A stretch of 64,000 nucleotides of DNA, taken from the NCBI RefSeq assembly GCF_003018235.1, contig NZ_CP027437.1; one strand, written 5' to 3'. Below the pieces are notes generated by a model. The model saw nothing but the letters and a program-made list of their open reading frames with translations. It did not search any database and had not been told where the DNA came from. The position numbers and the translations under genes were made by a program. Origin of the DNA: Escherichia coli (GTDB taxonomy: Bacteria; Pseudomonadota; Gammaproteobacteria; Enterobacterales; Enterobacteriaceae). Shown piece after piece: positions 1 to 64,000 of the stretch. Each line of letters opens with the position of its first letter. Position 1 is the stretch's first letter.

Positions 1-455
1 GCTGTTCAGAACGCATAAAGTAATCTTCCAGGCAGGCCGCCAGAGTATCACCTTCCAGACCCACCACGCCCTGATAGCGTTCACCTTCGCTCGGGGTGAT
101 GGTGATCACCACGTAACCATTGCCGACCAGCGTTTTCAGGTCGGCATTTTCTGGAATTTCTCCCTGCACGCGCGCTACACCGCGCATCTGCTGGTTGTTG
201 TTACCGTTAATAACCGCCAGATTCATCGGACCGTCGCCTTGCAGCTGTACGGTGATATCACCATCAAACTTCAGCGTAGCGGTTAACAGGCTGGTCGCAA
301 CCAGCAGTTCTGCCAGCACGTTTTTAACGGGCTGCGGATAATCGTGATTCTCAAGGATCTGTTGCAGGGTTTCCGAAACGGTTACCAGTTCGCCGCGCAC
401 GGCAAAGTTTTCAAACAGATAGCGATGTAATTGGTCATGTTGCGGCATAATCATC
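1..455 (-). CDS. hslO: Hsp33 redox-regulated chaperone, N-terminal part (gene runs off the window start)
   Basis: Reverse-strand frame reads [26 protein letters not shown]...[19 protein letters not shown] with no stop before position 1; lies directly downstream of hslR as in the hslR-hslO operon. Start may be the second Met at 448. Confidence 0.88.
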
Positions 456-472
456 TCTCTTGCAGGTGACAG

Positions 473-874
473 TTATTCACTGTCGCCGTGTTTAAATCGT
501 AACAGGTCGCGGCGCTCTTTTTTGTCCGGGCGTCGGTCCGGGTGCGGCATGGTTAAGGCATTAAGTTTACGTGCCAGCGCCATTTTTTCGCGTTTCTCTA
601 CACTTTCCGCAGTCTCTTCATACAGCAAGGCTGCCTCGCTGGCGGGGCGACGCTGTTCAGTAATCGCCTTTACAATCACCGTGCGTTCGTCATTTCCCTG
701 GCGCAGAGTGAGCGTGGCATTCAGCTCGACGATTTTGCTCGGCTTGCTGCGCTGCCCGTTGTAATGCACCTTACCGCCTTCAATCATTTCACGGGCCAGC
801 GCGCGGGTTTTATAAAAACGGGCAGCCCATAGCCATTTATCCAGTCGAACCTCAACAGCAGGTTTTTCTTTCAT
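473..874 (-). CDS. hslR: Heat shock protein Hsp15, ribosome-associated RNA-binding protein
   Basis: ORF track 133 aa (MKEKPAVEVRLDKWLWAARFYKTRALAREMIEGGKVHYNG...) matches recalled HslR; position upstream of hslO. Confidence 0.93.
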   Translation of the reverse strand: MKEKPAVEVRLDKWLWAARFYKTRALAREMIEGGKVHYNGQRSKPSKIVELNATLTLRQGNDERTVIVKAITEQRRPASEAALLYEETAESVEKREKMALARKLNALTMPHPDRRPDKKERRDLLRFKHGDSE

Positions 875-884
875 GGCATCTCCT

Positions 885-1553
885 TCACATTAGCGAGGGG
901 ATCAGGCGGCGGTAGTCATTCAGTGACGGATGGCGTTGATACTGTTTCTCGGCAATCCCGGAGTCAGGATTAGTCACGCCGAGGCAGTAACGAATACCAA
1001 ATTGCGCGGCAGCATCGAGAATCGCTTCGCTGTCATCAATAAACAGCGTTCTTTCAGCTTTCAGTCCCGTAGCTTCGGCCACCGCATGCCATAACCGCTG
1101 ATCCTCTTTCGGATAACCAAATGTGTGGGTGGAAAGTAATAAATCAAGGTGTGCGTCCAGACCGGTATGCTCAAGTTTTACCGCCAGGTTGTGCGGATGA
1201 GCATTGGTGAGCAAAATTCGCTGCTTACCGCTGGCTTTCAGTGCCTCAAGAAACGGAATGGTATCTTCACGCAGTACGGCACGCGGTCCCATCTCGGTGG
1301 TCATCGCACAGATATCCAGACCCAGTTGCTCACTCCAGTAATCAAGACAGTACCAGTTTAGCGTATGCTGTACGTCGTGATATTGCTGGCGCATATATTC
1401 CATCGCTTCCTGTGGCGTAACCCCGTTTTTCGCGCCCCATGTTTCAGGCACCAGCTTTTGCCAGAAATAGTTATCGAAGGCGAGGTCGAGCAACGTGCCG
1501 TCCATATCCAGCAGAACGGTATCTACGTCCTGCCAGGCAATGTTGATATGCAT
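885..1553 (-). CDS. yrfG: HAD-family purine nucleotidase YrfG
   Basis: ORF track frame 885..1598; HAD motif DMDGTLLD near N-terminus; likely start MHINIAWQDVDTVLLDMDGTLLD gives 222 aa as in K-12. Confidence 0.85.
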   Translation of the reverse strand: MHINIAWQDVDTVLLDMDGTLLDLAFDNYFWQKLVPETWGAKNGVTPQEAMEYMRQQYHDVQHTLNWYCLDYWSEQLGLDICAMTTEMGPRAVLREDTIPFLEALKASGKQRILLTNAHPHNLAVKLEHTGLDAHLDLLLSTHTFGYPKEDQRLWHAVAEATGLKAERTLFIDDSEAILDAAAQFGIRYCLGVTNPDSGIAEKQYQRHPSLNDYRRLIPSLM

Positions 1554-1617
1554 GAGGGAAATCTCCAGAGTGAAGCAATTTGCGCGACAGGGTAGCATAA
1601 CCTGCCGCGCAAACGTG

Positions 1618-3753
1618 TTATTCGATAAGGCTTTCTGAAGGGGTGATCAGTTGCGGGTTCAGGCAGCTTTCATAATAGGCCTGAATCTTCATCATGCGAG
1701 TACGATGACGCTGGTAACGACGCCAGGCCTGTACGCCATTATAAATGGCGCTACCCAGCATCGTCAGTAGCAGCAGCGTGGTGCTGAGATAGCGCCACAG
1801 GCCGGAACGATCCGGGATCGGATGAAGGCCAATATGCTGCGTACCATTGGCGTCAGTGAAGATTTTTGTGACGATACCTTCGGCGTTAAACGGCGTATGC
1901 ATCAGCATTTGTGCCAGTTTCTGGAAAGCGTTCCACTGTTCTTGCGGCGGATAGTCGTAAAGTGATGCCGAAGGCCAGGGCTGATCAACAAAATCGCTGC
2001 CTTCGTCGCTGACAATCAGGAACCCGCCGGGGGCCGGACTGTTTAGTGATTGTGCCGCTCGCGCCGTTTCATGCGTGATAAACGGCGCGGTAGAGGTGGC
2101 CACCAGGTTATCCAGCGATTCCGCACTCACCGGGCGTAATAACACATTCACGCCATCGAGTTTCCCGGCGTTGGCGCGTTTTACCAGCGCGTCCCAGTCT
2201 TTACTGTTACCGAGATTGACCAGCGCATTTTTCAGTCGCACACAGTCATCTTTGGCAGAACACAGATCCGCTGTCTTCAGTACTATGTCGCCAAAATCAT
2301 CAAGCAATACCATGCCGGATTTTTGAATTGCTGAACGTAATGAGGCGCTGACGCGAGATTCATCTTCCGGTTTAGGGTGCAGCTGGCGATTAACTGCTTC
2401 GGTCAATGCCGTCGCTTTGTTGACCAATTCAGATTCTGGTAATGGCAATGAGCGGGCGTCATTCCAGATGATCTGCGAGCAGTCAAACGGTAAAAAAGGT
2501 GAGTTGGTTTTCGCGCTCCAGGTACCGGAAGTGCGAATATTACACATTCCCGTACCGCTAATACGCAATGTATCGCCAACCCGCACGCCAGCGTCAGCCA
2601 GTTGTTTCACGCTGGTGGCTTCAATGGTCTGCGCGCCTTTCATCCACGAGAGGGTGAATTTCAGCGGCATATCCAGCGGGATCCAGAATAACAGCATAAA
2701 CAGCACCAGTAGCGAGCCCGCAGCGATAATCGTACTGCGCAGCCAGTGCTGTAACGGAAAGTTTTTTACTTCATCATGGAGCGAAAGATATCGCCCCTGA
2801 CGCACTACGTGGCGGTCGAGATAGATATCGATATCGGTTTGTTGACCGAGATCCTGAGCAATGTATGGCTGCCAGTGTGCGGGGTAGACCAGGTCGATAA
2901 TACCGAGTGAAATATTGTTGATCTGTTCCTGATCGTTTTCGCCAAACAATCCCCAACGACGGGGTGTACCGCGCAGACAATGAATTTCCCGCAGGGAGGA
3001 TTTTGCCGGGGGCGCGAATAGCCCCCACAGACCTGCGCCCAGCAGCAGTAACGCGCCGCCTGCCAGCCACGGAACAAATACATCCGGGGTAATCAGGCAG
3101 AAAAAGAACATCAGGAAAGAGGCGACGATCAGCAACGCTTCACGCAGCCCGCGCGGACGACTCAGCGCATATTCTTCGTGCGTTTCTTTGCGAATATTGA
3201 GTAGCTCGATTTGCTCACTCTCTTCCCCGCGAATCGACGCCTGTGTTGACGGAACAGGTTGCAAGGCATAGCCGCGCGTTTCCTGCATGTACTCCTGCAG
3301 CGTATGACCGTTGAGTGAAATAACCAGCGGCAGCGAATCGGTATGAATCAGTTCAACGGTATTCTCATCGTTGATGTACTGCTCCCAGAAAGGGGGCAGG
3401 TGAACTTCTACCGAATCGAGGTAGTAACGCCATTTATTCGGATCGTCGGTAGAGATGCCGTAACGCGTGATAGCGTGTGTTAGCATCATGACGTTGTTGC
3501 TTTCGGCATTCAGCGCCAGAGAGATCGGTGCCGCGCTGGCTCCCGTTGGGCCAGGCACCTGTAATACCTGCGTCAGGCTCTCAAGATAATTTTCAACGGC
3601 GCTACGTTCTTCAGGTGTGAGTTTACGCGTTTGCGCATCCGCGAAGGCGTTGGTCCAGGGCAGCTGACGCCGTCTGGATCGCACTTTTATCAGCCATCCC
3701 GCAAGTAGTGAGCAGGCCAGCAAAGCAGCTAAAAAAATCACAATGGTGCTCAT
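1618..3753 (-). CDS. igaA: Inner-membrane Rcs phosphorelay attenuator IgaA (YrfF)
   Basis: 711-aa ORF with N-terminal TM segment MSTIVIFLAALLACSLLAGWLIKV; length and position between yrfG and nudE match igaA. Confidence 0.9.
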   Translation of the reverse strand: MSTIVIFLAALLACSLLAGWLIKVRSRRRQLPWTNAFADAQTRKLTPEERSAVENYLESLTQVLQVPGPTGASAAPISLALNAESNNVMMLTHAITRYGISTDDPNKWRYYLDSVEVHLPPFWEQYINDENTVELIHTDSLPLVISLNGHTLQEYMQETRGYALQPVPSTQASIRGEESEQIELLNIRKETHEEYALSRPRGLREALLIVASFLMFFFCLITPDVFVPWLAGGALLLLGAGLWGLFAPPAKSSLREIHCLRGTPRRWGLFGENDQEQINNISLGIIDLVYPAHWQPYIAQDLGQQTDIDIYLDRHVVRQGRYLSLHDEVKNFPLQHWLRSTIIAAGSLLVLFMLLFWIPLDMPLKFTLSWMKGAQTIEATSVKQLADAGVRVGDTLRISGTGMCNIRTSGTWSAKTNSPFLPFDCSQIIWNDARSLPLPESELVNKATALTEAVNRQLHPKPEDESRVSASLRSAIQKSGMVLLDDFGDIVLKTADLCSAKDDCVRLKNALVNLGNSKDWDALVKRANAGKLDGVNVLLRPVSAESLDNLVATSTAPFITHETARAAQSLNSPAPGGFLIVSDEGSDFVDQPWPSASLYDYPPQEQWNAFQKLAQMLMHTPFNAEGIVTKIFTDANGTQHIGLHPIPDRSGLWRYLSTTLLLLTMLGSAIYNGVQAWRRYQRHRTRMMKIQAYYESCLNPQLITPSESLIE

Positions 3754-4072
3754 GCTTTCCCCATCTTACTTAGTCTGTCAGGCGTGGTCAGTCGCACCGG
3801 ACACAAAACATGATTCTGCGGTTGGCTATCGGCAAGCGTGGAGTTTAACTTGAGCATCATTAAGCACATCACAGTAACCGCTGATCATAGCAAACCCTCT
3901 GAAGGCGGAATATCAGCAAATTCCTGGAGTTATTTCAACCTATTGACTTTTAATTTGATTTGAGGACGATTATTTATTAAGTTACATAAATGTAAATAAC
4001 ATGCAATTCACATTGCCGAAAGCGTGTCCGATATCGCACAATAACCGCTGATTTCACAGCATAGATCCCACG

Positions 4073-4633
4073 ATGAGCAAATCATTACAAAAACCCACCA
4101 TTCTGAATGTTGAAACTGTAGCCCGTTCCCGACTGTTTACCGTCGAAAGCGTGGATCTGGAGTTCAGCAATGGCGTGCGGCGTGTTTATGAACGAATGCG
4201 TCCAACCAACCGGGAAGCAGTGATGATTGTGCCGATTGTGGACGATCACCTGATCCTGATCCGCGAATACGCAGTGGGAACTGAATCCTACGAATTAGGT
4301 TTTTCGAAAGGATTAATTGATCCGGGTGAAAGCGTCTTCGAAGCCGCGAACCGCGAGCTAAAAGAAGAGGTGGGATTTGGTGCGAACGATCTGACTTTTT
4401 TGAAGAAGCTCAGTATGGCACCGTCTTACTTTTCCAGCAAAATGAATATCGTGGTAGCGCAAGATCTCTACCCGGAATCGCTGGAAGGCGATGAGCCAGA
4501 GCCGCTACCACAGGTGCGCTGGCCGCTGGCGCATATGATGGATTTGCTGGAAGACCCTGACTTCAACGAAGCGCGTAATGTCAGCGCGCTGTTCCTCGTG
4601 CGCGAATGGTTGAAAGGGCAGGGGCGAGTGTAA
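4073..4633 (+). CDS. nudE: ADP-sugar diphosphatase NudE (Nudix hydrolase)
   Basis: 186-aa ORF with Nudix box-like GLIDPGESVFEAANRELKEEVGF; divergent from igaA as in E. coli. Confidence 0.92.
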   Translation: MSKSLQKPTILNVETVARSRLFTVESVDLEFSNGVRRVYERMRPTNREAVMIVPIVDDHLILIREYAVGTESYELGFSKGLIDPGESVFEAANRELKEEVGFGANDLTFLKKLSMAPSYFSSKMNIVVAQDLYPESLEGDEPEPLPQVRWPLAHMMDLLEDPDFNEARNVSALFLVREWLKGQGRV

Positions 4634-4645
4634 ATGCGTGAAGTT

Positions 4646-4676
4646 TGCCTGATGCATAATGCTTATCAGGCCTGTG
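4646..4676. repeat. Degenerate REP-like palindromic element in the nudE–mrcA intergenic region
   Basis: gcctgatgcataatgcttatcaggcctg has the GCCTGATG...TATCAGGC imperfect palindrome typical of REP units. Confidence 0.35.
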
Positions 4677-4774
4677 TGGCTCCTGCAATATATTGATTTT
4701 TCTAGATGTTTCTAGACGGGTAAAGTGTTCACGCCGTATCCGGTATAAACAAAGTGCACTTTGTCAGCAAACTT

Positions 4775-4798
4775 AAAAAGGCGCTGAAGCGCCTTTTT
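4775..4798. terminator. Bidirectional rho-independent terminator between convergent nudE and mrcA
   Basis: aaaaaggcgc-tgaa-gcgccttttt: GC stem flanked by A-run and T-run, immediately 3-prime of the mrcA stop (4801). Confidence 0.7.
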
Positions 4799-4800
4799 AA

Positions 4801-7353
4801 TCAGAACAATTCCTGTGCCTCGCCATTATCGATAATGGTCGTTCCCACCTCGTGCACCGCCTGTTGTGTCGGCTGCGTACCTTCGATGAAATACTCTTCG
4901 CGGCTGTTGCCACCATTAGCTAACTGCCCGGTGCTGCGATCGATATTCACCGTCACAATACCCGGCGGCGGCGTCAGCGGCTGCTCCGGCACACCTTCAA
5001 GAACGGCTTTCATATAAGCGTCCCATGCAGGCTGGGCACTCTTGGCACCGCCTTCGTAACCTGAGATCTGATCTTTAATCGCTCCGGAAGCCGTTGTATG
5101 ACCGAGATTACGACGGTGATCATCAAAGCCAATCCAGACCGAGGTCACAACGCCCGGACCGTAACCCGAAAACCACGCATCTTTCGAACTGTTAGTGGTA
5201 CCGGTTTTCCCGCCGATATCGCGACGCTGCAAATCACGACCTGCACGCCAGCCGGTACCCTGCCAGCCTGGCTCACCAAAGATATTGGTGTTCAAAGCAC
5301 TCTTAATCAGGAATGCCAGCGGAGTGTTGATGACGTGCGGTGCGTACTCCTGCGCGCCAGTCTTCGCCACTAACGCCTGATTTGCCTGCTCCAGCTGCGG
5401 CATTGGCACAGAAACATTCTGCTGCTCGCGGGAGATAGCGACATCTTCAACATCGTTATTTTCCAGCACGTTCGATTTCTGCGTATCACCGTAAATTACC
5501 GGAATATCGCATTCCGGGCAGGCTACTTTCGGTTTCGCTTCGAAAATCACGCCGCCCTGATCGTTTTCAATTTTGCTGATAAACCACGGGTCCACCAGGA
5601 AGCCGCCGTTCGCCATGACCGCGTAGCCGCGCGCCACCTGCATTGGGGTGAATGACGCTGAACCCAGCGCCAGCGATTCGGTGTGGACAATGTTTTGCGC
5701 CGGGAAGCCGAAGCGTTGCAGATATTCTGCAGCGTAGTCGACGCCCATCGCCCGCATTGCGCGTACCATCACCACGTTTTTCGACTGGCCCAGTCCCTGA
5801 CGTAAGCGAATTGGACCGGCATACTGCGGTGGTGAGTTCTTCGGCTGCCAGTCAGAACCGGCACCTGCATCCCAGCGGGAAATTGGCACATCGTTCAACA
5901 TACTTGCCAGCGTCAGACCTTTATCCATCGCCGCGGTGTAGAGGAACGGTTTGATGTTGGAACCTACCTGACGCAGTGCCTGGGTGGCGCGGTTAAACTT
6001 GCTCTGATTGAAATCAAAGCCACCGACCAGCGCCATAACGGCACCGTTTTGCGGATTGATCGACACCAGCGCCGAGTTCACTTCCGGCACTTGCGCCAGC
6101 CACCATGCATCGCCAACCTGACGAACCCAGATTTGCTGACCCGTTTGCAGAACATCGGTCACTTTACGCGGCGTCGGTCCCTGCTGAGTATCCGAACGGT
6201 AAGGACGCGCCCAGCGAACGCCTTCCATACTCAATGCGACGGTCGACCCGTCCGCCAGCATCGCCGTCGCTTCCTGAGGATTGGCGCTGGTGACTGCGGC
6301 AGGCAGCAGCGGACCATAGGTCGGCAGCGCCTTCAGCGTATCGGTAATCTTGTTGTTATCCCACGCCGATTCGCCCACCTTCCACAGCACATTTGCCGGG
6401 CCGCGATAGCCGTGGCGCATGTCGTAGTCCAGCACGTTATTACGTACTGCCTGCTGTGCGGCCTGCTGTACTTTGCGGGTGATGGTGGTGTAAATGCGAT
6501 AACCGTCTTCATAGGCACTTTCGCCATAACGGTTATACATCTCCTGGCGCACCATTTCGCTCAGGTACGGCGCAGAGAAAGCAATCTCCGGCGCGTGATA
6601 GTTAGCGTTAATCGCCTCAGTGCGTGTCTGATCGAACTGTTGTTGGGTGATATACCCTTCATCCAGCATCCGCGACAGCACGACGTTACGCCGCGCGACG
6701 GCACGATCCATCGAGTAGAGCGGGTTGAAGGTGGAAGGCGCTTTCGGCAGCCCGGCTATCACCGCCATTTCGTTCAGCGTCAGTTGGTCGACCGTTTTTC
6801 CGAAATAGACTTGTGCCGCAGCACCGACACCATAGGCGCGGTAACCGAGGTAAATCTTGTTCAGATAAAGCTCGAGGATCTCGTCTTTCGTCAGCAACTG
6901 TTCAATGCGAATCGCGAGGAAGACTTCCTTAATCTTACGCATCAGCGTGCGTTCTGGACTGAGGAAGAAGTTTCTCGCCAGCTGCTGGGTAATGGTACTC
7001 GCCCCTTGTGACGCGTGGCCGGAGAACAGCGCCACACTTGCCGCACGGAAGATCCCCACCGGGTCAACGCCGTGATGCTCGTAGAAGCGGCTGTCTTCCG
7101 TCGCGATAAAGGCTTTCACCATCTCCGGCGGGATTTGATCCAACGTAACCGGAATACGACGTTTCTCACCGTATTGAGCAATCAGCTCGCCATCGGCGCT
7201 GTAAATCTGCATCGGAATTTGCAGGCGAACATCTTTTAATGTCGCCACATCCGGCAGTTGTGGCTCGATGTAGCGGTATAGGCCATAAATCGAGCCTGCT
7301 CCCAGCAGAATGCAACAGACTGCAAGGATCAAAAAATACTTTACGAACTTCAC
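4801..7353 (-). CDS. mrcA: Penicillin-binding protein 1A (bifunctional transglycosylase/transpeptidase)
   Basis: ORF track 4801..7377 (858 aa); body matches recalled PBP1a. Annotated protein begins MKFVKYFLILAVCC, which is the GTG at 7353 (850 aa); the ATG at 7377 is an alternative. Confidence 0.93.
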   Translation of the reverse strand: MKFVKYFLILAVCCILLGAGSIYGLYRYIEPQLPDVATLKDVRLQIPMQIYSADGELIAQYGEKRRIPVTLDQIPPEMVKAFIATEDSRFYEHHGVDPVGIFRAASVALFSGHASQGASTITQQLARNFFLSPERTLMRKIKEVFLAIRIEQLLTKDEILELYLNKIYLGYRAYGVGAAAQVYFGKTVDQLTLNEMAVIAGLPKAPSTFNPLYSMDRAVARRNVVLSRMLDEGYITQQQFDQTRTEAINANYHAPEIAFSAPYLSEMVRQEMYNRYGESAYEDGYRIYTTITRKVQQAAQQAVRNNVLDYDMRHGYRGPANVLWKVGESAWDNNKITDTLKALPTYGPLLPAAVTSANPQEATAMLADGSTVALSMEGVRWARPYRSDTQQGPTPRKVTDVLQTGQQIWVRQVGDAWWLAQVPEVNSALVSINPQNGAVMALVGGFDFNQSKFNRATQALRQVGSNIKPFLYTAAMDKGLTLASMLNDVPISRWDAGAGSDWQPKNSPPQYAGPIRLRQGLGQSKNVVMVRAMRAMGVDYAAEYLQRFGFPAQNIVHTESLALGSASFTPMQVARGYAVMANGGFLVDPWFISKIENDQGGVIFEAKPKVACPECDIPVIYGDTQKSNVLENNDVEDVAISREQQNVSVPMPQLEQANQALVAKTGAQEYAPHVINTPLAFLIKSALNTNIFGEPGWQGTGWRAGRDLQRRDIGGKTGTTNSSKDAWFSGYGPGVVTSVWIGFDDHRRNLGHTTASGAIKDQISGYEGGAKSAQPAWDAYMKAVLEGVPEQPLTPPPGIVTVNIDRSTGQLANGGNSREEYFIEGTQPTQQAVHEVGTTIIDNGEAQELF

Positions 7354-7472
7354 TGGAAATTTCCCATTTAGTTTCATTTGGGCAGTTTATAAACAAACGC
7401 GCGGTAGTATAAAGGCAAGCCAGACGCATTGATATACCCGTCAGAGTGACGGGTGATAAGGAGATCATCACA

Positions 7473-8252
7473 ATGGCATTTAAGATCTGGCAAATTGGTT
7501 TGCATTTACAACAGCAAGAAGCGGTAGCGGTTGCGATCGTGCGGGGCACAAAAGAATGCTTTTTGCAACGCTGGTGGCGGTTGCCGCTGGAGAACGACAT
7601 TATCAAAGATGGGCGGATTGTTGATGCGCAGCGGCTGGCTAAAACGTTGTTACCGTGGAGTCGCGAACTGCCGCAGCGTCATCACATTATGTTGGCGTTT
7701 CCCGCCAGTCGCACATTACAGCGGTCATTTCCACGCCCGTCGATGTCCCTTGGTGAGCGGGAGCAAACGGCCTGGCTGTCCGGGACGATAGCCCGCGAGC
7801 TGGATATGGAGCCGGACTCCCTGCGCTTCGATTACAGCGAAGACTCACTCAGTCCCGCCTATAACGTGACTGCCGCGCAAAGCAAAGAGTTGGCAACGCT
7901 GCTTACTCTGGCAGAAAGGTTGCGTGTTCATGTTAGCGCGATCACCCCGGATGCCAGTGCATTACAGCGATTCCTGCCTTTTTTACCTTCTCATCAGCAA
8001 TGTCTGGCCTGGCGTGATAACGAACAGTGGCTGTGGGCGACGCGCTATAGCTGGGGGCGCAAACTGGCGGTGGGGATGACTAGCGCGAAGGAGCTGGCGG
8101 CAGCGTTATGTGTTGATCCCGAAAGCGTCGCGATATGTGGCGAAGGCGGATTTGACCCCTGGGAGGCGGTTTCTGTTCGTCAGCCGCCGCTACCGCCGCC
8201 AGGTGGAGACTTTGCCATCGCGCTGGGGCTGGCGCTTGGGAAGGTGTACTGA
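7473..8252 (+). CDS. hofM: DNA-uptake/pilus assembly protein HofM (PilM-like)
   Basis: ORF frame 7446..8252; likely start MAFKIWQIGLHLQQ gives 259 aa; first gene of hofMNOPQ, divergent from mrcA. Confidence 0.85.
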   Translation: MAFKIWQIGLHLQQQEAVAVAIVRGTKECFLQRWWRLPLENDIIKDGRIVDAQRLAKTLLPWSRELPQRHHIMLAFPASRTLQRSFPRPSMSLGEREQTAWLSGTIARELDMEPDSLRFDYSEDSLSPAYNVTAAQSKELATLLTLAERLRVHVSAITPDASALQRFLPFLPSHQQCLAWRDNEQWLWATRYSWGRKLAVGMTSAKELAAALCVDPESVAICGEGGFDPWEAVSVRQPPLPPPGGDFAIALGLALGKVY

Positions 8253-8791
8253 TGAACCCGCCAATTAATTTTTTGCCCTGGCGACAGCAACGCCGGACCG
8301 CTTTTCTTCGTTTCTGGTTGCTGATGTTCGTTGCGCCTCTGCTGCTGGCCGTCGGGATAACGCTAATACTGCGTCTGACAAGCAGCGCCGAAGCTCGCGT
8401 AGACGCCGTTTTGCTTCAGGCGGAACAACAACTCGCCCGCAGCTTACAGATAACGAAACCACGTTTGCTGGAACGCCAGCAGTTACGCGAACAGCGTTTG
8501 CAAAGGCAGCGCCAGCGACAATTTACCCGTGACTGGCAATCTGCGCTGGAAGCACTGGCGGCGCTTTTACCCGAACATGCCTGGCTGACAACGATAAGCT
8601 GGCAGCAGGGAACGCTGGAGATCAAGGGGCTTACAACAAGCATTACCGCGTTAAACGCACTAGAAACGTCACTCCGCCAGGATGCTTCTTTTCATCTCAA
8701 TCAGCGGGGGGCCACGCAGCAGGATGCGCAGGGACGCTGGCAATTTGAGTATCAGTTAACAAGGAAGGTTAGCGATGAACATGTTCTTTGA
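8252..8791 (+). CDS. hofN: DNA-uptake protein HofN (PilN-like)
   Basis: 179-aa ORF with single N-terminal TM helix; start overlaps hofM stop (ATGA). Confidence 0.85.
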   Translation: MNPPINFLPWRQQRRTAFLRFWLLMFVAPLLLAVGITLILRLTSSAEARVDAVLLQAEQQLARSLQITKPRLLERQQLREQRLQRQRQRQFTRDWQSALEALAALLPEHAWLTTISWQQGTLEIKGLTTSITALNALETSLRQDASFHLNQRGATQQDAQGRWQFEYQLTRKVSDEHVL

Positions 8792-9215
8792 CTGGTGGTT
8801 CTCCACATCACCCCGCCTCCGCCAGCTTTGCTGGGCAGTCTGGTTGCTGGTGTTAGTTACGCTCATTTTTCTGTCATCGACACACCAGGAAGAGCGCGAC
8901 GCATTAATTCGACTACGGGCGAGTCATCACCAGCAGTGGGCTGCACTGTATCGCCTGGTAGACGCCACTCCCTTCAGCGAGGAAAAAACGCAGCCCTTTT
9001 CGCCACTGGATTTTCAGTTGCCCGGCGCGCAACTGGTTTCCTGGCATCCATCCGCGCAGGGAGGTGAGTTGGCGTTGAAAACGCGGTGGGAAGCAGTGCC
9101 GTCGGCATTTACACGGCTGGCAGAGCGCAACGTCAGCGTGAGCCGTTTTTCGTTAAGCGTGGAAGGTGATGACCTTTTGTTCACGCTACAACTGGAGACG
9201 CCGCATGAGGGTTAA
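8775..9215 (+). CDS. hofO: DNA-uptake protein HofO (PilO-like)
   Basis: 146-aa ORF, N-terminal TM helix, overlaps hofN 3-prime end. Confidence 0.83.
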   Translation: MNMFFDWWFSTSPRLRQLCWAVWLLVLVTLIFLSSTHQEERDALIRLRASHHQQWAALYRLVDATPFSEEKTQPFSPLDFQLPGAQLVSWHPSAQGGELALKTRWEAVPSAFTRLAERNVSVSRFSLSVEGDDLLFTLQLETPHEG

Positions 9216-9609
9216 ACGCTGGTTGTTGGCAGGTATTGCATTGTGCCTTTTAACCGGTATGCGTGACCCTTTTAAACCGCCGGAAGATCTATGCCGGATT
9301 AGCGAACTTAGCCAGTGGCGCTATCAGGGGATAGTAGGGCGAGGCGAGCGCATCATCGGTGTAATAAAAGACGGGCAAAAGAAATGGCGACGGGTGCAGC
9401 AAAACGATGTGCTGGAAAACGGTTGGACAATTTTACAGCTGACGCCAGACGCACTAACGCTGGGAACCGGAACAAACTGCGAACCGCCACACTGGTTGTG
9501 GCAACGGCAAGGAGATACAAATGAAGCAATGGATAGCCGCACTACTGTTGATGCTGATACCCGGCGTACAGGCGGCAAAGCCGCAAAAAGTGACGCTGAT
9601 GGTGGATGA
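9205..9609 (+). CDS. hofP: DNA-uptake lipoprotein HofP (PilP-like)
   Basis: ORF frame 9166..9609; likely start MRVKRWLLAGIALCLLTGMRDPF (lipobox-like LLTG) gives 134 aa. Confidence 0.8.
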   Translation: MRVKRWLLAGIALCLLTGMRDPFKPPEDLCRISELSQWRYQGIVGRGERIIGVIKDGQKKWRRVQQNDVLENGWTILQLTPDALTLGTGTNCEPPHWLWQRQGDTNEAMDSRTTVDADTRRTGGKAAKSDADGG

Positions 9610-10759
9610 CGTTCCGGTAGCTCAGGTGTTGCAGGCGCTGGCTGAACAGGAGAAGTTGAACCTGGTCGTGTCGCCAGACGTCAGCGGTACGGTGTCGTTA
9701 CATCTAACAGATGTTCCCTGGAAGCAGGCACTACAAACTGTAGTAAAAAGCGCCGGACTGATAACGCGGCAGGAAGGCAATATTCTCTCGGTGCATTCCG
9801 TTGCCTGGCAGAATGACAATATCGCCCGCCAGGAGGCGGAGCAGGCGCGGGCGCAGGCAAATCTGCCGCTGGAAAATCGCAATATTACTCTGCAATACGC
9901 CGACGCCGGAGAGCTGGCGAAAGCGGGGGAGAAGCTACTGAGTGCCAAAGGGAGTATGACCGTCGATAAACGCACCAATCGCCTTTTGCTGCGAGATAAC
10001 AAAACGGCGTTAAGCGCCCTTGAACAGTGGGTAGCGCAAATGGATCTGCCGGTCGGGCAGGTTGAGCTGTCGGCGCATATTGTCACCATTAATGAAAAAA
10101 GTTTGCGTGAGTTAGGCGTGAAATGGACGCTGGCCGATGCGCAACAAGCTGGTGGCGTTGGGCAAGTCACCACGCTTGGCAGCGACCTCTCCGTAGCGAC
10201 GGCGACAACGCATGTCGGTTTTAACATTGGACGCATCAACGGACGTTTACTGGATCTTGAGCTTTCCGCGCTCGAACAAAAACAGCAGCTGGATATTATC
10301 GCCAGTCCGCGTCTGCTGGCCTCACATCTTCAGCCTGCCAGCATTAAACAGGGGAGCGAAATTCCATATCAGGTTTCCAGCGGGGAAAGTGGCGCGACGT
10401 CGGTGGAATTTAAAGAGGCCGTCCTGGGGATGGAAGTTACGCCCACGGTGTTACAAAAAGGTCACATCCGGCTGAAATTACACATCAGCCAGAACGTTCC
10501 GGGGCAGGTGCTACAGCAGGCCGATGGCGAAGTGTTGGCGATTGATAAGCAGGAGATCGAAACGCAGGTCGAGGTCAAAAGCGGAGAAACGTTGGCGCTG
10601 GGCGGCATTTTTACCCGTAAAAATAAATCGGGTCAGGATAGCGTACCGTTGCTTGGCGACATTCCCTGGTTCGGGCAATTATTTCGTCATGACGGAAAAG
10701 AAGATGAACGACGCGAGTTAGTGGTGTTTATCACGCCACGACTGGTTTTCAGTGAGTAA
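9521..10759 (+). CDS. hofQ: Outer-membrane secretin HofQ (ComE/PilQ-like)
   Basis: 412-aa ORF with signal peptide MKQWIAALLLMLIPGVQA and secretin C-terminal domain; last gene of hof operon. Confidence 0.9.
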   Translation: MKQWIAALLLMLIPGVQAAKPQKVTLMVDDVPVAQVLQALAEQEKLNLVVSPDVSGTVSLHLTDVPWKQALQTVVKSAGLITRQEGNILSVHSVAWQNDNIARQEAEQARAQANLPLENRNITLQYADAGELAKAGEKLLSAKGSMTVDKRTNRLLLRDNKTALSALEQWVAQMDLPVGQVELSAHIVTINEKSLRELGVKWTLADAQQAGGVGQVTTLGSDLSVATATTHVGFNIGRINGRLLDLELSALEQKQQLDIIASPRLLASHLQPASIKQGSEIPYQVSSGESGATSVEFKEAVLGMEVTPTVLQKGHIRLKLHISQNVPGQVLQQADGEVLAIDKQEIETQVEVKSGETLALGGIFTRKNKSGQDSVPLLGDIPWFGQLFRHDGKEDERRELVVFITPRLVFSE

Positions 10760-11159
10760 ACAGCCGTAAAAGCGGTAATGTTTTTACGCTGAACGTGTTT
10801 CATCTATTTGACGCGCGCAGGTATTTAGCATACAAGGAGTACCGATTTGAGAGTTGGTGCTCTTCGCTGCCTGCGTTCCATGATGATGATTTATCATTCA
10901 GGCGGCATTTTGCTGTCTTTTTTACGCTAATCTTACCCGGTGATTTATCGCCAGAGCGGTGGTAGCAAGGCAGCGCGCTTGCAGCGACCAGATATGCAGA
11001 GGGATGGGTGATTTATTCAGTTGCCAAACCCGCTGGAGTATTGAGATAATTTTCAGTCTGACTCTCGCAATATCTTATGAGGTTTCAGTTCATGTCCTGC
11101 GGCGCTCTCTGAGCGAAGCGGGTTTATCATTAACGAATAGTCTTAGTAGTACCGAAAAA

Positions 11160-11681
11160 ATGGCAGAGAAACGCAATATCTTTCTGGTTGGGCCTATGGG
11201 TGCCGGAAAAAGCACTATTGGGCGCCAGTTAGCTCAACAACTCAATATGGAATTTTACGATTCCGATCAAGAGATTGAGAAACGAACCGGAGCTGATGTG
11301 GGCTGGGTTTTCGATTTAGAAGGCGAAGAAGGCTTCCGCGATCGCGAAGAAAAGGTCATCAATGAGTTGACCGAGAAACAGGGTATTGTGCTGGCTACTG
11401 GCGGCGGCTCTGTGAAATCCCGCGAAACGCGTAACCGTCTTTCCGCACGTGGCGTTGTCGTTTATCTTGAAACGACCATCGAAAAGCAACTTGCACGCAC
11501 GCAGCGTGATAAAAAACGCCCGTTGCTGCACGTTGAAACACCGCCGCGTGAAGTTCTGGAAGCGTTGGCCAATGAACGCAATCCGCTGTATGAAGAGATT
11601 GCCGACGTGACCATTCGTACTGATGATCAAAGCGCTAAAGTGGTCGCAAACCAGATTATTCACATGCTGGAAAGCAACTAA
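11160..11681 (+). CDS. aroK: Shikimate kinase I
   Basis: ORF frame 10959..11681; annotated start [25 protein letters not shown] (Walker A) at ATG 11160 gives 173 aa. Confidence 0.95.
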
Positions 11682-11737
11682 TTCTGGCTTTATATACACT
11701 CGTCTGCGGGTACAGTAATTAAGGTGGATGTCGCGTT

Positions 11738-12826
11738 ATGGAGAGGATTGTCGTTACTCTCGGGGAACGTAGTTACCCAATTACCATCGCATCTGGTTTG
11801 TTTAATGAACCAGCTTCATTCTTACCGCTGAAATCGGGCGAGCAGGTCATGTTGGTTACCAACGAAACCCTGGCTCCTCTGTATCTCGATAAGGTCCGCG
11901 GCGTACTTGAACAGGCGGGTGTTAACGTCGATAGCGTTATCCTCCCTGACGGCGAGCAGTATAAAAGCCTGGCTGTACTCGATACCGTCTTTACGGCGTT
12001 GTTACAAAAACCGCATGGTCGCGATACTACGCTGGTGGCGCTTGGCGGCGGCGTAGTGGGCGATCTGACCGGCTTTGCGGCGGCGAGTTATCAGCGCGGT
12101 GTACGTTTCATTCAAGTCCCGACGACGTTGCTGTCGCAGGTCGATTCCTCCGTTGGCGGCAAAACTGCGGTCAACCATCCCCTCGGTAAAAACATGATTG
12201 GCGCGTTCTACCAGCCTGCTTCAGTGGTGGTGGATCTCGACTGTCTGAAAACGCTTCCCCCGCGTGAGTTAGCGTCGGGGCTGGCAGAAGTCATCAAATA
12301 CGGCATTATTCTTGACGGTGCGTTTTTTAACTGGCTGGAAGAAAATCTGGATGCGTTGTTGCGTCTGGACGGTCCGGCAATGGCGTACTGTATTCGCCGT
12401 TGTTGTGAACTGAAGGCAGAAGTTGTCGCCGCCGACGAGCGCGAAACCGGGTTACGTGCTTTACTGAATCTGGGACACACCTTTGGTCATGCCATTGAAG
12501 CTGAAATGGGGTATGGCAATTGGTTACACGGTGAAGCGGTTGCTGCGGGTATGGTGATGGCGGCGCGGACGTCGGAACGTCTCGGGCAGTTTAGTTCTGC
12601 CGAAACGCAGCGTATTATAACCCTGCTCACGCGGGCTGGGTTACCGGTCAATGGGCCGCGCGAAATGTCTGCGCAGGCGTATTTACCGCATATGCTGCGT
12701 GACAAGAAAGTCCTTGCGGGAGAGATGCGCTTAATTCTTCCGTTGGCAATTGGTAAGAGTGAAGTTCGCAGCGGCGTTTCGCACGAGCTTGTTCTTAACG
12801 CCATTGCCGATTGTCAATCAGCGTAA
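11738..12826 (+). CDS. aroB: 3-dehydroquinate synthase
   Basis: 362-aa [25 protein letters not shown]... matches AroB; follows aroK. Confidence 0.95.
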
Positions 12827-12917
12827 CAACAAGAAAGGTCAGGCCGCTTATCAAGCGGTCTATTAGCTTCAGGTTAATTGCAACGTGGTAAGCATTAACC
12901 TTTTAGTGGGGTGTTAA

Positions 12918-14204
12918 ATGGATGAATTCAAACCAGAAGACGAGCTGAAACCCGATCCCAGCGATCGTCGTACTGGTCGTTCTCGTCAATCTTCTGAACG
13001 TTCTGAGCGTACTGAACGTGGCGAACCGCAGATCAATTTTGATGATATTGAACTTGATGACACTGACGATCGCCGTCCGACTCGTGCGCAAAAAGAGCGC
13101 AATGATGAGCCGGAAATCGAAGAAGAAATTGACGAATCCGAAGATGAAACCGTGGATGAAGAGCGCGTAGAGCGTCGTCCGCGTAAGCGCAAAAAAGTAG
13201 CCAGTAAACCCGCTTCTCGTCAGTATATGATGATGGGCGTCGGCATTCTGGTTCTCCTGCTGTTGATCATCGGTATCGGTTCTGCGCTAAAAGCCCCCTC
13301 GACCTCTTCCAGCGATCAAACCGCGTCTGGCGAGAAGAGTATTGATCTTGCTGGCAATGCGACCGATCAGGCGAATGGCGTGCAGCCAGCGCCGGGAACC
13401 ACGTCTGCGGAAAATACTCAGCAGGATGTTTCTCTGCCGCCGATCTCTTCTACGCCGACTCAAGGGCAAACCCCGGCGGCAACGGATGGTCAACAACGTG
13501 TTGAAGTGCAGGGTGACCTGAACAATGCGCTGACCCAGCCACAAAATCAGCAACAGTTGAATAATGTGGCGGTCAATTCCACGTTGCCGACTGAACCCGC
13601 GACGGTCGCGCCTGTTCGCAATGGCAATGCATCGCGTGACACGGCGAAAACGCAAACCACTGAACGTCCGGCCACCACGCGTCCAGCTCGCCAGCAGGCG
13701 GTGATTGAACCGAAAAAACCGCAAGCAACCGTGAAAACGGAGCCGAAGCCGGTAGCGCAGACGCCGAAGCGTACTGAACCAGCTGCTCCTGTGGCAAGCA
13801 CGAAGGCACCGGTTGCGACCTCTACGCCAGCACCAAAAGAGACCGCAACTACGGCTCCAGTACAGACGGCATCCCCGGCGCAAACCACGGCAACACCAGC
13901 CGCTGGAGGGAAGACCGCAGGTAATGTTGGTTCGTTGAAATCGGCACCGTCCAGCCATTACACTCTGCAGCTGAGCAGTTCCTCTAACTACGACAACCTG
14001 AACGGTTGGGCGAAGAAAGAGAATCTGAAAAACTACGTTGTCTATGAAACGACGCGTAATGGTCAGCCGTGGTATGTCCTGGTTTCTGGCGTGTACGCTT
14101 CGAAAGAAGAGGCGAAAAAAGCGGTATCTACATTGCCAGCAGATGTCCAGGCCAAAAACCCGTGGGCGAAACCGCTGCGTCAGGTACAGGCCGATCTGAA
14201 GTAA
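12918..14204 (+). CDS. damX: Cell-division protein DamX (SPOR domain)
   Basis: 428-aa ORF; acidic/basic N-terminus, TM helix, long Q/P/T/A-rich low-complexity linker, C-terminal SPOR domain. Confidence 0.93.
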
Positions 14205-14214
14205 TCAAGGTTAT

Positions 14215-14242
14215 CTCCCGCAATGGTTTATCGTTGCGGGAG
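14215..14242 (+). other. Perfect 9-bp stem hairpin in damX–dam intergenic region (possible attenuator or processing site)
   Basis: ctcccgcaa-tggtttatcg-ttgcgggag; stem arms are exact reverse complements; no T-run follows. Confidence 0.4.
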
Positions 14243-14310
14243 TTGCCTGAAGCGCTGGATGCTGTCGGAGCTTTCTCCACAGCCGGAGAAGGTGTAATTA
14301 GTTAGTCAGC

Positions 14311-15147
14311 ATGAAGAAAAATCGCGCTTTTTTGAAGTGGGCAGGGGGCAAGTATCCCCTGCTTGATGATATTAAACGGCATTTGCCCAAGGGCGAATGT
14401 CTGGTTGAGCCTTTTGTAGGTGCCGGGTCGGTGTTTCTCAACACCGACTTTTCTCGTTATATCCTTGCCGATATCAATAGCGACCTGATCAGTCTCTATA
14501 ACATTGTGAAAATGCGTACTGATGAGTACGTACAGGCCGCACGCGAGCTGTTTGTTCCCGAAACAAATTGCGCCGAGGTTTACTATCAGTTCCGCGAAGA
14601 GTTCAACAAAAGCCAGGATCCGTTCCGTCGGGCGGTACTGTTTTTATATTTGAACCGCTACGGTTACAACGGCCTGTGTCGTTACAATCTGCGCGGTGAG
14701 TTTAACGTGCCGTTTGGCCGCTACAAAAAACCCTATTTCCCGGAAGCAGAGTTGTATCACTTCGCTGAAAAAGCGCAGAATGCCTTTTTCTACTGTGAGT
14801 CTTACGCCGATAGCATGGCGCGCGCAGATGATGCATCCGTCGTCTATTGCGATCCGCCTTATGCGCCGCTGTCTGCGACCGCCAACTTTACGGCGTATCA
14901 CACAAACAGTTTTACGCTTGAACAACAAGCGCATCTGGCGGAGATCGCCGAAGGTCTGGTTGATCGCCATATTCCAGTGCTGATCTCCAATCACGATACG
15001 ATGTTAACGCGTGAGTGGTATCAGCGCGCAAAATTGCATGTCGTCAAAGTTCGACGCAGTATAAGCAGCAACGGCGGCACACGTAAAAAGGTGGACGAAC
15101 TGCTGGCTTTGTACAAACCAGGAGTCGTTTCACCCGCGAAAAAATAA
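14311..15147 (+). CDS. dam: DNA adenine methyltransferase (GATC)
   Basis: 278-aa [29 protein letters not shown]... with DPPY catalytic motif ([11 protein letters not shown]). Confidence 0.96.
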
Positions 15148-15164
15148 TTCTCAAGGAGAAGCGG

Positions 15165-15842
15165 ATGAAACAGTATTTGATTGCCCCCTCAATTCTGTCG
15201 GCTGATTTTGCCCGCCTGGGTGAAGATACCGCAAAAGCCCTGGCAGCTGGCGCTGATGTCGTGCATTTTGACGTCATGGATAACCACTATGTTCCCAATC
15301 TGACGATTGGGCCAATGGTGCTGAAATCCTTGCGTAACTACGGCATTACCGCCCCTATCGACGTACACCTGATGGTGAAACCCGTCGATCGCATTGTGCC
15401 TGATTTCGCTGCCGCTGGTGCCAGCATCATTACCTTTCATCCAGAAGCCTCCGAGCATGTTGACCGCACGCTGCAACTGATTAAAGAAAATGGCTGTAAA
15501 GCGGGTCTGGTATTTAACCCGGCGACACCTCTGAGCTATCTGGATTACGTGATGGATAAGCTGGATGTGATCCTGCTGATGTCCGTCAACCCTGGTTTCG
15601 GCGGTCAGTCTTTCATTCCGCAAACACTGGATAAACTGCGCGAAGTACGTCGTCGTATCGACGAGTCTGGCTTTGACATTCGACTGGAAGTGGACGGTGG
15701 CGTGAAGGTGAACAACATTGGCGAAATCGCTGCGGCGGGCGCGGATATGTTCGTCGCCGGTTCGGCAATCTTCGACCAGCCAGACTACAAAAAAGTCATT
15801 GATGAAATGCGCAGTGAACTGGCAAAGGTAAGTCATGAATAA
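15165..15842 (+). CDS. rpe: Ribulose-phosphate 3-epimerase
   Basis: 225-aa [25 protein letters not shown]... matches Rpe. Confidence 0.95.
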
Positions 15843-16593
15843 GTTTGAAGATATTCGCGGCGTCGCTTTTGATCTCGATGGTACGCTGGTGGACAGTGCT
15901 CCTGGCTTGGCTACCGCAGTAGATATGGCGCTGTATGCGCTGGAGTTGCCCGTCGCAGGTGAAGAACGCGTTATAACCTGGATTGGTAACGGCGCAGATG
16001 TTCTGATGGAGCGCGCATTGACCTGGGCGCGTCAGGAACGTGCGACTCTGCGTAAAACAATGGGTAAACCGCCCGTTGATGACGACATTCCGGCAGAAGA
16101 ACAGGTACGTATTCTGCGTAAACTGTTCGATCGCTACTATGGCGAGGTTGCCGAAGAGGGGACGTTTTTGTTCCCGCACGTTGCCGATACGCTGGGCGCA
16201 TTGCAGGCTAAAGGCCTGCCGTTGGGCCTGGTCACCAACAAACCGACGCCGTTCGTCGCGCCGCTGCTCGAAGCCTTAGATATCGCCAAATACTTCAGCG
16301 TGGTGATTGGCGGTGATGATGTGCAAAACAAAAAACCGCATCCGGACCCGCTGTTACTGGTGGCTGAGCGGATGGGAATTGCTCCACAACAGATGCTGTT
16401 TGTTGGCGACTCACGCAATGATATTCAGGCAGCAAAAGCGGCAGGTTGCCCATCAGTTGGCTTAACCTACGGATATAACTACGGCGAGGCTATCGATCTC
16501 AGCCAGCCTGATGTAATTTATCAGTCTATAAATGACCTTCTGCCCGCATTAGGGCTTCCGCATAGCGAAAATCAGGAATCGAAAAATGACTAA
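15835..16593 (+). CDS. gph: Phosphoglycolate phosphatase
   Basis: 252-aa ORF with HAD motif [10 protein letters not shown]; overlaps rpe stop. Confidence 0.94.
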
Positions 16594-17590
16594 GCCCATC
16601 GTTTTTAGTGGCGCACAGCCCTCAGGTGAATTGACCATTGGTAACTACATGGGTGCGCTGCGTCAGTGGGTAAACATGCAGGATGACTATCATTGCATTT
16701 ACTGTATCGTTGACCAACACGCGATCACCGTGCGCCAGGATGCACAGAAGCTGCGTAAAGCGACGCTGGATACGCTGGCCTTGTATCTGGCTTGTGGTAT
16801 CGATCCTGAGAAAAGCACCATTTTTGTTCAGTCCCACGTGCCGGAACATGCACAGTTAGGCTGGGCACTGAACTGCTATACCTACTTCGGCGAACTGAGC
16901 CGCATGACGCAGTTTAAAGATAAATCTGCGCGTTATGCCGAGAACATCAACGCTGGTCTGTTTGACTATCCGGTGCTGATGGCTGCGGACATCCTGCTGT
17001 ATCAAACTAATCTGGTACCGGTGGGTGAAGACCAGAAACAGCACCTGGAACTGAGCCGCGATATCGCCCAGCGTTTCAACGCGCTGTATGGCGAGATCTT
17101 TAAAGTGCCGGAGCCGTTTATTCCGAAATCTGGCGCGCGCGTAATGTCGCTGCTGGAGCCGACCAAGAAGATGTCCAAGTCTGACGATAACCGCAATAAC
17201 GTTATCGGCCTGCTGGAAGATCCGAAATCGGTAGTGAAGAAAATCAAACGCGCGGTCACTGACTCCGACGAGCCGCCGGTAGTTCGCTACGATGTGCAGA
17301 ACAAAGCGGGCGTTTCCAACCTGCTGGATATCCTTTCTGCTGTAACGGGCCAGAGCATCCCGGAACTGGAAAAACAGTTCGAAGGCAAGATGTATGGTCA
17401 TCTGAAAGGCGAAGTGGCTGATGCCGTTTCCGGTATGCTGACTGAATTGCAGGAACGCTATCACCGTTTCCGCAATGACGAAGCCTTCCTGCAACAGGTG
17501 ATGAAAGATGGCGCGGAAAAAGCCAGCGCACACGCTTCCCGTACGCTAAAAGCGGTGTACGAAGCGATTGGTTTTGTGGCGAAGCCGTAA
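16586..17590 (+). CDS. trpS: Tryptophan--tRNA ligase
   Basis: 334-aa ORF with class I aaRS motifs ([13 protein letters not shown]-like, KMSKS at KMSKSDD). Confidence 0.96.
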
Positions 17591-17604
17591 TTTAACATTA
17601 ATGC

Positions 17605-17632
17605 CAAAAACCGGGGAAACCCGGTTTTTTTA
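17605..17632 (+). terminator. Rho-independent terminator of the aroK...trpS transcription unit
   Basis: aaaaaccgggg-aaa-ccccggttttttt immediately after the trpS stop. Confidence 0.8.
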
Positions 17633-17750
17633 TCCTCTTTTTGCAATAATCCGAAAAAATGTGAAGCGCCTCGCCGTTTCCACATCTCGCAGTTGCCACT
17701 TATCTTCATTTTTATGAAGATATAAATATTCACTTTATTGAAAATTTACT

Positions 17751-18656
17751 ATGCGTCGAACGTTTATCAAAAAAGAAGGCGTCGTCATCACGACACTGGC
17801 CCGTTATTTGTTGGGTGAAAAGTGCGGTAATCGACTGAAAACCATAGATGAGCTGGCAACTGAATGCCGTTCATCCGTTGGCCTGACGCAGGCCGCGTTG
17901 AAAACGCTGGAATCAAGCGGAGCGATACGGATTGAACGCCGTGGGCGCAATGGCAGTTATCTGGTCGAGATGGATAACAAAGCATTGCTGACTCATGTGG
18001 ATATCAACAACGTGGTATGTGCGATGCCCTTGCCCTATACCCGTTTGTACGAAGGCCTGGCGAGCGGATTGAAAGCCCAATTTGATGGCATTCCTTTTTA
18101 CTATGCGCACATGCGCGGCGCGGATATTCGCGTGGAGTGTCTGCTTAATGGCGTGTATGACATGGCGGTGGTTTCCCGACTGGCGGCGGAAAGTTATCTC
18201 ACGCAAAAAGGGTTATGCCTCGCGCTGGAGTTGGGGCCGCACACCTACGTTGGCGAGCACCAGTTGATTTGCCGTAAAGGCGAGTCCGCAAACGTGAAGC
18301 GCGTGGGGCTGGATAACCGTTCGGCGGATCAGAAAATCATGACCGATGTCTTTTTTGGCGATAGTGATGTGGAACGTGTCGATCTCTCTTATCACGAGAG
18401 TTTACAACGCATTGTTAAAGGCGATGTCGATGCGGTTATCTGGAACGTGGTGGCGGAAAACGAACTGACCATGCTGGGATTAGAAGCGACGCCGCTCACA
18501 GACGATCCGCGATTTTTACAGGCCACCGAAGCCGTGGTTTTGACGCGAGTCGATGATTACCCGATGCAACAATTGCTGCGTGCAGTTGTTGATAAACAGG
18601 CCCTGCTTGCCCATCAACAACGAGTGGTCAGTGGGGAACAGGAACCCAGTTATTAA
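17751..18656 (+). CDS. yhfZ: Putative DNA-binding transcriptional regulator YhfZ
   Basis: 301-aa ORF; first gene of the yhfZ–yhfS cluster, directly after trpS as in E. coli. Confidence 0.85.
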   Translation: MRRTFIKKEGVVITTLARYLLGEKCGNRLKTIDELATECRSSVGLTQAALKTLESSGAIRIERRGRNGSYLVEMDNKALLTHVDINNVVCAMPLPYTRLYEGLASGLKAQFDGIPFYYAHMRGADIRVECLLNGVYDMAVVSRLAAESYLTQKGLCLALELGPHTYVGEHQLICRKGESANVKRVGLDNRSADQKIMTDVFFGDSDVERVDLSYHESLQRIVKGDVDAVIWNVVAENELTMLGLEATPLTDDPRFLQATEAVVLTRVDDYPMQQLLRAVVDKQALLAHQQRVVSGEQEPSY

Positions 18657-18672
18657 ACCAAAGGCATCTGAA

Positions 18673-19035
18673 ATGGAAACCAGACTCAACCTGCTTTGCG
18701 ATGCAGGCGTTATTGATAAGGACATCTGCAAAGGCATGATGCAGGTCGTCAATGTCCTGGAAACAGAGTGCCATCTACCGGTGCGCAGTGAGCAAGGAAC
18801 GATGGCGATGACACATATGGCGAGTGCACTGATGCGCAGTCGCCGTGGTGAAGAAATAGAGCCGCTGGACGCCGAATTGCTGGCAGAACTGGCGCAATCC
18901 AGCCACTGGCAAGCCGTTGTGCAATTGCATCAGGTGTTGTTGAAGGAATTTACACTGGAAGTTAACCCGTGTGAAGAAGGCTATTTGCTGGCCAACCTTT
19001 ATGGATTATGGATGGCTGCTAACGAAGAGGTTTGA
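18673..19035 (+). CDS. yhfY: PRD-domain protein YhfY
   Basis: ORF frame 18553..19035; likely start METRLNLLCDAGVIDKDICKGM at ATG 18673 gives 120 aa. Confidence 0.8.
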   Translation: METRLNLLCDAGVIDKDICKGMMQVVNVLETECHLPVRSEQGTMAMTHMASALMRSRRGEEIEPLDAELLAELAQSSHWQAVVQLHQVLLKEFTLEVNPCEEGYLLANLYGLWMAANEEV

Positions 19036-19118
19036 AGCTCCCGACAAATCCACGTCGCACAACCTAAATATTCAAAAAAATGAATATTTAATTCAAGGAA
19101 CAGAAACGAGGCAACAAG

Positions 19119-20282
19119 ATGTTTGTAGAAGCATTGAAACGCCAGAACCCGGCGCTAATTTCCGCCGCACTAAGCTTGTGGCAAAAGGGCAAGATCGCCC
19201 CGGACAGCTGGGTGATCGACGTGGATCAGATACTGGAAAACGGTAAGCGGCTGATTGAGACGGCGCGGCTTTACGGCATTGAACTGTATCTGATGACTAA
19301 GCAGTTTGGTCGTAATCCGTGGCTGGCGGAAAAACTGCTGCCATTAGGCTACAGCGGCATTGTGGCGGTGGATTACAAAGAGGCGCGAGTCATGCGCCGC
19401 GCCGGTTTGCCGGTGGCGCATCAGGGGCATCTGGTACAAATCCCTTGTCATCAGGTGGCTGACGCCGTTGCACAGGGCACCGACGTCATCACCGTGTTTA
19501 CTCTCGACAAAGCGCGGGAAGTTTCTGCGGCAGCGGTGAAGGCCGGACGTGTGCAGTCTGTGCTGCTCAAAGTTTATAGCGACGATGATTTTCTTTATCC
19601 GGGGCAGGAGAGCGGTTTTGTACAGCATTCGCTGCACGAGGTGGTTGCTGAAATTAAGAAACTGCCGGGGTTGCATTTAGCTGGACTAACCCATTTCCCT
19701 TGCCTGCTTTGGGATGAGGCTGCCGGGAAAGTTTTGCCGACACCGAATCTTCACACGCTGGTACAGGCACGGGATCAACTGGCGAAATCTGGTATTGCGA
19801 TTGAGCAACTGAACGCGCCTTCAGCGACCAGCTGCACTTCGCTGCCATTACTGGCGGAATACGGTGTGACTCATGCCGAACCCGGTCATGCGCTGACGGG
19901 CACTATTCCGGCAAACCAGCAGGGCGATCAGCCTGAACGTATCGCGATGCTCTGGTTAAGTGAAATCTCCCATCATTTCCGTGGCGACAGCTACTGCTAC
20001 GGCGGCGGTTACTACCGTCGTGGTCATGCGCAACATGCGCTGGTGTTTACGCCAGAAAATCAAAAGATTACTGAAACCAATCTCAAAACTGTGGATGACA
20101 GCAGTATCGACTACACCCTGCCGCTGGCAGGCGAGTTTCCGGTAAGCAGTGCAGTAGTGCTCTGTTTTCGCACGCAGATTTTTGTCACCCGTAGCGATGT
20201 GGTGTTGGTGTCTGGTATTCATCGTGGCGAACCGGAAATCGTCGGTCGTTATGACAGCCTCGGCAACCCTCTGGAGGCGTAA
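19119..20282 (+). CDS. yhfX: Putative PLP-dependent alanine-racemase-fold protein YhfX
   Basis: 387-aa ORF; position and length match yhfX. Confidence 0.82.
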   Translation: MFVEALKRQNPALISAALSLWQKGKIAPDSWVIDVDQILENGKRLIETARLYGIELYLMTKQFGRNPWLAEKLLPLGYSGIVAVDYKEARVMRRAGLPVAHQGHLVQIPCHQVADAVAQGTDVITVFTLDKAREVSAAAVKAGRVQSVLLKVYSDDDFLYPGQESGFVQHSLHEVVAEIKKLPGLHLAGLTHFPCLLWDEAAGKVLPTPNLHTLVQARDQLAKSGIAIEQLNAPSATSCTSLPLLAEYGVTHAEPGHALTGTIPANQQGDQPERIAMLWLSEISHHFRGDSYCYGGGYYRRGHAQHALVFTPENQKITETNLKTVDDSSIDYTLPLAGEFPVSSAVVLCFRTQIFVTRSDVVLVSGIHRGEPEIVGRYDSLGNPLEA

Positions 20283-21509
20283 ATGGCGCGATTTGTGGTG
20301 TTAGTGATTGATAGCTTTGGCGTAGGGGCAATGAAAGATGTCACGTTGGTGCGTCCGCAGGATGCCGGGGCGAATACCTGTGGTCACATCCTGAGCCAGT
20401 TGCCGCATTTGCAGCTATCAGCGCTGGAGAAGCTGGGGCTAATCAACGCATTGGGTTATGCACCAGGTGATATGCAACCGTCAGATTCCGCAACCTGGGG
20501 GGGGGCAGAACTGCAACATGAAGGTGGCGATACCTTTATGGGGCATCAGGAAATTTTAGGCACGCGCCCGTTACCGCCGCTGCGGATGCCTTTTCGCGAT
20601 GTGATTGACCGTGTTGAGCAGGCATTAGTATCCGCCGGTTGGCAGGTGGAGCGCCGTGGCGATGATCTGCAATTTCTGTGGGTCAATCAGGCGGTTGCGA
20701 TTGGCGATAATCTCGAGGCGGATTTAGGCCAGGTCTATAACATCACCGTCAATCTCTCTGTGATCTCTTTTGACGACGCAATCAAAATTGGTCGTATCGT
20801 GCGTGAGCAGGTACAGGTCGGTCGGGTCATTACATTTGGCGGCCTGTTAACTGACAGTCAACGCATTCTCGATGCCGCAGAAAGTAAAGAAGGGCGCTTT
20901 ATTGGCATTAATGCGCCGCGTTCAGGCGCTTATGACAACGGCTTCCAGGTCGTGCATATGGGCTACGGTGTTGATGAAAAAGTGCAGGTGCCGCAAAAAC
21001 TGTATGAAGCGGGCGTGCCAACCGTGCTGGTGGGTAAGGTGGCGGATATCGTCAGCAATCCTTATGGCGTGAGCTGGCAAAACCTGGTGGATAGCCAGCG
21101 GATTATGGATATCACCCTCGACGAATTTAACACGCATCCGACGGCGTTTATTTGCACCAATATCCAGGAAACCGACCTCGCTGGTCACGCGGAAGACGTC
21201 GCACGTTATGCCGAACGTTTGCAGGTCGTTGACCGTAACCTTGCCCGGCTTATTGAGGCGATGCAGCCAGATGATTGCCTGGTCGTGATGGCGGATCACG
21301 GTAACGATCCGACCATTGGTCACAGCCACCATACCCGCGAAGTGGTGCCAGTGCTGGTTTATCAGCAAGGGATGGTCGCTACGCAGCTCGGTGTGCGCAC
21401 CACGCTTTCTGATGTGGGGGCTACCGTGTGTGAATTTTTCCGTGCGCCACCGCCACAAAATGGTCGCTCTTTTCTTTCCTCCCTCCGGTTTGCAGGAGAC
21501 ACCCTATGA
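20283..21509 (+). CDS. yhfW: Putative phosphopentomutase-family metalloenzyme YhfW
   Basis: 408-aa ORF starting one base after the yhfX stop. Confidence 0.82.
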
Positions 21510-22384
21510 GTTTTGATCCGACGGGCTACACCCTCGCCCATGAGCATCTGCATATTGATCTCTCCGGCTTTAAAAACAACGTGGACTGCCGCCTTGATCA
21601 GTATGCGTTCATTTGCCAGGAAATGAACGACCTGATGGCCCAGGGCGTGCGTAATGTGATTGAGATGACCAACCGTTATATGGGGCGCAATGCGCAATTT
21701 ATGCTCGATGTAATGCGCGAAACCGGCATCAACGTGGTGGCCTGTACCGGTTATTACCAGGACGCGTTTTTCCCGCAACATGTGGCGACCCGCAGCGTGC
21801 AGGAACTGGCGCAAGAGATGGTCGATGAAATTGAGCAGGGTATCGATGGCACTGACCTGAAAGCCGGGATCATCGCGGAGATTGGCTCCAGCGAAGGGAA
21901 GATTACGCCGCTGGAAGAGAAGGTGTTTATTGCCGCCGCGCTGGCACATAACCAGACCGGACGCCCGATCTCCACACATACCTCTTTTAGCACGATGGGG
22001 CTGGAACAACTGGCTCTGTTGCAAGCCCACGGAGTTGATCTTTCGCGCGTCACCGTTGGTCACTGCGATCTGAAAGACAACCTCGACAACATTTTGAAGA
22101 TGATCGATCTCGGCGCGTATGTGCAGTTCGACACCATCGGCAAGAACAGTTACTACCCGGACGAAAAGCGCATTGCGATGCTCCATGCGCTACGTGACCG
22201 TGGGTTGCTGAACCGCGTCATGCTGTCGATGGATATTACGCGCCGCTCCCATTTAAAAGCCAACGGTGGTTATGGCTATGACTATTTATTGACCACCTTT
22301 ATTCCGCAATTGCGCCAGTCAGGATTCAGTCAGGCCGATGTGGATGTGATGTTACGTGAAACTCCCTCTCAATTTTTCCAATAA
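21506..22384 (+). CDS. php: Phosphotriesterase homology protein (amidohydrolase superfamily)
   Basis: 292-aa [25 protein letters not shown] (HxH metal-binding motif); overlaps yhfW stop. Confidence 0.88.
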
Positions 22385-22394
22385 GGACAGACTC

Positions 22395-22748
22395 ATGAAA
22401 AAGATTGGTGTTGCAGGCTTACAGCGTGAGCAGATTAAAAAAACCATTGAAGCGACGGCTCCTGGCTGTTTTGAAGTTTTCATTCACAACGACATGGAAG
22501 CGGCAATGAAAGTGAAATCCGGGCAACTGGATTACTACATCGGCGCGTGTAATACCGGTGCGGGCGCGGCATTGTCGATTGCCATCGCGGTGATTGGCTA
22601 TAACAAAAGTTGCACCATTGCCAAACCAGGCATTAAAGCGAAAGACGAACATATCGCCAAAATGATCGCCGAAGGGAAAGTGGCGTTTGGGCTTTCCGTT
22701 GAGCATGTCGAACACGCGATTCCGATGCTGATTAACCATCTGAAATAA
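22395..22748 (+). CDS. yhfU: DUF2620-family protein YhfU
   Basis: ORF frame 22356..22748; likely start MKKIGVAGLQREQIKK gives 117 aa. Confidence 0.8.
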   Translation: MKKIGVAGLQREQIKKTIEATAPGCFEVFIHNDMEAAMKVKSGQLDYYIGACNTGAGAALSIAIAVIGYNKSCTIAKPGIKAKDEHIAKMIAEGKVAFGLSVEHVEHAIPMLINHLK

Positions 22749-22759
22749 AAGGCACGACT

Positions 22760-24064
22760 ATGGATCTGTATATTCAGATTATCGTGGTGGCGTGCCTGAC
22801 GGGTATGACATCGCTTCTGGCGCATCGCTCGGCGGCTGTTTTTCATGACGGTATCCGCCCGATCCTGCCACAACTGATTGAAGGCTATATGAACCGTCGC
22901 GAGGCGGGGAGTATCGCTTTTGGTCTGAGCATTGGTTTTGTGGCCTCGGTGGGGATCTCGTTTACCCTGAAAACCGGGCTGCTCAACGCATGGTTACTCT
23001 TTCTTCCTACCGATATCCTCGGCGTACTGGCGATAAACAGCCTGATGGCGTTTGGTCTTGGCGCTATCTGGGGCGTGTTGATCCTTACTTGCCTGTTGCC
23101 GGTAAACCAGCTGCTGACCGCGCTACCGGTGGATGTATTAGGTAGCCTGGGGGAATTAAGCTCACCGGTGGTTTCAGCTTTTGCACTGTTCCCGTTGGTG
23201 GCGATTTTCTACCAGTTTGGCTGGAAGCAAAGTCTGATCGCCGCCGTGGTGGTACTGATGACCCGTGTGGTGGTAGTGCGCTATTTCCCGCATCTCAATC
23301 CGGAATCCATCGAAATCTTTATTGGCATGGTGATGCTGCTGGGGATCGCGATAACTCACGACCTGCGTCATCGTGATGAAAATGATATTGATGCCAGCGG
23401 GCTTTCGGTGTTTGAAGAACGCACGTCGCGGATTATCAAAAACTTACCGTATATCGCTATTGTCGGGGCGCTGATTGCCGCCGTTGCCAGCATGAAGATT
23501 TTTGCTGGCAGTGAAGTGTCGATCTTCACACTGGAGAAAGCATATTCCGCAGGCGTAACGCCGGAACAATCACAAACGCTGATTAACCAGGCAGCTCTGG
23601 CGGAATTTATGCGCGGGCTGGGTTTTGTACCGTTGATTGCCACCACCGCGTTAGCCACTGGTGTGTATGCAGTTGCGGGCTTTACCTTTGTTTATGCGGT
23701 GGGCTATCTCTCGCCGAATCCGATGGTTGCAGCGGTATTAGGCGCAGTGGTTATTTCGGCGGAAGTCTTGCTGCTTCGTTCGATCGGCAAATGGCTGGGG
23801 CGCTACCCGTCGGTGCGTAATGCGTCGGATAACATCCGTAATGCCATGAATATGCTGATGGAAGTGGCGTTGCTGGTCGGTTCGATTTTCGCAGCAATTA
23901 AAATGGCGGGTTATACCGGATTCTCTATCGCAGTTGCCATTTACTTCCTCAACGAATCCCTGGGCCGTCCGGTACAGAAAATGGCGGCACCAGTCGTAGC
24001 CGTAATGATCACCGGTATTCTGCTGAATGTTCTTTACTGGCTTGGCCTGTTCGTTCCGGCTTAA
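22760..24064 (+). CDS. yhfT: Putative inner-membrane transporter YhfT
   Basis: 434-aa highly hydrophobic ORF with multiple predicted TM helices. Confidence 0.85.
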   Translation: MDLYIQIIVVACLTGMTSLLAHRSAAVFHDGIRPILPQLIEGYMNRREAGSIAFGLSIGFVASVGISFTLKTGLLNAWLLFLPTDILGVLAINSLMAFGLGAIWGVLILTCLLPVNQLLTALPVDVLGSLGELSSPVVSAFALFPLVAIFYQFGWKQSLIAAVVVLMTRVVVVRYFPHLNPESIEIFIGMVMLLGIAITHDLRHRDENDIDASGLSVFEERTSRIIKNLPYIAIVGALIAAVASMKIFAGSEVSIFTLEKAYSAGVTPEQSQTLINQAALAEFMRGLGFVPLIATTALATGVYAVAGFTFVYAVGYLSPNPMVAAVLGAVVISAEVLLLRSIGKWLGRYPSVRNASDNIRNAMNMLMEVALLVGSIFAAIKMAGYTGFSIAVAIYFLNESLGRPVQKMAAPVVAVMITGILLNVLYWLGLFVPA

Positions 24065-24075
24065 GGAAGGCACCT

Positions 24076-25161
24076 ATGAAGACGTTTCCTCTGCAAAGCC
24101 TGACGATTATTGAGGCGCAGCAAAAGCAGTTTGCGCTGGTGGATAGCATTTGTCGCCATTTTCCTGGTAGCGAATTTCTTACCTGCGGTGATTTGGGATT
24201 AACGCCGGGACTGAATCAACCGTGCATTACCCAGCGTGTGGAACAGGTGCTGGCTGATGCATTTCACGCACAGGCTGCGGCGCTGGTACAGGGCGCGGGT
24301 ACTGGCGCGATCCGTGCGGCGTTGGCGGCTTTGCTCAAACCGGGGCAGCGTCTTCTGGTGCATGACGCGCCGGTTTACCCGACGACTCAGGTCATTATTG
24401 AGCAGATGGGGCTGACGCTTATCACTGCTGATTTCAATGACCTGTTGGCACTGAAGCAGGTTGTCGACGAGCAACAACCAGATGCCGCGCTGGTGCAGCA
24501 TACGCGCCAGCAGCCGCAGGACGGGTACATTCTGGCAGATGTGCTGGCAACGTTGCGCTCGGCTGGCGTTCCTGCATTAACCGATGACAACTATGCGGTG
24601 ATGAAAGTGGCGCGAATTGGCTGCGAATGCGGAGCAAATGTCTCGACTTTTTCCTGCTTCAAGCTGTTTGGGCCGGAGGGTGTTGGCGCGGTGGTAGGTG
24701 ATGCCGATGTTATTAGTCGGATTCGCGCCACGCTCTATTCCGGCGGCAGCCAGATTCAGGGCGCTCAGGCGCTGGAAGTCTTGCGTGGGCTGGTGTTTGC
24801 GCCAGTGATGCACGCGGTGCAGGCGGGGGTATCTGAACGGTTGCTGGCTTTGCTTAACGGCGGCGCGGTGGCGGAAGTGAAAAGCGCCGTCATTGCCAAT
24901 GCACAGTCGAAGGTATTGATTGTGGAGTTTCATCAGCCGATTGCCGTCAGAGTGCTGGAAGAGGCGCAGAAACTCGGTGCCTTGCCTTACCCGGTTGGTG
25001 CAGAGTCGAAATATGAAATCCCGCCGCTCTTTTATCGACTTTCCGGAACGTTTCGCCAGGCGAATCCGCAGTTAGAACATTGCGCGATTCGCATTAACCC
25101 AAATCGCAGCGGTGAAGAGACGATATTGCGGATCTTGCGTGAAAGTATTGCCAGCATTTAA
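24076..25161 (+). CDS. yhfS: Putative PLP-dependent enzyme YhfS
   Basis: 361-aa ORF; last gene of the cluster. Confidence 0.83.
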   Translation: MKTFPLQSLTIIEAQQKQFALVDSICRHFPGSEFLTCGDLGLTPGLNQPCITQRVEQVLADAFHAQAAALVQGAGTGAIRAALAALLKPGQRLLVHDAPVYPTTQVIIEQMGLTLITADFNDLLALKQVVDEQQPDAALVQHTRQQPQDGYILADVLATLRSAGVPALTDDNYAVMKVARIGCECGANVSTFSCFKLFGPEGVGAVVGDADVISRIRATLYSGGSQIQGAQALEVLRGLVFAPVMHAVQAGVSERLLALLNGGAVAEVKSAVIANAQSKVLIVEFHQPIAVRVLEEAQKLGALPYPVGAESKYEIPPLFYRLSGTFRQANPQLEHCAIRINPNRSGEETILRILRESIASI

Positions 25162-25203
25162 TCGTTGTAAACGATATTTTTGAAAAGAATGCAGAAACAA
25201 ATA

Positions 25204-25227
25204 CGCCCTCGGATTACTCCGAGGGCG
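25204..25227. terminator. Bidirectional terminator hairpin between convergent yhfS and yhfL
   Basis: cgccctcgg-attact-ccgagggcg stem-loop in the ~110-bp yhfS–yhfL spacer. Confidence 0.6.
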
Positions 25228-25271
25228 TCAGGCAATTAAACCGGCGTTAGCCGATTTCTGTCAGAGACTTA

Positions 25272-25436
25272 CTATGCAGTCGGACCGCAACCGCCAATGA
25301 TTTTAGAAATAGAAATTGCCGGGTGCAGCAGGTAGTCGTAAGAGCAGTTCTTATCACGGTTTTCAATATGACCAGTACATGCAGTTAACGTAGCCAGTAC
25401 TGCGCCTACCAGTGCAACTTTAATAAATTTGTTCAT
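25272..25436 (-). CDS. yhfL: Small lipoprotein YhfL
   Basis: Not in ORF track (too short). Reverse-strand translation MNKFIKVALVGAVLATLTACTGHIENRDKNCSYDYLLHPAISISKIIGGCGPTA, 54 aa, lipobox LTAC; matches recalled YhfL. Confidence 0.85.
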   Translation of the reverse strand: MNKFIKVALVGAVLATLTACTGHIENRDKNCSYDYLLHPAISISKIIGGCGPTA

Positions 25437-25682
25437 TTACATTCCCTATGTATTATATATTGATTAATATTCATTGATTATATGAATATAAGCAGACTGC
25501 TCATTAAGAACGATACAGGAATATTTAATTAGCGTCAGTGAGTGAATGGCTTAATTTTGTAAGTCGCTGTAACGGTGAATATAACCCATTAGCAGATAAT
25601 ATTTATTAAGGGGTTATGTTTTATTTGCTGAATATATAAAAAGAGTCATTAAGAAGGCCAGAATTCTCTGGCCTGGGTTACA

Positions 25683-27056
25683 TTAATGGTTGGAGAACCA
25701 GTTCAGTTTATCGCGCAGGCCAACAACCCGACCAATAATAATTAGCGATGGACTGTTCATTTGCTGCGCCAGTTCGCCCAGCTGCGAGAGTGTACCGTCA
25801 ATCACGCGCTGCGTGACTGCCGTTCCGTTTTCGACAATTGCCACCGGCATTTCGCCAGGCATACCGTGTTCAATCAGCTTTTGCTGAATAGTCGCGGCCT
25901 GATTCAACCCCATATAGAACACCAGCGTCTGTTTTTCTGCCGCCAGGTTTTCCCAGTCCAGTTCGCCACCGGTTTTTAAGTGTCCGGTAATTAAGCGTAC
26001 GCTCTGGGCATAATCGCGATGCGTGAGCGGAATACCCGAATAGGCAGAGCAACCAGAAGCTGCGGTAATACCCGGAACCACCGAGAACGGAATACCCGCG
26101 TTGCACAGTGTTTCCAGCTCTTCGCCACCACGGCCAAAAATAAACGGATCGCCGCCTTTCAGCCGCACCACGCGTTTGCCTTTTTGCGCTTCCCGTAGCA
26201 GGATCTGGTTTATCTCTTCCTGCGGTACGCAGTGGTATCCCGCGCGTTTGCCGACGAAAACGCGATCAGCATCGCGGCGTACCAGATTCATAATATCGTC
26301 AGAAACCAGACGGTCGTAAACCACCACATCTGCCTGCTGAATTTGTTGCAGACCCTTCAGTGTCAGCAGCCCGGCATCGCCCGGACCTGCGCCAACCAGC
26401 ACCACTTCACCGCGATGATCGAGCGGTTCATTGATTAACTGTTCGGTCGTTTCAGTAATGGCTTTCTGATCGTTGTTTGCCAGCGACTGCGCCAGGCGGT
26501 CGTTAACGAACAATTTCTCCCAGAAACGGCGACGCTCACCCATCGTGGCGAACTGTTGTTTCACTCGCCCGCGTAATTGCCCGGCGTATTTCGCTACCTG
26601 GCCCAGATGCAACGGCAGCAGTGATTCGAGTTTTTCGCGCAACAGGCGTGCCAGAACCGGAGAGGTGCCGCCAGAGGAGACCGCGACCATGAGCGGTGAG
26701 CGGTCAATAATCGACGGCATAATAAAGCTGGCGGCTTTCGGCGCATCGACCACGTTACAGAAGATGCGACGAGCTTCAGCGGCTTCACTGACGCGCTGGT
26801 TAAGCGCGTCATCATCCGTCGCTGCAATCGCCAGCCAGCAGGTGTCGAGAAGGCTTTCATCAAATGGCCCTTCGACGAGGGTTAACATGCCTGCATCTGC
26901 CCATGCGGTGAACTGTGGAATAAACGCTAATGCATTCACCGTTAAGCGAGCGCCTGCGTCTAACAGCAACCTTGCTTTGCGTTCCGCGACATCACCACCG
27001 CCGACAATCAGACAGTCGCGATCGCGTAATTGGCAAAATATAGGCAAATGATCCAC
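25683..27056 (-). CDS. cysG: Siroheme synthase (multifunctional)
   Basis: 457-aa [35 protein letters not shown]... matches CysG; last gene of nirBDC-cysG. Confidence 0.96.
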
Positions 27057-27074
27057 GTAAAAACCCCTTAGTAA

Positions 27075-27881
27075 TTAACCGGCAGCTGTTTCAGTTTGAT
27101 TAAATTTGTCCGCAACCGGACGATTCGCTTTCGGCGTAGCATACCAATAACCCAATCCCATGAATACGGCACCTGATAAAGTATTACCCAGCGTCACCCA
27201 CAGCAGGTTATGACCAATACCCGCCAGCGTGTAGGCTTCGCTGTGGTTGCCAAACCAGGAGAGGGCGAACAGCGTCATGTTAGCGATGGAGTGCTCGTAG
27301 CCGGACGCGATAAATGCCAGCAGACACCACCAGATAGCGATAAATTTCGCCGCCCCTTCAGTGCGCAGCGCCATCCAGATAGCCAGGCAAACCAGCCAGT
27401 TACACAATGCACCTTTGAAGAACAGTACCATTGCCGGTGCAGTGGTTTTAGCCAGCGCGACGGAGTGAACGATGCTGGTATCTACCGGCAGCAGGCTACC
27501 GCCACCCCAGCTATAGAGCATGGCAACGAAGACGGAACCGACCAGGTTACCCAGCCAGGTTTGCGGCAGGATTGCCCACATTTGCCCGTGGCTGATAGTG
27601 CCCGCTTTCACTCCAAAGGTGAGGAACATGGTGTGTCCGGTGAACAGCTCAGAACCAGCAATAATGACCAGCGTTAAGGCGATACCAAAGGTCGCGCCCA
27701 TCACCAGAGGACGTACGGACGGGTCGAGCAAATTACCGAGCGTGAAAATCAGGATGATCCCAAGACCCACATACGCGCCCGCCATGGCGGAGCTGACCCA
27801 GAAGCCGAGCGGGTTATTTGCCGACAGGCGTGCAATGCGCGCAGCGTTAGCCGCACACTTATTAATAGTGTCTGTAAACAT
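27075..27881 (-). CDS. nirC: Nitrite transporter NirC (FNT family)
   Basis: 268-aa hydrophobic ORF between nirD and cysG. Confidence 0.94.
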   Translation of the reverse strand: MFTDTINKCAANAARIARLSANNPLGFWVSSAMAGAYVGLGIILIFTLGNLLDPSVRPLVMGATFGIALTLVIIAGSELFTGHTMFLTFGVKAGTISHGQMWAILPQTWLGNLVGSVFVAMLYSWGGGSLLPVDTSIVHSVALAKTTAPAMVLFFKGALCNWLVCLAIWMALRTEGAAKFIAIWWCLLAFIASGYEHSIANMTLFALSWFGNHSEAYTLAGIGHNLLWVTLGNTLSGAVFMGLGYWYATPKANRPVADKFNQTETAAG

Positions 27882-28006
27882 TTGATTATCCTTTAAAAAA
27901 TAAAAACAAAAAATAAAACAAAAAGTTTAAAAAATGTCCTGCAATATACCGAAGGTCATTACAGGACAATGCAAAAAGGGGAGGCATTGCGCCTCCCGTT
28001 AAAACA

Positions 28007-28333
28007 TTAACCGCGCAGCTGTACCACGCCGTCTTTCACTCGCGCTTCGTAATGCTTGACGGAAAACTGTTCGTCTTCCATGCACAAGCCGTCGCTTAAG
28101 CGAAAACGCTGTTTTTTCAGCGGGCTGGCGACCCACAGCTCGCCCTGGTGTTCCGCAATCAGCCCGCGTGACAACACGCTGGACTCGAAGAACGGGTCGA
28201 TGTTGCTGATCGCAAACACCTGGTCGCTGTGATACGGGCGGAAAATTGCTACCTGCTCGTCACCTAACAGCGCGCAGACGCCGGTTTCAGGCAGGATGTC
28301 ATCGATTTTGCAGATGTCTTTCCACTGGCTCAT
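28007..28333 (-). CDS. nirD: Nitrite reductase (NADH) small subunit
   Basis: 108-aa ORF MSQWKDICKIDDILPETGVCALLGDEQVAIFRP (Rieske-like). Confidence 0.95.
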   Translation of the reverse strand: MSQWKDICKIDDILPETGVCALLGDEQVAIFRPYHSDQVFAISNIDPFFESSVLSRGLIAEHQGELWVASPLKKQRFRLSDGLCMEDEQFSVKHYEARVKDGVVQLRG

Positions 28334-30873
28334 GCGTTGTCCTCCACCAGAGTTACCGGGATACGTTCATACGGCGTTGCCGGACGGTGCTGTTCGCGCT
28401 CTGGCACCATCTGCACGTTCGGGTCACGCTTGTCGCTGTTGATGAAGTGTTTGAAGCGAGTCTGCGCGGACGGTGTATTGACCGTCTCAGTCCACTCACA
28501 TACTACCGCTTCACGCAGGCGCGCCATCTCTTCTTCCAGATGTGCGTTCAGCCCCAGTTTGTCGTCAATGATCACCGCTTTCAGGTAATCGATGCCGCCT
28601 TCAAGGTTTTCTAACCACGGCGCGGTACGCGTCAGTTTGTCGGCAGTACGGATGTAGAACATCATGAAGCGGTCGAGATATTTGATCAGCGTTTCGCGAT
28701 CGATATCCGCCGCCAGCAGATCCGCATGACGCGGTTTCATGCCGCCGTTACCGCAAACATACAGGTTCCAGCCTTTTTCGGTGGCGATGATACCCACGTC
28801 TTTACCCTGGGCTTCTGAACATTCACGGGTACAGCCGGAGACACCGAACTTCATTTTGTGCGGCGTACGGATGCCTTTGTAGCGGTTTTCCAGTTCCACG
28901 CCGAGGCCGACGCTGTCGCCAACGCCGTAGCGGCACCAGGTGCTACCCACGCAGGTTTTCGCCATACGCAGTGCTTTCGCATAGGCATGACCGGTTTCGA
29001 AACCGGCTTCAATCAGCTGACGCCAGATTTCCGGCAGATCGTCTTTCTGTGCGCCAAACATCGCCAGGCGCTGGGAGCCGGTGATTTTGGTGTAGAGATT
29101 AAATTCACGCGCGATACGACCCACTGCCATCAGCCCTTCCGGGGTGATTTCACCGCCCGGAGAACGCGGGATCACCGAGTAGGTGCCGTCTTTCTGGATG
29201 TTAGCGAGGAAGTTATCGTTAGAATCCTGCAGAGGAGTATGTTCCGGCTTCAGAATGTATTCGTTCCAGCAGGAGGCCAGCAGCGAACCGACGGTCGGTT
29301 TACAAACTTCACAACCGTAGCCTTTGCCGTGTTTCGCCAGCAGCTCTTCGAAGGTTTTAATGCCTTCAACGCGGATTAAATGGAACAGTTCCTGACGCGA
29401 ATAAGCAAAGTGTTCGCACAGGTTGTTGTTAACTTCGATGCCCTGTTTCGCCAGTTCCGCGTTCAGTACCTGAGTAACCAGCGGGATACAGCCACCGCAG
29501 CCAGTACCCGCTTTGGTTTCAGCTTTCAGCGCCGCAACGGTGTGGCAGCCTTTGTTGATGGCAGCAATCAGATCACCTTTGGTGACGTCGAAGCAGGAGC
29601 AGATTTGCGCGCTGTCCGGCAGTTTATCAACACCGATAGACGGCTTACCGCTACCCGAGTGCGCCGGCAGGATCAGAGAATCCGGGTTTTCCGGCAGCTC
29701 GATAGCGTTCAGCACCAGTTGCAGTAGGTTGCCGTAGTCGCTGGTATCGCCCACCAGTACCGCACCGAGCAGGGTTTTGTTGTCTTCGCTGACAATCAGG
29801 CGTTTGTAGATCTCTTTGCTTTCGTCGAGGTAAACGTAGCTACGTGCGCCAGGCGTGCGACCGTGCGCATCACCAATACCGCCTACGTCTACGCCCAGCA
29901 GTTTCAGCTTGGCGCTAAGGTCAGCACCTTCAAAGGCGTTTTCGCTACCGAGAATATGGTCAACGGCGACCTGCGCCATTTTGTATCCTGGTGCTACCAG
30001 ACCAAATACACGGTTGTTCCAGCTTGCGCATTCACCGATGGCGTAGATATCCGGATCGGAAGTCTGGCAGGAATCATTGATGACAATACCCCCACGCGGA
30101 GCAACGTCCAGACCACACTGGGTTGCCAGCTTATCGCGCGGACGGATACCGGTTGAGAAGACGATAAAGTCGACTTCCAGCTCGCTGCCGTCGGCAAAAC
30201 GCATGGTTTTACGCGCTTCGACACCTTCCTGCACAATCTCAAGGGTGTTTTTGCTGGTGTGAACGCGCACGCCCATACTTTCGATTTTGCGACGCAGCTG
30301 CTCGCCGCCCATCTGATCAAGCTGTTCCGCCATCAGCATAGGGGCAAATTCGATAACGTGGGTTTCAATGCCTAAGTTTTTCAGCGCGCCAGCGGCTTCC
30401 AGACCTAACAGGCCGCCACCAACAACGGCACCGCGTTTGCTGCGACGGGCGCAGGATTCAATGGCGTTGAGGTCTTCAATGGTGCGATAGACAAAGCAGT
30501 CCTGAGTATCAGAACCTTTGATTGGCGGGATCCACGGGTAGGAACCGGTCGCCATGATCAGCTTGTCATAAAAAACGGTGCGCCCGGCGCTGGAGTGAAT
30601 CACCTTCTCCTGACGGTTGATGGTGATAGCGCGTTCGCCGACCAGAACTTTGATGCCGTGTTTCTCGTAGAAGCCTTCGCGCACCAGCGACAGCTCTTCG
30701 GCGGTGTGGTGAGAGAAGTAAGACGAGAGGTGTACGCGGTCATAAGCGATGCGCGGTTCTTCACAGAAAACGGTAATATCAAAGTTGGCCGCATCAGATT
30801 TATCAAGAAGATCTTCGATAAAGCGATGGCCGACCATACCGTTACCGATAATTGCGAGTCTGACTTTGCTCAT
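28330..30873 (-). CDS. nirB: Nitrite reductase (NADH) large subunit
   Basis: 847-aa ORF MSKVRLAIIGNGMVGHRFIEDLL... with FAD/NAD fold and siroheme domains; stop overlaps nirD start. Confidence 0.96.
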   Translation of the reverse strand: MSKVRLAIIGNGMVGHRFIEDLLDKSDAANFDITVFCEEPRIAYDRVHLSSYFSHHTAEELSLVREGFYEKHGIKVLVGERAITINRQEKVIHSSAGRTVFYDKLIMATGSYPWIPPIKGSDTQDCFVYRTIEDLNAIESCARRSKRGAVVGGGLLGLEAAGALKNLGIETHVIEFAPMLMAEQLDQMGGEQLRRKIESMGVRVHTSKNTLEIVQEGVEARKTMRFADGSELEVDFIVFSTGIRPRDKLATQCGLDVAPRGGIVINDSCQTSDPDIYAIGECASWNNRVFGLVAPGYKMAQVAVDHILGSENAFEGADLSAKLKLLGVDVGGIGDAHGRTPGARSYVYLDESKEIYKRLIVSEDNKTLLGAVLVGDTSDYGNLLQLVLNAIELPENPDSLILPAHSGSGKPSIGVDKLPDSAQICSCFDVTKGDLIAAINKGCHTVAALKAETKAGTGCGGCIPLVTQVLNAELAKQGIEVNNNLCEHFAYSRQELFHLIRVEGIKTFEELLAKHGKGYGCEVCKPTVGSLLASCWNEYILKPEHTPLQDSNDNFLANIQKDGTYSVIPRSPGGEITPEGLMAVGRIAREFNLYTKITGSQRLAMFGAQKDDLPEIWRQLIEAGFETGHAYAKALRMAKTCVGSTWCRYGVGDSVGLGVELENRYKGIRTPHKMKFGVSGCTRECSEAQGKDVGIIATEKGWNLYVCGNGGMKPRHADLLAADIDRETLIKYLDRFMMFYIRTADKLTRTAPWLENLEGGIDYLKAVIIDDKLGLNAHLEEEMARLREAVVCEWTETVNTPSAQTRFKHFINSDKRDPNVQMVPEREQHRPATPYERIPVTLVEDNA

Positions 30874-30931
30874 TTTTGCCTCGATTTCTTTTCTATTACC
30901 GCCTACCTTAACGATTCAGCAACCCCGCTTA

Positions 30932-30945
30932 TTGATGTAAATCAA
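30932..30945 (-). promoter_or_regulatory. FNR-binding site of the nirB promoter
   Basis: Perfect TTGAT-N4-ATCAA (ttgatgtaaatcaa) centred about 65 bp upstream of the nirB ATG, consistent with the known class II FNR site at -41.5. Confidence 0.8.
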
Positions 30946-31134
30946 ATTCACCTTTATATACTCCTTAAGGGGTATATTACTGATTTGTATAAATTTTCTT
31001 AAGTCACGGAATTGTCTGACATTTCATGTTTGTGCAAAAAACAGACAAAATGAACGGGTCTATAGAAATAGATGTACGTAGCAGGGTAAGAGAGGAAAAG
31101 GCCGGACGACGATAGCGCCGCCCGGCATGAGCAA

Positions 31135-32316
31135 TTAATGAGAGGTCAGGGTGTTATGCTGACGGTGACGGCTGACGAAACCTAACAGGAAGCACATCAC
31201 AAAGACGACAGCGTACAGACCGTTTGCTGTAAGCAGTGCCGCCTGCGGACCGCTATGTTCAACAATCGGCCCGGTAACCACAAAGGTCAACATAGTACCG
31301 ATGGTCCCGCAGGTCAGGACAAAGTTAACCAGTTTTGGCGACGGTACTTTGGTCTGCTGTGAACCCAGGGTGATGATGGTGGTATAGATCGCGCTGGAGA
31401 AGAAGCCCAGGGCGAGAATTGACCACGCCATATGTGCCGGTGTTCCGGTGTTAAAGACGTACATCAGAATCGCAGCCAGACCCGCCAGTACGGTCAGGAT
31501 ACGTTGCAAATCAAAGAAGCGAAGAATAAAGCTGAACGCCCACATGCCGACCATGTATGACATCCAGAAGTTACTCACCAGCGTACCAGCATCATTCAGG
31601 CTCATGCCCAGGCCTTTGGCATACTCCGGCACCCAGGAGATAAAACCTAACTGACCGAGGATGTAGCACAGTGCCGCAATGGAGAGAAACAGCACGCCGA
31701 TCCCCCACTTTTCTTTCTCTACCGGAGCATCCGTTTTTGGTGCATGTTTGCCCAGTGCCGGGAACTCACAGCCGAAGGTCAGAATAAAAATAGCGACATA
31801 CACCAGCCCGATGCAGGCATAAACCCAGTACCACTCAATGCTGCGCGCCAGTAGAAACGCGGCGATCATTGGGAAAATCATCCCAGCCATACTGAAGAAG
31901 GAGTCGGTAAATAACAGGCGGGAACCGCGCTGACGCCCTTCATACATTTGTGTTACTAGGAATGTACCAATCGACATAGTAATGCCGCTGACCACCCCGA
32001 GAATGAACATCGCCGCCGAGAACAGCGCCAGGCTGTGGCTGAACATCAAACCGGCAACCGCCAGCACCATCAGGAGAAAGCCAAAACGTAACTGCGTTTT
32101 CAACGGGACGATTTCCATCAGCCAGGCGTTGAGGAAGATAGAGATTAAAATGCCGGCGTTGAGGAAGGTGAAGGTATTACTCATACTGGAAACAGGCAGA
32201 TTGAAATAATCGGCGATATTTCCCATCACCATCCCGGTGACAATAACCAACGCACCGGTCAGTGCGTAGGAGAGAAAGCTAATCCATGTGAGCTTGATGC
32301 GATTGCTGTTAGTCAT
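31135..32316 (-). CDS. tsgA: MFS-family membrane protein TsgA
   Basis: 393-aa hydrophobic ORF upstream of nirB. Confidence 0.9.
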
Positions 32317-32577
32317 GATTGGCCTGCGTTCAAAAATAAAATGGCATAGCGGGTTATGCCGAGAGCGGGCGATTTTAGGCGATTTTGTGATCTGATTAAA
32401 TGTTTTATTGCAATCGGTTGCTAAATTGCATTTTAAGAGGTGATTTTGATCACAGAATAAAAAGTGATCGTCAGGTTACATATATTTCAGATACGTAAAA
32501 TTAGGTAAAGGGATGGCCTTGTTCTTGAAGGCTATTTAGAATCTCTTCACTTGCTTTTTTTCTGCTCTGTTTGTTAA

Positions 32578-33159
<582 letters not shown>

Positions 33160-33168
33160 TGATTTCTC

Positions 33169-33190
33169 GCGCGGGCAATCTTGCCCGCGC
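33169..33190 (+). terminator. Possible terminator hairpin after ppiA
   Basis: gcgcgggcaa-tc-ttgcccgcgc perfect stem after the ppiA stop; weak T-tract. Confidence 0.4.
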
Positions 33191-33263
33191 TTCTGCTCTC
33201 CCGGCGTAACCCGGATTTGCCGCTTATACTTGTGGCAAATGGACACGTTCAGGGAGGCATCAA

Positions 33264-33431
33264 GTGAAGAAACTCACCGATAAGCAAAAGTCCCGTCTCT
33301 GGGAGCTTCAGCGTAATCGTAATTTCCAGGCCAGTCGCCGTCTTGAAGGCGTCGAGATGCCTTTAGTCACTCTTACTGCCGCAGAGGCTTTAGCGCGCCT
33401 TGAAGAGCTGAGGAGGCACTATGAGCGATAA
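33264..33431 (+). CDS. yhfG: Small protein YhfG (Fic-associated antitoxin-like partner)
   Basis: Not in ORF track. GTG-initiated frame gives [55 protein letters not shown] (55 aa); its stop overlaps the fic start by 11 nt. Confidence 0.75.
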
Positions 33432-34023
33432 ATTCGGCGAAGGGCGCGATCCGTATCTTTATCCTGGCCTTGATATCATGCGTAACCGGCTGAACATCCG
33501 CCAGCAACAGCGGCTGGAACAGGCCGCTTACGAAATGACGGCGCTGCGTGCTGCGACCATTGAGCTTGGTCCGCTGGTGCGCGGTTTACCGCATTTGCGC
33601 ACTATCCATCGCCAGCTGTATCAGGATATTTTCGACTGGGCGGGGCAATTGCGTGAAGTTGATATTTATCAGGGCGATACGCCGTTCTGCCACTTTGCCT
33701 ATATCGAAAAAGAGGGCAATGCCCTGATGCAGGATCTGGAGGAAGAAGGTTATCTGGTTGGCCTGGAGAAAGAGAAGTTCGTCGAGCGGCTGGCACATTA
33801 CTATTGTGAAATCAACGTGCTGCATCCCTTCCGTGTGGGAAGCGGACTGGCACAGCGGATCTTCTTCGAGCAGCTGGCGATTCATGCGGGCTACCAACTG
33901 AGCTGGCAGGGTATCGAAAAAGAGGCCTGGAATCAGGCAAATCAGAGTGGGGCAATGGGGGATCTCACCGCACTGCAGATGATATTTAGCAAAGTGGTAA
34001 GCGAAGCCGGGGAATCTGAGTAA
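33421..34023 (+). CDS. fic: Fic-family adenylyltransferase (AMPylation)
   Basis: 200-aa ORF containing Fic motif [12 protein letters not shown] (HPFx[DE]GNGR-like). Confidence 0.92.
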
Positions 34024-34054
34024 AATAGCGCGGTTCTTTCGTACCGGAGCCGCC

Positions 34055-34618
34055 ATGATCCTGCTTATAGATAACTACGATTCTTTTACCTGGAACCTCT
34101 ACCAGTACTTTTGTGAACTGGGGGCGAATGTGCTGATTAAGCGCAACGATGCGTTGACGCTGGCGGATATCGACGCCCTTAAACCACAAAAAATTGTCAT
34201 CTCACCCGGACCCTGTACGCCAGATGAAGCCGGGATCTCGCTTGACGTTATTCGCCACTATGCCGGGCGCTTGCCGATTCTTGGCGTTTGCCTCGGTCAT
34301 CAGGCAATGGCACAGGCATTTGGCGGCAAAGTTGTGCGCGCAGCAAAGGTCATGCACGGCAAAACCTCGCCGATTACACATAGCGGTGAGGGCGTATTTC
34401 GGGGGCTGGCAAATCCACTTACCGTGACACGCTACCATTCGCTGGTGGTGGAACCTGACTCATTACCAGCGTGCTTTGAAGTGACGGCCTGGAGCGAAAC
34501 CCGCGAGATTATGGGGATTCGCCATCGCCAGTGGGATCTGGAAGGTGTGCAGTTCCACCCGGAAAGTATTCTCAGCGAACAAGGACATCAACTGCTGGCT
34601 AATTTCCTGCATCGCTGA
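34055..34618 (+). CDS. pabA: Aminodeoxychorismate synthase, glutamine amidotransferase subunit
   Basis: 187-aa [22 protein letters not shown]... with catalytic Cys in GVCLGHQ. Confidence 0.95.
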
Positions 34619-34688
34619 TTTCTGATTGCTATTAAGTGATTTTTTATGCATATTTTGTGATTATAATTTCACATTGGTTTATGCGTAA

Positions 34689-35924
<1,236 letters not shown>

Positions 35925-35944
35925 ATACGACGCATCAGGCAAAA

Positions 35945-35985
35945 GATGTCGGATGCGGCGCGAACGCTGTATCCGATGGTTTAGC
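35945..35985. repeat. REP-like palindromic element between argD and yhfK
   Basis: gatgtcggatgcggcgcgaacgctgtatccgatgg resembles the REP consensus (CGGATGCGGCG...TATCCG). Confidence 0.45.
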
Positions 35986-35990
35986 CTGCA

Positions 35991-38093
35991 TTACGCCTTC
36001 GAATCCCGCAACTTGCGACTCAGCCAAATCCCGTGATGCGGTCGCTGACGCCATGCCATCGACGAAATGGTGTGCATGGTGTTCAGATGACCAATAACCC
36101 GCTGTAAATGCTGCTCCAGCGTACCTGCCGCGCCTTCGTGCGGCTGCATCTCCGGCGCATCCATGATATTGGCATCGCCAGAACTACCCGGTTCGTCATA
36201 CTCCAGTCGCTGCTGACAACGCTGAATGGCGATTTCACAAGACTGTAAATACTCTTGTGCCAGTTCAGGTGGCAATGCCCGGTGTTCCCGCGCCAGCGTG
36301 GTCATGGCATTAATATGCTCAACAATAAACTGGCTGTGCGTTACCCACAGTTTCATATCTGCCAGATAATGGCTGTTAAACGCCGGTTCCTGCATCGCCT
36401 GATTCAATGAGTTATACAGAGTGTTATGCGCCTGATTTACCCGCATTCGCTGCCAGGCCAGTGGCGTAGGTTGCGGATCCTCGCTAAGAATCAAGCGAAT
36501 CGCTTCCTGATAGGCTTCTAAAGCGTCATGGGCGTTTTTACGCAATAACCCGCTCTGCCACTGCGGCCACAGCCAGACAGTACCGCCGAAAGCAATTAAA
36601 CAACCAATAATGGTATCGATAAGACGCGGAAGGATGTACTGCTCGCCGTTCAACCACAATAGTTGCAGGGTATACACTGCGGTAATAGTAAAACCGACCG
36701 TCGCCCAGCCGTAGTTTTTGCGCAATATCAGGTAGCTGGCGAGGGTGGTAATCAGCATCAAGGTCAGAGTGTAACCTTCGGGAATTTTAAAGTGCAGGGC
36801 AACGCCCGCAATGATTAACCCGACCACGGTTCCCACGGAGCGATTCACAATCCTCAGACGGGTTGCGCCATAGCCATTTTGCGTCACCAGCAATACCGTC
36901 ATCAGGATCCAGTACGACTTCGGCAGATGCAGCGCGGTGCCCATCAGGCTGGCAACGCTTAACATCACACTGAGTCGTCCGGCATTGCGTAGCGCCGGAG
37001 ACTTTAGTGACAGATAACTTTTCAGCGCCGGAAGTAATGGCATTCGCCGCTGTTTATCGGCCAGTAAGTCACGCGCATAGAGCGGTTTTTGGGTGCGCAG
37101 CACGCGGGCGATGCGGCTGAAATGCCAGTAGCAGAATTGCCCAACCGGATTATCCGGATGCTGGCGGGCGATTTTTTCCAGTGCGCCAATTTGCTTTTCC
37201 ATCGTAAAACGCGTCGGCAGGCGATGGTAAAGAATGTCATCAGCCAGCACGCGCAGGCGAGCGGCGACGGTTTGCGCATTCCAGCGAATAACTTCCTCCG
37301 CATGGCTACGCTCGACCAGCTTTTGCACCTCTTCCGGCTGATGCAAACTGACCGAAATATGTTCCTGCAAATCCAGCGCCTCCTGGAAAATACGCAGCAT
37401 CCGCTTGTAATCGGTATTATTTTGCGCGGAAAGCATATGCATTTGCTGATAGCACTGGGTAATTAGATCGACCGCTTTTTGCTGGCGCACCAGCAGCGGC
37501 GGCAGCGCTTTTTCAGGGTCGGTGTGCTGGGTAAGCAGGCTGTATTTGGCTTCACAATAATCTGCCAGTTCACGGTACAGCAGACTTAGTGACTCGCGCA
37601 GCGGTTGTTCGCGCCAGATCCAGAACCAAAACCAGTTAAACAATCCGTACCAGAGAGTGCCCAACGCATAGATGAGCAACGGTTCCCAGACCGGCATGTA
37701 TCCCGCCAGACTGAGGGTAAAAATGGCGGCGAGCAGCGATGCGGGAAGCAATTTTGCGTGCAATGGCCCCAGCTCAGCAGTGACGCCAAGTACCAGCGTT
37801 AATCCGGTCAGCAAAAAGGGCAGAGGAACATCTTTTGCCAGTAGTAGCTGTGTCAGCAAGCTACAGGTGGCAAACAGCGACGCACCAATGATTAAGCGTT
37901 TGAAAAAACGTTTATGAGGCGTATCAAGGCCCGCAATATTGCAACAAGCAGGAACGAGGGAGAAGAGCAGACCGAATCGTAATTCGCCAAGCATTAACCC
38001 AACGGCCACGGGCAAACATAGCACCAGCGTTTGTCGAAGTGCATAGTTGATATCGGGGTGATAAATCAGCCTGCGCCACATCGGGGGAAACAA
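35991..38093 (-). CDS. yhfK: Putative inner-membrane efflux/transport protein YhfK
   Basis: 700-aa ORF with hydrophobic N- and mid-domains. Confidence 0.88.
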   Translation of the reverse strand: MFPPMWRRLIYHPDINYALRQTLVLCLPVAVGLMLGELRFGLLFSLVPACCNIAGLDTPHKRFFKRLIIGASLFATCSLLTQLLLAKDVPLPFLLTGLTLVLGVTAELGPLHAKLLPASLLAAIFTLSLAGYMPVWEPLLIYALGTLWYGLFNWFWFWIWREQPLRESLSLLYRELADYCEAKYSLLTQHTDPEKALPPLLVRQQKAVDLITQCYQQMHMLSAQNNTDYKRMLRIFQEALDLQEHISVSLHQPEEVQKLVERSHAEEVIRWNAQTVAARLRVLADDILYHRLPTRFTMEKQIGALEKIARQHPDNPVGQFCYWHFSRIARVLRTQKPLYARDLLADKQRRMPLLPALKSYLSLKSPALRNAGRLSVMLSVASLMGTALHLPKSYWILMTVLLVTQNGYGATRLRIVNRSVGTVVGLIIAGVALHFKIPEGYTLTLMLITTLASYLILRKNYGWATVGFTITAVYTLQLLWLNGEQYILPRLIDTIIGCLIAFGGTVWLWPQWQSGLLRKNAHDALEAYQEAIRLILSEDPQPTPLAWQRMRVNQAHNTLYNSLNQAMQEPAFNSHYLADMKLWVTHSQFIVEHINAMTTLAREHRALPPELAQEYLQSCEIAIQRCQQRLEYDEPGSSGDANIMDAPEMQPHEGAAGTLEQHLQRVIGHLNTMHTISSMAWRQRPHHGIWLSRKLRDSKA

Positions 38094-38131
38094 AATGGCG
38101 CGCTACCAGGTAACGCGCCACTCCGACGGGA

Positions 38132-38764
38132 TTAACGAGTGCCGTAAACGACGATGGTTTTACCGTGTGCGGAGATCAGGTTCTGATCTTCCAGCATCTT
38201 CAGAATGCGTCCCACGGTTTCACGAGAACAGCCGACAATCTGACCAATTTCCTGACGGGTAATTTTGATTTGCATACCGTCCGGGTGAGTCATAGCATCC
38301 GGTTGTTTTGCCAGGTTCAGCAGAGTCTGTGCAATGCGGCCCGTCACATCGAGGAACGCCAGGTTGCCCACTTTCTCTGAAGTGACTTGCAGACGACGCG
38401 CCATCTGTGCAGACAGACGCATCAGAATGTCCGGGTTTACCTGAATCAATTGGCGAAATTTTTTGTACGAAATTTCAGCCACTTCACAGGCGGTTTTCGC
38501 ACGTACCCATGCGCTACGTTCCTGGCCCTCTTCAAACAGGCCCAGTTCGCCAATAAAATCACCCTGATTCAGATAGGAGAGGATCATTTCTTTACCCTCT
38601 TCGTCTTTGATCAGCACTGCCACAGAGCCTTTAACGATGTAGTACAGCGTTTCCGCTTTTTCACCCTGGTGAATAAGCGTGCTCTTGGATGGGTACTTAT
38701 GAATGTGGCAATGAGACAAGAACCATTCGAGAGTCGGGTCTGTTTGCGGTTTGCCAAGCACCAT
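38132..38764 (-). CDS. crp: cAMP receptor protein (global transcriptional regulator)
   Basis: 210-aa [53 protein letters not shown]... matches CRP. Confidence 0.98.
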
Positions 38765-39065
38765 GCGCGGTTATCCTCTGTTATAAGCTTTCTCCAGAGC
38801 CAGATAACGCCGCTGTCTCTGGATTGCCGAAATATGCTTCCCGCTACCTGGGAAGGGGCTATCAACTGTACTGCACGGTAATGTGACGTCCTTTGCATAC
38901 ATGCAGTACATCAATGTATTACTGTAGCATCCTGACTGTTTTAGCATAGCTTTCGCTTTGTGTCTCCTGGTGTCTCGCTTCAGCATGACCCAGGTCGCCT
39001 TCCGTTGCGCGATTTGGTTAGTACGCGTACTCTGTCAGGAAAATTGACGCAGTGGAGTAGCAAAA

Positions 39066-39470
39066 ATGCAAGCGCGAGTGAAGTGGGTCGAAGGGTTAAC
39101 TTTTCTGGGCGAATCCGCCTCTGGTCACCAGATTTTAATGGACGGCAACTCAGGCGATAAAGCACCAAGTCCGATGGAAATGGTGTTGATGGCGGCGGGT
39201 GGTTGCAGTGCCATCGATGTGGTTTCTATTCTGCAAAAAGGGCGTCAGGATGTGGTCGATTGTGAAGTAAAATTGACCTCTGAACGCCGCGAAGAGGCAC
39301 CACGCCTGTTTACGCACATTAATCTGCATTTTATCGTCACCGGTCGCGACCTGAAAGACGCAGCGGTTGCGCGTGCGGTAGATCTCTCTGCCGAGAAATA
39401 TTGTTCAGTGGCGTTGATGCTGGAAAAAGCGGTGAATATTACTCACTCGTATGAAGTGGTTGCCGCGTGA
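39066..39470 (+). CDS. yhfA: OsmC-family protein YhfA
   Basis: 134-aa ORF divergent from crp. Confidence 0.88.
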   Translation: MQARVKWVEGLTFLGESASGHQILMDGNSGDKAPSPMEMVLMAAGGCSAIDVVSILQKGRQDVVDCEVKLTSERREEAPRLFTHINLHFIVTGRDLKDAAVARAVDLSAEKYCSVALMLEKAVNITHSYEVVAA

Positions 39471-39524
39471 TTTAACTATCCCGTTGTGAAGCCGGATAGT
39501 ATTTTATCCGGCGTAATAGCAGAG

Positions 39525-40394
39525 TTACTCGATTTTCTTCCCTTCCATCAATCGTTGCACCAGCGGCAGCATAATTAATTCCATTGCCAGACCCATTTTG
39601 CCGCCCGGTACCACTAACGTATTGACGTGGGAAATGAATGAGCCTTGCAACATCGCCAGCAGCCAGGGGAAATCGATCCCTTCCAGATTACGAAAATGGA
39701 TCACCACAAAGCTTTCATCCAGCGACGGGATACCTTTTGCCGCGAACGGGTTTGAGGTGTCGACGGTGGGAACGCGCTGGAAGTTAAGATGGGTGCGGGA
39801 AAACTGCGGTGTGATGTAGTTGATATAGTCTTCCATTGAACGCACTACCGAGTCCATCACTGCTTCTCGTGAGTGCCCGCGCTCGCTGGTGTCGCGGATC
39901 AGTTTTTGAATCCACTCAAGGTTAACGATAGGCACCACGCCAACCAGTAAATCCACATGCTGCGCAACGTTATGCTGTGGCGTGACTACGCCGCCGTGTA
40001 AACCTTCATAAAACAGTACATCCGTGGGTTCCGGTAAAGGTTGCCAGGGGGTGAATGTCCCCGGTACCTGATTCCACGGTACGGCTTCATCGTAGGTATG
40101 CAGATATTTGCGAGATTTCCCTTTGCCGCTCTGACCATATTCAATGAAGGTTTGTTCCAGCAGGCCAAAGTCGTTCGCTTCGGGGCCGAAGTAGCTGATA
40201 TGCCGCCCGGCGTCGCGCGCTTTGCGGATCGCCATGTCCATTTCCGGGCGGGTGTAACGGTGAAAACTGTCGCCTTCCACCTCAGCTGCATGCAGATTTA
40301 ACTGCGCGAATATTTTACGAAACGCGAGGCTGGTGGTGGTGGTCCCCGCGCCGCTGGATCCTGTTACCGCAATGACCGGATGTTTGGCAGACAT
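39525..40394 (-). CDS. prkB: Putative phosphoribulokinase/uridine-kinase-family protein
   Basis: 289-aa ORF with Walker A (VTGSSGAGTTT). Confidence 0.9.
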   Translation of the reverse strand: MSAKHPVIAVTGSSGAGTTTTSLAFRKIFAQLNLHAAEVEGDSFHRYTRPEMDMAIRKARDAGRHISYFGPEANDFGLLEQTFIEYGQSGKGKSRKYLHTYDEAVPWNQVPGTFTPWQPLPEPTDVLFYEGLHGGVVTPQHNVAQHVDLLVGVVPIVNLEWIQKLIRDTSERGHSREAVMDSVVRSMEDYINYITPQFSRTHLNFQRVPTVDTSNPFAAKGIPSLDESFVVIHFRNLEGIDFPWLLAMLQGSFISHVNTLVVPGGKMGLAMELIMLPLVQRLMEGKKIE

Positions 40395-40447
40395 AGTAAC
40401 TCCATGACTTAGCTATCATTATTATCTCGTCCGCCGACGGTTGCAGG

Positions 40448-40666
40448 TTATTCGCGAAACTGACTGCGCGGCATGATATTGACCGTTTCGTGCAGCTCCG
40501 ACCATACCAGCACCGCTTCTCCGCACTGTAGCTGGCGTTTGACGTCGGCGACTTTCTGTTCAAGTGTACGCTCATGTTCACCATAATCGGTGCCTTCACG
40601 TAACACAAAGCTTTCAATTAAATTTTCCAGCGTTTCGGGGGAGAGGTCTTGCCACGGAATCAACAT
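40448..40666 (-). CDS. yheU: UPF0270 small protein YheU
   Basis: 72-aa ORF overlapping the yheT stop. Confidence 0.85.
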
Positions 40667-41682
40667 GATTTCGCCTCCAGATACGTTGTTAACCAGTCAG
40701 GAATGCGTGACTCCAGCCACATTTGTGGATGAAGTAATGTACCGCCAATAAAGCCAACATGACCGCCATGTTCAGTCAGCTGATACTCCACCTGCGGGGG
40801 GAGACTTTCCGGTTTCGGGATCACCTGATGATCCATAAACGGATCGTCTTTGGCGTGAATAATCAGCGTCGGTTTGGCTATCCGATTGAGCATCGGCATG
40901 GCGCTACACTGACGATAATAGTCGATAGCGTCAGCGTAGCCGTGAATTCTGGCGGTGATGAGATCGTCAAATTCACGGATGCGACGTACCGATTTTAACT
41001 GCGCGAGATTAATCGGCAGCGTTCCGGGGTAGGCAGCCAGCTTGCGTGCGGCATTGGCTTTTAACAGGTTCAGCAAGTAACGCTGATAGACGCGGGAAAA
41101 GCCCTTTTCCATATGATAGCTACAGGCTTCCAGCATAAACGGCGCAGAGACAATCACCGCCGCATCAATCGGGAGATCATTGCCTTCTTTTGCCAGCAAA
41201 CAGGCCAGCATATTACCGCCGAGCGAATAGCCGACGGCAGCCGTTGGCGCATGACCAGACTCGCGTTGCAGCCAGCGTAAAAACCAACTGGCGTCTTCGG
41301 TTTCGCCCGAATGGTAAATGCGGTGCATACGGTTTGGTTCACCGCTGCATCCGCGAAAATGCATCACCACGCCCAGCCAGCCGCGCTTTTGCGCCGCCTC
41401 AACCAGACCGTGGGCGTAAGGGCTATTGAGACTGCCTTCCAGCCCGTGAAATACCACTAAACGCGGTTTATGACGCGCCTGTGCAGGGTCTTCACTCCAC
41501 GCGAGATCGACAAAATCGCCGTCGGGCAACTCCAGTCGCTGCCAGTGCGGGGTGAATTTCACCTTGCGACGAAACAGACGCGGCAGCATGGTTTGTAGAT
41601 GACAATTGCTAAAGCCGCGCATAGGGGTGAATTCAGCACTGCTGCTGAATTCATTGGCATCGGTCGTCGTTATCTTCGCCAT
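40660..41682 (-). CDS. yheT: Alpha/beta-hydrolase-fold protein YheT
   Basis: 340-aa ORF with GYSLGG nucleophile-elbow motif. Confidence 0.88.
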
Positions 41683-43601
41683 CAGTTGCTTTGGCCTTCC
41701 AGCAGCATCTGCTCAAGCTGCTCCTGGGCTTCCAGCCACGCCATTTCGCACTCTTCCAGGCCGGATTTGGCGCTGGCTTGCTGTTGCAGGCAGGCGGTCA
41801 ACTCCGCTTTACGGCTTTGATCGTACAGTTCGCTGTCGCCGAGTTTCTCTTCCGCCTGCGCCAGCTGTGCGTTCAGCTTCTCCATCTCTTTTTCCAGACG
41901 GGCAATCTCTTTACGCAGTGGCTGGGTTTGCGCACGCAGCTCCGCTTCCCGACGTTTCTGATCTTTACGTGCCTGGGCGCTGTTCGCGTTCTCTTTCTCT
42001 TTTGGCGCTTCGTCGGTCTGGTTTTCCTGCTTTTGTACGTCGCTCAACCACTGTTGATAATCTTCCAGATCGCCGTCGAACGGTTCGACTTTATGATCGT
42101 GAACCAGGTAGAGATCGTCAGTGGTGGAACGCAGCAAATGACGGTCGTGCGAGACGACAACCAGCGCGCCTTCGAACTCGATTAATGCTTCAGTCAGTGC
42201 CTGACGCATGTCGAGGTCAAGGTGGTTAGTCGGTTCGTCGAGCAGCAGCAGATTCGGACGCTGCCAGACAATTAATGCCAGCACCAGGCGGGCTTTTTCC
42301 CCACCGGAGAAGCGGCGCGTTTCTTCCGTCACTTTATCGCCCTGGAAACCAAAGCCGCCGAGGTAGTCACGCAGTTTTTGCTCCAGTTCCTGCGGCGCTA
42401 AACGTGCCAGATGTTGAATAGGCGATTCGTCGGCGCGCAGGTATTCAAGTTGATGCTGGGCGAAGTAGCCGAGCTTGATCCCTTTCGCCAGACCAATTTC
42501 ACCGCTGACTGGCGCAAGTTCACCGGCTAACAGTTTGATTAATGTCGATTTACCCGCGCCGTTGCGGCCTAGCAGACCAATGCGCGAGCCGGGGACCAGA
42601 TTCAGTTTAATCGAGTCGAGAATAATGCGATCACCATAGCCTGCGCTGACCTTTTCCATCTTCAGTAACGGATTTGGCAGGCTTTCCGGCGCGCGGAAGC
42701 TAAAGCGGAACGGGTTGTCGACGTGCGCGGGGGCAATCAGCTCCATACGCTCAAGCATCTTAATGCGGCTCTGGGCCTGCTTCGCTTTGGTGGCTTTGGC
42801 ACGGAAACGGTCGATATAACTTTGCAGATGCGCCACGCGTTCCTGCTGGCTTTCGTACATCGCTTGTTGCTGCGCCAGACGGGTGGCGCGCTGAACTTCA
42901 AACGAACTGTAGTTGCCGGTGTACTCGAACATGCTTTGTTGTTCGATATGAATAATTTTATCAACGATCGGATCGAGGAAGTCGCGGTCATGAGAGATCA
43001 GGATCAGCGTGCCCTGATAGCTCTTCAGCCATTTTTCCAGCCAGATAACGGCATCGAGATCGAGGTGGTTAGTCGGTTCGTCGAGCAGCAGCAAGTCTGA
43101 ACGGCAAATCAGCGCCTGGGCAAGGTTAAGACGCATACGCCAGCCACCAGAGAAATCACTTACCGGGCGCTCCAGTTGTTCATTGCTGAAACCGAGGCCG
43201 TGCAGCAGGCTGGCGGCACGGGAGCGAATACTCCATGCGTCAATAGCATCCAGCTTGCCATGAATGGTCGCAATGGCGTGCCCGTCGTTACGTTCGTTGG
43301 CGTCGTGTAGCTGCGCTTCCAGTTGACGATATTCACGGTCGCCGTCAATGACATATTCCAGCGCCGCTTGCGGTAACGCCGGCGTTTCCTGATTCACCCA
43401 CGCCAGTTGCCAGCTTCCCGGAAAGGTGTAGCTGCCGCCGTCGGCGCTGATTTCATTTTTCAGCAATGCCAGCAGGGTAGATTTACCACAGCCGTTTTTA
43501 CCCACCAGGCCGACTTTCTGCCCGGGGTTGATGGTGGCGGTGGCATTATCCAGCAGGACGCGCACGCCGCGACGAATTTGTAACGAGGAGAAAACAATCA
43601 T
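41682..43601 (-). CDS. yheS: ABC-F family ATPase YheS (two ABC domains with coiled-coil linker)
   Basis: 639-aa ORF with two Walker A sites (GKNGCGKST, GRNGAGKST) and C-terminal charged coiled coil. Confidence 0.92.
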   Translation of the reverse strand: MIVFSSLQIRRGVRVLLDNATATINPGQKVGLVGKNGCGKSTLLALLKNEISADGGSYTFPGSWQLAWVNQETPALPQAALEYVIDGDREYRQLEAQLHDANERNDGHAIATIHGKLDAIDAWSIRSRAASLLHGLGFSNEQLERPVSDFSGGWRMRLNLAQALICRSDLLLLDEPTNHLDLDAVIWLEKWLKSYQGTLILISHDRDFLDPIVDKIIHIEQQSMFEYTGNYSSFEVQRATRLAQQQAMYESQQERVAHLQSYIDRFRAKATKAKQAQSRIKMLERMELIAPAHVDNPFRFSFRAPESLPNPLLKMEKVSAGYGDRIILDSIKLNLVPGSRIGLLGRNGAGKSTLIKLLAGELAPVSGEIGLAKGIKLGYFAQHQLEYLRADESPIQHLARLAPQELEQKLRDYLGGFGFQGDKVTEETRRFSGGEKARLVLALIVWQRPNLLLLDEPTNHLDLDMRQALTEALIEFEGALVVVSHDRHLLRSTTDDLYLVHDHKVEPFDGDLEDYQQWLSDVQKQENQTDEAPKEKENANSAQARKDQKRREAELRAQTQPLRKEIARLEKEMEKLNAQLAQAEEKLGDSELYDQSRKAELTACLQQQASAKSGLEECEMAWLEAQEQLEQMLLEGQSN

Positions 43602-43728
43602 AAGGCGCCGTATGTTCAGACTATGTTAACTTATCATTATGATAATGTAGTGTATGGGCGAGCTGCCGCACCGGGCGCAATGGTAGCCCAAAACAGCGAC
43701 TATACACAAAAACCATACCGGGAGGGGG

Positions 43729-44283
43729 ATGATGTCTCAGCCAGCGAAAGTTTTGCTGCTGTATGCCCATCCGGAATCTCAGGACTCGGTGGCAAACCGG
43801 GTACTGCTTAAACCGGCCACGCAGCTCAGCAATGTTACCGTGCACGACCTTTACGCGCACTATCCCGATTTTTTTATTGATATCCCCCGTGAGCAGGCAT
43901 TACTGCGCGAGCACGAGGTGATTGTCTTTCAGCATCCTCTTTATACCTATAGCTGCCCGGCGCTACTGAAAGAGTGGCTGGACCGGGTATTAAGCCGTGG
44001 TTTTGCCAGCGGGCCGGGAGGAAACCAACTGGCGGGAAAGTACTGGCGTAGCGTGATTACCACCGGCGAGCCGGAAAGTGCTTACCGTTATGACGCCTTG
44101 AATCGCTACCCGATGAGCGATGTTCTGCGCCCCTTTGAACTGGCGGCGGGCATGTGCCGGATGCATTGGTTGAGTCCCATCATTATTTACTGGGCGAGAC
44201 GGCAAAGCGCACAGGAGCTGGCGAGTCACGCCAGAGCCTACGGTGACTGGCTGGCAAATCCGCTGTCTCCAGGAGGCCGCTGA
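43729..44283 (+). CDS. kefG: KefB ancillary protein (flavodoxin-like quinone oxidoreductase fold)
   Basis: 184-aa [23 protein letters not shown]...; stop overlaps kefB start. Confidence 0.9.
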
Positions 44284-46088
44284 TGGAAGGTTCCGATTTT
44301 TTACTCGCAGGAGTGTTGTTTCTCTTCGCGGCGGTGGCTGCGGTGCCGCTGGCATCGCGGCTGGGTATTGGCGCTGTGTTGGGATATTTGCTGGCAGGGA
44401 TTGCAATTGGCCCGTGGGGGCTGGGTTTTATTAGCGACGTCGATGAGATCCTCCACTTTTCGGAACTCGGCGTGGTGTTCCTGATGTTTATCATCGGCCT
44501 GGAGTTGAATCCCTCCAAGCTTTGGCAATTGCGGCGTTCGATTTTTGGCGTAGGTGCGGCACAGGTGCTGTTAAGCGCGGCGTTGCTGGCGGGATTATTG
44601 ATGCTGACGGATTTCGCCTGGCAGGCGGCGGTGGTCGGTGGTATTGGCCTTGCGATGTCCTCAACCGCAATGGCGTTGCAACTGATGCGTGAGAAAGGGA
44701 TGAATCGCAGCGAATCCGGCCAGTTAGGTTTCTCGGTACTGCTGTTTCAGGATCTGGCGGTGATCCCGGCACTGGCGTTAGTGCCGTTGTTGGCGGGGGC
44801 GGCAGACGAACATTTCGACTGGATGAAAATCGGCATGAAGGTGCTGGCGTTTGTCGGCATGCTGATTGGCGGGCGTTATTTACTGCGTCCGGTATTCCGT
44901 TTTATTGCAGCTTCTGGTGTGCGGGAAGTGTTCACCGCCGCGACGCTGCTGCTGGTGTTGGGTTCCGCATTGTTTATGGATGCGCTGGGGCTGTCGATGG
45001 CGCTCGGTACGTTTATTGCGGGCGTGTTGCTGGCAGAAAGCGAATATCGCCACGAACTGGAAACAGCTATCGACCCGTTTAAGGGGTTGCTGCTCGGGCT
45101 ATTTTTTATCTCGGTCGGAATGTCGCTCAACCTCGGTGTGCTTTATACCCATCTGTTGTGGGTGGTGTTAAGCGTTATTGTGTTGGTGGCGGTGAAAATT
45201 CTCGTGCTGTATCTGCTGGCGCGACTGTATGGCGTGCGTAGCTCAGAGCGGATGCAGTTTGCTGGCGTGTTGAGTCAGGGCGGTGAGTTTGCCTTTGTGC
45301 TCTTTTCTACCGCTTCTTCACAACGCTTATTCCAGGGTGACCAGATGGCGCTGTTGCTGGTGACGGTGACGCTTTCCATGATGACCACGCCGCTGCTGAT
45401 GAAGCTGGTGGATAAATGGCTATCCCGCCAGTTTAACGGACCGGAAGAAGAAGACGAAAAACCGTGGGTCAACGATGATAAACCCCAGGTCATTGTCGTG
45501 GGCTTTGGGCGTTTTGGTCAGGTGATTGGTCGTTTGCTGATGGCAAATAAAATGCGCATTACTGTGCTGGAGCGGGATATCAGTGCCGTTAACCTGATGC
45601 GTAAATATGGCTACAAAGTTTATTACGGCGACGCCACGCAGGTCGATCTTTTACGTTCTGCGGGAGCAGAGGCCGCTGAGTCTATCGTCATTACCTGTAA
45701 CGAGCCGGAAGACACCATGAAGCTGGTGGAAATATGCCAGCAGCACTTTCCGCATTTGCATATTCTTGCGCGAGCGCGCGGACGTGTGGAAGCGCATGAG
45801 TTATTACAGGCAGGGGTGACGCAGTTTTCCCGTGAAACATTCTCCAGTGCGTTAGAGCTGGGGCGCAAGACGCTGGTCACGCTTGGCATGCATCCGCATC
45901 AGGCACAGCGGGCGCAACTGCATTTTCGTCGCCTGGATATGCGGATGCTGCGAGAGCTCATCCCAATGCATGCCGATACCGTACAAATTTCTCGCGCCAG
46001 GGAAGCCCGACGCGAACTGGAAGAGATTTTCCAGCGTGAAATGCAACAAGAACGACGCCAGCTGGACGGCTGGGATGAATTTGAGTAG
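44283..46088 (+). CDS. kefB: Glutathione-regulated potassium-efflux system protein KefB
   Basis: 601-aa ORF: CPA2 membrane domain plus C-terminal KTN/RCK domain ([11 protein letters not shown]). Confidence 0.95.
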
Positions 46089-46097
46089 AGGGTAAAG

Positions 46098-46298
46098 ATG
46101 GCAATCCGAAAACGTTTTATTGCGGGCGCAAAATGCCCGGCCTGTCAGGCGCAGGATTCAATGGCGATGTGGCGCGAAAATAATATTGATATTGTTGAAT
46201 GTGTTAAGTGCGGACATCAGATGCGAGAAGCGGACAAAGAAGCCCGCGATCACGTTCGCAAAGATGAGCAAGTGATCGGGATTTTTCATCCGGACTAG
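46098..46298 (+). CDS. yheV: Zinc-ribbon small protein YheV
   Basis: 66-aa ORF with CPAC...CVKC zinc-ribbon cysteines. Confidence 0.85.
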   Translation: MAIRKRFIAGAKCPACQAQDSMAMWRENNIDIVECVKCGHQMREADKEARDHVRKDEQVIGIFHPD

Positions 46299-46392
46299 CG
46301 ATATGCGCCGAGTTTTTTTAAGCTAGTGAGTACACGGCTGCAGAATTCCGCTACAATCTGCGCCACTATTCTTCCCATGCTCAGGAGATATC

Positions 46393-64000: not shown

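Follow-up and report, generated by a model that had tools for sequence, protein, structure and literature searches.

A conserved palindrome in the yhf operon of Escherichia coli, most likely an operator of the putative regulator YhfZ

In the pdhR-aceEF-lpd operon of E. coli, the GntR-family regulator PdhR is encoded by the first gene, and its autoregulation is relieved by a metabolite. The yhfZ locus resembles this system in several respects. The regulator gene stands first in the operon that it would control, both proteins join an N-terminal winged helix-turn-helix (HTH) to a C-terminal effector domain, and a palindrome lies over the presumed promoter and start as the PdhR operator does, autoregulation being carried over to YhfZ only by analogy. 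The two systems differ in the effector domain, which is the periplasmic-binding-protein (PBP)-like YhfZ_C in YhfZ and FCD in PdhR, and in the three candidate operators and the gene for a PRD-like partner that belong to the yhfZ system. The YhfZ motif also lacks the GGT...ACC core of PdhR, whose consensus is matched at 7-8 of 14 positions, no better than in shuffled sequences. Similar values were obtained with other GntR-type consensus sequences (FadR, 8/17; HutC-type, 3-4/6), 50-100% of shuffles matching or exceeding the score in each case. Since a GT...AC core is missing, the palindrome is not a canonical GntR operator.

A second parallel is found in the lac and gal operons. A class I CRP site, TGTGA-N6-TCACA, is centred near -61.5. 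At yhfZ, a CRP-like site lies about 60 bp upstream of the presumed transcription start, candidate operators cover the predicted core promoter and start, and a further one, 1.37 kb downstream, is a putative looping partner. This distance is larger than that between lac O1 and O2 (about 400 bp), and, unlike in lac and gal, the downstream copy may belong to a separate promoter of yhfX. To our knowledge, yhfZYXW-php-yhfUTS is among those E. coli genes that have no assigned function or regulation, and a full-text literature search with yhfZ, its neighbours and the Pfam names found neither the motif nor a function of YhfZ described. In a RegulonDB-derived table, yhfXW-php-yhfUTS is given as a separate operon (PMC4448311).

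The 64-kb stretch of DNA analysed here, referred to as the window, carries hofQ-aroKB-damX-dam-rpe-gph-trpS followed by yhfZYXW-php-yhfUTS on the plus strand, and is colinear with E. coli CFSAN061763 at 98.3% identity. The trpS gene ends at 17590. Behind it, at 17606-17631 on the plus strand, lies the trpS intrinsic terminator, AAAAACCGGG-gaaa-CCCGGTTTTTTT, a perfect 10-bp inverted repeat (-15.1 kcal/mol) followed by a U run. This terminator is invariant in E. coli strains and forms the upstream boundary of the yhfZ control region; our terminator scan missed it because the extension of the stem uses up the T run.

Inside the control region, a 9-bp inverted repeat with a 4-bp spacer had been predicted at 17701-17722, and it is indeed there. 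Its left arm, TATCTTCAT (17701-17709), and right arm, ATGAAGATA (17714-17722), are exact reverse complements on either side of a tttt spacer. The repeat cannot be lengthened outward, T at position 17700 standing opposite T at 17723. The yhfZ ATG is at 17751, in agreement with the RefSeq start, and 29 nt lie between the end of the repeat and this codon. The distance of some 30-50 bp given by the original prediction thus agrees with the 29-50 bp that we find, and the surroundings proved as AT-rich as claimed: 22-33% G+C (0.33 for 17631-17750 and 0.22 for 17691-17750) vs 52% for the whole window. When the 120 nt from the trpS terminator to the ATG were shuffled 5000 times with dinucleotide composition preserved, perfect inverted repeats of at least 9 bp with spacers of at most 10 nt appeared in 1.0% of the shuffles. 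The whole window contains 18 repeats of this kind vs 2.7 expected. Several of the 18 resemble terminators, e.g. those at 41628-41655, 25203-25230, 48293-48320 and 54771-54798.

Comparison of seven E. coli strains, including K-12, gave a different outline of the element. Two 8-bp arms, TATnTTCA (here TATCTTCA) and TGAAGATA, are invariant. The six bases between them differ from strain to strain (TTTTTA, TTTTAA, AATTCA or AATTCC), and the near flanks vary too. The window strain has TATCTTCA-TTTTTA-TGAAGATA at this place, K-12 and other strains TATCTTCA-AATTCC-TGAAGATA. Because the ninth pair is strain-specific, the element is to be described as two 8-bp arms flanking a variable, A/T-rich centre of 6 bp. 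The predicted 9-4-9 unit is therefore perfect in this strain, but the conserved unit is 8-6-8, the ninth base pair and the 4-nt spacer being peculiar to the window strain. We refer to this 22-bp palindrome, a candidate operator at 17701-17722 (-50 to -29 from the yhfZ ATG), as site 1.

Two further copies of the element are present in the operon. Site 2 (17725-17746), AATATTCA-CTTTAT-TGAAAATT, is an imperfect copy with zero mismatches to ATNTTCA-N6-TGAANAT; its extended form is TAAATATTCA-CTTTAT-TGAAAATTTA (17723-17748). It abuts site 1, with the two centres 24 bp apart, and 5 nt separate its end from the yhfZ ATG. Site 3 (19065-19090), which came from a window-wide listing of perfect inverted repeats, is a perfect 10-6-10 palindrome, TAAATATTCA-AAAAAA-TGAATATTTA, located in the 83-bp spacer between yhfY and yhfX, and the yhfX ATG (19119) follows 28 nt past its end. 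Sites 1 and 3 have in common the core TTCA-N6-TGAA and the flanking AT. Within the 64 kb, ATNTTCA-N6-TGAANAT occurs at sites 1, 2 and 3 only, even with one mismatch allowed, as compared with about 0.09 occurrences expected, a value that is only descriptive, since two of the three sites had served to define the pattern. It may be added that yhfZ has no recognisable Shine-Dalgarno sequence (17739-17750, TTGAAAATTTACTATG); site 2 fills its expected place.

To follow the element beyond E. coli, YhfZ homologues were collected, aligned and used to fetch 80 loci, one genome per species, amounting to 834 kb. They represent about 18 genera, including Escherichia, Citrobacter, Klebsiella, Pluralibacter, Trabulsiella, Buttiauxella, Cedecea, Chimaeribacter, Superficieibacter, Lelliottia, Atlantibacter, Serratia, Photorhabdus, Xenorhabdus, Providencia, Vibrio and Photobacterium, and many of the loci are closely related (27 are from Xenorhabdus). 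YhfZ identity across the loci ranges from 99% down to 45%, the Vibrio proteins lying at 45-48%. The pattern TTCA-N6-TGAA, derived from the window alone, was then applied to these 80 independent yhfZ loci. It has 174 matches in the 834 kb, 157 of them at just three positions, namely the two proximal to yhfZ and the one before yhfX. With this strict pattern, a match at -50, -49 or -48 of yhfZ is found in 58 loci. Conservation of the repeat in orthologous promoters had been named in the original prediction as a test that could refute it; in these 58 loci both arms are kept at the same distance, and the outcome supports the prediction. A match at -26, corresponding to site 2, or at about -30 in Vibrionaceae, is present in 49 loci, and 50 matches lie immediately before yhfX. 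Site 2 is absent from Xenorhabdus, Serratia and Providencia in this 80-locus survey. Most of the other 17 matches, at about +1206, fall into the 3´ end of yhfY without AT flanks and look like a coding coincidence.

A symmetrised weight matrix, built from the same sites that it scores, finds a match upstream of the first gene in 80 of 80 loci and a site before yhfX in all 75 loci outside Vibrionaceae. In Pluralibacter gergoviae, where the order is yhfY-yhfZ-yhfX, the upstream match precedes yhfY, which is the first gene there, and the other site again precedes yhfX. The genes of Vibrionaceae abut, and the upstream site only is present; Vibrio also has weight-matrix matches at about +1457, which fall within the coding sequence of the php-like gene, with the genes abutting, and were taken as a coding coincidence. 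The upstream neighbour is trpS in the Escherichia-Citrobacter-Buttiauxella group only, and the palindrome is kept despite other neighbours in Photorhabdus, Xenorhabdus, Serratia, Providencia and Vibrio. Among 18 genus representatives, the majority-base fraction reaches 0.96-0.98 in the arms vs 0.73 in the spacer, which is always A/T-rich, and 0.41 in unrelated upstream columns. The arms are unequally constrained, the right one more tightly, with position 19 mostly G and position 4 free. In Enterobacterales, site 3 is the sole conserved block of the yhfY-yhfX spacer besides the ribosome-binding site.

These results leave an almost negligible probability to the idea that the repeat is a functionless chance palindrome in an A/T-rich spacer. 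It is true that A/T-rich DNA yields short palindromes more often and that the ninth pair is confined to one strain. The idea is nevertheless contradicted by the conservation of the arms across genera, and neither the shuffles that keep composition (p about 0.01) nor the three copies in one operon agree with it.

A palindrome conserved in this way may work in DNA or in RNA. The sites might form hairpins in the transcript, within the 5´ leader and between yhfY and yhfX, and there take part in PRD-type antitermination via YhfY, or act as stability or translation elements. Sites 1 and 3 would indeed fold as RNA (-9.0 and -7.4 kcal/mol, z about -6 relative to shuffles), YhfY is PRD-like, and yhfZ has been listed in a survey among genes with putative attenuators upstream, although the attenuator was there ascribed to the BIME repeat (PMC2965389), which K-12 carries and the window lacks. 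Site 2, on the other hand, folds poorly (-2.6 kcal/mol, z -1.1), and the arm sequence itself, not merely the ability to pair, is common to the three sites and to 18 genera. Compensatory changes were not found: variation in the arms is one-sided and breaks pairs. The proportion of paired cells equals the shuffled expectation (92.3% vs 92.1% for 34 distinct sequences and 83.1% vs 83.6% for 32), and the one arm position that varies fails to pair in 16 of the 34 and 21 of the 32. The terminator scan detected no plus-strand terminator after any of sites 1-3, and a search of 17400-19300 against Rfam gave sub-threshold noise only. Site 1 itself was rejected as an intrinsic terminator, 2 of its 9 stem pairs being G-C and the stem being followed by AUAAAU rather than a U tract. 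Moreover, most of site 1 probably precedes the transcription start.

The PRD proteins deserve comparison at this point. As in the BglG/SacY and LevR/MtlR systems, a PRD-like protein is encoded next to a regulator, which suggests, by analogy, an input from the phosphotransferase system. YhfY differs from these proteins in being a stand-alone PRD of 120 aa, without a DNA-binding domain or the RNA-binding CAT domain that antitermination would call for, and the yhf palindromes differ from their RNA targets in showing no RNA covariation and no overlapping terminator. We consider an RNA function very improbable. Because it is the arm sequence, common to the three sites, and not its complementarity that is conserved, we regard the palindrome as a protein-binding DNA element rather than an RNA stem, and sequence comparison makes it highly probable that it is a conserved protein-binding site.

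Which protein binds it? The presumed binder is YhfZ (17751-18656, plus strand), the sole DNA-binding protein encoded in the operon. Pfam divides it into a winged HTH (HTH_41, PF14502, residues 24-71) and the PBP-like YhfZ_C domain, the GntR domain PF00392 not being the one assigned; the C-domain corresponds to PDB entry 2OZZ. The NCBIfam equivalog YhfZ_full, named 'GntR family transcriptional regulator YhfZ', is hit at 373 bits. The site had been claimed to fit a dimeric HTH protein, and the dimensions agree, with the centres of TTCA and TGAA 10 bp apart, about one helical turn, and arms of 7-8 bp. YhfZ is the most economical binder because the motif co-occurs with yhfZ across contexts. Conservation of the peptide QAALKTLE, in the putative recognition helix of YhfZ, lends no independent support since the loci were retrieved partly with that very peptide.

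The sites could also belong to a regulator encoded elsewhere, either global or specific for a nutrient, with YhfZ acting on other targets. YhfZ is, after all, a presumed binder, and further copies about 4.5 kb upstream of yhfZ in Photorhabdus and at -153 in Xenorhabdus indicate that the motif is not strictly tied to its two positions in the operon. This explanation seems improbable to us. The motif accompanies yhfZ through differing contexts and gene orders, and it occurs nowhere else in the window. Sites 1-3 were furthermore compared with the consensus sequences of Fur, ArgR, CRP, FNR, MetR, TyrR, NsrR, KdgR, Cra, FadR, PdhR and HutC-type regulators, and none of the 12 was convincingly matched; apart from nominal matches to ArgR and KdgR at site 3, the scores were no better than those of shuffles. 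The ArgR (13/16) and KdgR (13/20) matches rest on a flanking ATTCA that is not conserved outside Escherichia, and for ArgR the half-site spacing is wrong as well (N5, not N4). Binding of the palindromes by YhfZ is, as judged from sequence, the probable solution, and ATnTTCA-N6-TGAAnAT (20-22 bp) is most likely a previously undescribed operator of this protein.

The extra copies themselves can be described as follows. Most Xenorhabdus species have one additional motif copy, TATCTTCAAAATATTGATAATA, about 100 bp upstream of site 1 (the position -153 refers to L058). In Photorhabdus, a good copy, AATATTCAAAAAAATGATAATT, is found at the distal location (440-461 in L043, about 434 in L045 and position 1 in L049). 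This copy occupies an A/T-rich spacer, bounded on one side by the end of a membrane-protein gene and on the other by a LuxR-type gene of the opposite strand, and may mark an extra regulon member.

Next, we consider the promoter context of sites 1 and 2. Upstream of them, at 17657-17678 (centre 17667.5), there is a CRP-like site, AAATGTGA-AGCGCC-TCGCCGTT (= AAATGTGAAGCGCCTCGCCGTT), which shares 13 of 22 positions with the CRP consensus; 1% of shuffles do as well. In Enterobacterales, where the background is 0.42, conservation reaches 0.96 for its TGTGA and 0.94 for its TC, at a fixed 33.5 bp upstream of site 1, and TGTGA together with the TC of the right half is kept from Escherichia to Providencia. 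This suggests that the yhf operon may be under catabolite control. A -35-like hexamer, TTGCCA (17693-17698, plus strand), whose role as a -35 is presumed, lies 2 nt upstream of site 1. Its TTG is conserved at 0.98 in the Enterobacterales representatives (TTGACC in Serratia, TTGCGC in K-12), and when the upstream regions are aligned on site 1, the bases between the CRP-like element, there seen as TGTGA-N6-TCnC, and TTGnnn are not conserved. With the CRP-like element and TTGnnn at fixed distances upstream, the palindrome would come to lie over the promoter spacer and -10 region.

The -10 hexamer is less clear. A weak candidate, GAAGAT (17716-17721, plus strand), is located inside the right arm of site 1 at a 17-bp spacing from TTGCCA, with only 3 of 6 consensus positions matched. 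The alternative, TATAAA (17721-17726), matches at 5 of 6, with a 22-bp spacer. The distance from TTGnnn to a TATAAA-type hexamer is not conserved, being 19 bp in Photorhabdus. A consensus sigma-70 scan found no plus-strand promoter in either control region (before yhfZ or before yhfX), and before site 3 there is no conserved -35-like or sigma-54 element. If TTGCCA is the -35 and GAAGAT the -10, transcription would start near 17728, and the CRP-like centre, near -60.5 or -61.5, would have a class I position. In that case site 1 would extend from about -27 to -6 and site 2 from about -3 to +19. Whichever -10 is chosen, the sites would cover both the core promoter and the region of the start.

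On balance, we favour a mechanism in which YhfZ represses its own operon by promoter occlusion, CRP assists the promoter, and a ligand of YhfZ_C, YhfY or both lift the repression. Autoregulation is what the co-occurrence of motif and gene and the position of the sites point to. Site 1 would be the promoter-proximal operator O1, one of three in E. coli (O1, O2 and O3). A YhfZ dimer would insert its two winged-helix recognition helices into successive major grooves and read ATnTTCA and TGAAnAT across the A/T-rich 6-bp centre. O1 would cover the DNA from 2 nt past TTGCCA through the likely -10, and the adjoining O2 the start region to 5 nt before the ATG, so that YhfZ bound at O1 and O2 would exclude RNA polymerase and thereby repress the operon. 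The CRP-like site, some 60 bp upstream of the presumed start, would allow activation at high cAMP. Before yhfX, 1.37 kb downstream, O3 would serve the control of the structural genes yhfXW-php-yhfUTS: it might be the operator of a promoter inside the operon, block read-through as a roadblock, or form a loop with O1 and O2, and we make no choice among these. Release of repression would come from a ligand bound by the PBP-like YhfZ_C domain, or from the PRD-like YhfY. The 24-bp spacing of the centres of O1 and O2 speaks against this model in that it does not correspond to a whole number of helical turns. So do the tighter constraint on the right arm, the poor -10 match, the empty sigma-70 scan, the lack of a conserved -35-like element before O3 and the absence of the GT...AC core that GntR-family operators usually have.

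YhfZ might instead bind the palindromes as an activator, either remodelling the TTGCCA-22 bp-TATAAA promoter in the manner of MerR or acting as a LysR-like tetramer on O1 and O2. The weak core promoter, the empty plus-strand scan and a TATAAA that matches well yet stands 22 bp from the -35-like hexamer would all suit an activator. The structure of the protein is also relevant here. Its AlphaFold model (pLDDT 79) shows the helix-helix-helix-hairpin order of a winged helix followed by a type-2 PBP fold, and the best non-self fold matches are solute-binding proteins and full-length LysR-type regulators (OxyR, CbnR and BenM; E about 1e-11), whose combination of winged HTH and type-2 PBP fold and whose adjacent dyads in the control region, typical of that family, are met again at yhfZ. 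The LysR matches, however, have an rmsd of 12-16 A and rest mostly on the common PBP fold. YhfZ has no MerR or LysR HTH in Pfam or NCBIfam, no LysR substrate-binding Pfam hit and, in the model, no long linker helix. Its sites lie downstream of the -35, whereas those of LysR-type regulators are at -65 and -35, and yhfZ is co-transcribed with its targets, whereas LysR genes are divergent. Since the symmetry centre falls between two bases, partner positions are always even-spaced, a geometry incompatible with a T-N11-A LysR box. Photorhabdus does not keep the 22-bp distance, and the sites, reaching over the likely start to 5 nt before the ATG, have the classic position of a repressor. An activator role is thus unlikely, though we give it some weight, and repression remains the reading we adopt. 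As a side remark, YhfZ is labelled GntR by sequence libraries and is LysR-like by fold, and its family assignment may deserve a second look.

The gene following yhfZ is yhfY (18673-19035, plus strand), which adjoins it in all 80 loci. Its PRD-like product gives weak PRD hits below the curated cut-offs and is a possible signal-input partner of YhfZ. Besides this protein, the operon encodes an alanine-racemase-fold PLP enzyme, a phosphopentomutase-like metalloenzyme, the phosphotriesterase homologue Php, a DUF2620 protein, the membrane protein YhfT and an aminotransferase-fold protein. As a long shot, YhfZ and the stand-alone PRD YhfY could form a split DNA-binding switch controlled by the phosphotransferase system, a type undescribed in Proteobacteria. 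Phosphorylation of YhfY and the ligand of the PBP domain would jointly set operator occupancy, and the three operators would loop the 1.37 kb from the promoter to yhfX, so that the regulator and the catabolic genes on one transcript would be controlled differently.

The element itself would represent a conventional repressor-operator design. A motif with three mapped copies makes the putative regulator YhfZ directly testable, the 22-bp sites being named for mutation or footprinting, and CRP dependence of the yhfZ operon is predicted. The weight matrix can be used to search for further regulon members and might in this way lead to the substrate of Php and its partner enzymes.

In Vibrio (L084, L086 and L088), the single operator ends about 8-9 nt before the aligned yhfZ ATG, and a -35-like hexamer, TTGCTA, lies 3 nt upstream of it. 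Because this operator is so close to the ATG, the transcript may have almost no leader, or translation may in truth begin at another codon.

Finally, E. coli strains vary in this region. When the DNA following the trpS stop codon was compared among four loci (L008, L004, L003 and L006), K-12 and OW1E2 were found to carry a REP/BIME-type element of about 129 bp between the stop codon and the terminator, and RSHH22 and MS 85-1 a different, G-rich repeat of about 108 bp; the window strain has neither. E. coli O157:H7 RIMD 0509939 (L007) is missing the whole operon from yhfZ to yhfS, trpS being directly followed by frlR-frlD-frlC. In the window strain and one further locus (L001), yhfS leads directly to yhfL and cysG, and the frl operon is missing. 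The yhf and frl operons are two neighbouring catabolic islands that are variably present in E. coli.

Follow-up and report, generated by a model that had tools for sequence, protein, structure and literature searches.

Eight co-oriented genes fill positions 17751–25161 of a 64-kb stretch of Escherichia coli DNA (hereafter the window), exactly the start and end given in a preliminary description of this DNA. Gene coordinates were taken from the ORF listing and from the RefSeq annotation of near-identical E. coli loci. All on the plus strand, the genes are yhfZ (17751–18656, 301 aa), yhfY (18673–19035, 120 aa; mechanical ORF start farther upstream, at 18553), yhfX (19119–20282, 387 aa), yhfW (20283–21509, 408 aa), php (21506–22384, 292 aa), yhfU (22395–22748, 117 aa; mechanical ORF start at 22356), yhfT (22760–24064, 434 aa), and yhfS (24076–25161, 361 aa). 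Every ORF is intact and full length, in agreement with the RefSeq gene models. From yhfZ to yhfS, the intergenic spacings are, in order, 16, 83, 0, −4, 10, 11, and 11 nt. The tight, co-oriented packing described earlier holds, but the "several" overlaps of 1–4 nt do not: the sole overlap in the window's cluster is the 4 nt (ATGA) shared by yhfW and php, and yhfX and yhfW abut. The K-12 cluster has two overlaps, of 1 nt and 4 nt.

The whole region is 98.1% identical to its best match and about 95.8% identical to K-12, and the YhfT encoded in the window has exactly the sequence of a very widespread E. coli protein. Synonymous divergence of the cluster from K-12 is high, and dN/dS against K-12 ranges from 0 to 0.19 over the eight genes (yhfU, 0; yhfT, 0.008); purifying selection acts on all eight. 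About 93% of complete E. coli genomes carry the cluster (about 7% lack it), which places it among the larger unexplained blocks of the best-studied bacterium. It had been called known but functionally unresolved, not a new discovery, and the searched literature from 2010 to 2026 indeed still labels these genes uncharacterized: Php is of "unknown function" (PMC3010111), YhfW an "uncharacterized/putative mutase" (PMC7730263, PMC12924614), and YhfS "uncharacterized" (PMC11227560). The titles of PDB entries 4KBX, 4J8L, and 2OZZ likewise read "uncharacterized" or "hypothetical".

Promoter regions and candidate operators

The intrinsic terminator of trpS (17606–17629, plus strand) is a perfect 10-bp inverted repeat, AAAAACCGGG-GAAA-CCCGGTTTTT, followed by a T-run, and this strong terminator is predicted to insulate the yhf cluster from upstream transcription. 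Downstream of it lies a half-conserved CRP-like site, TGTGA-N6-TCGCC (17660–17675, plus strand), a consensus match only; if TTGCCA (17693–17698) is the −35 element, we infer that the site would sit about 61.5 bp 5′ of the putative start. TGTGA-N6-TCnCn is retained at the corresponding position in Citrobacter, Klebsiella, Pluralibacter, Lelliottia, Trabulsiella, Cedecea, and others. A promoter scan of the yhfZ-upstream and yhfY–yhfX gaps returned no good sigma-70 promoter. A GC-rich hairpin (25203–25228) with a T-run on the minus strand separates yhfS from the convergent yhfL and marks where the cluster ends.

Three operator-like palindromes were found, all on the plus strand. O1 (17701–17722; TATCTTCAT-TTTT-ATGAAGATA) is a perfect 9-bp inverted repeat with the core TTCA-N6-TGAA and is conserved across genera, and O2 (17725–17746; AATATTCA-CTTTAT-TGAAAATT) ends 4 nt before the yhfZ ATG. 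O3 (19065–19090; TAAATATTCA-AAAAAA-TGAATATTTA), a perfect 10-bp inverted repeat nearly invariant across Enterobacteriaceae, lies in the 83-nt gap between yhfY and yhfX. This gap is 100% identical to K-12, compared with 95–97% for the genes on either side; neither a terminator nor a structured RNA was found in it, its predicted RNA folding not being significant (z = −1.17). Of the four TTCA-N6-TGAA sites in the window, three fall within the two promoter gaps, and such a site lies at most 150 nt upstream of the yhfZ homolog in 47 of 69 related loci, a 62-fold enrichment. The palindrome is conserved from Escherichia to Vibrio and Sebaldella, with the variant TGTAC-A-rich-GTACA in Clostridia. TTCA-N6-TGAA is probably the YhfZ operator, with two copies before yhfZ and one before yhfX. 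The operator palindrome upstream of these two genes is a new point of our analysis, as are, described below, the YhfU fold and Cys loop with its constant pairing to YhfT, the lack of a solved structural relative for YhfT, the PRD histidine of YhfY, the HPr, Enzyme I, or NagB genes that end the gene run in some Bacillota, and the dispensability of yhfS and yhfW.

The conserved candidate operator in the 83-nt gap suggests a second regulated promoter. The earlier proposal of one operon is favored by co-orientation and mostly short gaps (at most 16 nt at six of seven junctions), but not as a single simple unit: because the yhfY–yhfX gap bears a conserved palindrome, two co-regulated units are likelier. 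The yhf genes probably form two such adjacent units, or else a single operon in which a regulated promoter lies internally. A database operon table gives yhfX–yhfS as six genes, without yhfZ or yhfY (PMC4448311).

Regulators and enzymes of the cluster

The family proposed in the preliminary description was recovered for each of the eight products: a regulator (YhfZ), a PRD-domain protein (YhfY), a PLP racemase-fold protein (YhfX), a phosphopentomutase-family metalloenzyme (YhfW), a phosphotriesterase-like protein (Php), a DUF protein (YhfU), a polytopic, multi-TM membrane protein (YhfT), and a PLP-dependent enzyme (YhfS). YhfZ scored 373.5 bits against the NCBIfam equivalog NF041241 (YhfZ_full; cutoff 260) and contains the Pfam domains HTH_41 and YhfZ_C. 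In profile comparisons with the PDB, its HTH matched FadR, CodY, and GntR chains, and its C-domain corresponds to PDB 2OZZ. An HTH, a C-terminal effector domain, and an above-cutoff score place YhfZ among the GntR-type winged-HTH regulators (YhfZ subfamily), and we predict a regulator of winged-HTH (GntR/CodY-like) type whose C-terminal sensor domain resembles periplasmic binding proteins.

YhfY alone matched Pfam PRD weakly (E = 0.0088), but the family match was clear: 16 of 29 YhfY family members matched PRD at E ≤ 1e-3, and the family profile matched the LicT PRD at 3e-10. His48, Ala52, Arg55, and Glu101 are invariant in the family alignment. His48 aligns with the THL histidine, the phosphorylatable His of LicT PRDs; at the position of the second PRD histidine, E. 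coli has Asn. With a PRD helical domain and a conserved phosphorylatable-type His, YhfY is classed as a stand-alone PRD protein. Its sole NCBIfam match was the EF_0829 PRD family, below cutoff. A BglG/LicT-type antiterminator or PRD activator was ruled out, as this 120-aa protein has a single PRD and no RNA-/DNA-binding or AAA+ domain.

Catalytic residues are retained in the yhf enzymes. YhfX is assigned to the fold-type III PLP enzymes (YhfX family, PDB 4KBX), with an Ala_racemase_N match and an invariant Lys61. Its best NCBIfam match was ornithine racemase Orr (5e-8; 32 bits against a cutoff of 480), and the nearest PDB families were alanine racemase (4e-5) and D-threonine aldolase (7e-4). 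YhfS is a predicted fold-type I PLP enzyme (PDB 4J8L) with an invariant Lys196 in an S-x-x-K motif, and resembles lyases of Cys/Met metabolism. YhfW is classified as a phosphopentomutase-like Mn/Thr phosphomutase of the alkaline-phosphatase superfamily. It shares with DeoB the architecture, the Thr nucleophile motif (GDT..GH), and the metal-ligand motifs, but its cap domain, which sets specificity, has diverged, and the alignment is good over the C-terminal core only. YhfW was rejected as a DeoB ortholog, having missed the equivalog cutoffs (TIGR01696, 141 vs. 341 bits; PRK05362, 178 vs. 256 bits). Its match to PRK12383 runs end to end (733 bits, 1–408 of 408); this model is named "phosphopentomutase", and we know of no tested activity behind the name.

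Php is a predicted binuclear-metal phosphotriesterase-family hydrolase (PDB 1BF6, 4LEF). The PTE fold is present, and the PRK09875 model gave 651 bits against a cutoff of 486, whereas the OPH model (101 vs. 500 bits) and the NCBIfam phospho-furanose lactonase model (8e-28; 97 vs. 630 bits, an equivalog cutoff) were missed. Its nearest characterized relatives include phospho-sugar lactonases: the phosphotriesterase-like/phospho-sugar lactonases SsoPox, Dr0930, and Lmo2620 (E = 1e-38 to 1e-29) share the PTE fold and the binuclear metal site, but Php scores far under the equivalog cutoffs. The Php crystal structure reportedly dates from 1998. Overexpression of php robustly rescues a ΔpdxB strain via a route making 2-oxo-3-hydroxy-4-phosphobutanoate (PMC3010111).

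Gene neighborhood and the YhfU–YhfT pair

A scan of about 100,000 species' genomes yielded 481 confirmed stretches with YhfT relatives, and gene order was compared in the 80 best of these. Within these 80 loci, the same families co-occur in shuffled order in Enterobacterales, Vibrionaceae, Fusobacteriota, and Bacillota. The order is Z-Y-X-W-P-U-T-S in Enterobacterales (P, php), Z-Y-P-U-T-X-W in Vibrionaceae, Z-Y-P-U-T-(amidase-like gene)-S-X-W in Sebaldella, and Z-Y-U-T-P-(S)-X-W or W-X in Bacillota. In distant metagenomic homologs (25–36% identity), PRD, DUF2620, YhfT, PTE, YhfX, and Metalloenzyme stay together. Judged by sequence comparison, the yhf cluster is a conserved module across four bacterial phyla, and this synteny strengthens the earlier suggestion of a unit for uptake and catabolism of a phosphorylated amino compound. 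No further widely recurring family was found beside the yhf gene set among the compared loci. yhfS is present in 34 of 65 loci of at least 15 kb and absent from Vibrio, Yersinia, and some Clostridia; yhfW is absent from most Yersinia. Both genes thus appear dispensable in some lineages, yhfS being classed as an accessory member, and the pathway is therefore not rigid.

Several neighbors lie on the same strand: an HPr gene about 10–55 nt after yhfW in three Clostridia, an Enzyme I gene about 25 nt after yhfW in a fourth Clostridia genome, and nagB (above the equivalog cutoff) about 15–115 nt after the last cluster gene in four Bacillales. Cellobiose-type EIIABC genes adjoin the cluster in Vibrionaceae, and an EIIC gene adjoins it in locus L012. 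PTS and NagB neighbors occur in a minority of lineages only. The fructoselysine (frl) operon is the neighbor in K-12; this adjacency is not conserved, because frl is missing from the window and from many E. coli.

yhfU is an obligate neighbor of yhfT, always adjoining it, and in some genomes the two are found alone, with no cluster enzyme genes nearby. Adjacency and constraint show that YhfT and YhfU act as a pair. YhfT (PF10797) is a putative permease, a polytopic membrane protein for which no relative was found among solved structures. The fold of YhfU (DUF2620) is that of RpiB/LacAB, and its G-A-C-x-T/S-G-x-G-x-A loop (Cys-x-Thr/Ser) contains an invariant Cys52; some DUF2620 members match Gly_rich_SFCGS below threshold. 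Together they may constitute a two-protein transporter without a characterized relative. E. coli RpiB uses Asp9/His10, Cys66/Thr68, His99/Asn100, and Arg133/Arg137 for catalysis and phosphate binding. YhfU has the fold of these isomerases, but is about 30 residues shorter, retains only the Cys-x-Thr pair of the catalytic and phosphate-binding set, lies below the Pfam LacAB_rpiB threshold (E = 0.16), and is always paired with a membrane protein; it was rejected as a full RpiB/LacAB isomerase.

Proposed pathway and related systems

Our preferred reading, to which we give a probability of roughly 55%, is that the eight genes make up a single module for uptake and catabolism, conserved and jointly regulated, which works as follows. 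YhfZ would bind the TTCA-N6-TGAA palindromes over the promoter regions of yhfZ (two sites) and yhfX (one site) and leave them when a pathway metabolite occupies its sensor domain, with the CRP-like site adding catabolite control. YhfY, via the invariant His48, would couple the system to the phosphorylation state of the PTS. YhfT would be the permease and YhfU, with its RpiB fold and Cys loop, the cytoplasmic partner, which would either phosphorylate the substrate as it enters, in the manner of EIIB, or trap it by isomerization. The substrate would be phosphorylated and carry a primary amine beside a carboxylate, or be an amino sugar. Php would act as a hydrolase on a lactone or ester bond in the phosphorylated intermediate, YhfX would epimerize or cleave at the amino-bearing carbon, YhfW would shift the phosphate to the position required by central metabolism, and YhfS, as an accessory enzyme, would take off the amine by elimination or transamination. 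Everything in this scheme beyond a conserved, co-regulated module is what we infer. As a class, the substrate is most likely an amino-sugar, or a 2-amino-2-deoxy-aldonate/-lactone derivative, from the gut or decaying biomass; our first guess would be a PTS-linked derivative of an amino-sugar, amino-sugar-acid, or lactone. The PTS tie draws on the alignment of YhfY His48 and on the HPr, Enzyme I, and EII neighbors, the amino-sugar tie on nagB, and the tie to phospho-acids on the ΔpdxB rescue by php and on the phospho-sugar lactonases among the nearest characterized relatives of Php. nagB points to an aldose-amine product, however, which is not obviously compatible with the chemistry of an amino-aldonate route.

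Uptake could also work in another way. YhfT may be an ordinary ion-coupled secondary carrier and YhfU a cytosolic RpiB-related sugar-phosphate isomerase-type enzyme using Cys52/Thr54, with an unlinked kinase or pre-phosphorylated import supplying the phosphate and PRD, HPr, and EI serving regulation only. We regard this as possible though on balance doubtful: YhfU lacks the C-terminal helix and equivalents of Asp9/His10, His99/Asn100, and Arg133/Arg137, it scores under the LacAB_rpiB threshold, and the tie of yhfU to yhfT even where enzyme genes are missing would sooner be expected of a transporter subunit than of an enzyme in the pathway. More speculatively, YhfY, YhfU, and YhfT may be a new phosphotransferase-type uptake system, with a relay from HPr~P to YhfY His48 to YhfU Cys52 to the substrate crossing YhfT, whose permease fold would be one not seen in solved structures. 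The SFCGS/DUF4310–4312 clusters would then be a sister family, and the remaining enzymes would break down a phosphorylated amino-sugar-acid or lactone by a new route. We consider this relay unlikely; if it is real, the PTS gains a new family, and if not, the cluster is still an ordinary catabolic island.

Degradation of a plain amino acid or D-amino acid (ornithine-/lysine-type), with YhfX as racemase, YhfS as lyase or aminotransferase, and the sugar-phosphate-like enzymes in side roles, appears highly improbable. The Orr match of YhfX (5e-8), the likeness of YhfS to Cys/Met-metabolism lyases, the weak similarity of the YhfZ sensor domain to an amino-acid-binding protein, and the K-12 fructoselysine operon all point that way, but these matches lie far under family cutoffs, yhfS is dispensable in half of lineages, the frl adjacency is not conserved, and a phosphomutase, a PTE-family hydrolase, a PRD protein, and HPr/EI/NagB neighbors would be unexpected. 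Comparably improbable is a cryptic, decaying, or non-catabolic cluster in E. coli (metabolite repair, for example, or biosynthesis with export), for although no growth phenotype or inducer is reported, the indirect phenotypes are scattered (biofilm/NO, antibiotic survival, lycopene), about 7% of complete genomes lack the cluster, and synonymous divergence is high, its eight ORFs are intact under purifying selection, 93% of E. coli and members of other phyla retain it, and a sensor-repressor, a CRP-like site, and PTS and NagB neighbors are catabolic hallmarks.

The proposed uptake-and-catabolism module is tractable now, with cross-phylum conservation, a predictable operator, and a transporter pair without a characterized relative. 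Deletion of yhfZ should turn the cluster on, making a substrate search possible.

Among described systems, PTS-linked catabolic operons for sugar derivatives that have PRD regulators, such as bgl/lic (LicT) and the Salmonella D-glucosaminate operon dga, resemble yhf: they share a PRD module whose conserved His can be phosphorylated, general PTS proteins encoded in some of the clusters, a PLP enzyme for a phosphorylated intermediate of amino-sugar type, and repressor/activator plus CRP control. The yhf cluster differs in lacking canonical EIIA, EIIB, and EIIC; YhfY carries no RNA-/DNA-binding domain, the DNA binder being a separate GntR-type protein, and its set of PTE hydrolase, phosphomutase, and fold-type III PLP enzyme matches no described pathway. 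The EF_0829/AHA_3910-type cluster (TIGR03577–03583) comprises a PRD protein, a Gly-rich SFCGS protein, DUF4310/4311/4312 membrane proteins, a SelA-like PLP enzyme, and an amidohydrolase; our literature search found no functional paper on it. Its Pfam families differ from those of yhf for every component, with matches below cutoffs, but both clusters combine a small PRD protein, a small Cys/Gly-loop protein, and one or more membrane proteins with a PLP enzyme and an amidohydrolase-superfamily enzyme.

Conservation and layout of the yhf cluster

The eight co-oriented genes described at 17751-25161 of the window proved to be real, and RefSeq E. coli models of the matching region have equal lengths. 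ORF listing and RefSeq gene models place all of them on the plus strand: yhfZ (17751-18656), yhfY (18673-19035), yhfX (19119-20282), yhfW (20283-21509), php (21506-22384), yhfU (22395-22748), yhfT (22760-24064) and yhfS (24076-25161). The cluster region is 98.1% identical to its best E. coli match and approximately 95.8% identical to K-12, and a widespread E. coli protein is identical to the window's YhfT. Intergenic spacing from yhfZ to yhfS is 16, 83, 0, -4, 10, 11 and 11 nt. In the window, therefore, only yhfW/php overlap (4 nt) and one further pair abuts, rather than the several overlaps claimed in the preliminary description; the K-12 cluster has two overlaps. The yhfX stop and yhfW start abut (TAA ATG, 20280-20285), whereas K-12 has a 1-nt overlap, so that the junction is a single-base difference leaving both reading frames intact.

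We analyzed the conservation of the cluster by a genome scan for YhfT, using one genome per species and a 14-sequence alignment of close relatives as the query; a wider 57-sequence alignment had no conserved 7-10-residue stretch and was unusable. The scan yielded 481 confirmed stretches, and in the 80 best loci the same families travel together in shuffled order. With each gene abbreviated to its last letter and php to P, the order is Z-Y-X-W-P-U-T-S in Enterobacterales, Z-Y-P-U-T-X-W in Vibrionaceae (L061-L081), Z-Y-P-U-T-(amidase-like gene)-S-X-W in Sebaldella, and Z-Y-U-T-P-(S) followed by X-W or W-X in Bacillota. Even in metagenomic loci with 25-36% YhfT identity, the PRD, DUF2620, YhfT, PTE, YhfX and Metalloenzyme families remain together, and clustering of all neighboring ORFs revealed no further widely recurring family. 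Comparative genomics thus supports a single functional unit. Within it, yhfX is the enzyme gene most tightly tied to yhfU-yhfT, and Enterovibrio has U-T-X-W only. yhfS is found in about half of the loci and is missing from Vibrionaceae, Yersinia and some Clostridia; yhfW is lost in most Yersinia (L048, L050, L052-L055, L058 and L059), with Y. nurmii alone among those seen retaining it. We propose, as a testable claim, that yhfS and yhfW are accessory members of the module. One distant cluster (L096) has the order PRD-DUF2620-YhfT-PTE-YhfS-YhfX without yhfW, followed on the same strand by three ATP-grasp genes and an MFS transporter (11815-16353).

Within the species, the cluster is present in 5057-5065 of 5426 complete E. 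coli genomes, about 7% lacking it, and all eight genes are under purifying selection between the window and K-12 (dN/dS 0-0.19). The yhfS allele of the window (24076-25161) is unusual: it has at least 99% identity in only 2 of the 5426 genomes and only 90-95% identity in 4754 of them. Its dS against K-12 (0.32) exceeds that of the neighboring trpS (0.074), whereas its dN/dS is 0.07. This suggests old allelic lineages or a recombination import beside the frl insertion point.

The upstream border is the trpS terminator (hairpin at 17606-17629, then a T-run), and a GC-rich hairpin (25203-25228) lies between yhfS and the convergent yhfL and cysG. In the window (region 25162-25682), yhfL, on the minus strand at about 25269-25436, comes directly after yhfS, with cysG next, whereas K-12 carries the fructoselysine operon frlABCDR between yhfS and yhfL (L002, 17042-21915). 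Both arrangements occur among E. coli genomes. A functional tie to frl was rejected, as only K-12-like strains have the adjacency, which neither the window nor other genera share.

A predicted YhfZ operator and a possibly divided transcription unit

Two palindromes lie directly upstream of yhfZ (O1, 17701-17722; O2, 17725-17746), and a third lies in the 83-nt yhfY-yhfX gap (O3, 19065-19090). All three are built on the core TTCA-N6-TGAA, the spacer being A/T-rich, and they account for three of the four matches to this core in 64 kb. The fourth, at 38660-38673, differs from them in its GC-rich spacer (CCCTGG) and probably matches by chance. Identity to K-12 reaches 100% across the yhfY-yhfX gap, compared with 95-97% in the flanking genes. 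O3 is nearly invariant in Escherichia, Citrobacter, Klebsiella, Pluralibacter and Trabulsiella; slightly altered, it is also found in Buttiauxella, Cedecea, Ewingella and Yersinia. The motif also precedes yhfZ in Vibrio, Photobacterium and Sebaldella, with a TGTAC...GTACA variant in Clostridia. Overall, the core occurs within 150 nt upstream of the yhfZ homolog in 47 of 69 fetched loci, a 62-fold excess over the background density; owing to their relatedness, these species are not independent. From these sequence patterns we infer that the palindrome is the YhfZ operator.

The location of O3 bears on the earlier proposal of one operon. Co-orientation of the genes agrees with it, but an operator-like site in the 83-nt gap makes a simple single unit less likely. 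The cluster would instead comprise two adjacent units, yhfZY and yhfXW-php-UTS, under one repressor, or else a single operon containing a regulated promoter of its own before yhfX. The database operons tabulated in PMC4448311 include one of six genes that runs from yhfX to yhfS.

At 17660-17675 there is a TGTGA-N6-TCnCn element whose position is kept among genera and which would lie at about -61.5 of a putative TTGCCA-N17-GAAGAT promoter. Judged by its match to the consensus, it suggests CRP control. A sigma-70 promoter scan found nothing usable in either promoter gap, and the promoter positions are accordingly tentative.

RNA-based control was considered and rejected. Rfam gave no match at the gathering threshold across 17300-25800, the yhfY-yhfX gap folded no better than shuffled sequences (z = -1.17), and neither a riboswitch nor an attenuator was indicated in the gaps. 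The trpS-yhfZ gap is 160 nt in the window (17591-17750) and 290 nt in K-12 (L002, 9192-9480); the surplus in K-12 corresponds to a BIME repeat, absent from the window, that one paper gave as a candidate attenuator ahead of yhfZ (PMC2965389).

Candidate functions of the proteins

Family searches reproduced the assignments previously given for all eight proteins. YhfZ is a GntR-type winged-HTH regulator whose C-terminal domain (PDB 2OZZ) weakly resembles a periplasmic amino-acid-binding protein. YhfU and YhfT are the invariant core of the module, are in places found alone, and are its most constrained genes against K-12 (dN/dS 0 for yhfU and 0.008 for yhfT). The YhfU family carries an invariant Cys52 within the loop G-A-C-x-T/S-G-x-G-x-A. 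In hhalign comparisons with E. coli RpiB, whose sequence was checked against PDB 1NN4, the loop Cys and Thr fall on the catalytic residues Cys66 and Thr68. YhfU lacks the remaining RpiB active-site residues and the C-terminal helix, and is therefore no canonical isomerase. A few family members match Pfam Gly_rich_SFCGS, below threshold. The transport-pair protein family is rare, with 305 representatives at 50% identity among 1.84 billion proteins. We propose, again as a claim open to testing, that YhfU-YhfT forms an invariant transport pair, in which one subunit has an RpiB fold with a Cys loop and the other a fold with no relative among solved structures.

Several features hint at a connection to the PTS. 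The window YhfY alone gives a marginal PRD match (E 0.0088), but its family plainly belongs to the PRD proteins: E ≤ 1e-3 is reached by 16 of 29 members, the family profile matches LicT PRDs at 3e-10, and the invariant His48 aligns on LicT's phosphorylatable THL histidine, giving YhfY the canonical PRD histidine. The alternative of an EIIA-Lac-like helical phosphocarrier was rejected, as hhalign against the neighboring Vibrio PTS EIIA found no relationship. An HPr gene starts about 10-55 nt after yhfW in three Clostridia, and an Enzyme I gene about 25 nt after it in a fourth Clostridia locus. In Vibrionaceae, a cellobiose-type EIIB/EIIC/EIIA operon and a DUF7916 gene adjoin the cluster (L061, 4258-7153; L070, 17150-21293; L071; L078, 3127-7214; L079), and one metagenomic cluster ends with an EIIC gene. 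The DUF7916 protein is weakly DeoC/LacD-aldolase-like. Photobacterium has a second yhfZ paralog adjoining a cellobiose-type PTS, and V. ezurae and V. halioticoli carry an extra porin-like gene.

One other neighbor hints at amino sugars. In four Bacillales, a same-strand nagB lies about 15-115 nt beyond the final gene of the cluster (270 bits against an equivalog cutoff of 237), which points to an aldosamine; an amino-aldonate is less easily reconciled with NagB. Further genes adjoin the cluster only occasionally: one for a Cof-type sugar phosphatase in two loci and, in Sebaldella, one resembling amidases.

Among the enzymes, YhfX (PDB 4KBX) belongs distantly to the fold-type III PLP enzymes, has an invariant Lys61 and, among solved families, comes nearest to alanine racemase and D-threonine aldolase. 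YhfS (PDB 4J8L), a PLP enzyme of fold-type I, is closest to Cys/Met-metabolism lyases and has an S-x-x-K motif with an invariant Lys196. YhfW retains the nucleophile and metal motifs of phosphopentomutase, has a divergent cap domain and does not reach the deoB equivalog cutoffs. Php (PDB 1BF6, 4LEF) is a PTE-family hydrolase whose closest solved relatives are phosphotriesterase-like lactonases; its relatives include phospho-sugar lactonases, all matches being far below equivalog level. Php, YhfX and YhfS reached no equivalog cutoff of a characterized enzyme. Overexpressed php rescues a ΔpdxB strain as well as pdxB itself, by a route yielding 2-oxo-3-hydroxy-4-phosphobutanoate (PMC3010111), which hints at chemistry on phosphorylated hydroxy acids.

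A primary amine is required by the two PLP enzymes and a phosphate ester by a phosphomutase, and the relatives of Php include lactonases of phosphorylated sugars. On these grounds we favor a pathway that takes up, possibly with phosphorylation, a derivative of a sugar, sugar acid or lactone that bears an amine. Uptake would be followed by hydrolysis by Php, epimerization or cleavage at the amino carbon by YhfX, phosphate migration by YhfW and, where present, deamination by YhfS. We infer both step order and substrate, and give this particular mechanism and class of substrate only low to moderate confidence.

Relation to known systems

The earlier reading of an uptake and catabolic module is retained on the cross-lineage co-occurrence of the same families. 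We put the probability of one conserved, co-regulated module of this kind at about 0.8; joined with the specific mechanism and substrate class, the odds are only slightly favorable. A full-text literature search found no function assigned to any of the eight genes, only indirect phenotypes, and none assigned to the SFCGS/DUF4310-4312 system. This agrees with the cautious view that the cluster is a catalogued one and no new discovery in itself. The analysis sharpens it into testable claims: the YhfZ operator, the two-unit architecture, the YhfU-YhfT pair, the PTS connection and the accessory status of yhfS and yhfW.

The cluster resembles a PTS-linked, repressor-controlled catabolic operon but belongs to no described one. 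Compared with canonical PTS operons, it lacks canonical EII components, and in contrast to PTS-linked PRD systems, its PRD protein YhfY has no nucleic-acid-binding domain. YhfU falls outside RpiB on catalytic residues and Pfam score, and YhfW scores below the DeoB cutoffs. Its closest overall counterpart is the EF_0829/AHA_3910-type cluster, in which a PRD protein and an SFCGS protein occur together with DUF4310-4312 membrane proteins, a PLP enzyme and an amidohydrolase.

Follow-up and report, generated by a model that had tools for sequence, protein, structure and literature searches.

The frl-free yhfS–yhfL junction of an Escherichia coli strain is a common polymorphism and very probably the pre-insertion state

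We analysed the junction of the genes yhfS and yhfL in a 64,000-nt stretch of Escherichia coli DNA, referred to as the window throughout. yhfS (24076–25161, plus strand) is intact, encodes a PLP-dependent aminotransferase-fold enzyme of 361 aa and is the final gene of the yhfZ–yhfS cluster; it was located by reading frame and translation and is annotated as yhfS in the matching RefSeq records. yhfL (25272–25436, minus strand) encodes a small DUF4223-family protein of 54 aa, a label that derives from the Pfam assignment of the homologous gene. The two genes are convergent and adjacent across an intergenic spacer of 110 bp (25162–25271), which aligns over its full length to frl-free E. coli and to other Escherichia, and they are annotated in the same way in strains AST215, HM670 and C5. 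The gene names rest on annotated RefSeq homologues, since NCBIfam gave weak PLP-enzyme matches for YhfS and none for YhfL. An Rfam scan of 24800–25800 returned solely a sub-threshold match to SgrS (E = 0.66) and hence no known RNA in the spacer. The right-hand flank is conserved, with cysG (25683–27056, minus strand) sharing 98.1% of its nucleotides with K-12. YhfS is 96% identical to its K-12 counterpart at the amino acid level and 91.8% at the nucleotide level, and YhfL is 100% identical to the K-12 protein apart from its missing final residue. At 25272–25274 a TAG replaces the final sense codon CAG of K-12, AST215 and HM670, so that YhfL has 54 aa instead of 55, and the original TAA follows directly after the new stop.

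The dominant feature of the spacer is a hairpin, identified by an inverted repeat search, with a perfect 11-bp stem (25203–25213 paired with 25218–25228; 8 G-C pairs among the 11) and a 4-nt loop. Folding of the spacer against shuffled controls gave z = −4.8 and −5.2. The stem is kept across 12 Escherichia loci, and in three lineages one of its pairs has changed in a compensatory manner, from G-C to A-U or U-A. On the minus strand the stem is followed by the T-rich tail ATTTGTTTCT at 25202–25193, and the terminator scan reports this strand only; on the plus strand, the sequence after the stem is CAGGCAATTAAACC, which is not the U-tract of a bidirectional terminator. Because the T-run is present on the minus strand only, we assign the hairpin to yhfL: it is a predicted intrinsic terminator of that gene (25193–25228, minus strand) and not truly shared with yhfS. 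An initial reading of the sequence had described a terminator hairpin shared by both genes; the hairpin is real, and its sharing does not stand. K-12 keeps the same hairpin between yhfL and frlA, and it is therefore no product of the frl-free arrangement.

The K-12 arrangement was taken from the annotated K-12-lineage record NZ_CP062246, in which the gene order is trpS, yhfZ-Y-X-W, php, yhfU-T-S, frlR-D-C-B-A, yhfL, cysG, nirC-D-B, with frlR, frlD, frlC, frlB and frlA on the strand opposite to yhfS. Alignment of the window to this locus by blastn breaks at window position 25162 (locus 10161, one base past the yhfS stop codon) and restarts at 25193 (locus 15404), which is precisely where the terminator tail ends. 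Between these breakpoints, 5,242 bp of K-12 stand in place of a 30-bp segment of the window (25163–25192) that is unique to frl-free alleles. The K-12 segment comprises a boxC-like repeat, a REP repeat, frlR-D-C-B-A and the frlA promoter region. The two short interspersed repeats that open the block, which we take to be a boxC-like and a REP element, occupy segment positions 29–86 and 103–152 and have copies elsewhere in every E. coli genome. Over the whole 64 kb of the window, neither the five K-12 Frl proteins (tblastn) nor the K-12 frl segment (blastn, word size 7) gave a match above chance level, and no boxC-like, REP or frlA-promoter sequence was found at the window junction. These comparisons bear out three claims of the earlier note, namely (i) that the stop codons of yhfS and yhfL, at 25161 and 25272, lie about 110 bp apart, as the reading frames and translations confirm, (ii) that frl sits between yhfL and yhfS in K-12, and (iii) that frlABCDR is missing from this interval in the window with no gene remnants.

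The frequency of both arrangements was determined in 5,426 complete E. coli genomes. A contiguous frl-free yhfS–yhfL junction is present in 2,107 of them (~39%), and at least 80% of the frl segment is present in 3,297. Within the latter, 342 are of the O157:H7 type, in which trpS abuts frlR and the yhfZ–yhfS cluster is missing, so that the shares come to 39% frl-free, ~54% K-12-type and 6% O157-type without the yhf cluster. Frl-free genomes match the frl segment solely through its two short repeats. The sum of both classes (2,107 + 3,297 = 5,404 genomes) is consistent with mutual exclusivity of the two states and with frl not having been relocated elsewhere. The frl-free haplotypes are very diverse, with 91.5–98.1% identity to the window over 2 kb.

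The carriers of frl share their junctions. In O157:H7 EDL933 (locus 3985–4116) the whole yhfZ–yhfS cluster is absent, and trpS is followed by a boxC-like and a REP repeat and then by frlR; in this strain an internal stop interrupts frlD, which is annotated as a pseudogene. Strain E69 (CP089930.1) is titled E. coli; at yhfT and cysG its identity to all E. coli is 93–94.5%, a divergence of ~6% that makes it about as distant as E. whittamii. Its frlRDCBA (locus 5130–10456) occupies precisely the junctions of K-12, in a segment 93.6% identical to that of K-12. The right junction is common to K-12, E69 and EDL933 and the left junction to K-12 and E69; this indicates one insertion event and points to a single origin of the frl+ alleles. 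Because so diverged a strain as E69 carries frl at the K-12 junctions, the insertion is either old or has crossed lineage boundaries within Escherichia.

To place the frl-free junction among related species, we used YhfS of the window to search the representative genome of each GTDB species and located the K-12 proteins in the 80 loci that this search yielded. None of these 80 loci bears the name E. fergusonii, E. marmotae or E. ruysiae, and outgroup sampling is to that extent incomplete. A direct yhfS–yhfL(–cysG) arrangement without frl was found in E. whittamii, E. albertii, Escherichia sp. MOD1-EC7003 and strain SCPM-O-B-8794, and also in five Citrobacter, one Enterobacter and four Buttiauxella loci and one Enterobacteriaceae MAG. 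frlR-D-C-B-A between yhfS and yhfL was found in 1 of the 80 loci returned, that of strain E69. In Superficieibacter electus (L017, 11303–18700) and Citrobacter koseri (L069, 11398–17702), about 6–7 kb lie between yhfL and cysG, an insertion point in the same neighbourhood that is distinct from the frl site. In an alignment of nine frl-free loci, the window spacer is collinear over its full length with the frl-free E. coli strains AST215, HM670, C5 and 14EC033 as well as with E. whittamii, E. albertii, MOD1-EC7003 and SCPM-O-B-8794, and the 30 bp at 25163–25192 are present in all aligned frl-free E. coli and in the four non-coli Escherichia lineages. In K-12, E69 and EDL933, shuffle tests of the sequence upstream of the yhfL terminator revealed no counterpart of these 30 bp. 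Taken together, the window allele very probably represents the ancestral yhfS–yhfL junction into which frl was never inserted, and the frl+ alleles would be derived.

The region next to the junction has a history of recombination. Across E. coli, yhfS alleles share 88–94% of their nucleotides (~96% aa), which is near between-species distance, whereas yhfT, cysG and nirC are 95–99% identical within the species. The window allele of yhfS is rare, with AST215 alone reaching 98% over 24000–26000. It is a mosaic of AST215-like and HM670-like segments: identity to AST215 is 98–100% over most of its length, and identity to HM670 is 89–92% in the first two thirds and 99–100% in the last third. The yhf cluster as a whole (17600–25161, yhfZ–yhfS) is 95.6% identical to K-12, its flanks ~98%. 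The diversity of yhfS is not sorted by frl state. Frl-free strain C5 encodes a YhfS protein identical to that of K-12 (yhfS 99.8% at the nucleotide level) and has a cysG 99.9% identical to that of O157:H7 EDL933, a combination which shows that recombination has reassorted the indel relative to its flanks. Strain 14EC033 is likewise frl-free, has the spacer and K-12-type terminator loop seen in C5, a yhfS 94.7% identical to K-12 and an IS1 between yhfL and cysG; in the extracted loci of C5 and 14EC033 (L084 and L086) the observation refers to 4161–4266. As yhfS beside the indel is only 88–93% identical to K-12, we also considered that the 3′ end of a donor yhfS had been transferred together with frl, an idea ruled out by yhfS of C5 and by a diversity that does not follow the frl state.

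Such recombination leaves room for a reversion, in which the lineage of the sampled strain was once frl+ and then imported a frl-free yhfS–yhfL segment from other E. coli by homologous recombination. The visible mosaicism of the locus, the reassortment of the indel in C5 and the age of the frl allele implied by E69 are all compatible with this course of events. However, nothing in the sampled strain speaks positively for it, the diversity of frl-free haplotypes fits an old and vertically maintained state, and the outgroups favour the frl-free junction as the starting state; we consider reversion improbable.

A precise deletion, by which an ancestor of the K-12-like frl+ type would have shed its 5.2-kb frl segment through excision or slipped recombination, is far less probable still and is refuted for a parent allele of the K-12 type. 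By eye, K-12 has the 6-bp motif ATTTAA at the yhfS stop codon and a second time some 40 nt upstream of the yhfL terminator, and the pair could pass for a flanking direct repeat. Excision between these repeats would, however, leave AGTGAAAATATTTTTACGGGCGGGGGCAAGAAGGACAT, and the window has TCGTTGTAAACGATATTTTTGAAAAGAATGC, which matches the outgroup spacers; in shuffle tests the two types of stretch are no more similar than expected by chance (p about 0.1–0.98). In a deletion derivative every base of the junction would also occur in the frl+ parent and scars would be expected. The window junction instead contains the 30 bp missing from frl+ alleles, which a deletion could not have recreated, so that the window allele cannot stem from such alleles by deletion, and it contains no remnant of frl or of the boxC-like and REP repeats. 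Moreover, species without frl at the yhfS–yhfL site have the same spacer. Direct repeats shared by the spacer and K-12 (ATTTAA and GTGAA..TTTT..CGG) were evaluated as candidate scars and rejected, being at chance level against shuffled sequences. The earlier note had left two origins side by side, precise deletion and a frl-free state that is ancestral; the collinear spacer of the outgroups strongly supports the ancestral state, and the 30 bp missing from frl+ alleles refute the deletion. The deletion scars or short repeats that the note had proposed to look for at the K-12 junctions did not emerge from the alignment, in which similarity stayed at chance level. An assembly artefact, by which frl was dropped through a mis-join or a collapsed repeat, is the least probable of all and can be set aside, as the identical arrangement is present in 2,107 complete, independently assembled genomes and the boxC-like and REP repeats of the K-12-type junction are missing in the window, so that there is nothing to collapse on.

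With the window junction taken as ancestral, the K-12 arrangement would have arisen in one old event that put 5.2 kb straight after the yhfS stop codon, removed ~30 bp of the spacer and ended right at the T-tail of the yhfL terminator. The inserted block would have comprised the two short interspersed repeats, frlR-D-C-B-A and the frlA promoter. The resulting frl+ allele is now carried by ~61% of complete E. coli genomes, with the sampled strain among the other 39%. As to the mechanism of insertion, the K-12 segment contains no mobility genes (its annotated genes are the five frl genes only) and no target-site duplication was found, nor is there a shift in G+C content (53.8% against 53.5% and 54.0% in the flanks). 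The segment thus has none of the marks of a mobile genomic island, that is, an integrase or transposase, a tRNA target, a duplication or deviant G+C.

The relatives of frl outside E. coli are scattered. The closest FrlB proteins are those of a Serratia sp. (84%) and of Sodalis sp. C49 (83%), both of which have a complete frlABCDR set; further relatives follow at 79–73%, and the named ones below these (52–73%) are mostly from Firmicutes. This distribution suggests a patchily distributed operon rather than core genes of the Enterobacteriaceae. The Serratia sp. operon lies in an unrelated context. In Sodalis sp. C49 (CP163303.1, locus 6603–12604), frlABCDR shares 60–83% of its amino acids with K-12 and is convergent with trpS-gph-rpe-dam-damX-aroB, an adjacency of frl and trpS that is also that of O157:H7 and hints that the trpS-proximal position of frl is older than E. 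coli. A broader reading, which we put forward tentatively and consider possible rather than probable, is that the trpS–yhfL interval forms a modular locus with three states (yhf only as in the window, frl only as in O157:H7, or both as in K-12), in which frl derives from one ancient insertion and has persisted as a long-lived polymorphism that spans Escherichia lineages, given the junctions of E69, and that was reshuffled by recombination and possibly selected by diet or niche. If this held, the deep divergence of yhfS (88–94%) and the frl–trpS adjacency shared with Sodalis sp. C49 would be its traces, and the window would carry the pre-insertion allele of a long-lived balanced polymorphism.

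In strains with frl, FrlA imports fructoselysine, the kinase FrlD phosphorylates it and the deglycase FrlB cleaves fructoselysine 6-phosphate into glucose 6-phosphate and lysine; FrlC epimerises psicoselysine and FrlR represses the operon. The sampled strain would be without the FrlA transporter, the FrlD kinase, the FrlB deglycase, the FrlC epimerase and the FrlR repressor. It is therefore likely unable to catabolise fructoselysine or psicoselysine via the Frl route, and would be expected not to use these dietary Amadori compounds in that way. We infer both this phenotype and the absence of frl beyond the 64-kb window, and another frl locus, or an Amadori pathway unrelated to Frl, could lie elsewhere in the genome. 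Some carriers of frl have an altered operon as well: a FrlB allele with an in-frame deletion of 30 aa (residues 221–250 of K-12 FrlB) occurs on at least 97 E. coli contigs and sits in an otherwise K-12-type locus (L090, 9001–9933). The Frl pathway may thus be eroded also in some frl+ strains. For the catabolism of fructoselysine and psicoselysine we refer to Wiame et al. (2002 and 2004), as cited in PMC5996543 and PMC3505186, and for the regulation of the K-12 frlABCDR locus to bioRxiv 10.1101/2020.01.13.904318. The predicted phenotype agrees with genome-scale models of frl-negative B2 strains (PMC5996543).

Further along the chromosome, the window from cysG to argD is 98–99% identical to essentially all E. 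coli genomes. Its nearest complete genomes are those of AST215, strain 746, O166:H15 strains and avian isolates, none of them closer than ~99%. At 59753–61706 the window carries an IS100 of 1,954 bp (IS21 family, istA/istB) within gspM of the type II secretion (gsp) operon, flanked relative to AST215 by a 5-bp duplication (59748–59752 = 61707–61711). Strain I3 also has an IS100 in gspM, at another position (equivalent to window 59497), and gspM is intact in most complete genomes.

The frl-free junction is real and at the same time a common, documented polymorphism, the substance of which is already known; it is ordinary because ~39% of complete genomes share it and the literature describes it. 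In published genome-scale models, phylogroup B2 is reported to lack both the frl operon and the transporter for fructoselysine, with growth on fructoselysine or psicoselysine predicted for 0–3% of B2 strains versus 69–91% in the other groups (Fang et al. 2018, PMC5996543), and a recent preprint names this lack a hallmark of B2 (bioRxiv 10.1101/2025.09.14.675865). As it makes up 39% of the genomes, the frl-free state probably extends beyond B2. What is added here is the direction of the change, with the frl-free junction as the probable ancestral state and K-12 as an insertion minus 30 bp, together with the frequencies of the states. Its importance is modest: use of frl separates large E. coli lineages and is discussed for the gut-niche adaptation of B2 and of ExPEC.

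Three known systems can be set beside the window. Compared with the K-12 frlABCDR locus, the flanks (trpS and yhfZ–yhfS on one side, yhfL-cysG-nirCDB on the other) are identical in order and orientation and the yhfL terminator is common to both, whereas K-12 has 5,242 bp where the window has 30 bp. The O157:H7 variant represents another state of the trpS–yhfL interval; its frlA–yhfL junction and yhfL terminator are as in K-12, and it is the mirror image of the window in that it has frl and is without yhfZ–yhfS. The marker genes used for phylogroup typing are located elsewhere on the chromosome, and none is expected in the window. With the frl-negative B2 genotype, the window shares the lack of the frlA transporter and of frlBCD(R) and the abutment of yhfS on yhfL, a likeness of junction genotype and not a phylogroup assignment. 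Its spacer is identical over the first 60 nt to that of the frl-negative O2:H1 strain HM670.

Follow-up and report, generated by a model that had tools for sequence, protein, structure and literature searches.

The yhfG–fic pair of Escherichia coli combines a class I FicTA organization with a degenerate FIC signature

Several two-gene systems related to the yhfG–fic pair of Escherichia coli have been described. VbhT/VbhA of Bartonella schoenbuchensis (3SHG, 3ZC7) shares with it the FIC fold, a bicistronic layout with the antitoxin gene first, and an inhibitor whose [S/T]xxxE[G/N] motif provides a Glu that is salt-bridged to the final Arg (R2) of the FIC signature. VbhT, which is about 33% identical to E. 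coli Fic, differs in displaying the full HxFxEGNGRxxR signature, in AMPylating GyrB/ParE, in being toxic and plasmid-borne, and in carrying a secretion (BID) domain, while VbhA has three helices where YhfG has two and a loop. The closest solved relative outside the enterobacteria is Fic-1/AntF of Pseudomonas bijieensis 2P24 (8WT0; PMC13327609), with E = 1.2e-48 for Fic-1, and AntF is the only other solved protein matched by a YhfG profile. The contacts from S24 and E28 to R146 occur in both pairs with the same numbering; unlike in E. coli Fic, the motif of Fic-1 is the canonical HPFREGNGRAQR, and Fic-1 AMPylates GyrB at Y111 and is toxic. Bound to AntF, Fic-1 forms a deAMPylase in which Glu28 of AntF is needed (2026; PMC13327609), these activities being those of Fic-1/AntF. 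Doc/Phd of phage P1 is a distant relation only: Doc is likewise a Fic/Doc-superfamily enzyme with a deviant motif and a small helical partner, encoded upstream, that neutralizes it, but it differs in its motif, its antitoxin family (Phd) and its mobile-element context. Doc is a kinase, and thereby a precedent for an altered FIC motif going together with altered chemistry.

The E. coli pair itself was predicted to be an enterobacteria-specific toxin-antitoxin (TA) pair by Makarova et al. in 2009 (PMC2701414). Stanger et al. (2016; PMC5033356) then described a stable 1:1 YhfG–Fic complex with a Tm of 63 °C and its crystal structures, 5JFF and 5JFZ. The interaction of the two proteins, which a preliminary description of the present locus had proposed to check by pull-down, is thus already answered in the literature.

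Genes and expression signals of the yhfG–fic locus

The window, that is, the whole stretch of 64,000 nt of E. coli DNA analysed here, carries the gene order tsgA (minus strand), ppiA, yhfG, fic, pabA, argD, yhfK (minus strand) and crp (minus strand), which is the E. coli chromosome context. The 55-codon, GTG-initiated ORF that the preliminary description had seen ending 11 nt into fic is there: yhfG runs to a TAA stop codon at 33429-33431, beyond the ATG that opens the 200 codons of fic.

33264..33431, plus strand: yhfG (ficA/EcFicA), encoding a 55-aa helical inhibitor ("antitoxin") of Fic
33421..34023, plus strand: fic (EcFicT), encoding a 200-aa FIC-domain protein
33421..33431, plus strand: the overlap ATGAGCGATAA, within which fic starts (ATG) and yhfG stops (TAA)

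Chance ORFs of about 55 codons are found by the dozen in the same region, so the length of yhfG alone says little. YhfG is a member of its family by full-length matches above the curated cut-offs to Pfam PF10832 (E = 1.6e-24, 85.9 bits, cut-off 22.6) and to the NCBIfam equivalog NF007573 (E = 7.7e-38, 128.4 bits, cut-off 77). Fic matches Pfam PF02661 (Fic/DOC) with E = 5.9e-14 and a score above gathering, and the NCBIfam equivalog NF007672 with E = 6.4e-130. Chains A and B of PDB entries 5JFF/5JFZ were matched with E = 2e-133 and 3.9e-30, respectively. YhfG is identical to the YhfG part of 5JFF_B at 54 of 55 residues, the exception being S51R, and its GTG start appears as V in that chain. Three residues separate Fic from 5JFZ_A (R27 for H, E118 for A and S2 for G), of which the G2 of the crystallized chain is taken as construct-derived. 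The 1-kb stretch was found in 5425 of 5426 complete E. coli genomes. These family matches, the near-identity to the PDB chains, the presence throughout the species and the dN/dS values reported below establish that yhfG and fic are genuine genes and not chance ORFs. The locus is the known chromosomal yhfG–fic (EcFicA–EcFicT) pair of E. coli, already published, and the preliminary description was correct in calling the pair known in this species; in some genomes RefSeq names the small gene product "FicA/YhfG family antitoxin" and annotates the pair as ficA/fic.

Compared with EcFicT/EcFicA of E. coli K-12 (5JFF, 5JFZ; PMC5033356), the locus, the proteins, their motifs, the 11-nt overlap and the neighbours are the same, and the differences are allelic only: Fic R27 (H in K-12), Fic E118 (A in K-12) and YhfG R51 (S in K-12). 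For comparison across species we assembled 80 loci, one genome per species, from many Enterobacteriaceae genera, with Fic identities of 64–99%; counts out of 81 sequences include the window. In this sample Fic R27 (44/81) and YhfG R51 (59/80) are the majority residues, and E118 is the commonest one (28/81) at a variable position.

The signals that surround the two genes are as follows.

33169..33190, plus strand: GC-rich hairpin just 3' of the ppiA stop codon, with the 9-bp stem GCGCGGGCA/UGCCCGCGC
33217..33238, plus strand: conserved promoter block TTGCCGCTTATACTTGTGGCAA; TATACT at 33225-33230 is its -10 hexamer
33252..33257, plus strand: Shine-Dalgarno sequence of yhfG, GGGAGG, 6 nt before the GTG
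33411..33416, plus strand: Shine-Dalgarno sequence of fic, AGG AGG, which is also yhfG codons R50 and R51, 4 nt before the ATG
34055..34618, plus strand: pabA, 31 nt 3' of fic

The hairpin has a minimum free energy of -25.8 kcal/mol (z = -3.35), and none of 200 shuffled sequences was as stable. It is probably the ppiA terminator, setting ppiA apart from the yhfG–fic unit; a consensus terminator scan of 32500-34800 did not list it, its T-tract being weak. A sigma-70 consensus scan of the same interval returned no promoter upstream of yhfG. The fic promoter has been described as strictly Eσ38-dependent (PMC3089606), and, the promoter being of the sigma-38 type, we placed it by means of the published primers and of conservation. 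The fic-promoter primers of that study map to 33058-33075 and 33316-33334, and its 256-bp BanI fragment, described as spanning -157 to +99, corresponds to 33079-33334; by arithmetic, transcription would start at about 33236, just 3' of TATACT. Over the 80 loci the block TTGCtGCTTATACTTGTGGCAA reaches 90% conservation or more, and TATACT is found in 73 of them. As it maps upstream of yhfG, the so-called fic promoter drives yhfG first. In agreement with a shared promoter, a meta-analysis of transcriptomes lists yhfG and fic among the genes that are induced along with the RpoS regulon in response to several stresses (PMC9501238).

Translation signals are conserved as well. AGGGAGG at the Shine-Dalgarno sequence of yhfG likewise shows conservation of 90% or more over the loci. 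The rare codon AGG is used at yhfG codon 50 in 59 of the 80 loci and at codon 51 in 58, in comparison with 19 of 534 other Arg codons of yhfG and 17 of 1157 Arg codons of fic, and the GGAGG core is kept even where the YhfG amino acid differs. With AGG this rare at other Arg codons, the AGG AGG pair clearly reflects nucleotide-level selection on the ribosome-binding site of fic. Downstream, the 31-nt gap between fic and pabA holds no hairpin, and pabA is probably the distal gene of the yhfG–fic transcription unit. A scan of the whole window with Rfam at gathering thresholds gave 0 matches, so that the pair and its vicinity contain no known RNA element.

The FIC signature and the inhibitor that faces it

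Three stretches of the two genes are of interest here, the two motifs being read from sequence.

33583..33585, plus strand: fic codon G55 (GGT), which is wild-type here and altered in the classical allele fic-1 (G55R)
33823..33858, plus strand: degenerate FIC signature, Fic residues 135-146
33333..33350, plus strand: SRRLEG, YhfG codons S24-G29, the [S/T]xxxE[G/N] inhibitory (alpha-inh) motif

Fic had been presented in the preliminary description as an AMPylation enzyme carrying an HPFx(D/E)GNGR-type motif, and neither point is supported as worded. Set against the canonical HxFx(D/E)GNGRxxR, Fic has Val139 at the acidic position, Ser141 at the Asn and Leu143 at the first Arg (R1), and retains both Gly and the last Arg (R2, R146). 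Fic thus lacks three ATP/Mg2+ ligands of the canonical AMP-transferases and, without the complete signature, does not belong to that group by motif. As for the enzymatic label, Stanger et al. saw neither auto- nor target adenylylation, even with the YhfG variant E28G, and attribute this chiefly to the Leu at R1 of the degenerate motif (PMC5033356). The same source describes a conserved new pocket that adjoins the motif, as well as the fic-1 (G55R) allele, and states that Δfic strains are viable and that the fic-1 phenotype needs 43 °C and cAMP. A 2024 review reports instead that ectopic EcFicT strongly inhibits growth of E. coli (PMC10886550), which fits a classical toxin and conflicts with the account given by the authors of the structures (PMC5033356).

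The pattern of loss and retention extends beyond E. coli. H135, P136, F137, R138, G140, G142, Q145, R146, G55 and T40 are invariant in all 81 Fic sequences. Position 139 is I, L, V, A or F in 79 of them, with one Thr and one Asp; at position 141 Asn occurs 41 times, Ser 39 times and Thr once; and at position 143 there is a hydrophobic residue in 73 sequences and Arg in the other eight. Among the orthologues at this locus the most distant, that of Edaphovirga (64% Fic identity), still has the full HPFRDGNGRAQR, which indicates that the degeneration of the motif took place in situ.

On the side of the inhibitor, S24 and L27 are found in 80 of 80 YhfG orthologues, E28 in 79 and G29 in 74. According to the published account (PMC5033356), YhfG embraces Fic through a mainly hydrophobic interface of 1641 Å2, and SRRLEG ends the first helix of YhfG and enters the active site. 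There S24 and E28 bind R146 (R2), E28 by a salt bridge, while R25 binds T40, and the E28G exchange drops the Tm of the complex by 10 °C. The preliminary description had suggested a search for homology between YhfG and Fic-inhibitory antitoxins; run as a profile of 31 YhfG orthologues against the PDB, this search matched AntF (8WT0_B, E = 0.0046), with ASrrLEG of the profile opposite ASLRLEG of AntF in the ASxxLEG segment. The profile did not reach VbhA, and a single-sequence phmmer search of the PDB with YhfG returned only YhfG itself and not AntF.

Conservation and vertical inheritance of the pair

The order ppiA–yhfG–fic is kept in 80 of 80 loci, and pabA follows in all but two, one of which lies at a contig end (L064; L072 at the contig end). 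In most loci pabA begins within about 35 nt of fic, a few having short insertions before it. The 11-nt overlap is present in 79 of 80 genomes, the exception being Shimwellia, and 72 of 81 sequences have exactly the string ATGAGCGATAA there. Pairwise dN/dS across genera (NG86) is 0.14 for yhfG and 0.10 for fic, and together with the conservation of residues these values show that both genes are under purifying selection. Fic has kept the catalytic His, the anion nest and R2, and YhfG the residues directed at R2, whereas the ATP/Mg2+ ligands of Fic have been lost. In this respect the present comparison independently arrives at the phylogenetic argument made by Stanger et al. (PMC5033356) and takes it slightly further.

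A search of plasmids gave seven matches. Six are non-mobilizable records of 0.7–5.4 Mb, E. coli-like or Klebsiella, and apparently chromosomal or megaplasmid; the seventh is an odd 11-kb "K. oxytoca" record that is 99.3% identical to the E. coli sequence of the window. We rejected these matches as a sign of mobility, and none of the seven is a genuine mobilizable plasmid copy of the pair. With its fixed housekeeping slot, its vertical inheritance and no genuine plasmid copies, the pair would not be a mobile addiction module.

Two further observations were made along this comparison and set aside. Fic matches PDLC04838 (2e-75), the model of PADLOC candidate defence system PDC-S04, a candidate only, and a defence reading was dropped for a vertically inherited locus between housekeeping genes. 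In the draft genome of E. albertii NBRC 107761, W13 of yhfG is changed from TGG to TGA and fic is intact, while yhfG is intact in nine other E. albertii genomes, whose Fic protein is the same. The stop, if real, would mean that Fic needs no inhibitor there; being strain-specific or a draft error, it is too weak to count as a natural antitoxin knockout or to argue for a non-toxic Fic.

A probable domesticated class I FicTA pair and its possible activities

In every testable feature the pair corresponds to class I FicTA in the classification of Engel (2012), as described in PMC5033356. Fic has a FIC domain (PF02661, with full-length matches to Fic-1, 8WT0_A, and VbhT); a separate small protein with the [S/T]xxxE[G/N] motif, SRRLEG in YhfG, is encoded upstream; and the Glu that pairs with R2 is present as E28 opposite R146, in proteins nearly identical to 5JFF/5JFZ. 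The TA-like layout of a small partner and Fic, which the preliminary description had pointed out, is thus that of a published class (PMC5033356, PMC2701414). Layout, promoter, overlap and complex structure also agree with one part of the functional definition of a type II TA system, an antitoxin of the same operon that neutralizes by direct binding. On the other part, growth arrest by the toxin when it is free, the accounts conflict (PMC5033356, PMC10886550). The patchy, mobile distribution that is typical of such systems, a non-defining trait, is not seen.

We consider it likely, with a probability of roughly 80%, that the locus descends from a class I FicTA pair and is a domesticated module passed on vertically, sigma-38-driven and translation-coupled, in which Fic is most likely no AMPylase and is held off by YhfG. 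One transcript, begun at the sigma-38 promoter upstream of yhfG, carries both genes and probably pabA, and these genes are induced in stationary phase and stress. Translation of fic begins from the Shine-Dalgarno sequence in the AGG AGG codons of yhfG, at an ATG inside the last yhfG codons, so that both proteins come from one transcript. As the published structures of near-identical proteins show, YhfG wraps Fic 1:1 with SRRLEG in the active-site cleft, S24 and E28 clamping R146 and R25 contacting T40. Fic retains His135, the anion-binding glycines and R2; with the ATP/Mg2+ ligands gone (V139, S141, L143), it is most likely not an ATP-dependent AMPylase. From here on we infer only: Fic would be a FIC-fold transferase re-tooled for a different phosphate-containing substrate and target, with a donor that is no longer ATP, and YhfG would keep it off, or modify its activity, until some release signal.

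That free Fic should instead be a growth-arresting AMPylase of GyrB/ParE like VbhT, YeFicT or Fic-1, with YhfG as a labile antitoxin in a classical type II TA system, we regard as very unlikely. Such a reading could draw on a fold and antitoxin binding mode like those of VbhT/VbhA and Fic-1/AntF (E = 3.6e-33 for VbhT and the value given above for 8WT0_A; RMSD 0.9–1.0 Å), on the canonical SxxxEG inhibition motif of YhfG, on the growth inhibition reported in PMC10886550, and on the basal same-locus orthologues that keep R1, Edaphovirga with its full motif (L080) among them. It is opposed by the replacement of three ATP/Mg2+ ligands and the hydrophobic R1 of 73 out of 81 sequences, by the adenylylation that was sought in vain even with E28G and the genetics of fic reported in PMC5033356 (viable Δfic strains, a conditional fic-1 phenotype), and by a strictly vertical and syntenic distribution unlike that of mobile TA modules. 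At the opposite end, Fic could be a catalytically dead pseudoenzyme or scaffold, kept with YhfG for a binding or regulatory role, e.g. in pabA/folate synthesis or cell division. Its constant adjacency to pabA points in that direction, and older genetics, by Komano et al. in 1991, reportedly tied fic to p-aminobenzoate/folate. The degenerate motif and the activity that went undetected (PMC5033356) would also fit, and the invariant His135 could in principle have a structural or binding role rather than a catalytic one. Nevertheless we hold a dead enzyme to be quite improbable: all 81 sequences keep His135, the glycines of the anion nest and R2; YhfG conserves the residues that it directs at the active site, which is hard to explain with no active site to inhibit; and a conserved new pocket lies beside the motif (Stanger et al., PMC5033356).

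The remaining alternative concerns YhfG itself, which in the EcFicT lineage may no longer be a releasable inhibitor but an obligate, permanent catalytic subunit of a two-chain enzyme with new chemistry. By analogy with Fic-1–AntF, the working complex could be a hydrolase that uses YhfG Glu28 to remove a nucleotidyl or phospho modification, R25 having arisen with the loss of R1 to rebuild the active site. This reading is bound up with a pattern that links the two proteins. The eight loci with Arg143 in Fic all have N, S, C, T or Q instead of Arg at YhfG position 25, and their Fic has E36 and F67; of the 73 in which residue 143 is hydrophobic, 72 have R25 in YhfG, and Fic has Y67 and mostly Ala, never Glu, at position 36. 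Stanger et al. (PMC5033356) note the A36/Y67 changes within Fic and the R25–T40 contact, and the sections consulted make no mention of covariation between Fic 143 and YhfG 25. We offer this covariation as a small new observation and a lead only, which is confounded by phylogeny, since the loci that keep R1 are basal branches and one or two events may account for it. An obligate subunit would be compatible with the covariation, with the conservation of S24, E28, H135 and R146, with coupled translation and with a very stable complex. In its favour, R25 accompanies nearly every hydrophobic R1 and none of the R1 that are kept, S24 and E28 are maintained in a lineage devoid of the AMPylation residues, translational coupling favours matched synthesis, and the stability of the E. 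coli complex and its 10 °C loss of Tm upon E28G (PMC5033356) are in line with a permanent assembly. On the other hand, the phylogenetic confounding weighs on the first of these points, and the literature describes no activity whatever of the complex. Besides, the acidic residue of the FIC motif, which binds the metal used by known Fic deAMPylases, is hydrophobic in Fic. Altogether we judge a working two-chain enzyme unlikely, and keep to the domesticated pair in which YhfG holds Fic off.

Earlier publications already cover the pair with its TA-like layout, its physical complex and its degenerate motif. Fic is nonetheless the founding member of its family, and its substrate, target and role are still sought 40 years after the isolation of fic-1. 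The active-site His, R2 and the Ser and Glu of the inhibitor are strongly constrained while the ATP ligands are gone, and therefore a real non-AMPylation activity of Fic, or an activity of the complex's own, would be worth seeking.

Fic position 143 and YhfG position 25

We compared the Fic and YhfG sequences of yhfG-fic loci from 80 enterobacterial species genomes (one per species; L001-L080) and of the window, focusing on R1, the first arginine of the canonical HxFx(D/E)GNGRxxR motif, which is a leucine in the window Fic. The two codons concerned are:

33336-33338, plus strand, codon of YhfG R25
33847-33849, plus strand, codon of Fic L143 (R1 position)

An arginine at R1 was found only in loci in which YhfG position 25 is not an arginine (8/8; L058, L064, L067, L071 and L077-L080), and R25 is present in 72 of the 73 loci in which R1 is replaced by a hydrophobic residue. 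Changes at Fic positions 36 (A36/E36) and 67 (Y67/F67) follow the same pattern. The alignments show an inter-protein covariation between R1 and YhfG position 25, confounded by phylogeny, which we treat as a lead only. The sections consulted of the paper on the YhfG-Fic complex structure (Stanger et al., 2016, PMC5033356) contain no description of this covariation.

Genomic setting of the gene pair

Over 1-54798 the window runs colinearly with E. coli TUM1226 at 98.7-99.1% identity; beyond this point the two diverge. The segment 54798-64000, which presumably resembles the chiA/gsp region of K-12, carries a 900-aa ORF (55038-57740) and several more ORFs that are absent from TUM1226 between tuf and bfd/bfr; the difference is an ordinary presence/absence polymorphism. 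No RNA family match was obtained with Rfam at gathering thresholds over the entire window (1-64000).

Over its full length, Fic (33421-34020) hits PDC-S04, a candidate single-gene defence family of PADLOC (E = 2e-75). The yhfG-fic locus does not lie in a defence-island context. A plasmid-collection record labelled Klebsiella oxytoca (NZ_CP069919.1, 11,338 bp) contains yhfG-fic with 99.3% identity to the window sequence, whereas the genes of real Klebsiella reach only about 72-75%. The record is probably a contamination or a mis-assigned contig and not a mobile copy.

Variation within and beside yhfG-fic

In Escherichia albertii NBRC 107761 (L005:3844-4011), W13 of yhfG is changed from TGG to TGA, a premature stop; the overlapping fic is uninterrupted (200 aa). 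The Fic of L005 is encoded unchanged in nine other E. albertii genomes, all with an intact yhfG of 55 aa. Either this is a natural case of an "antitoxin-less" Fic peculiar to the strain, or the draft assembly is wrong here.

Short insertions (0.1-0.18 kb) occur between fic and pabA in L037, L040, L053, L066 and L070, from Superficieibacter, Kosakonia cowanii and Pseudocitrobacter. In Enterobacteriaceae UBA5654 (L034), the shifted pabA position indicates a longer insert of ~0.8 kb between fic and pabA, equivalent to that of Enterobacter sp. kpr-6. In Enterobacter sp. kpr-6, ~0.8 kb of extra DNA (L026:4643-5429) separates the two genes and contains:

minus strand, RelE-family toxin gene (PF06296, E = 1e-36)
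HTH_3 antitoxin gene, together with the toxin gene

These form a typical mobile toxin-antitoxin pair adjoining the domesticated yhfG-fic pair.
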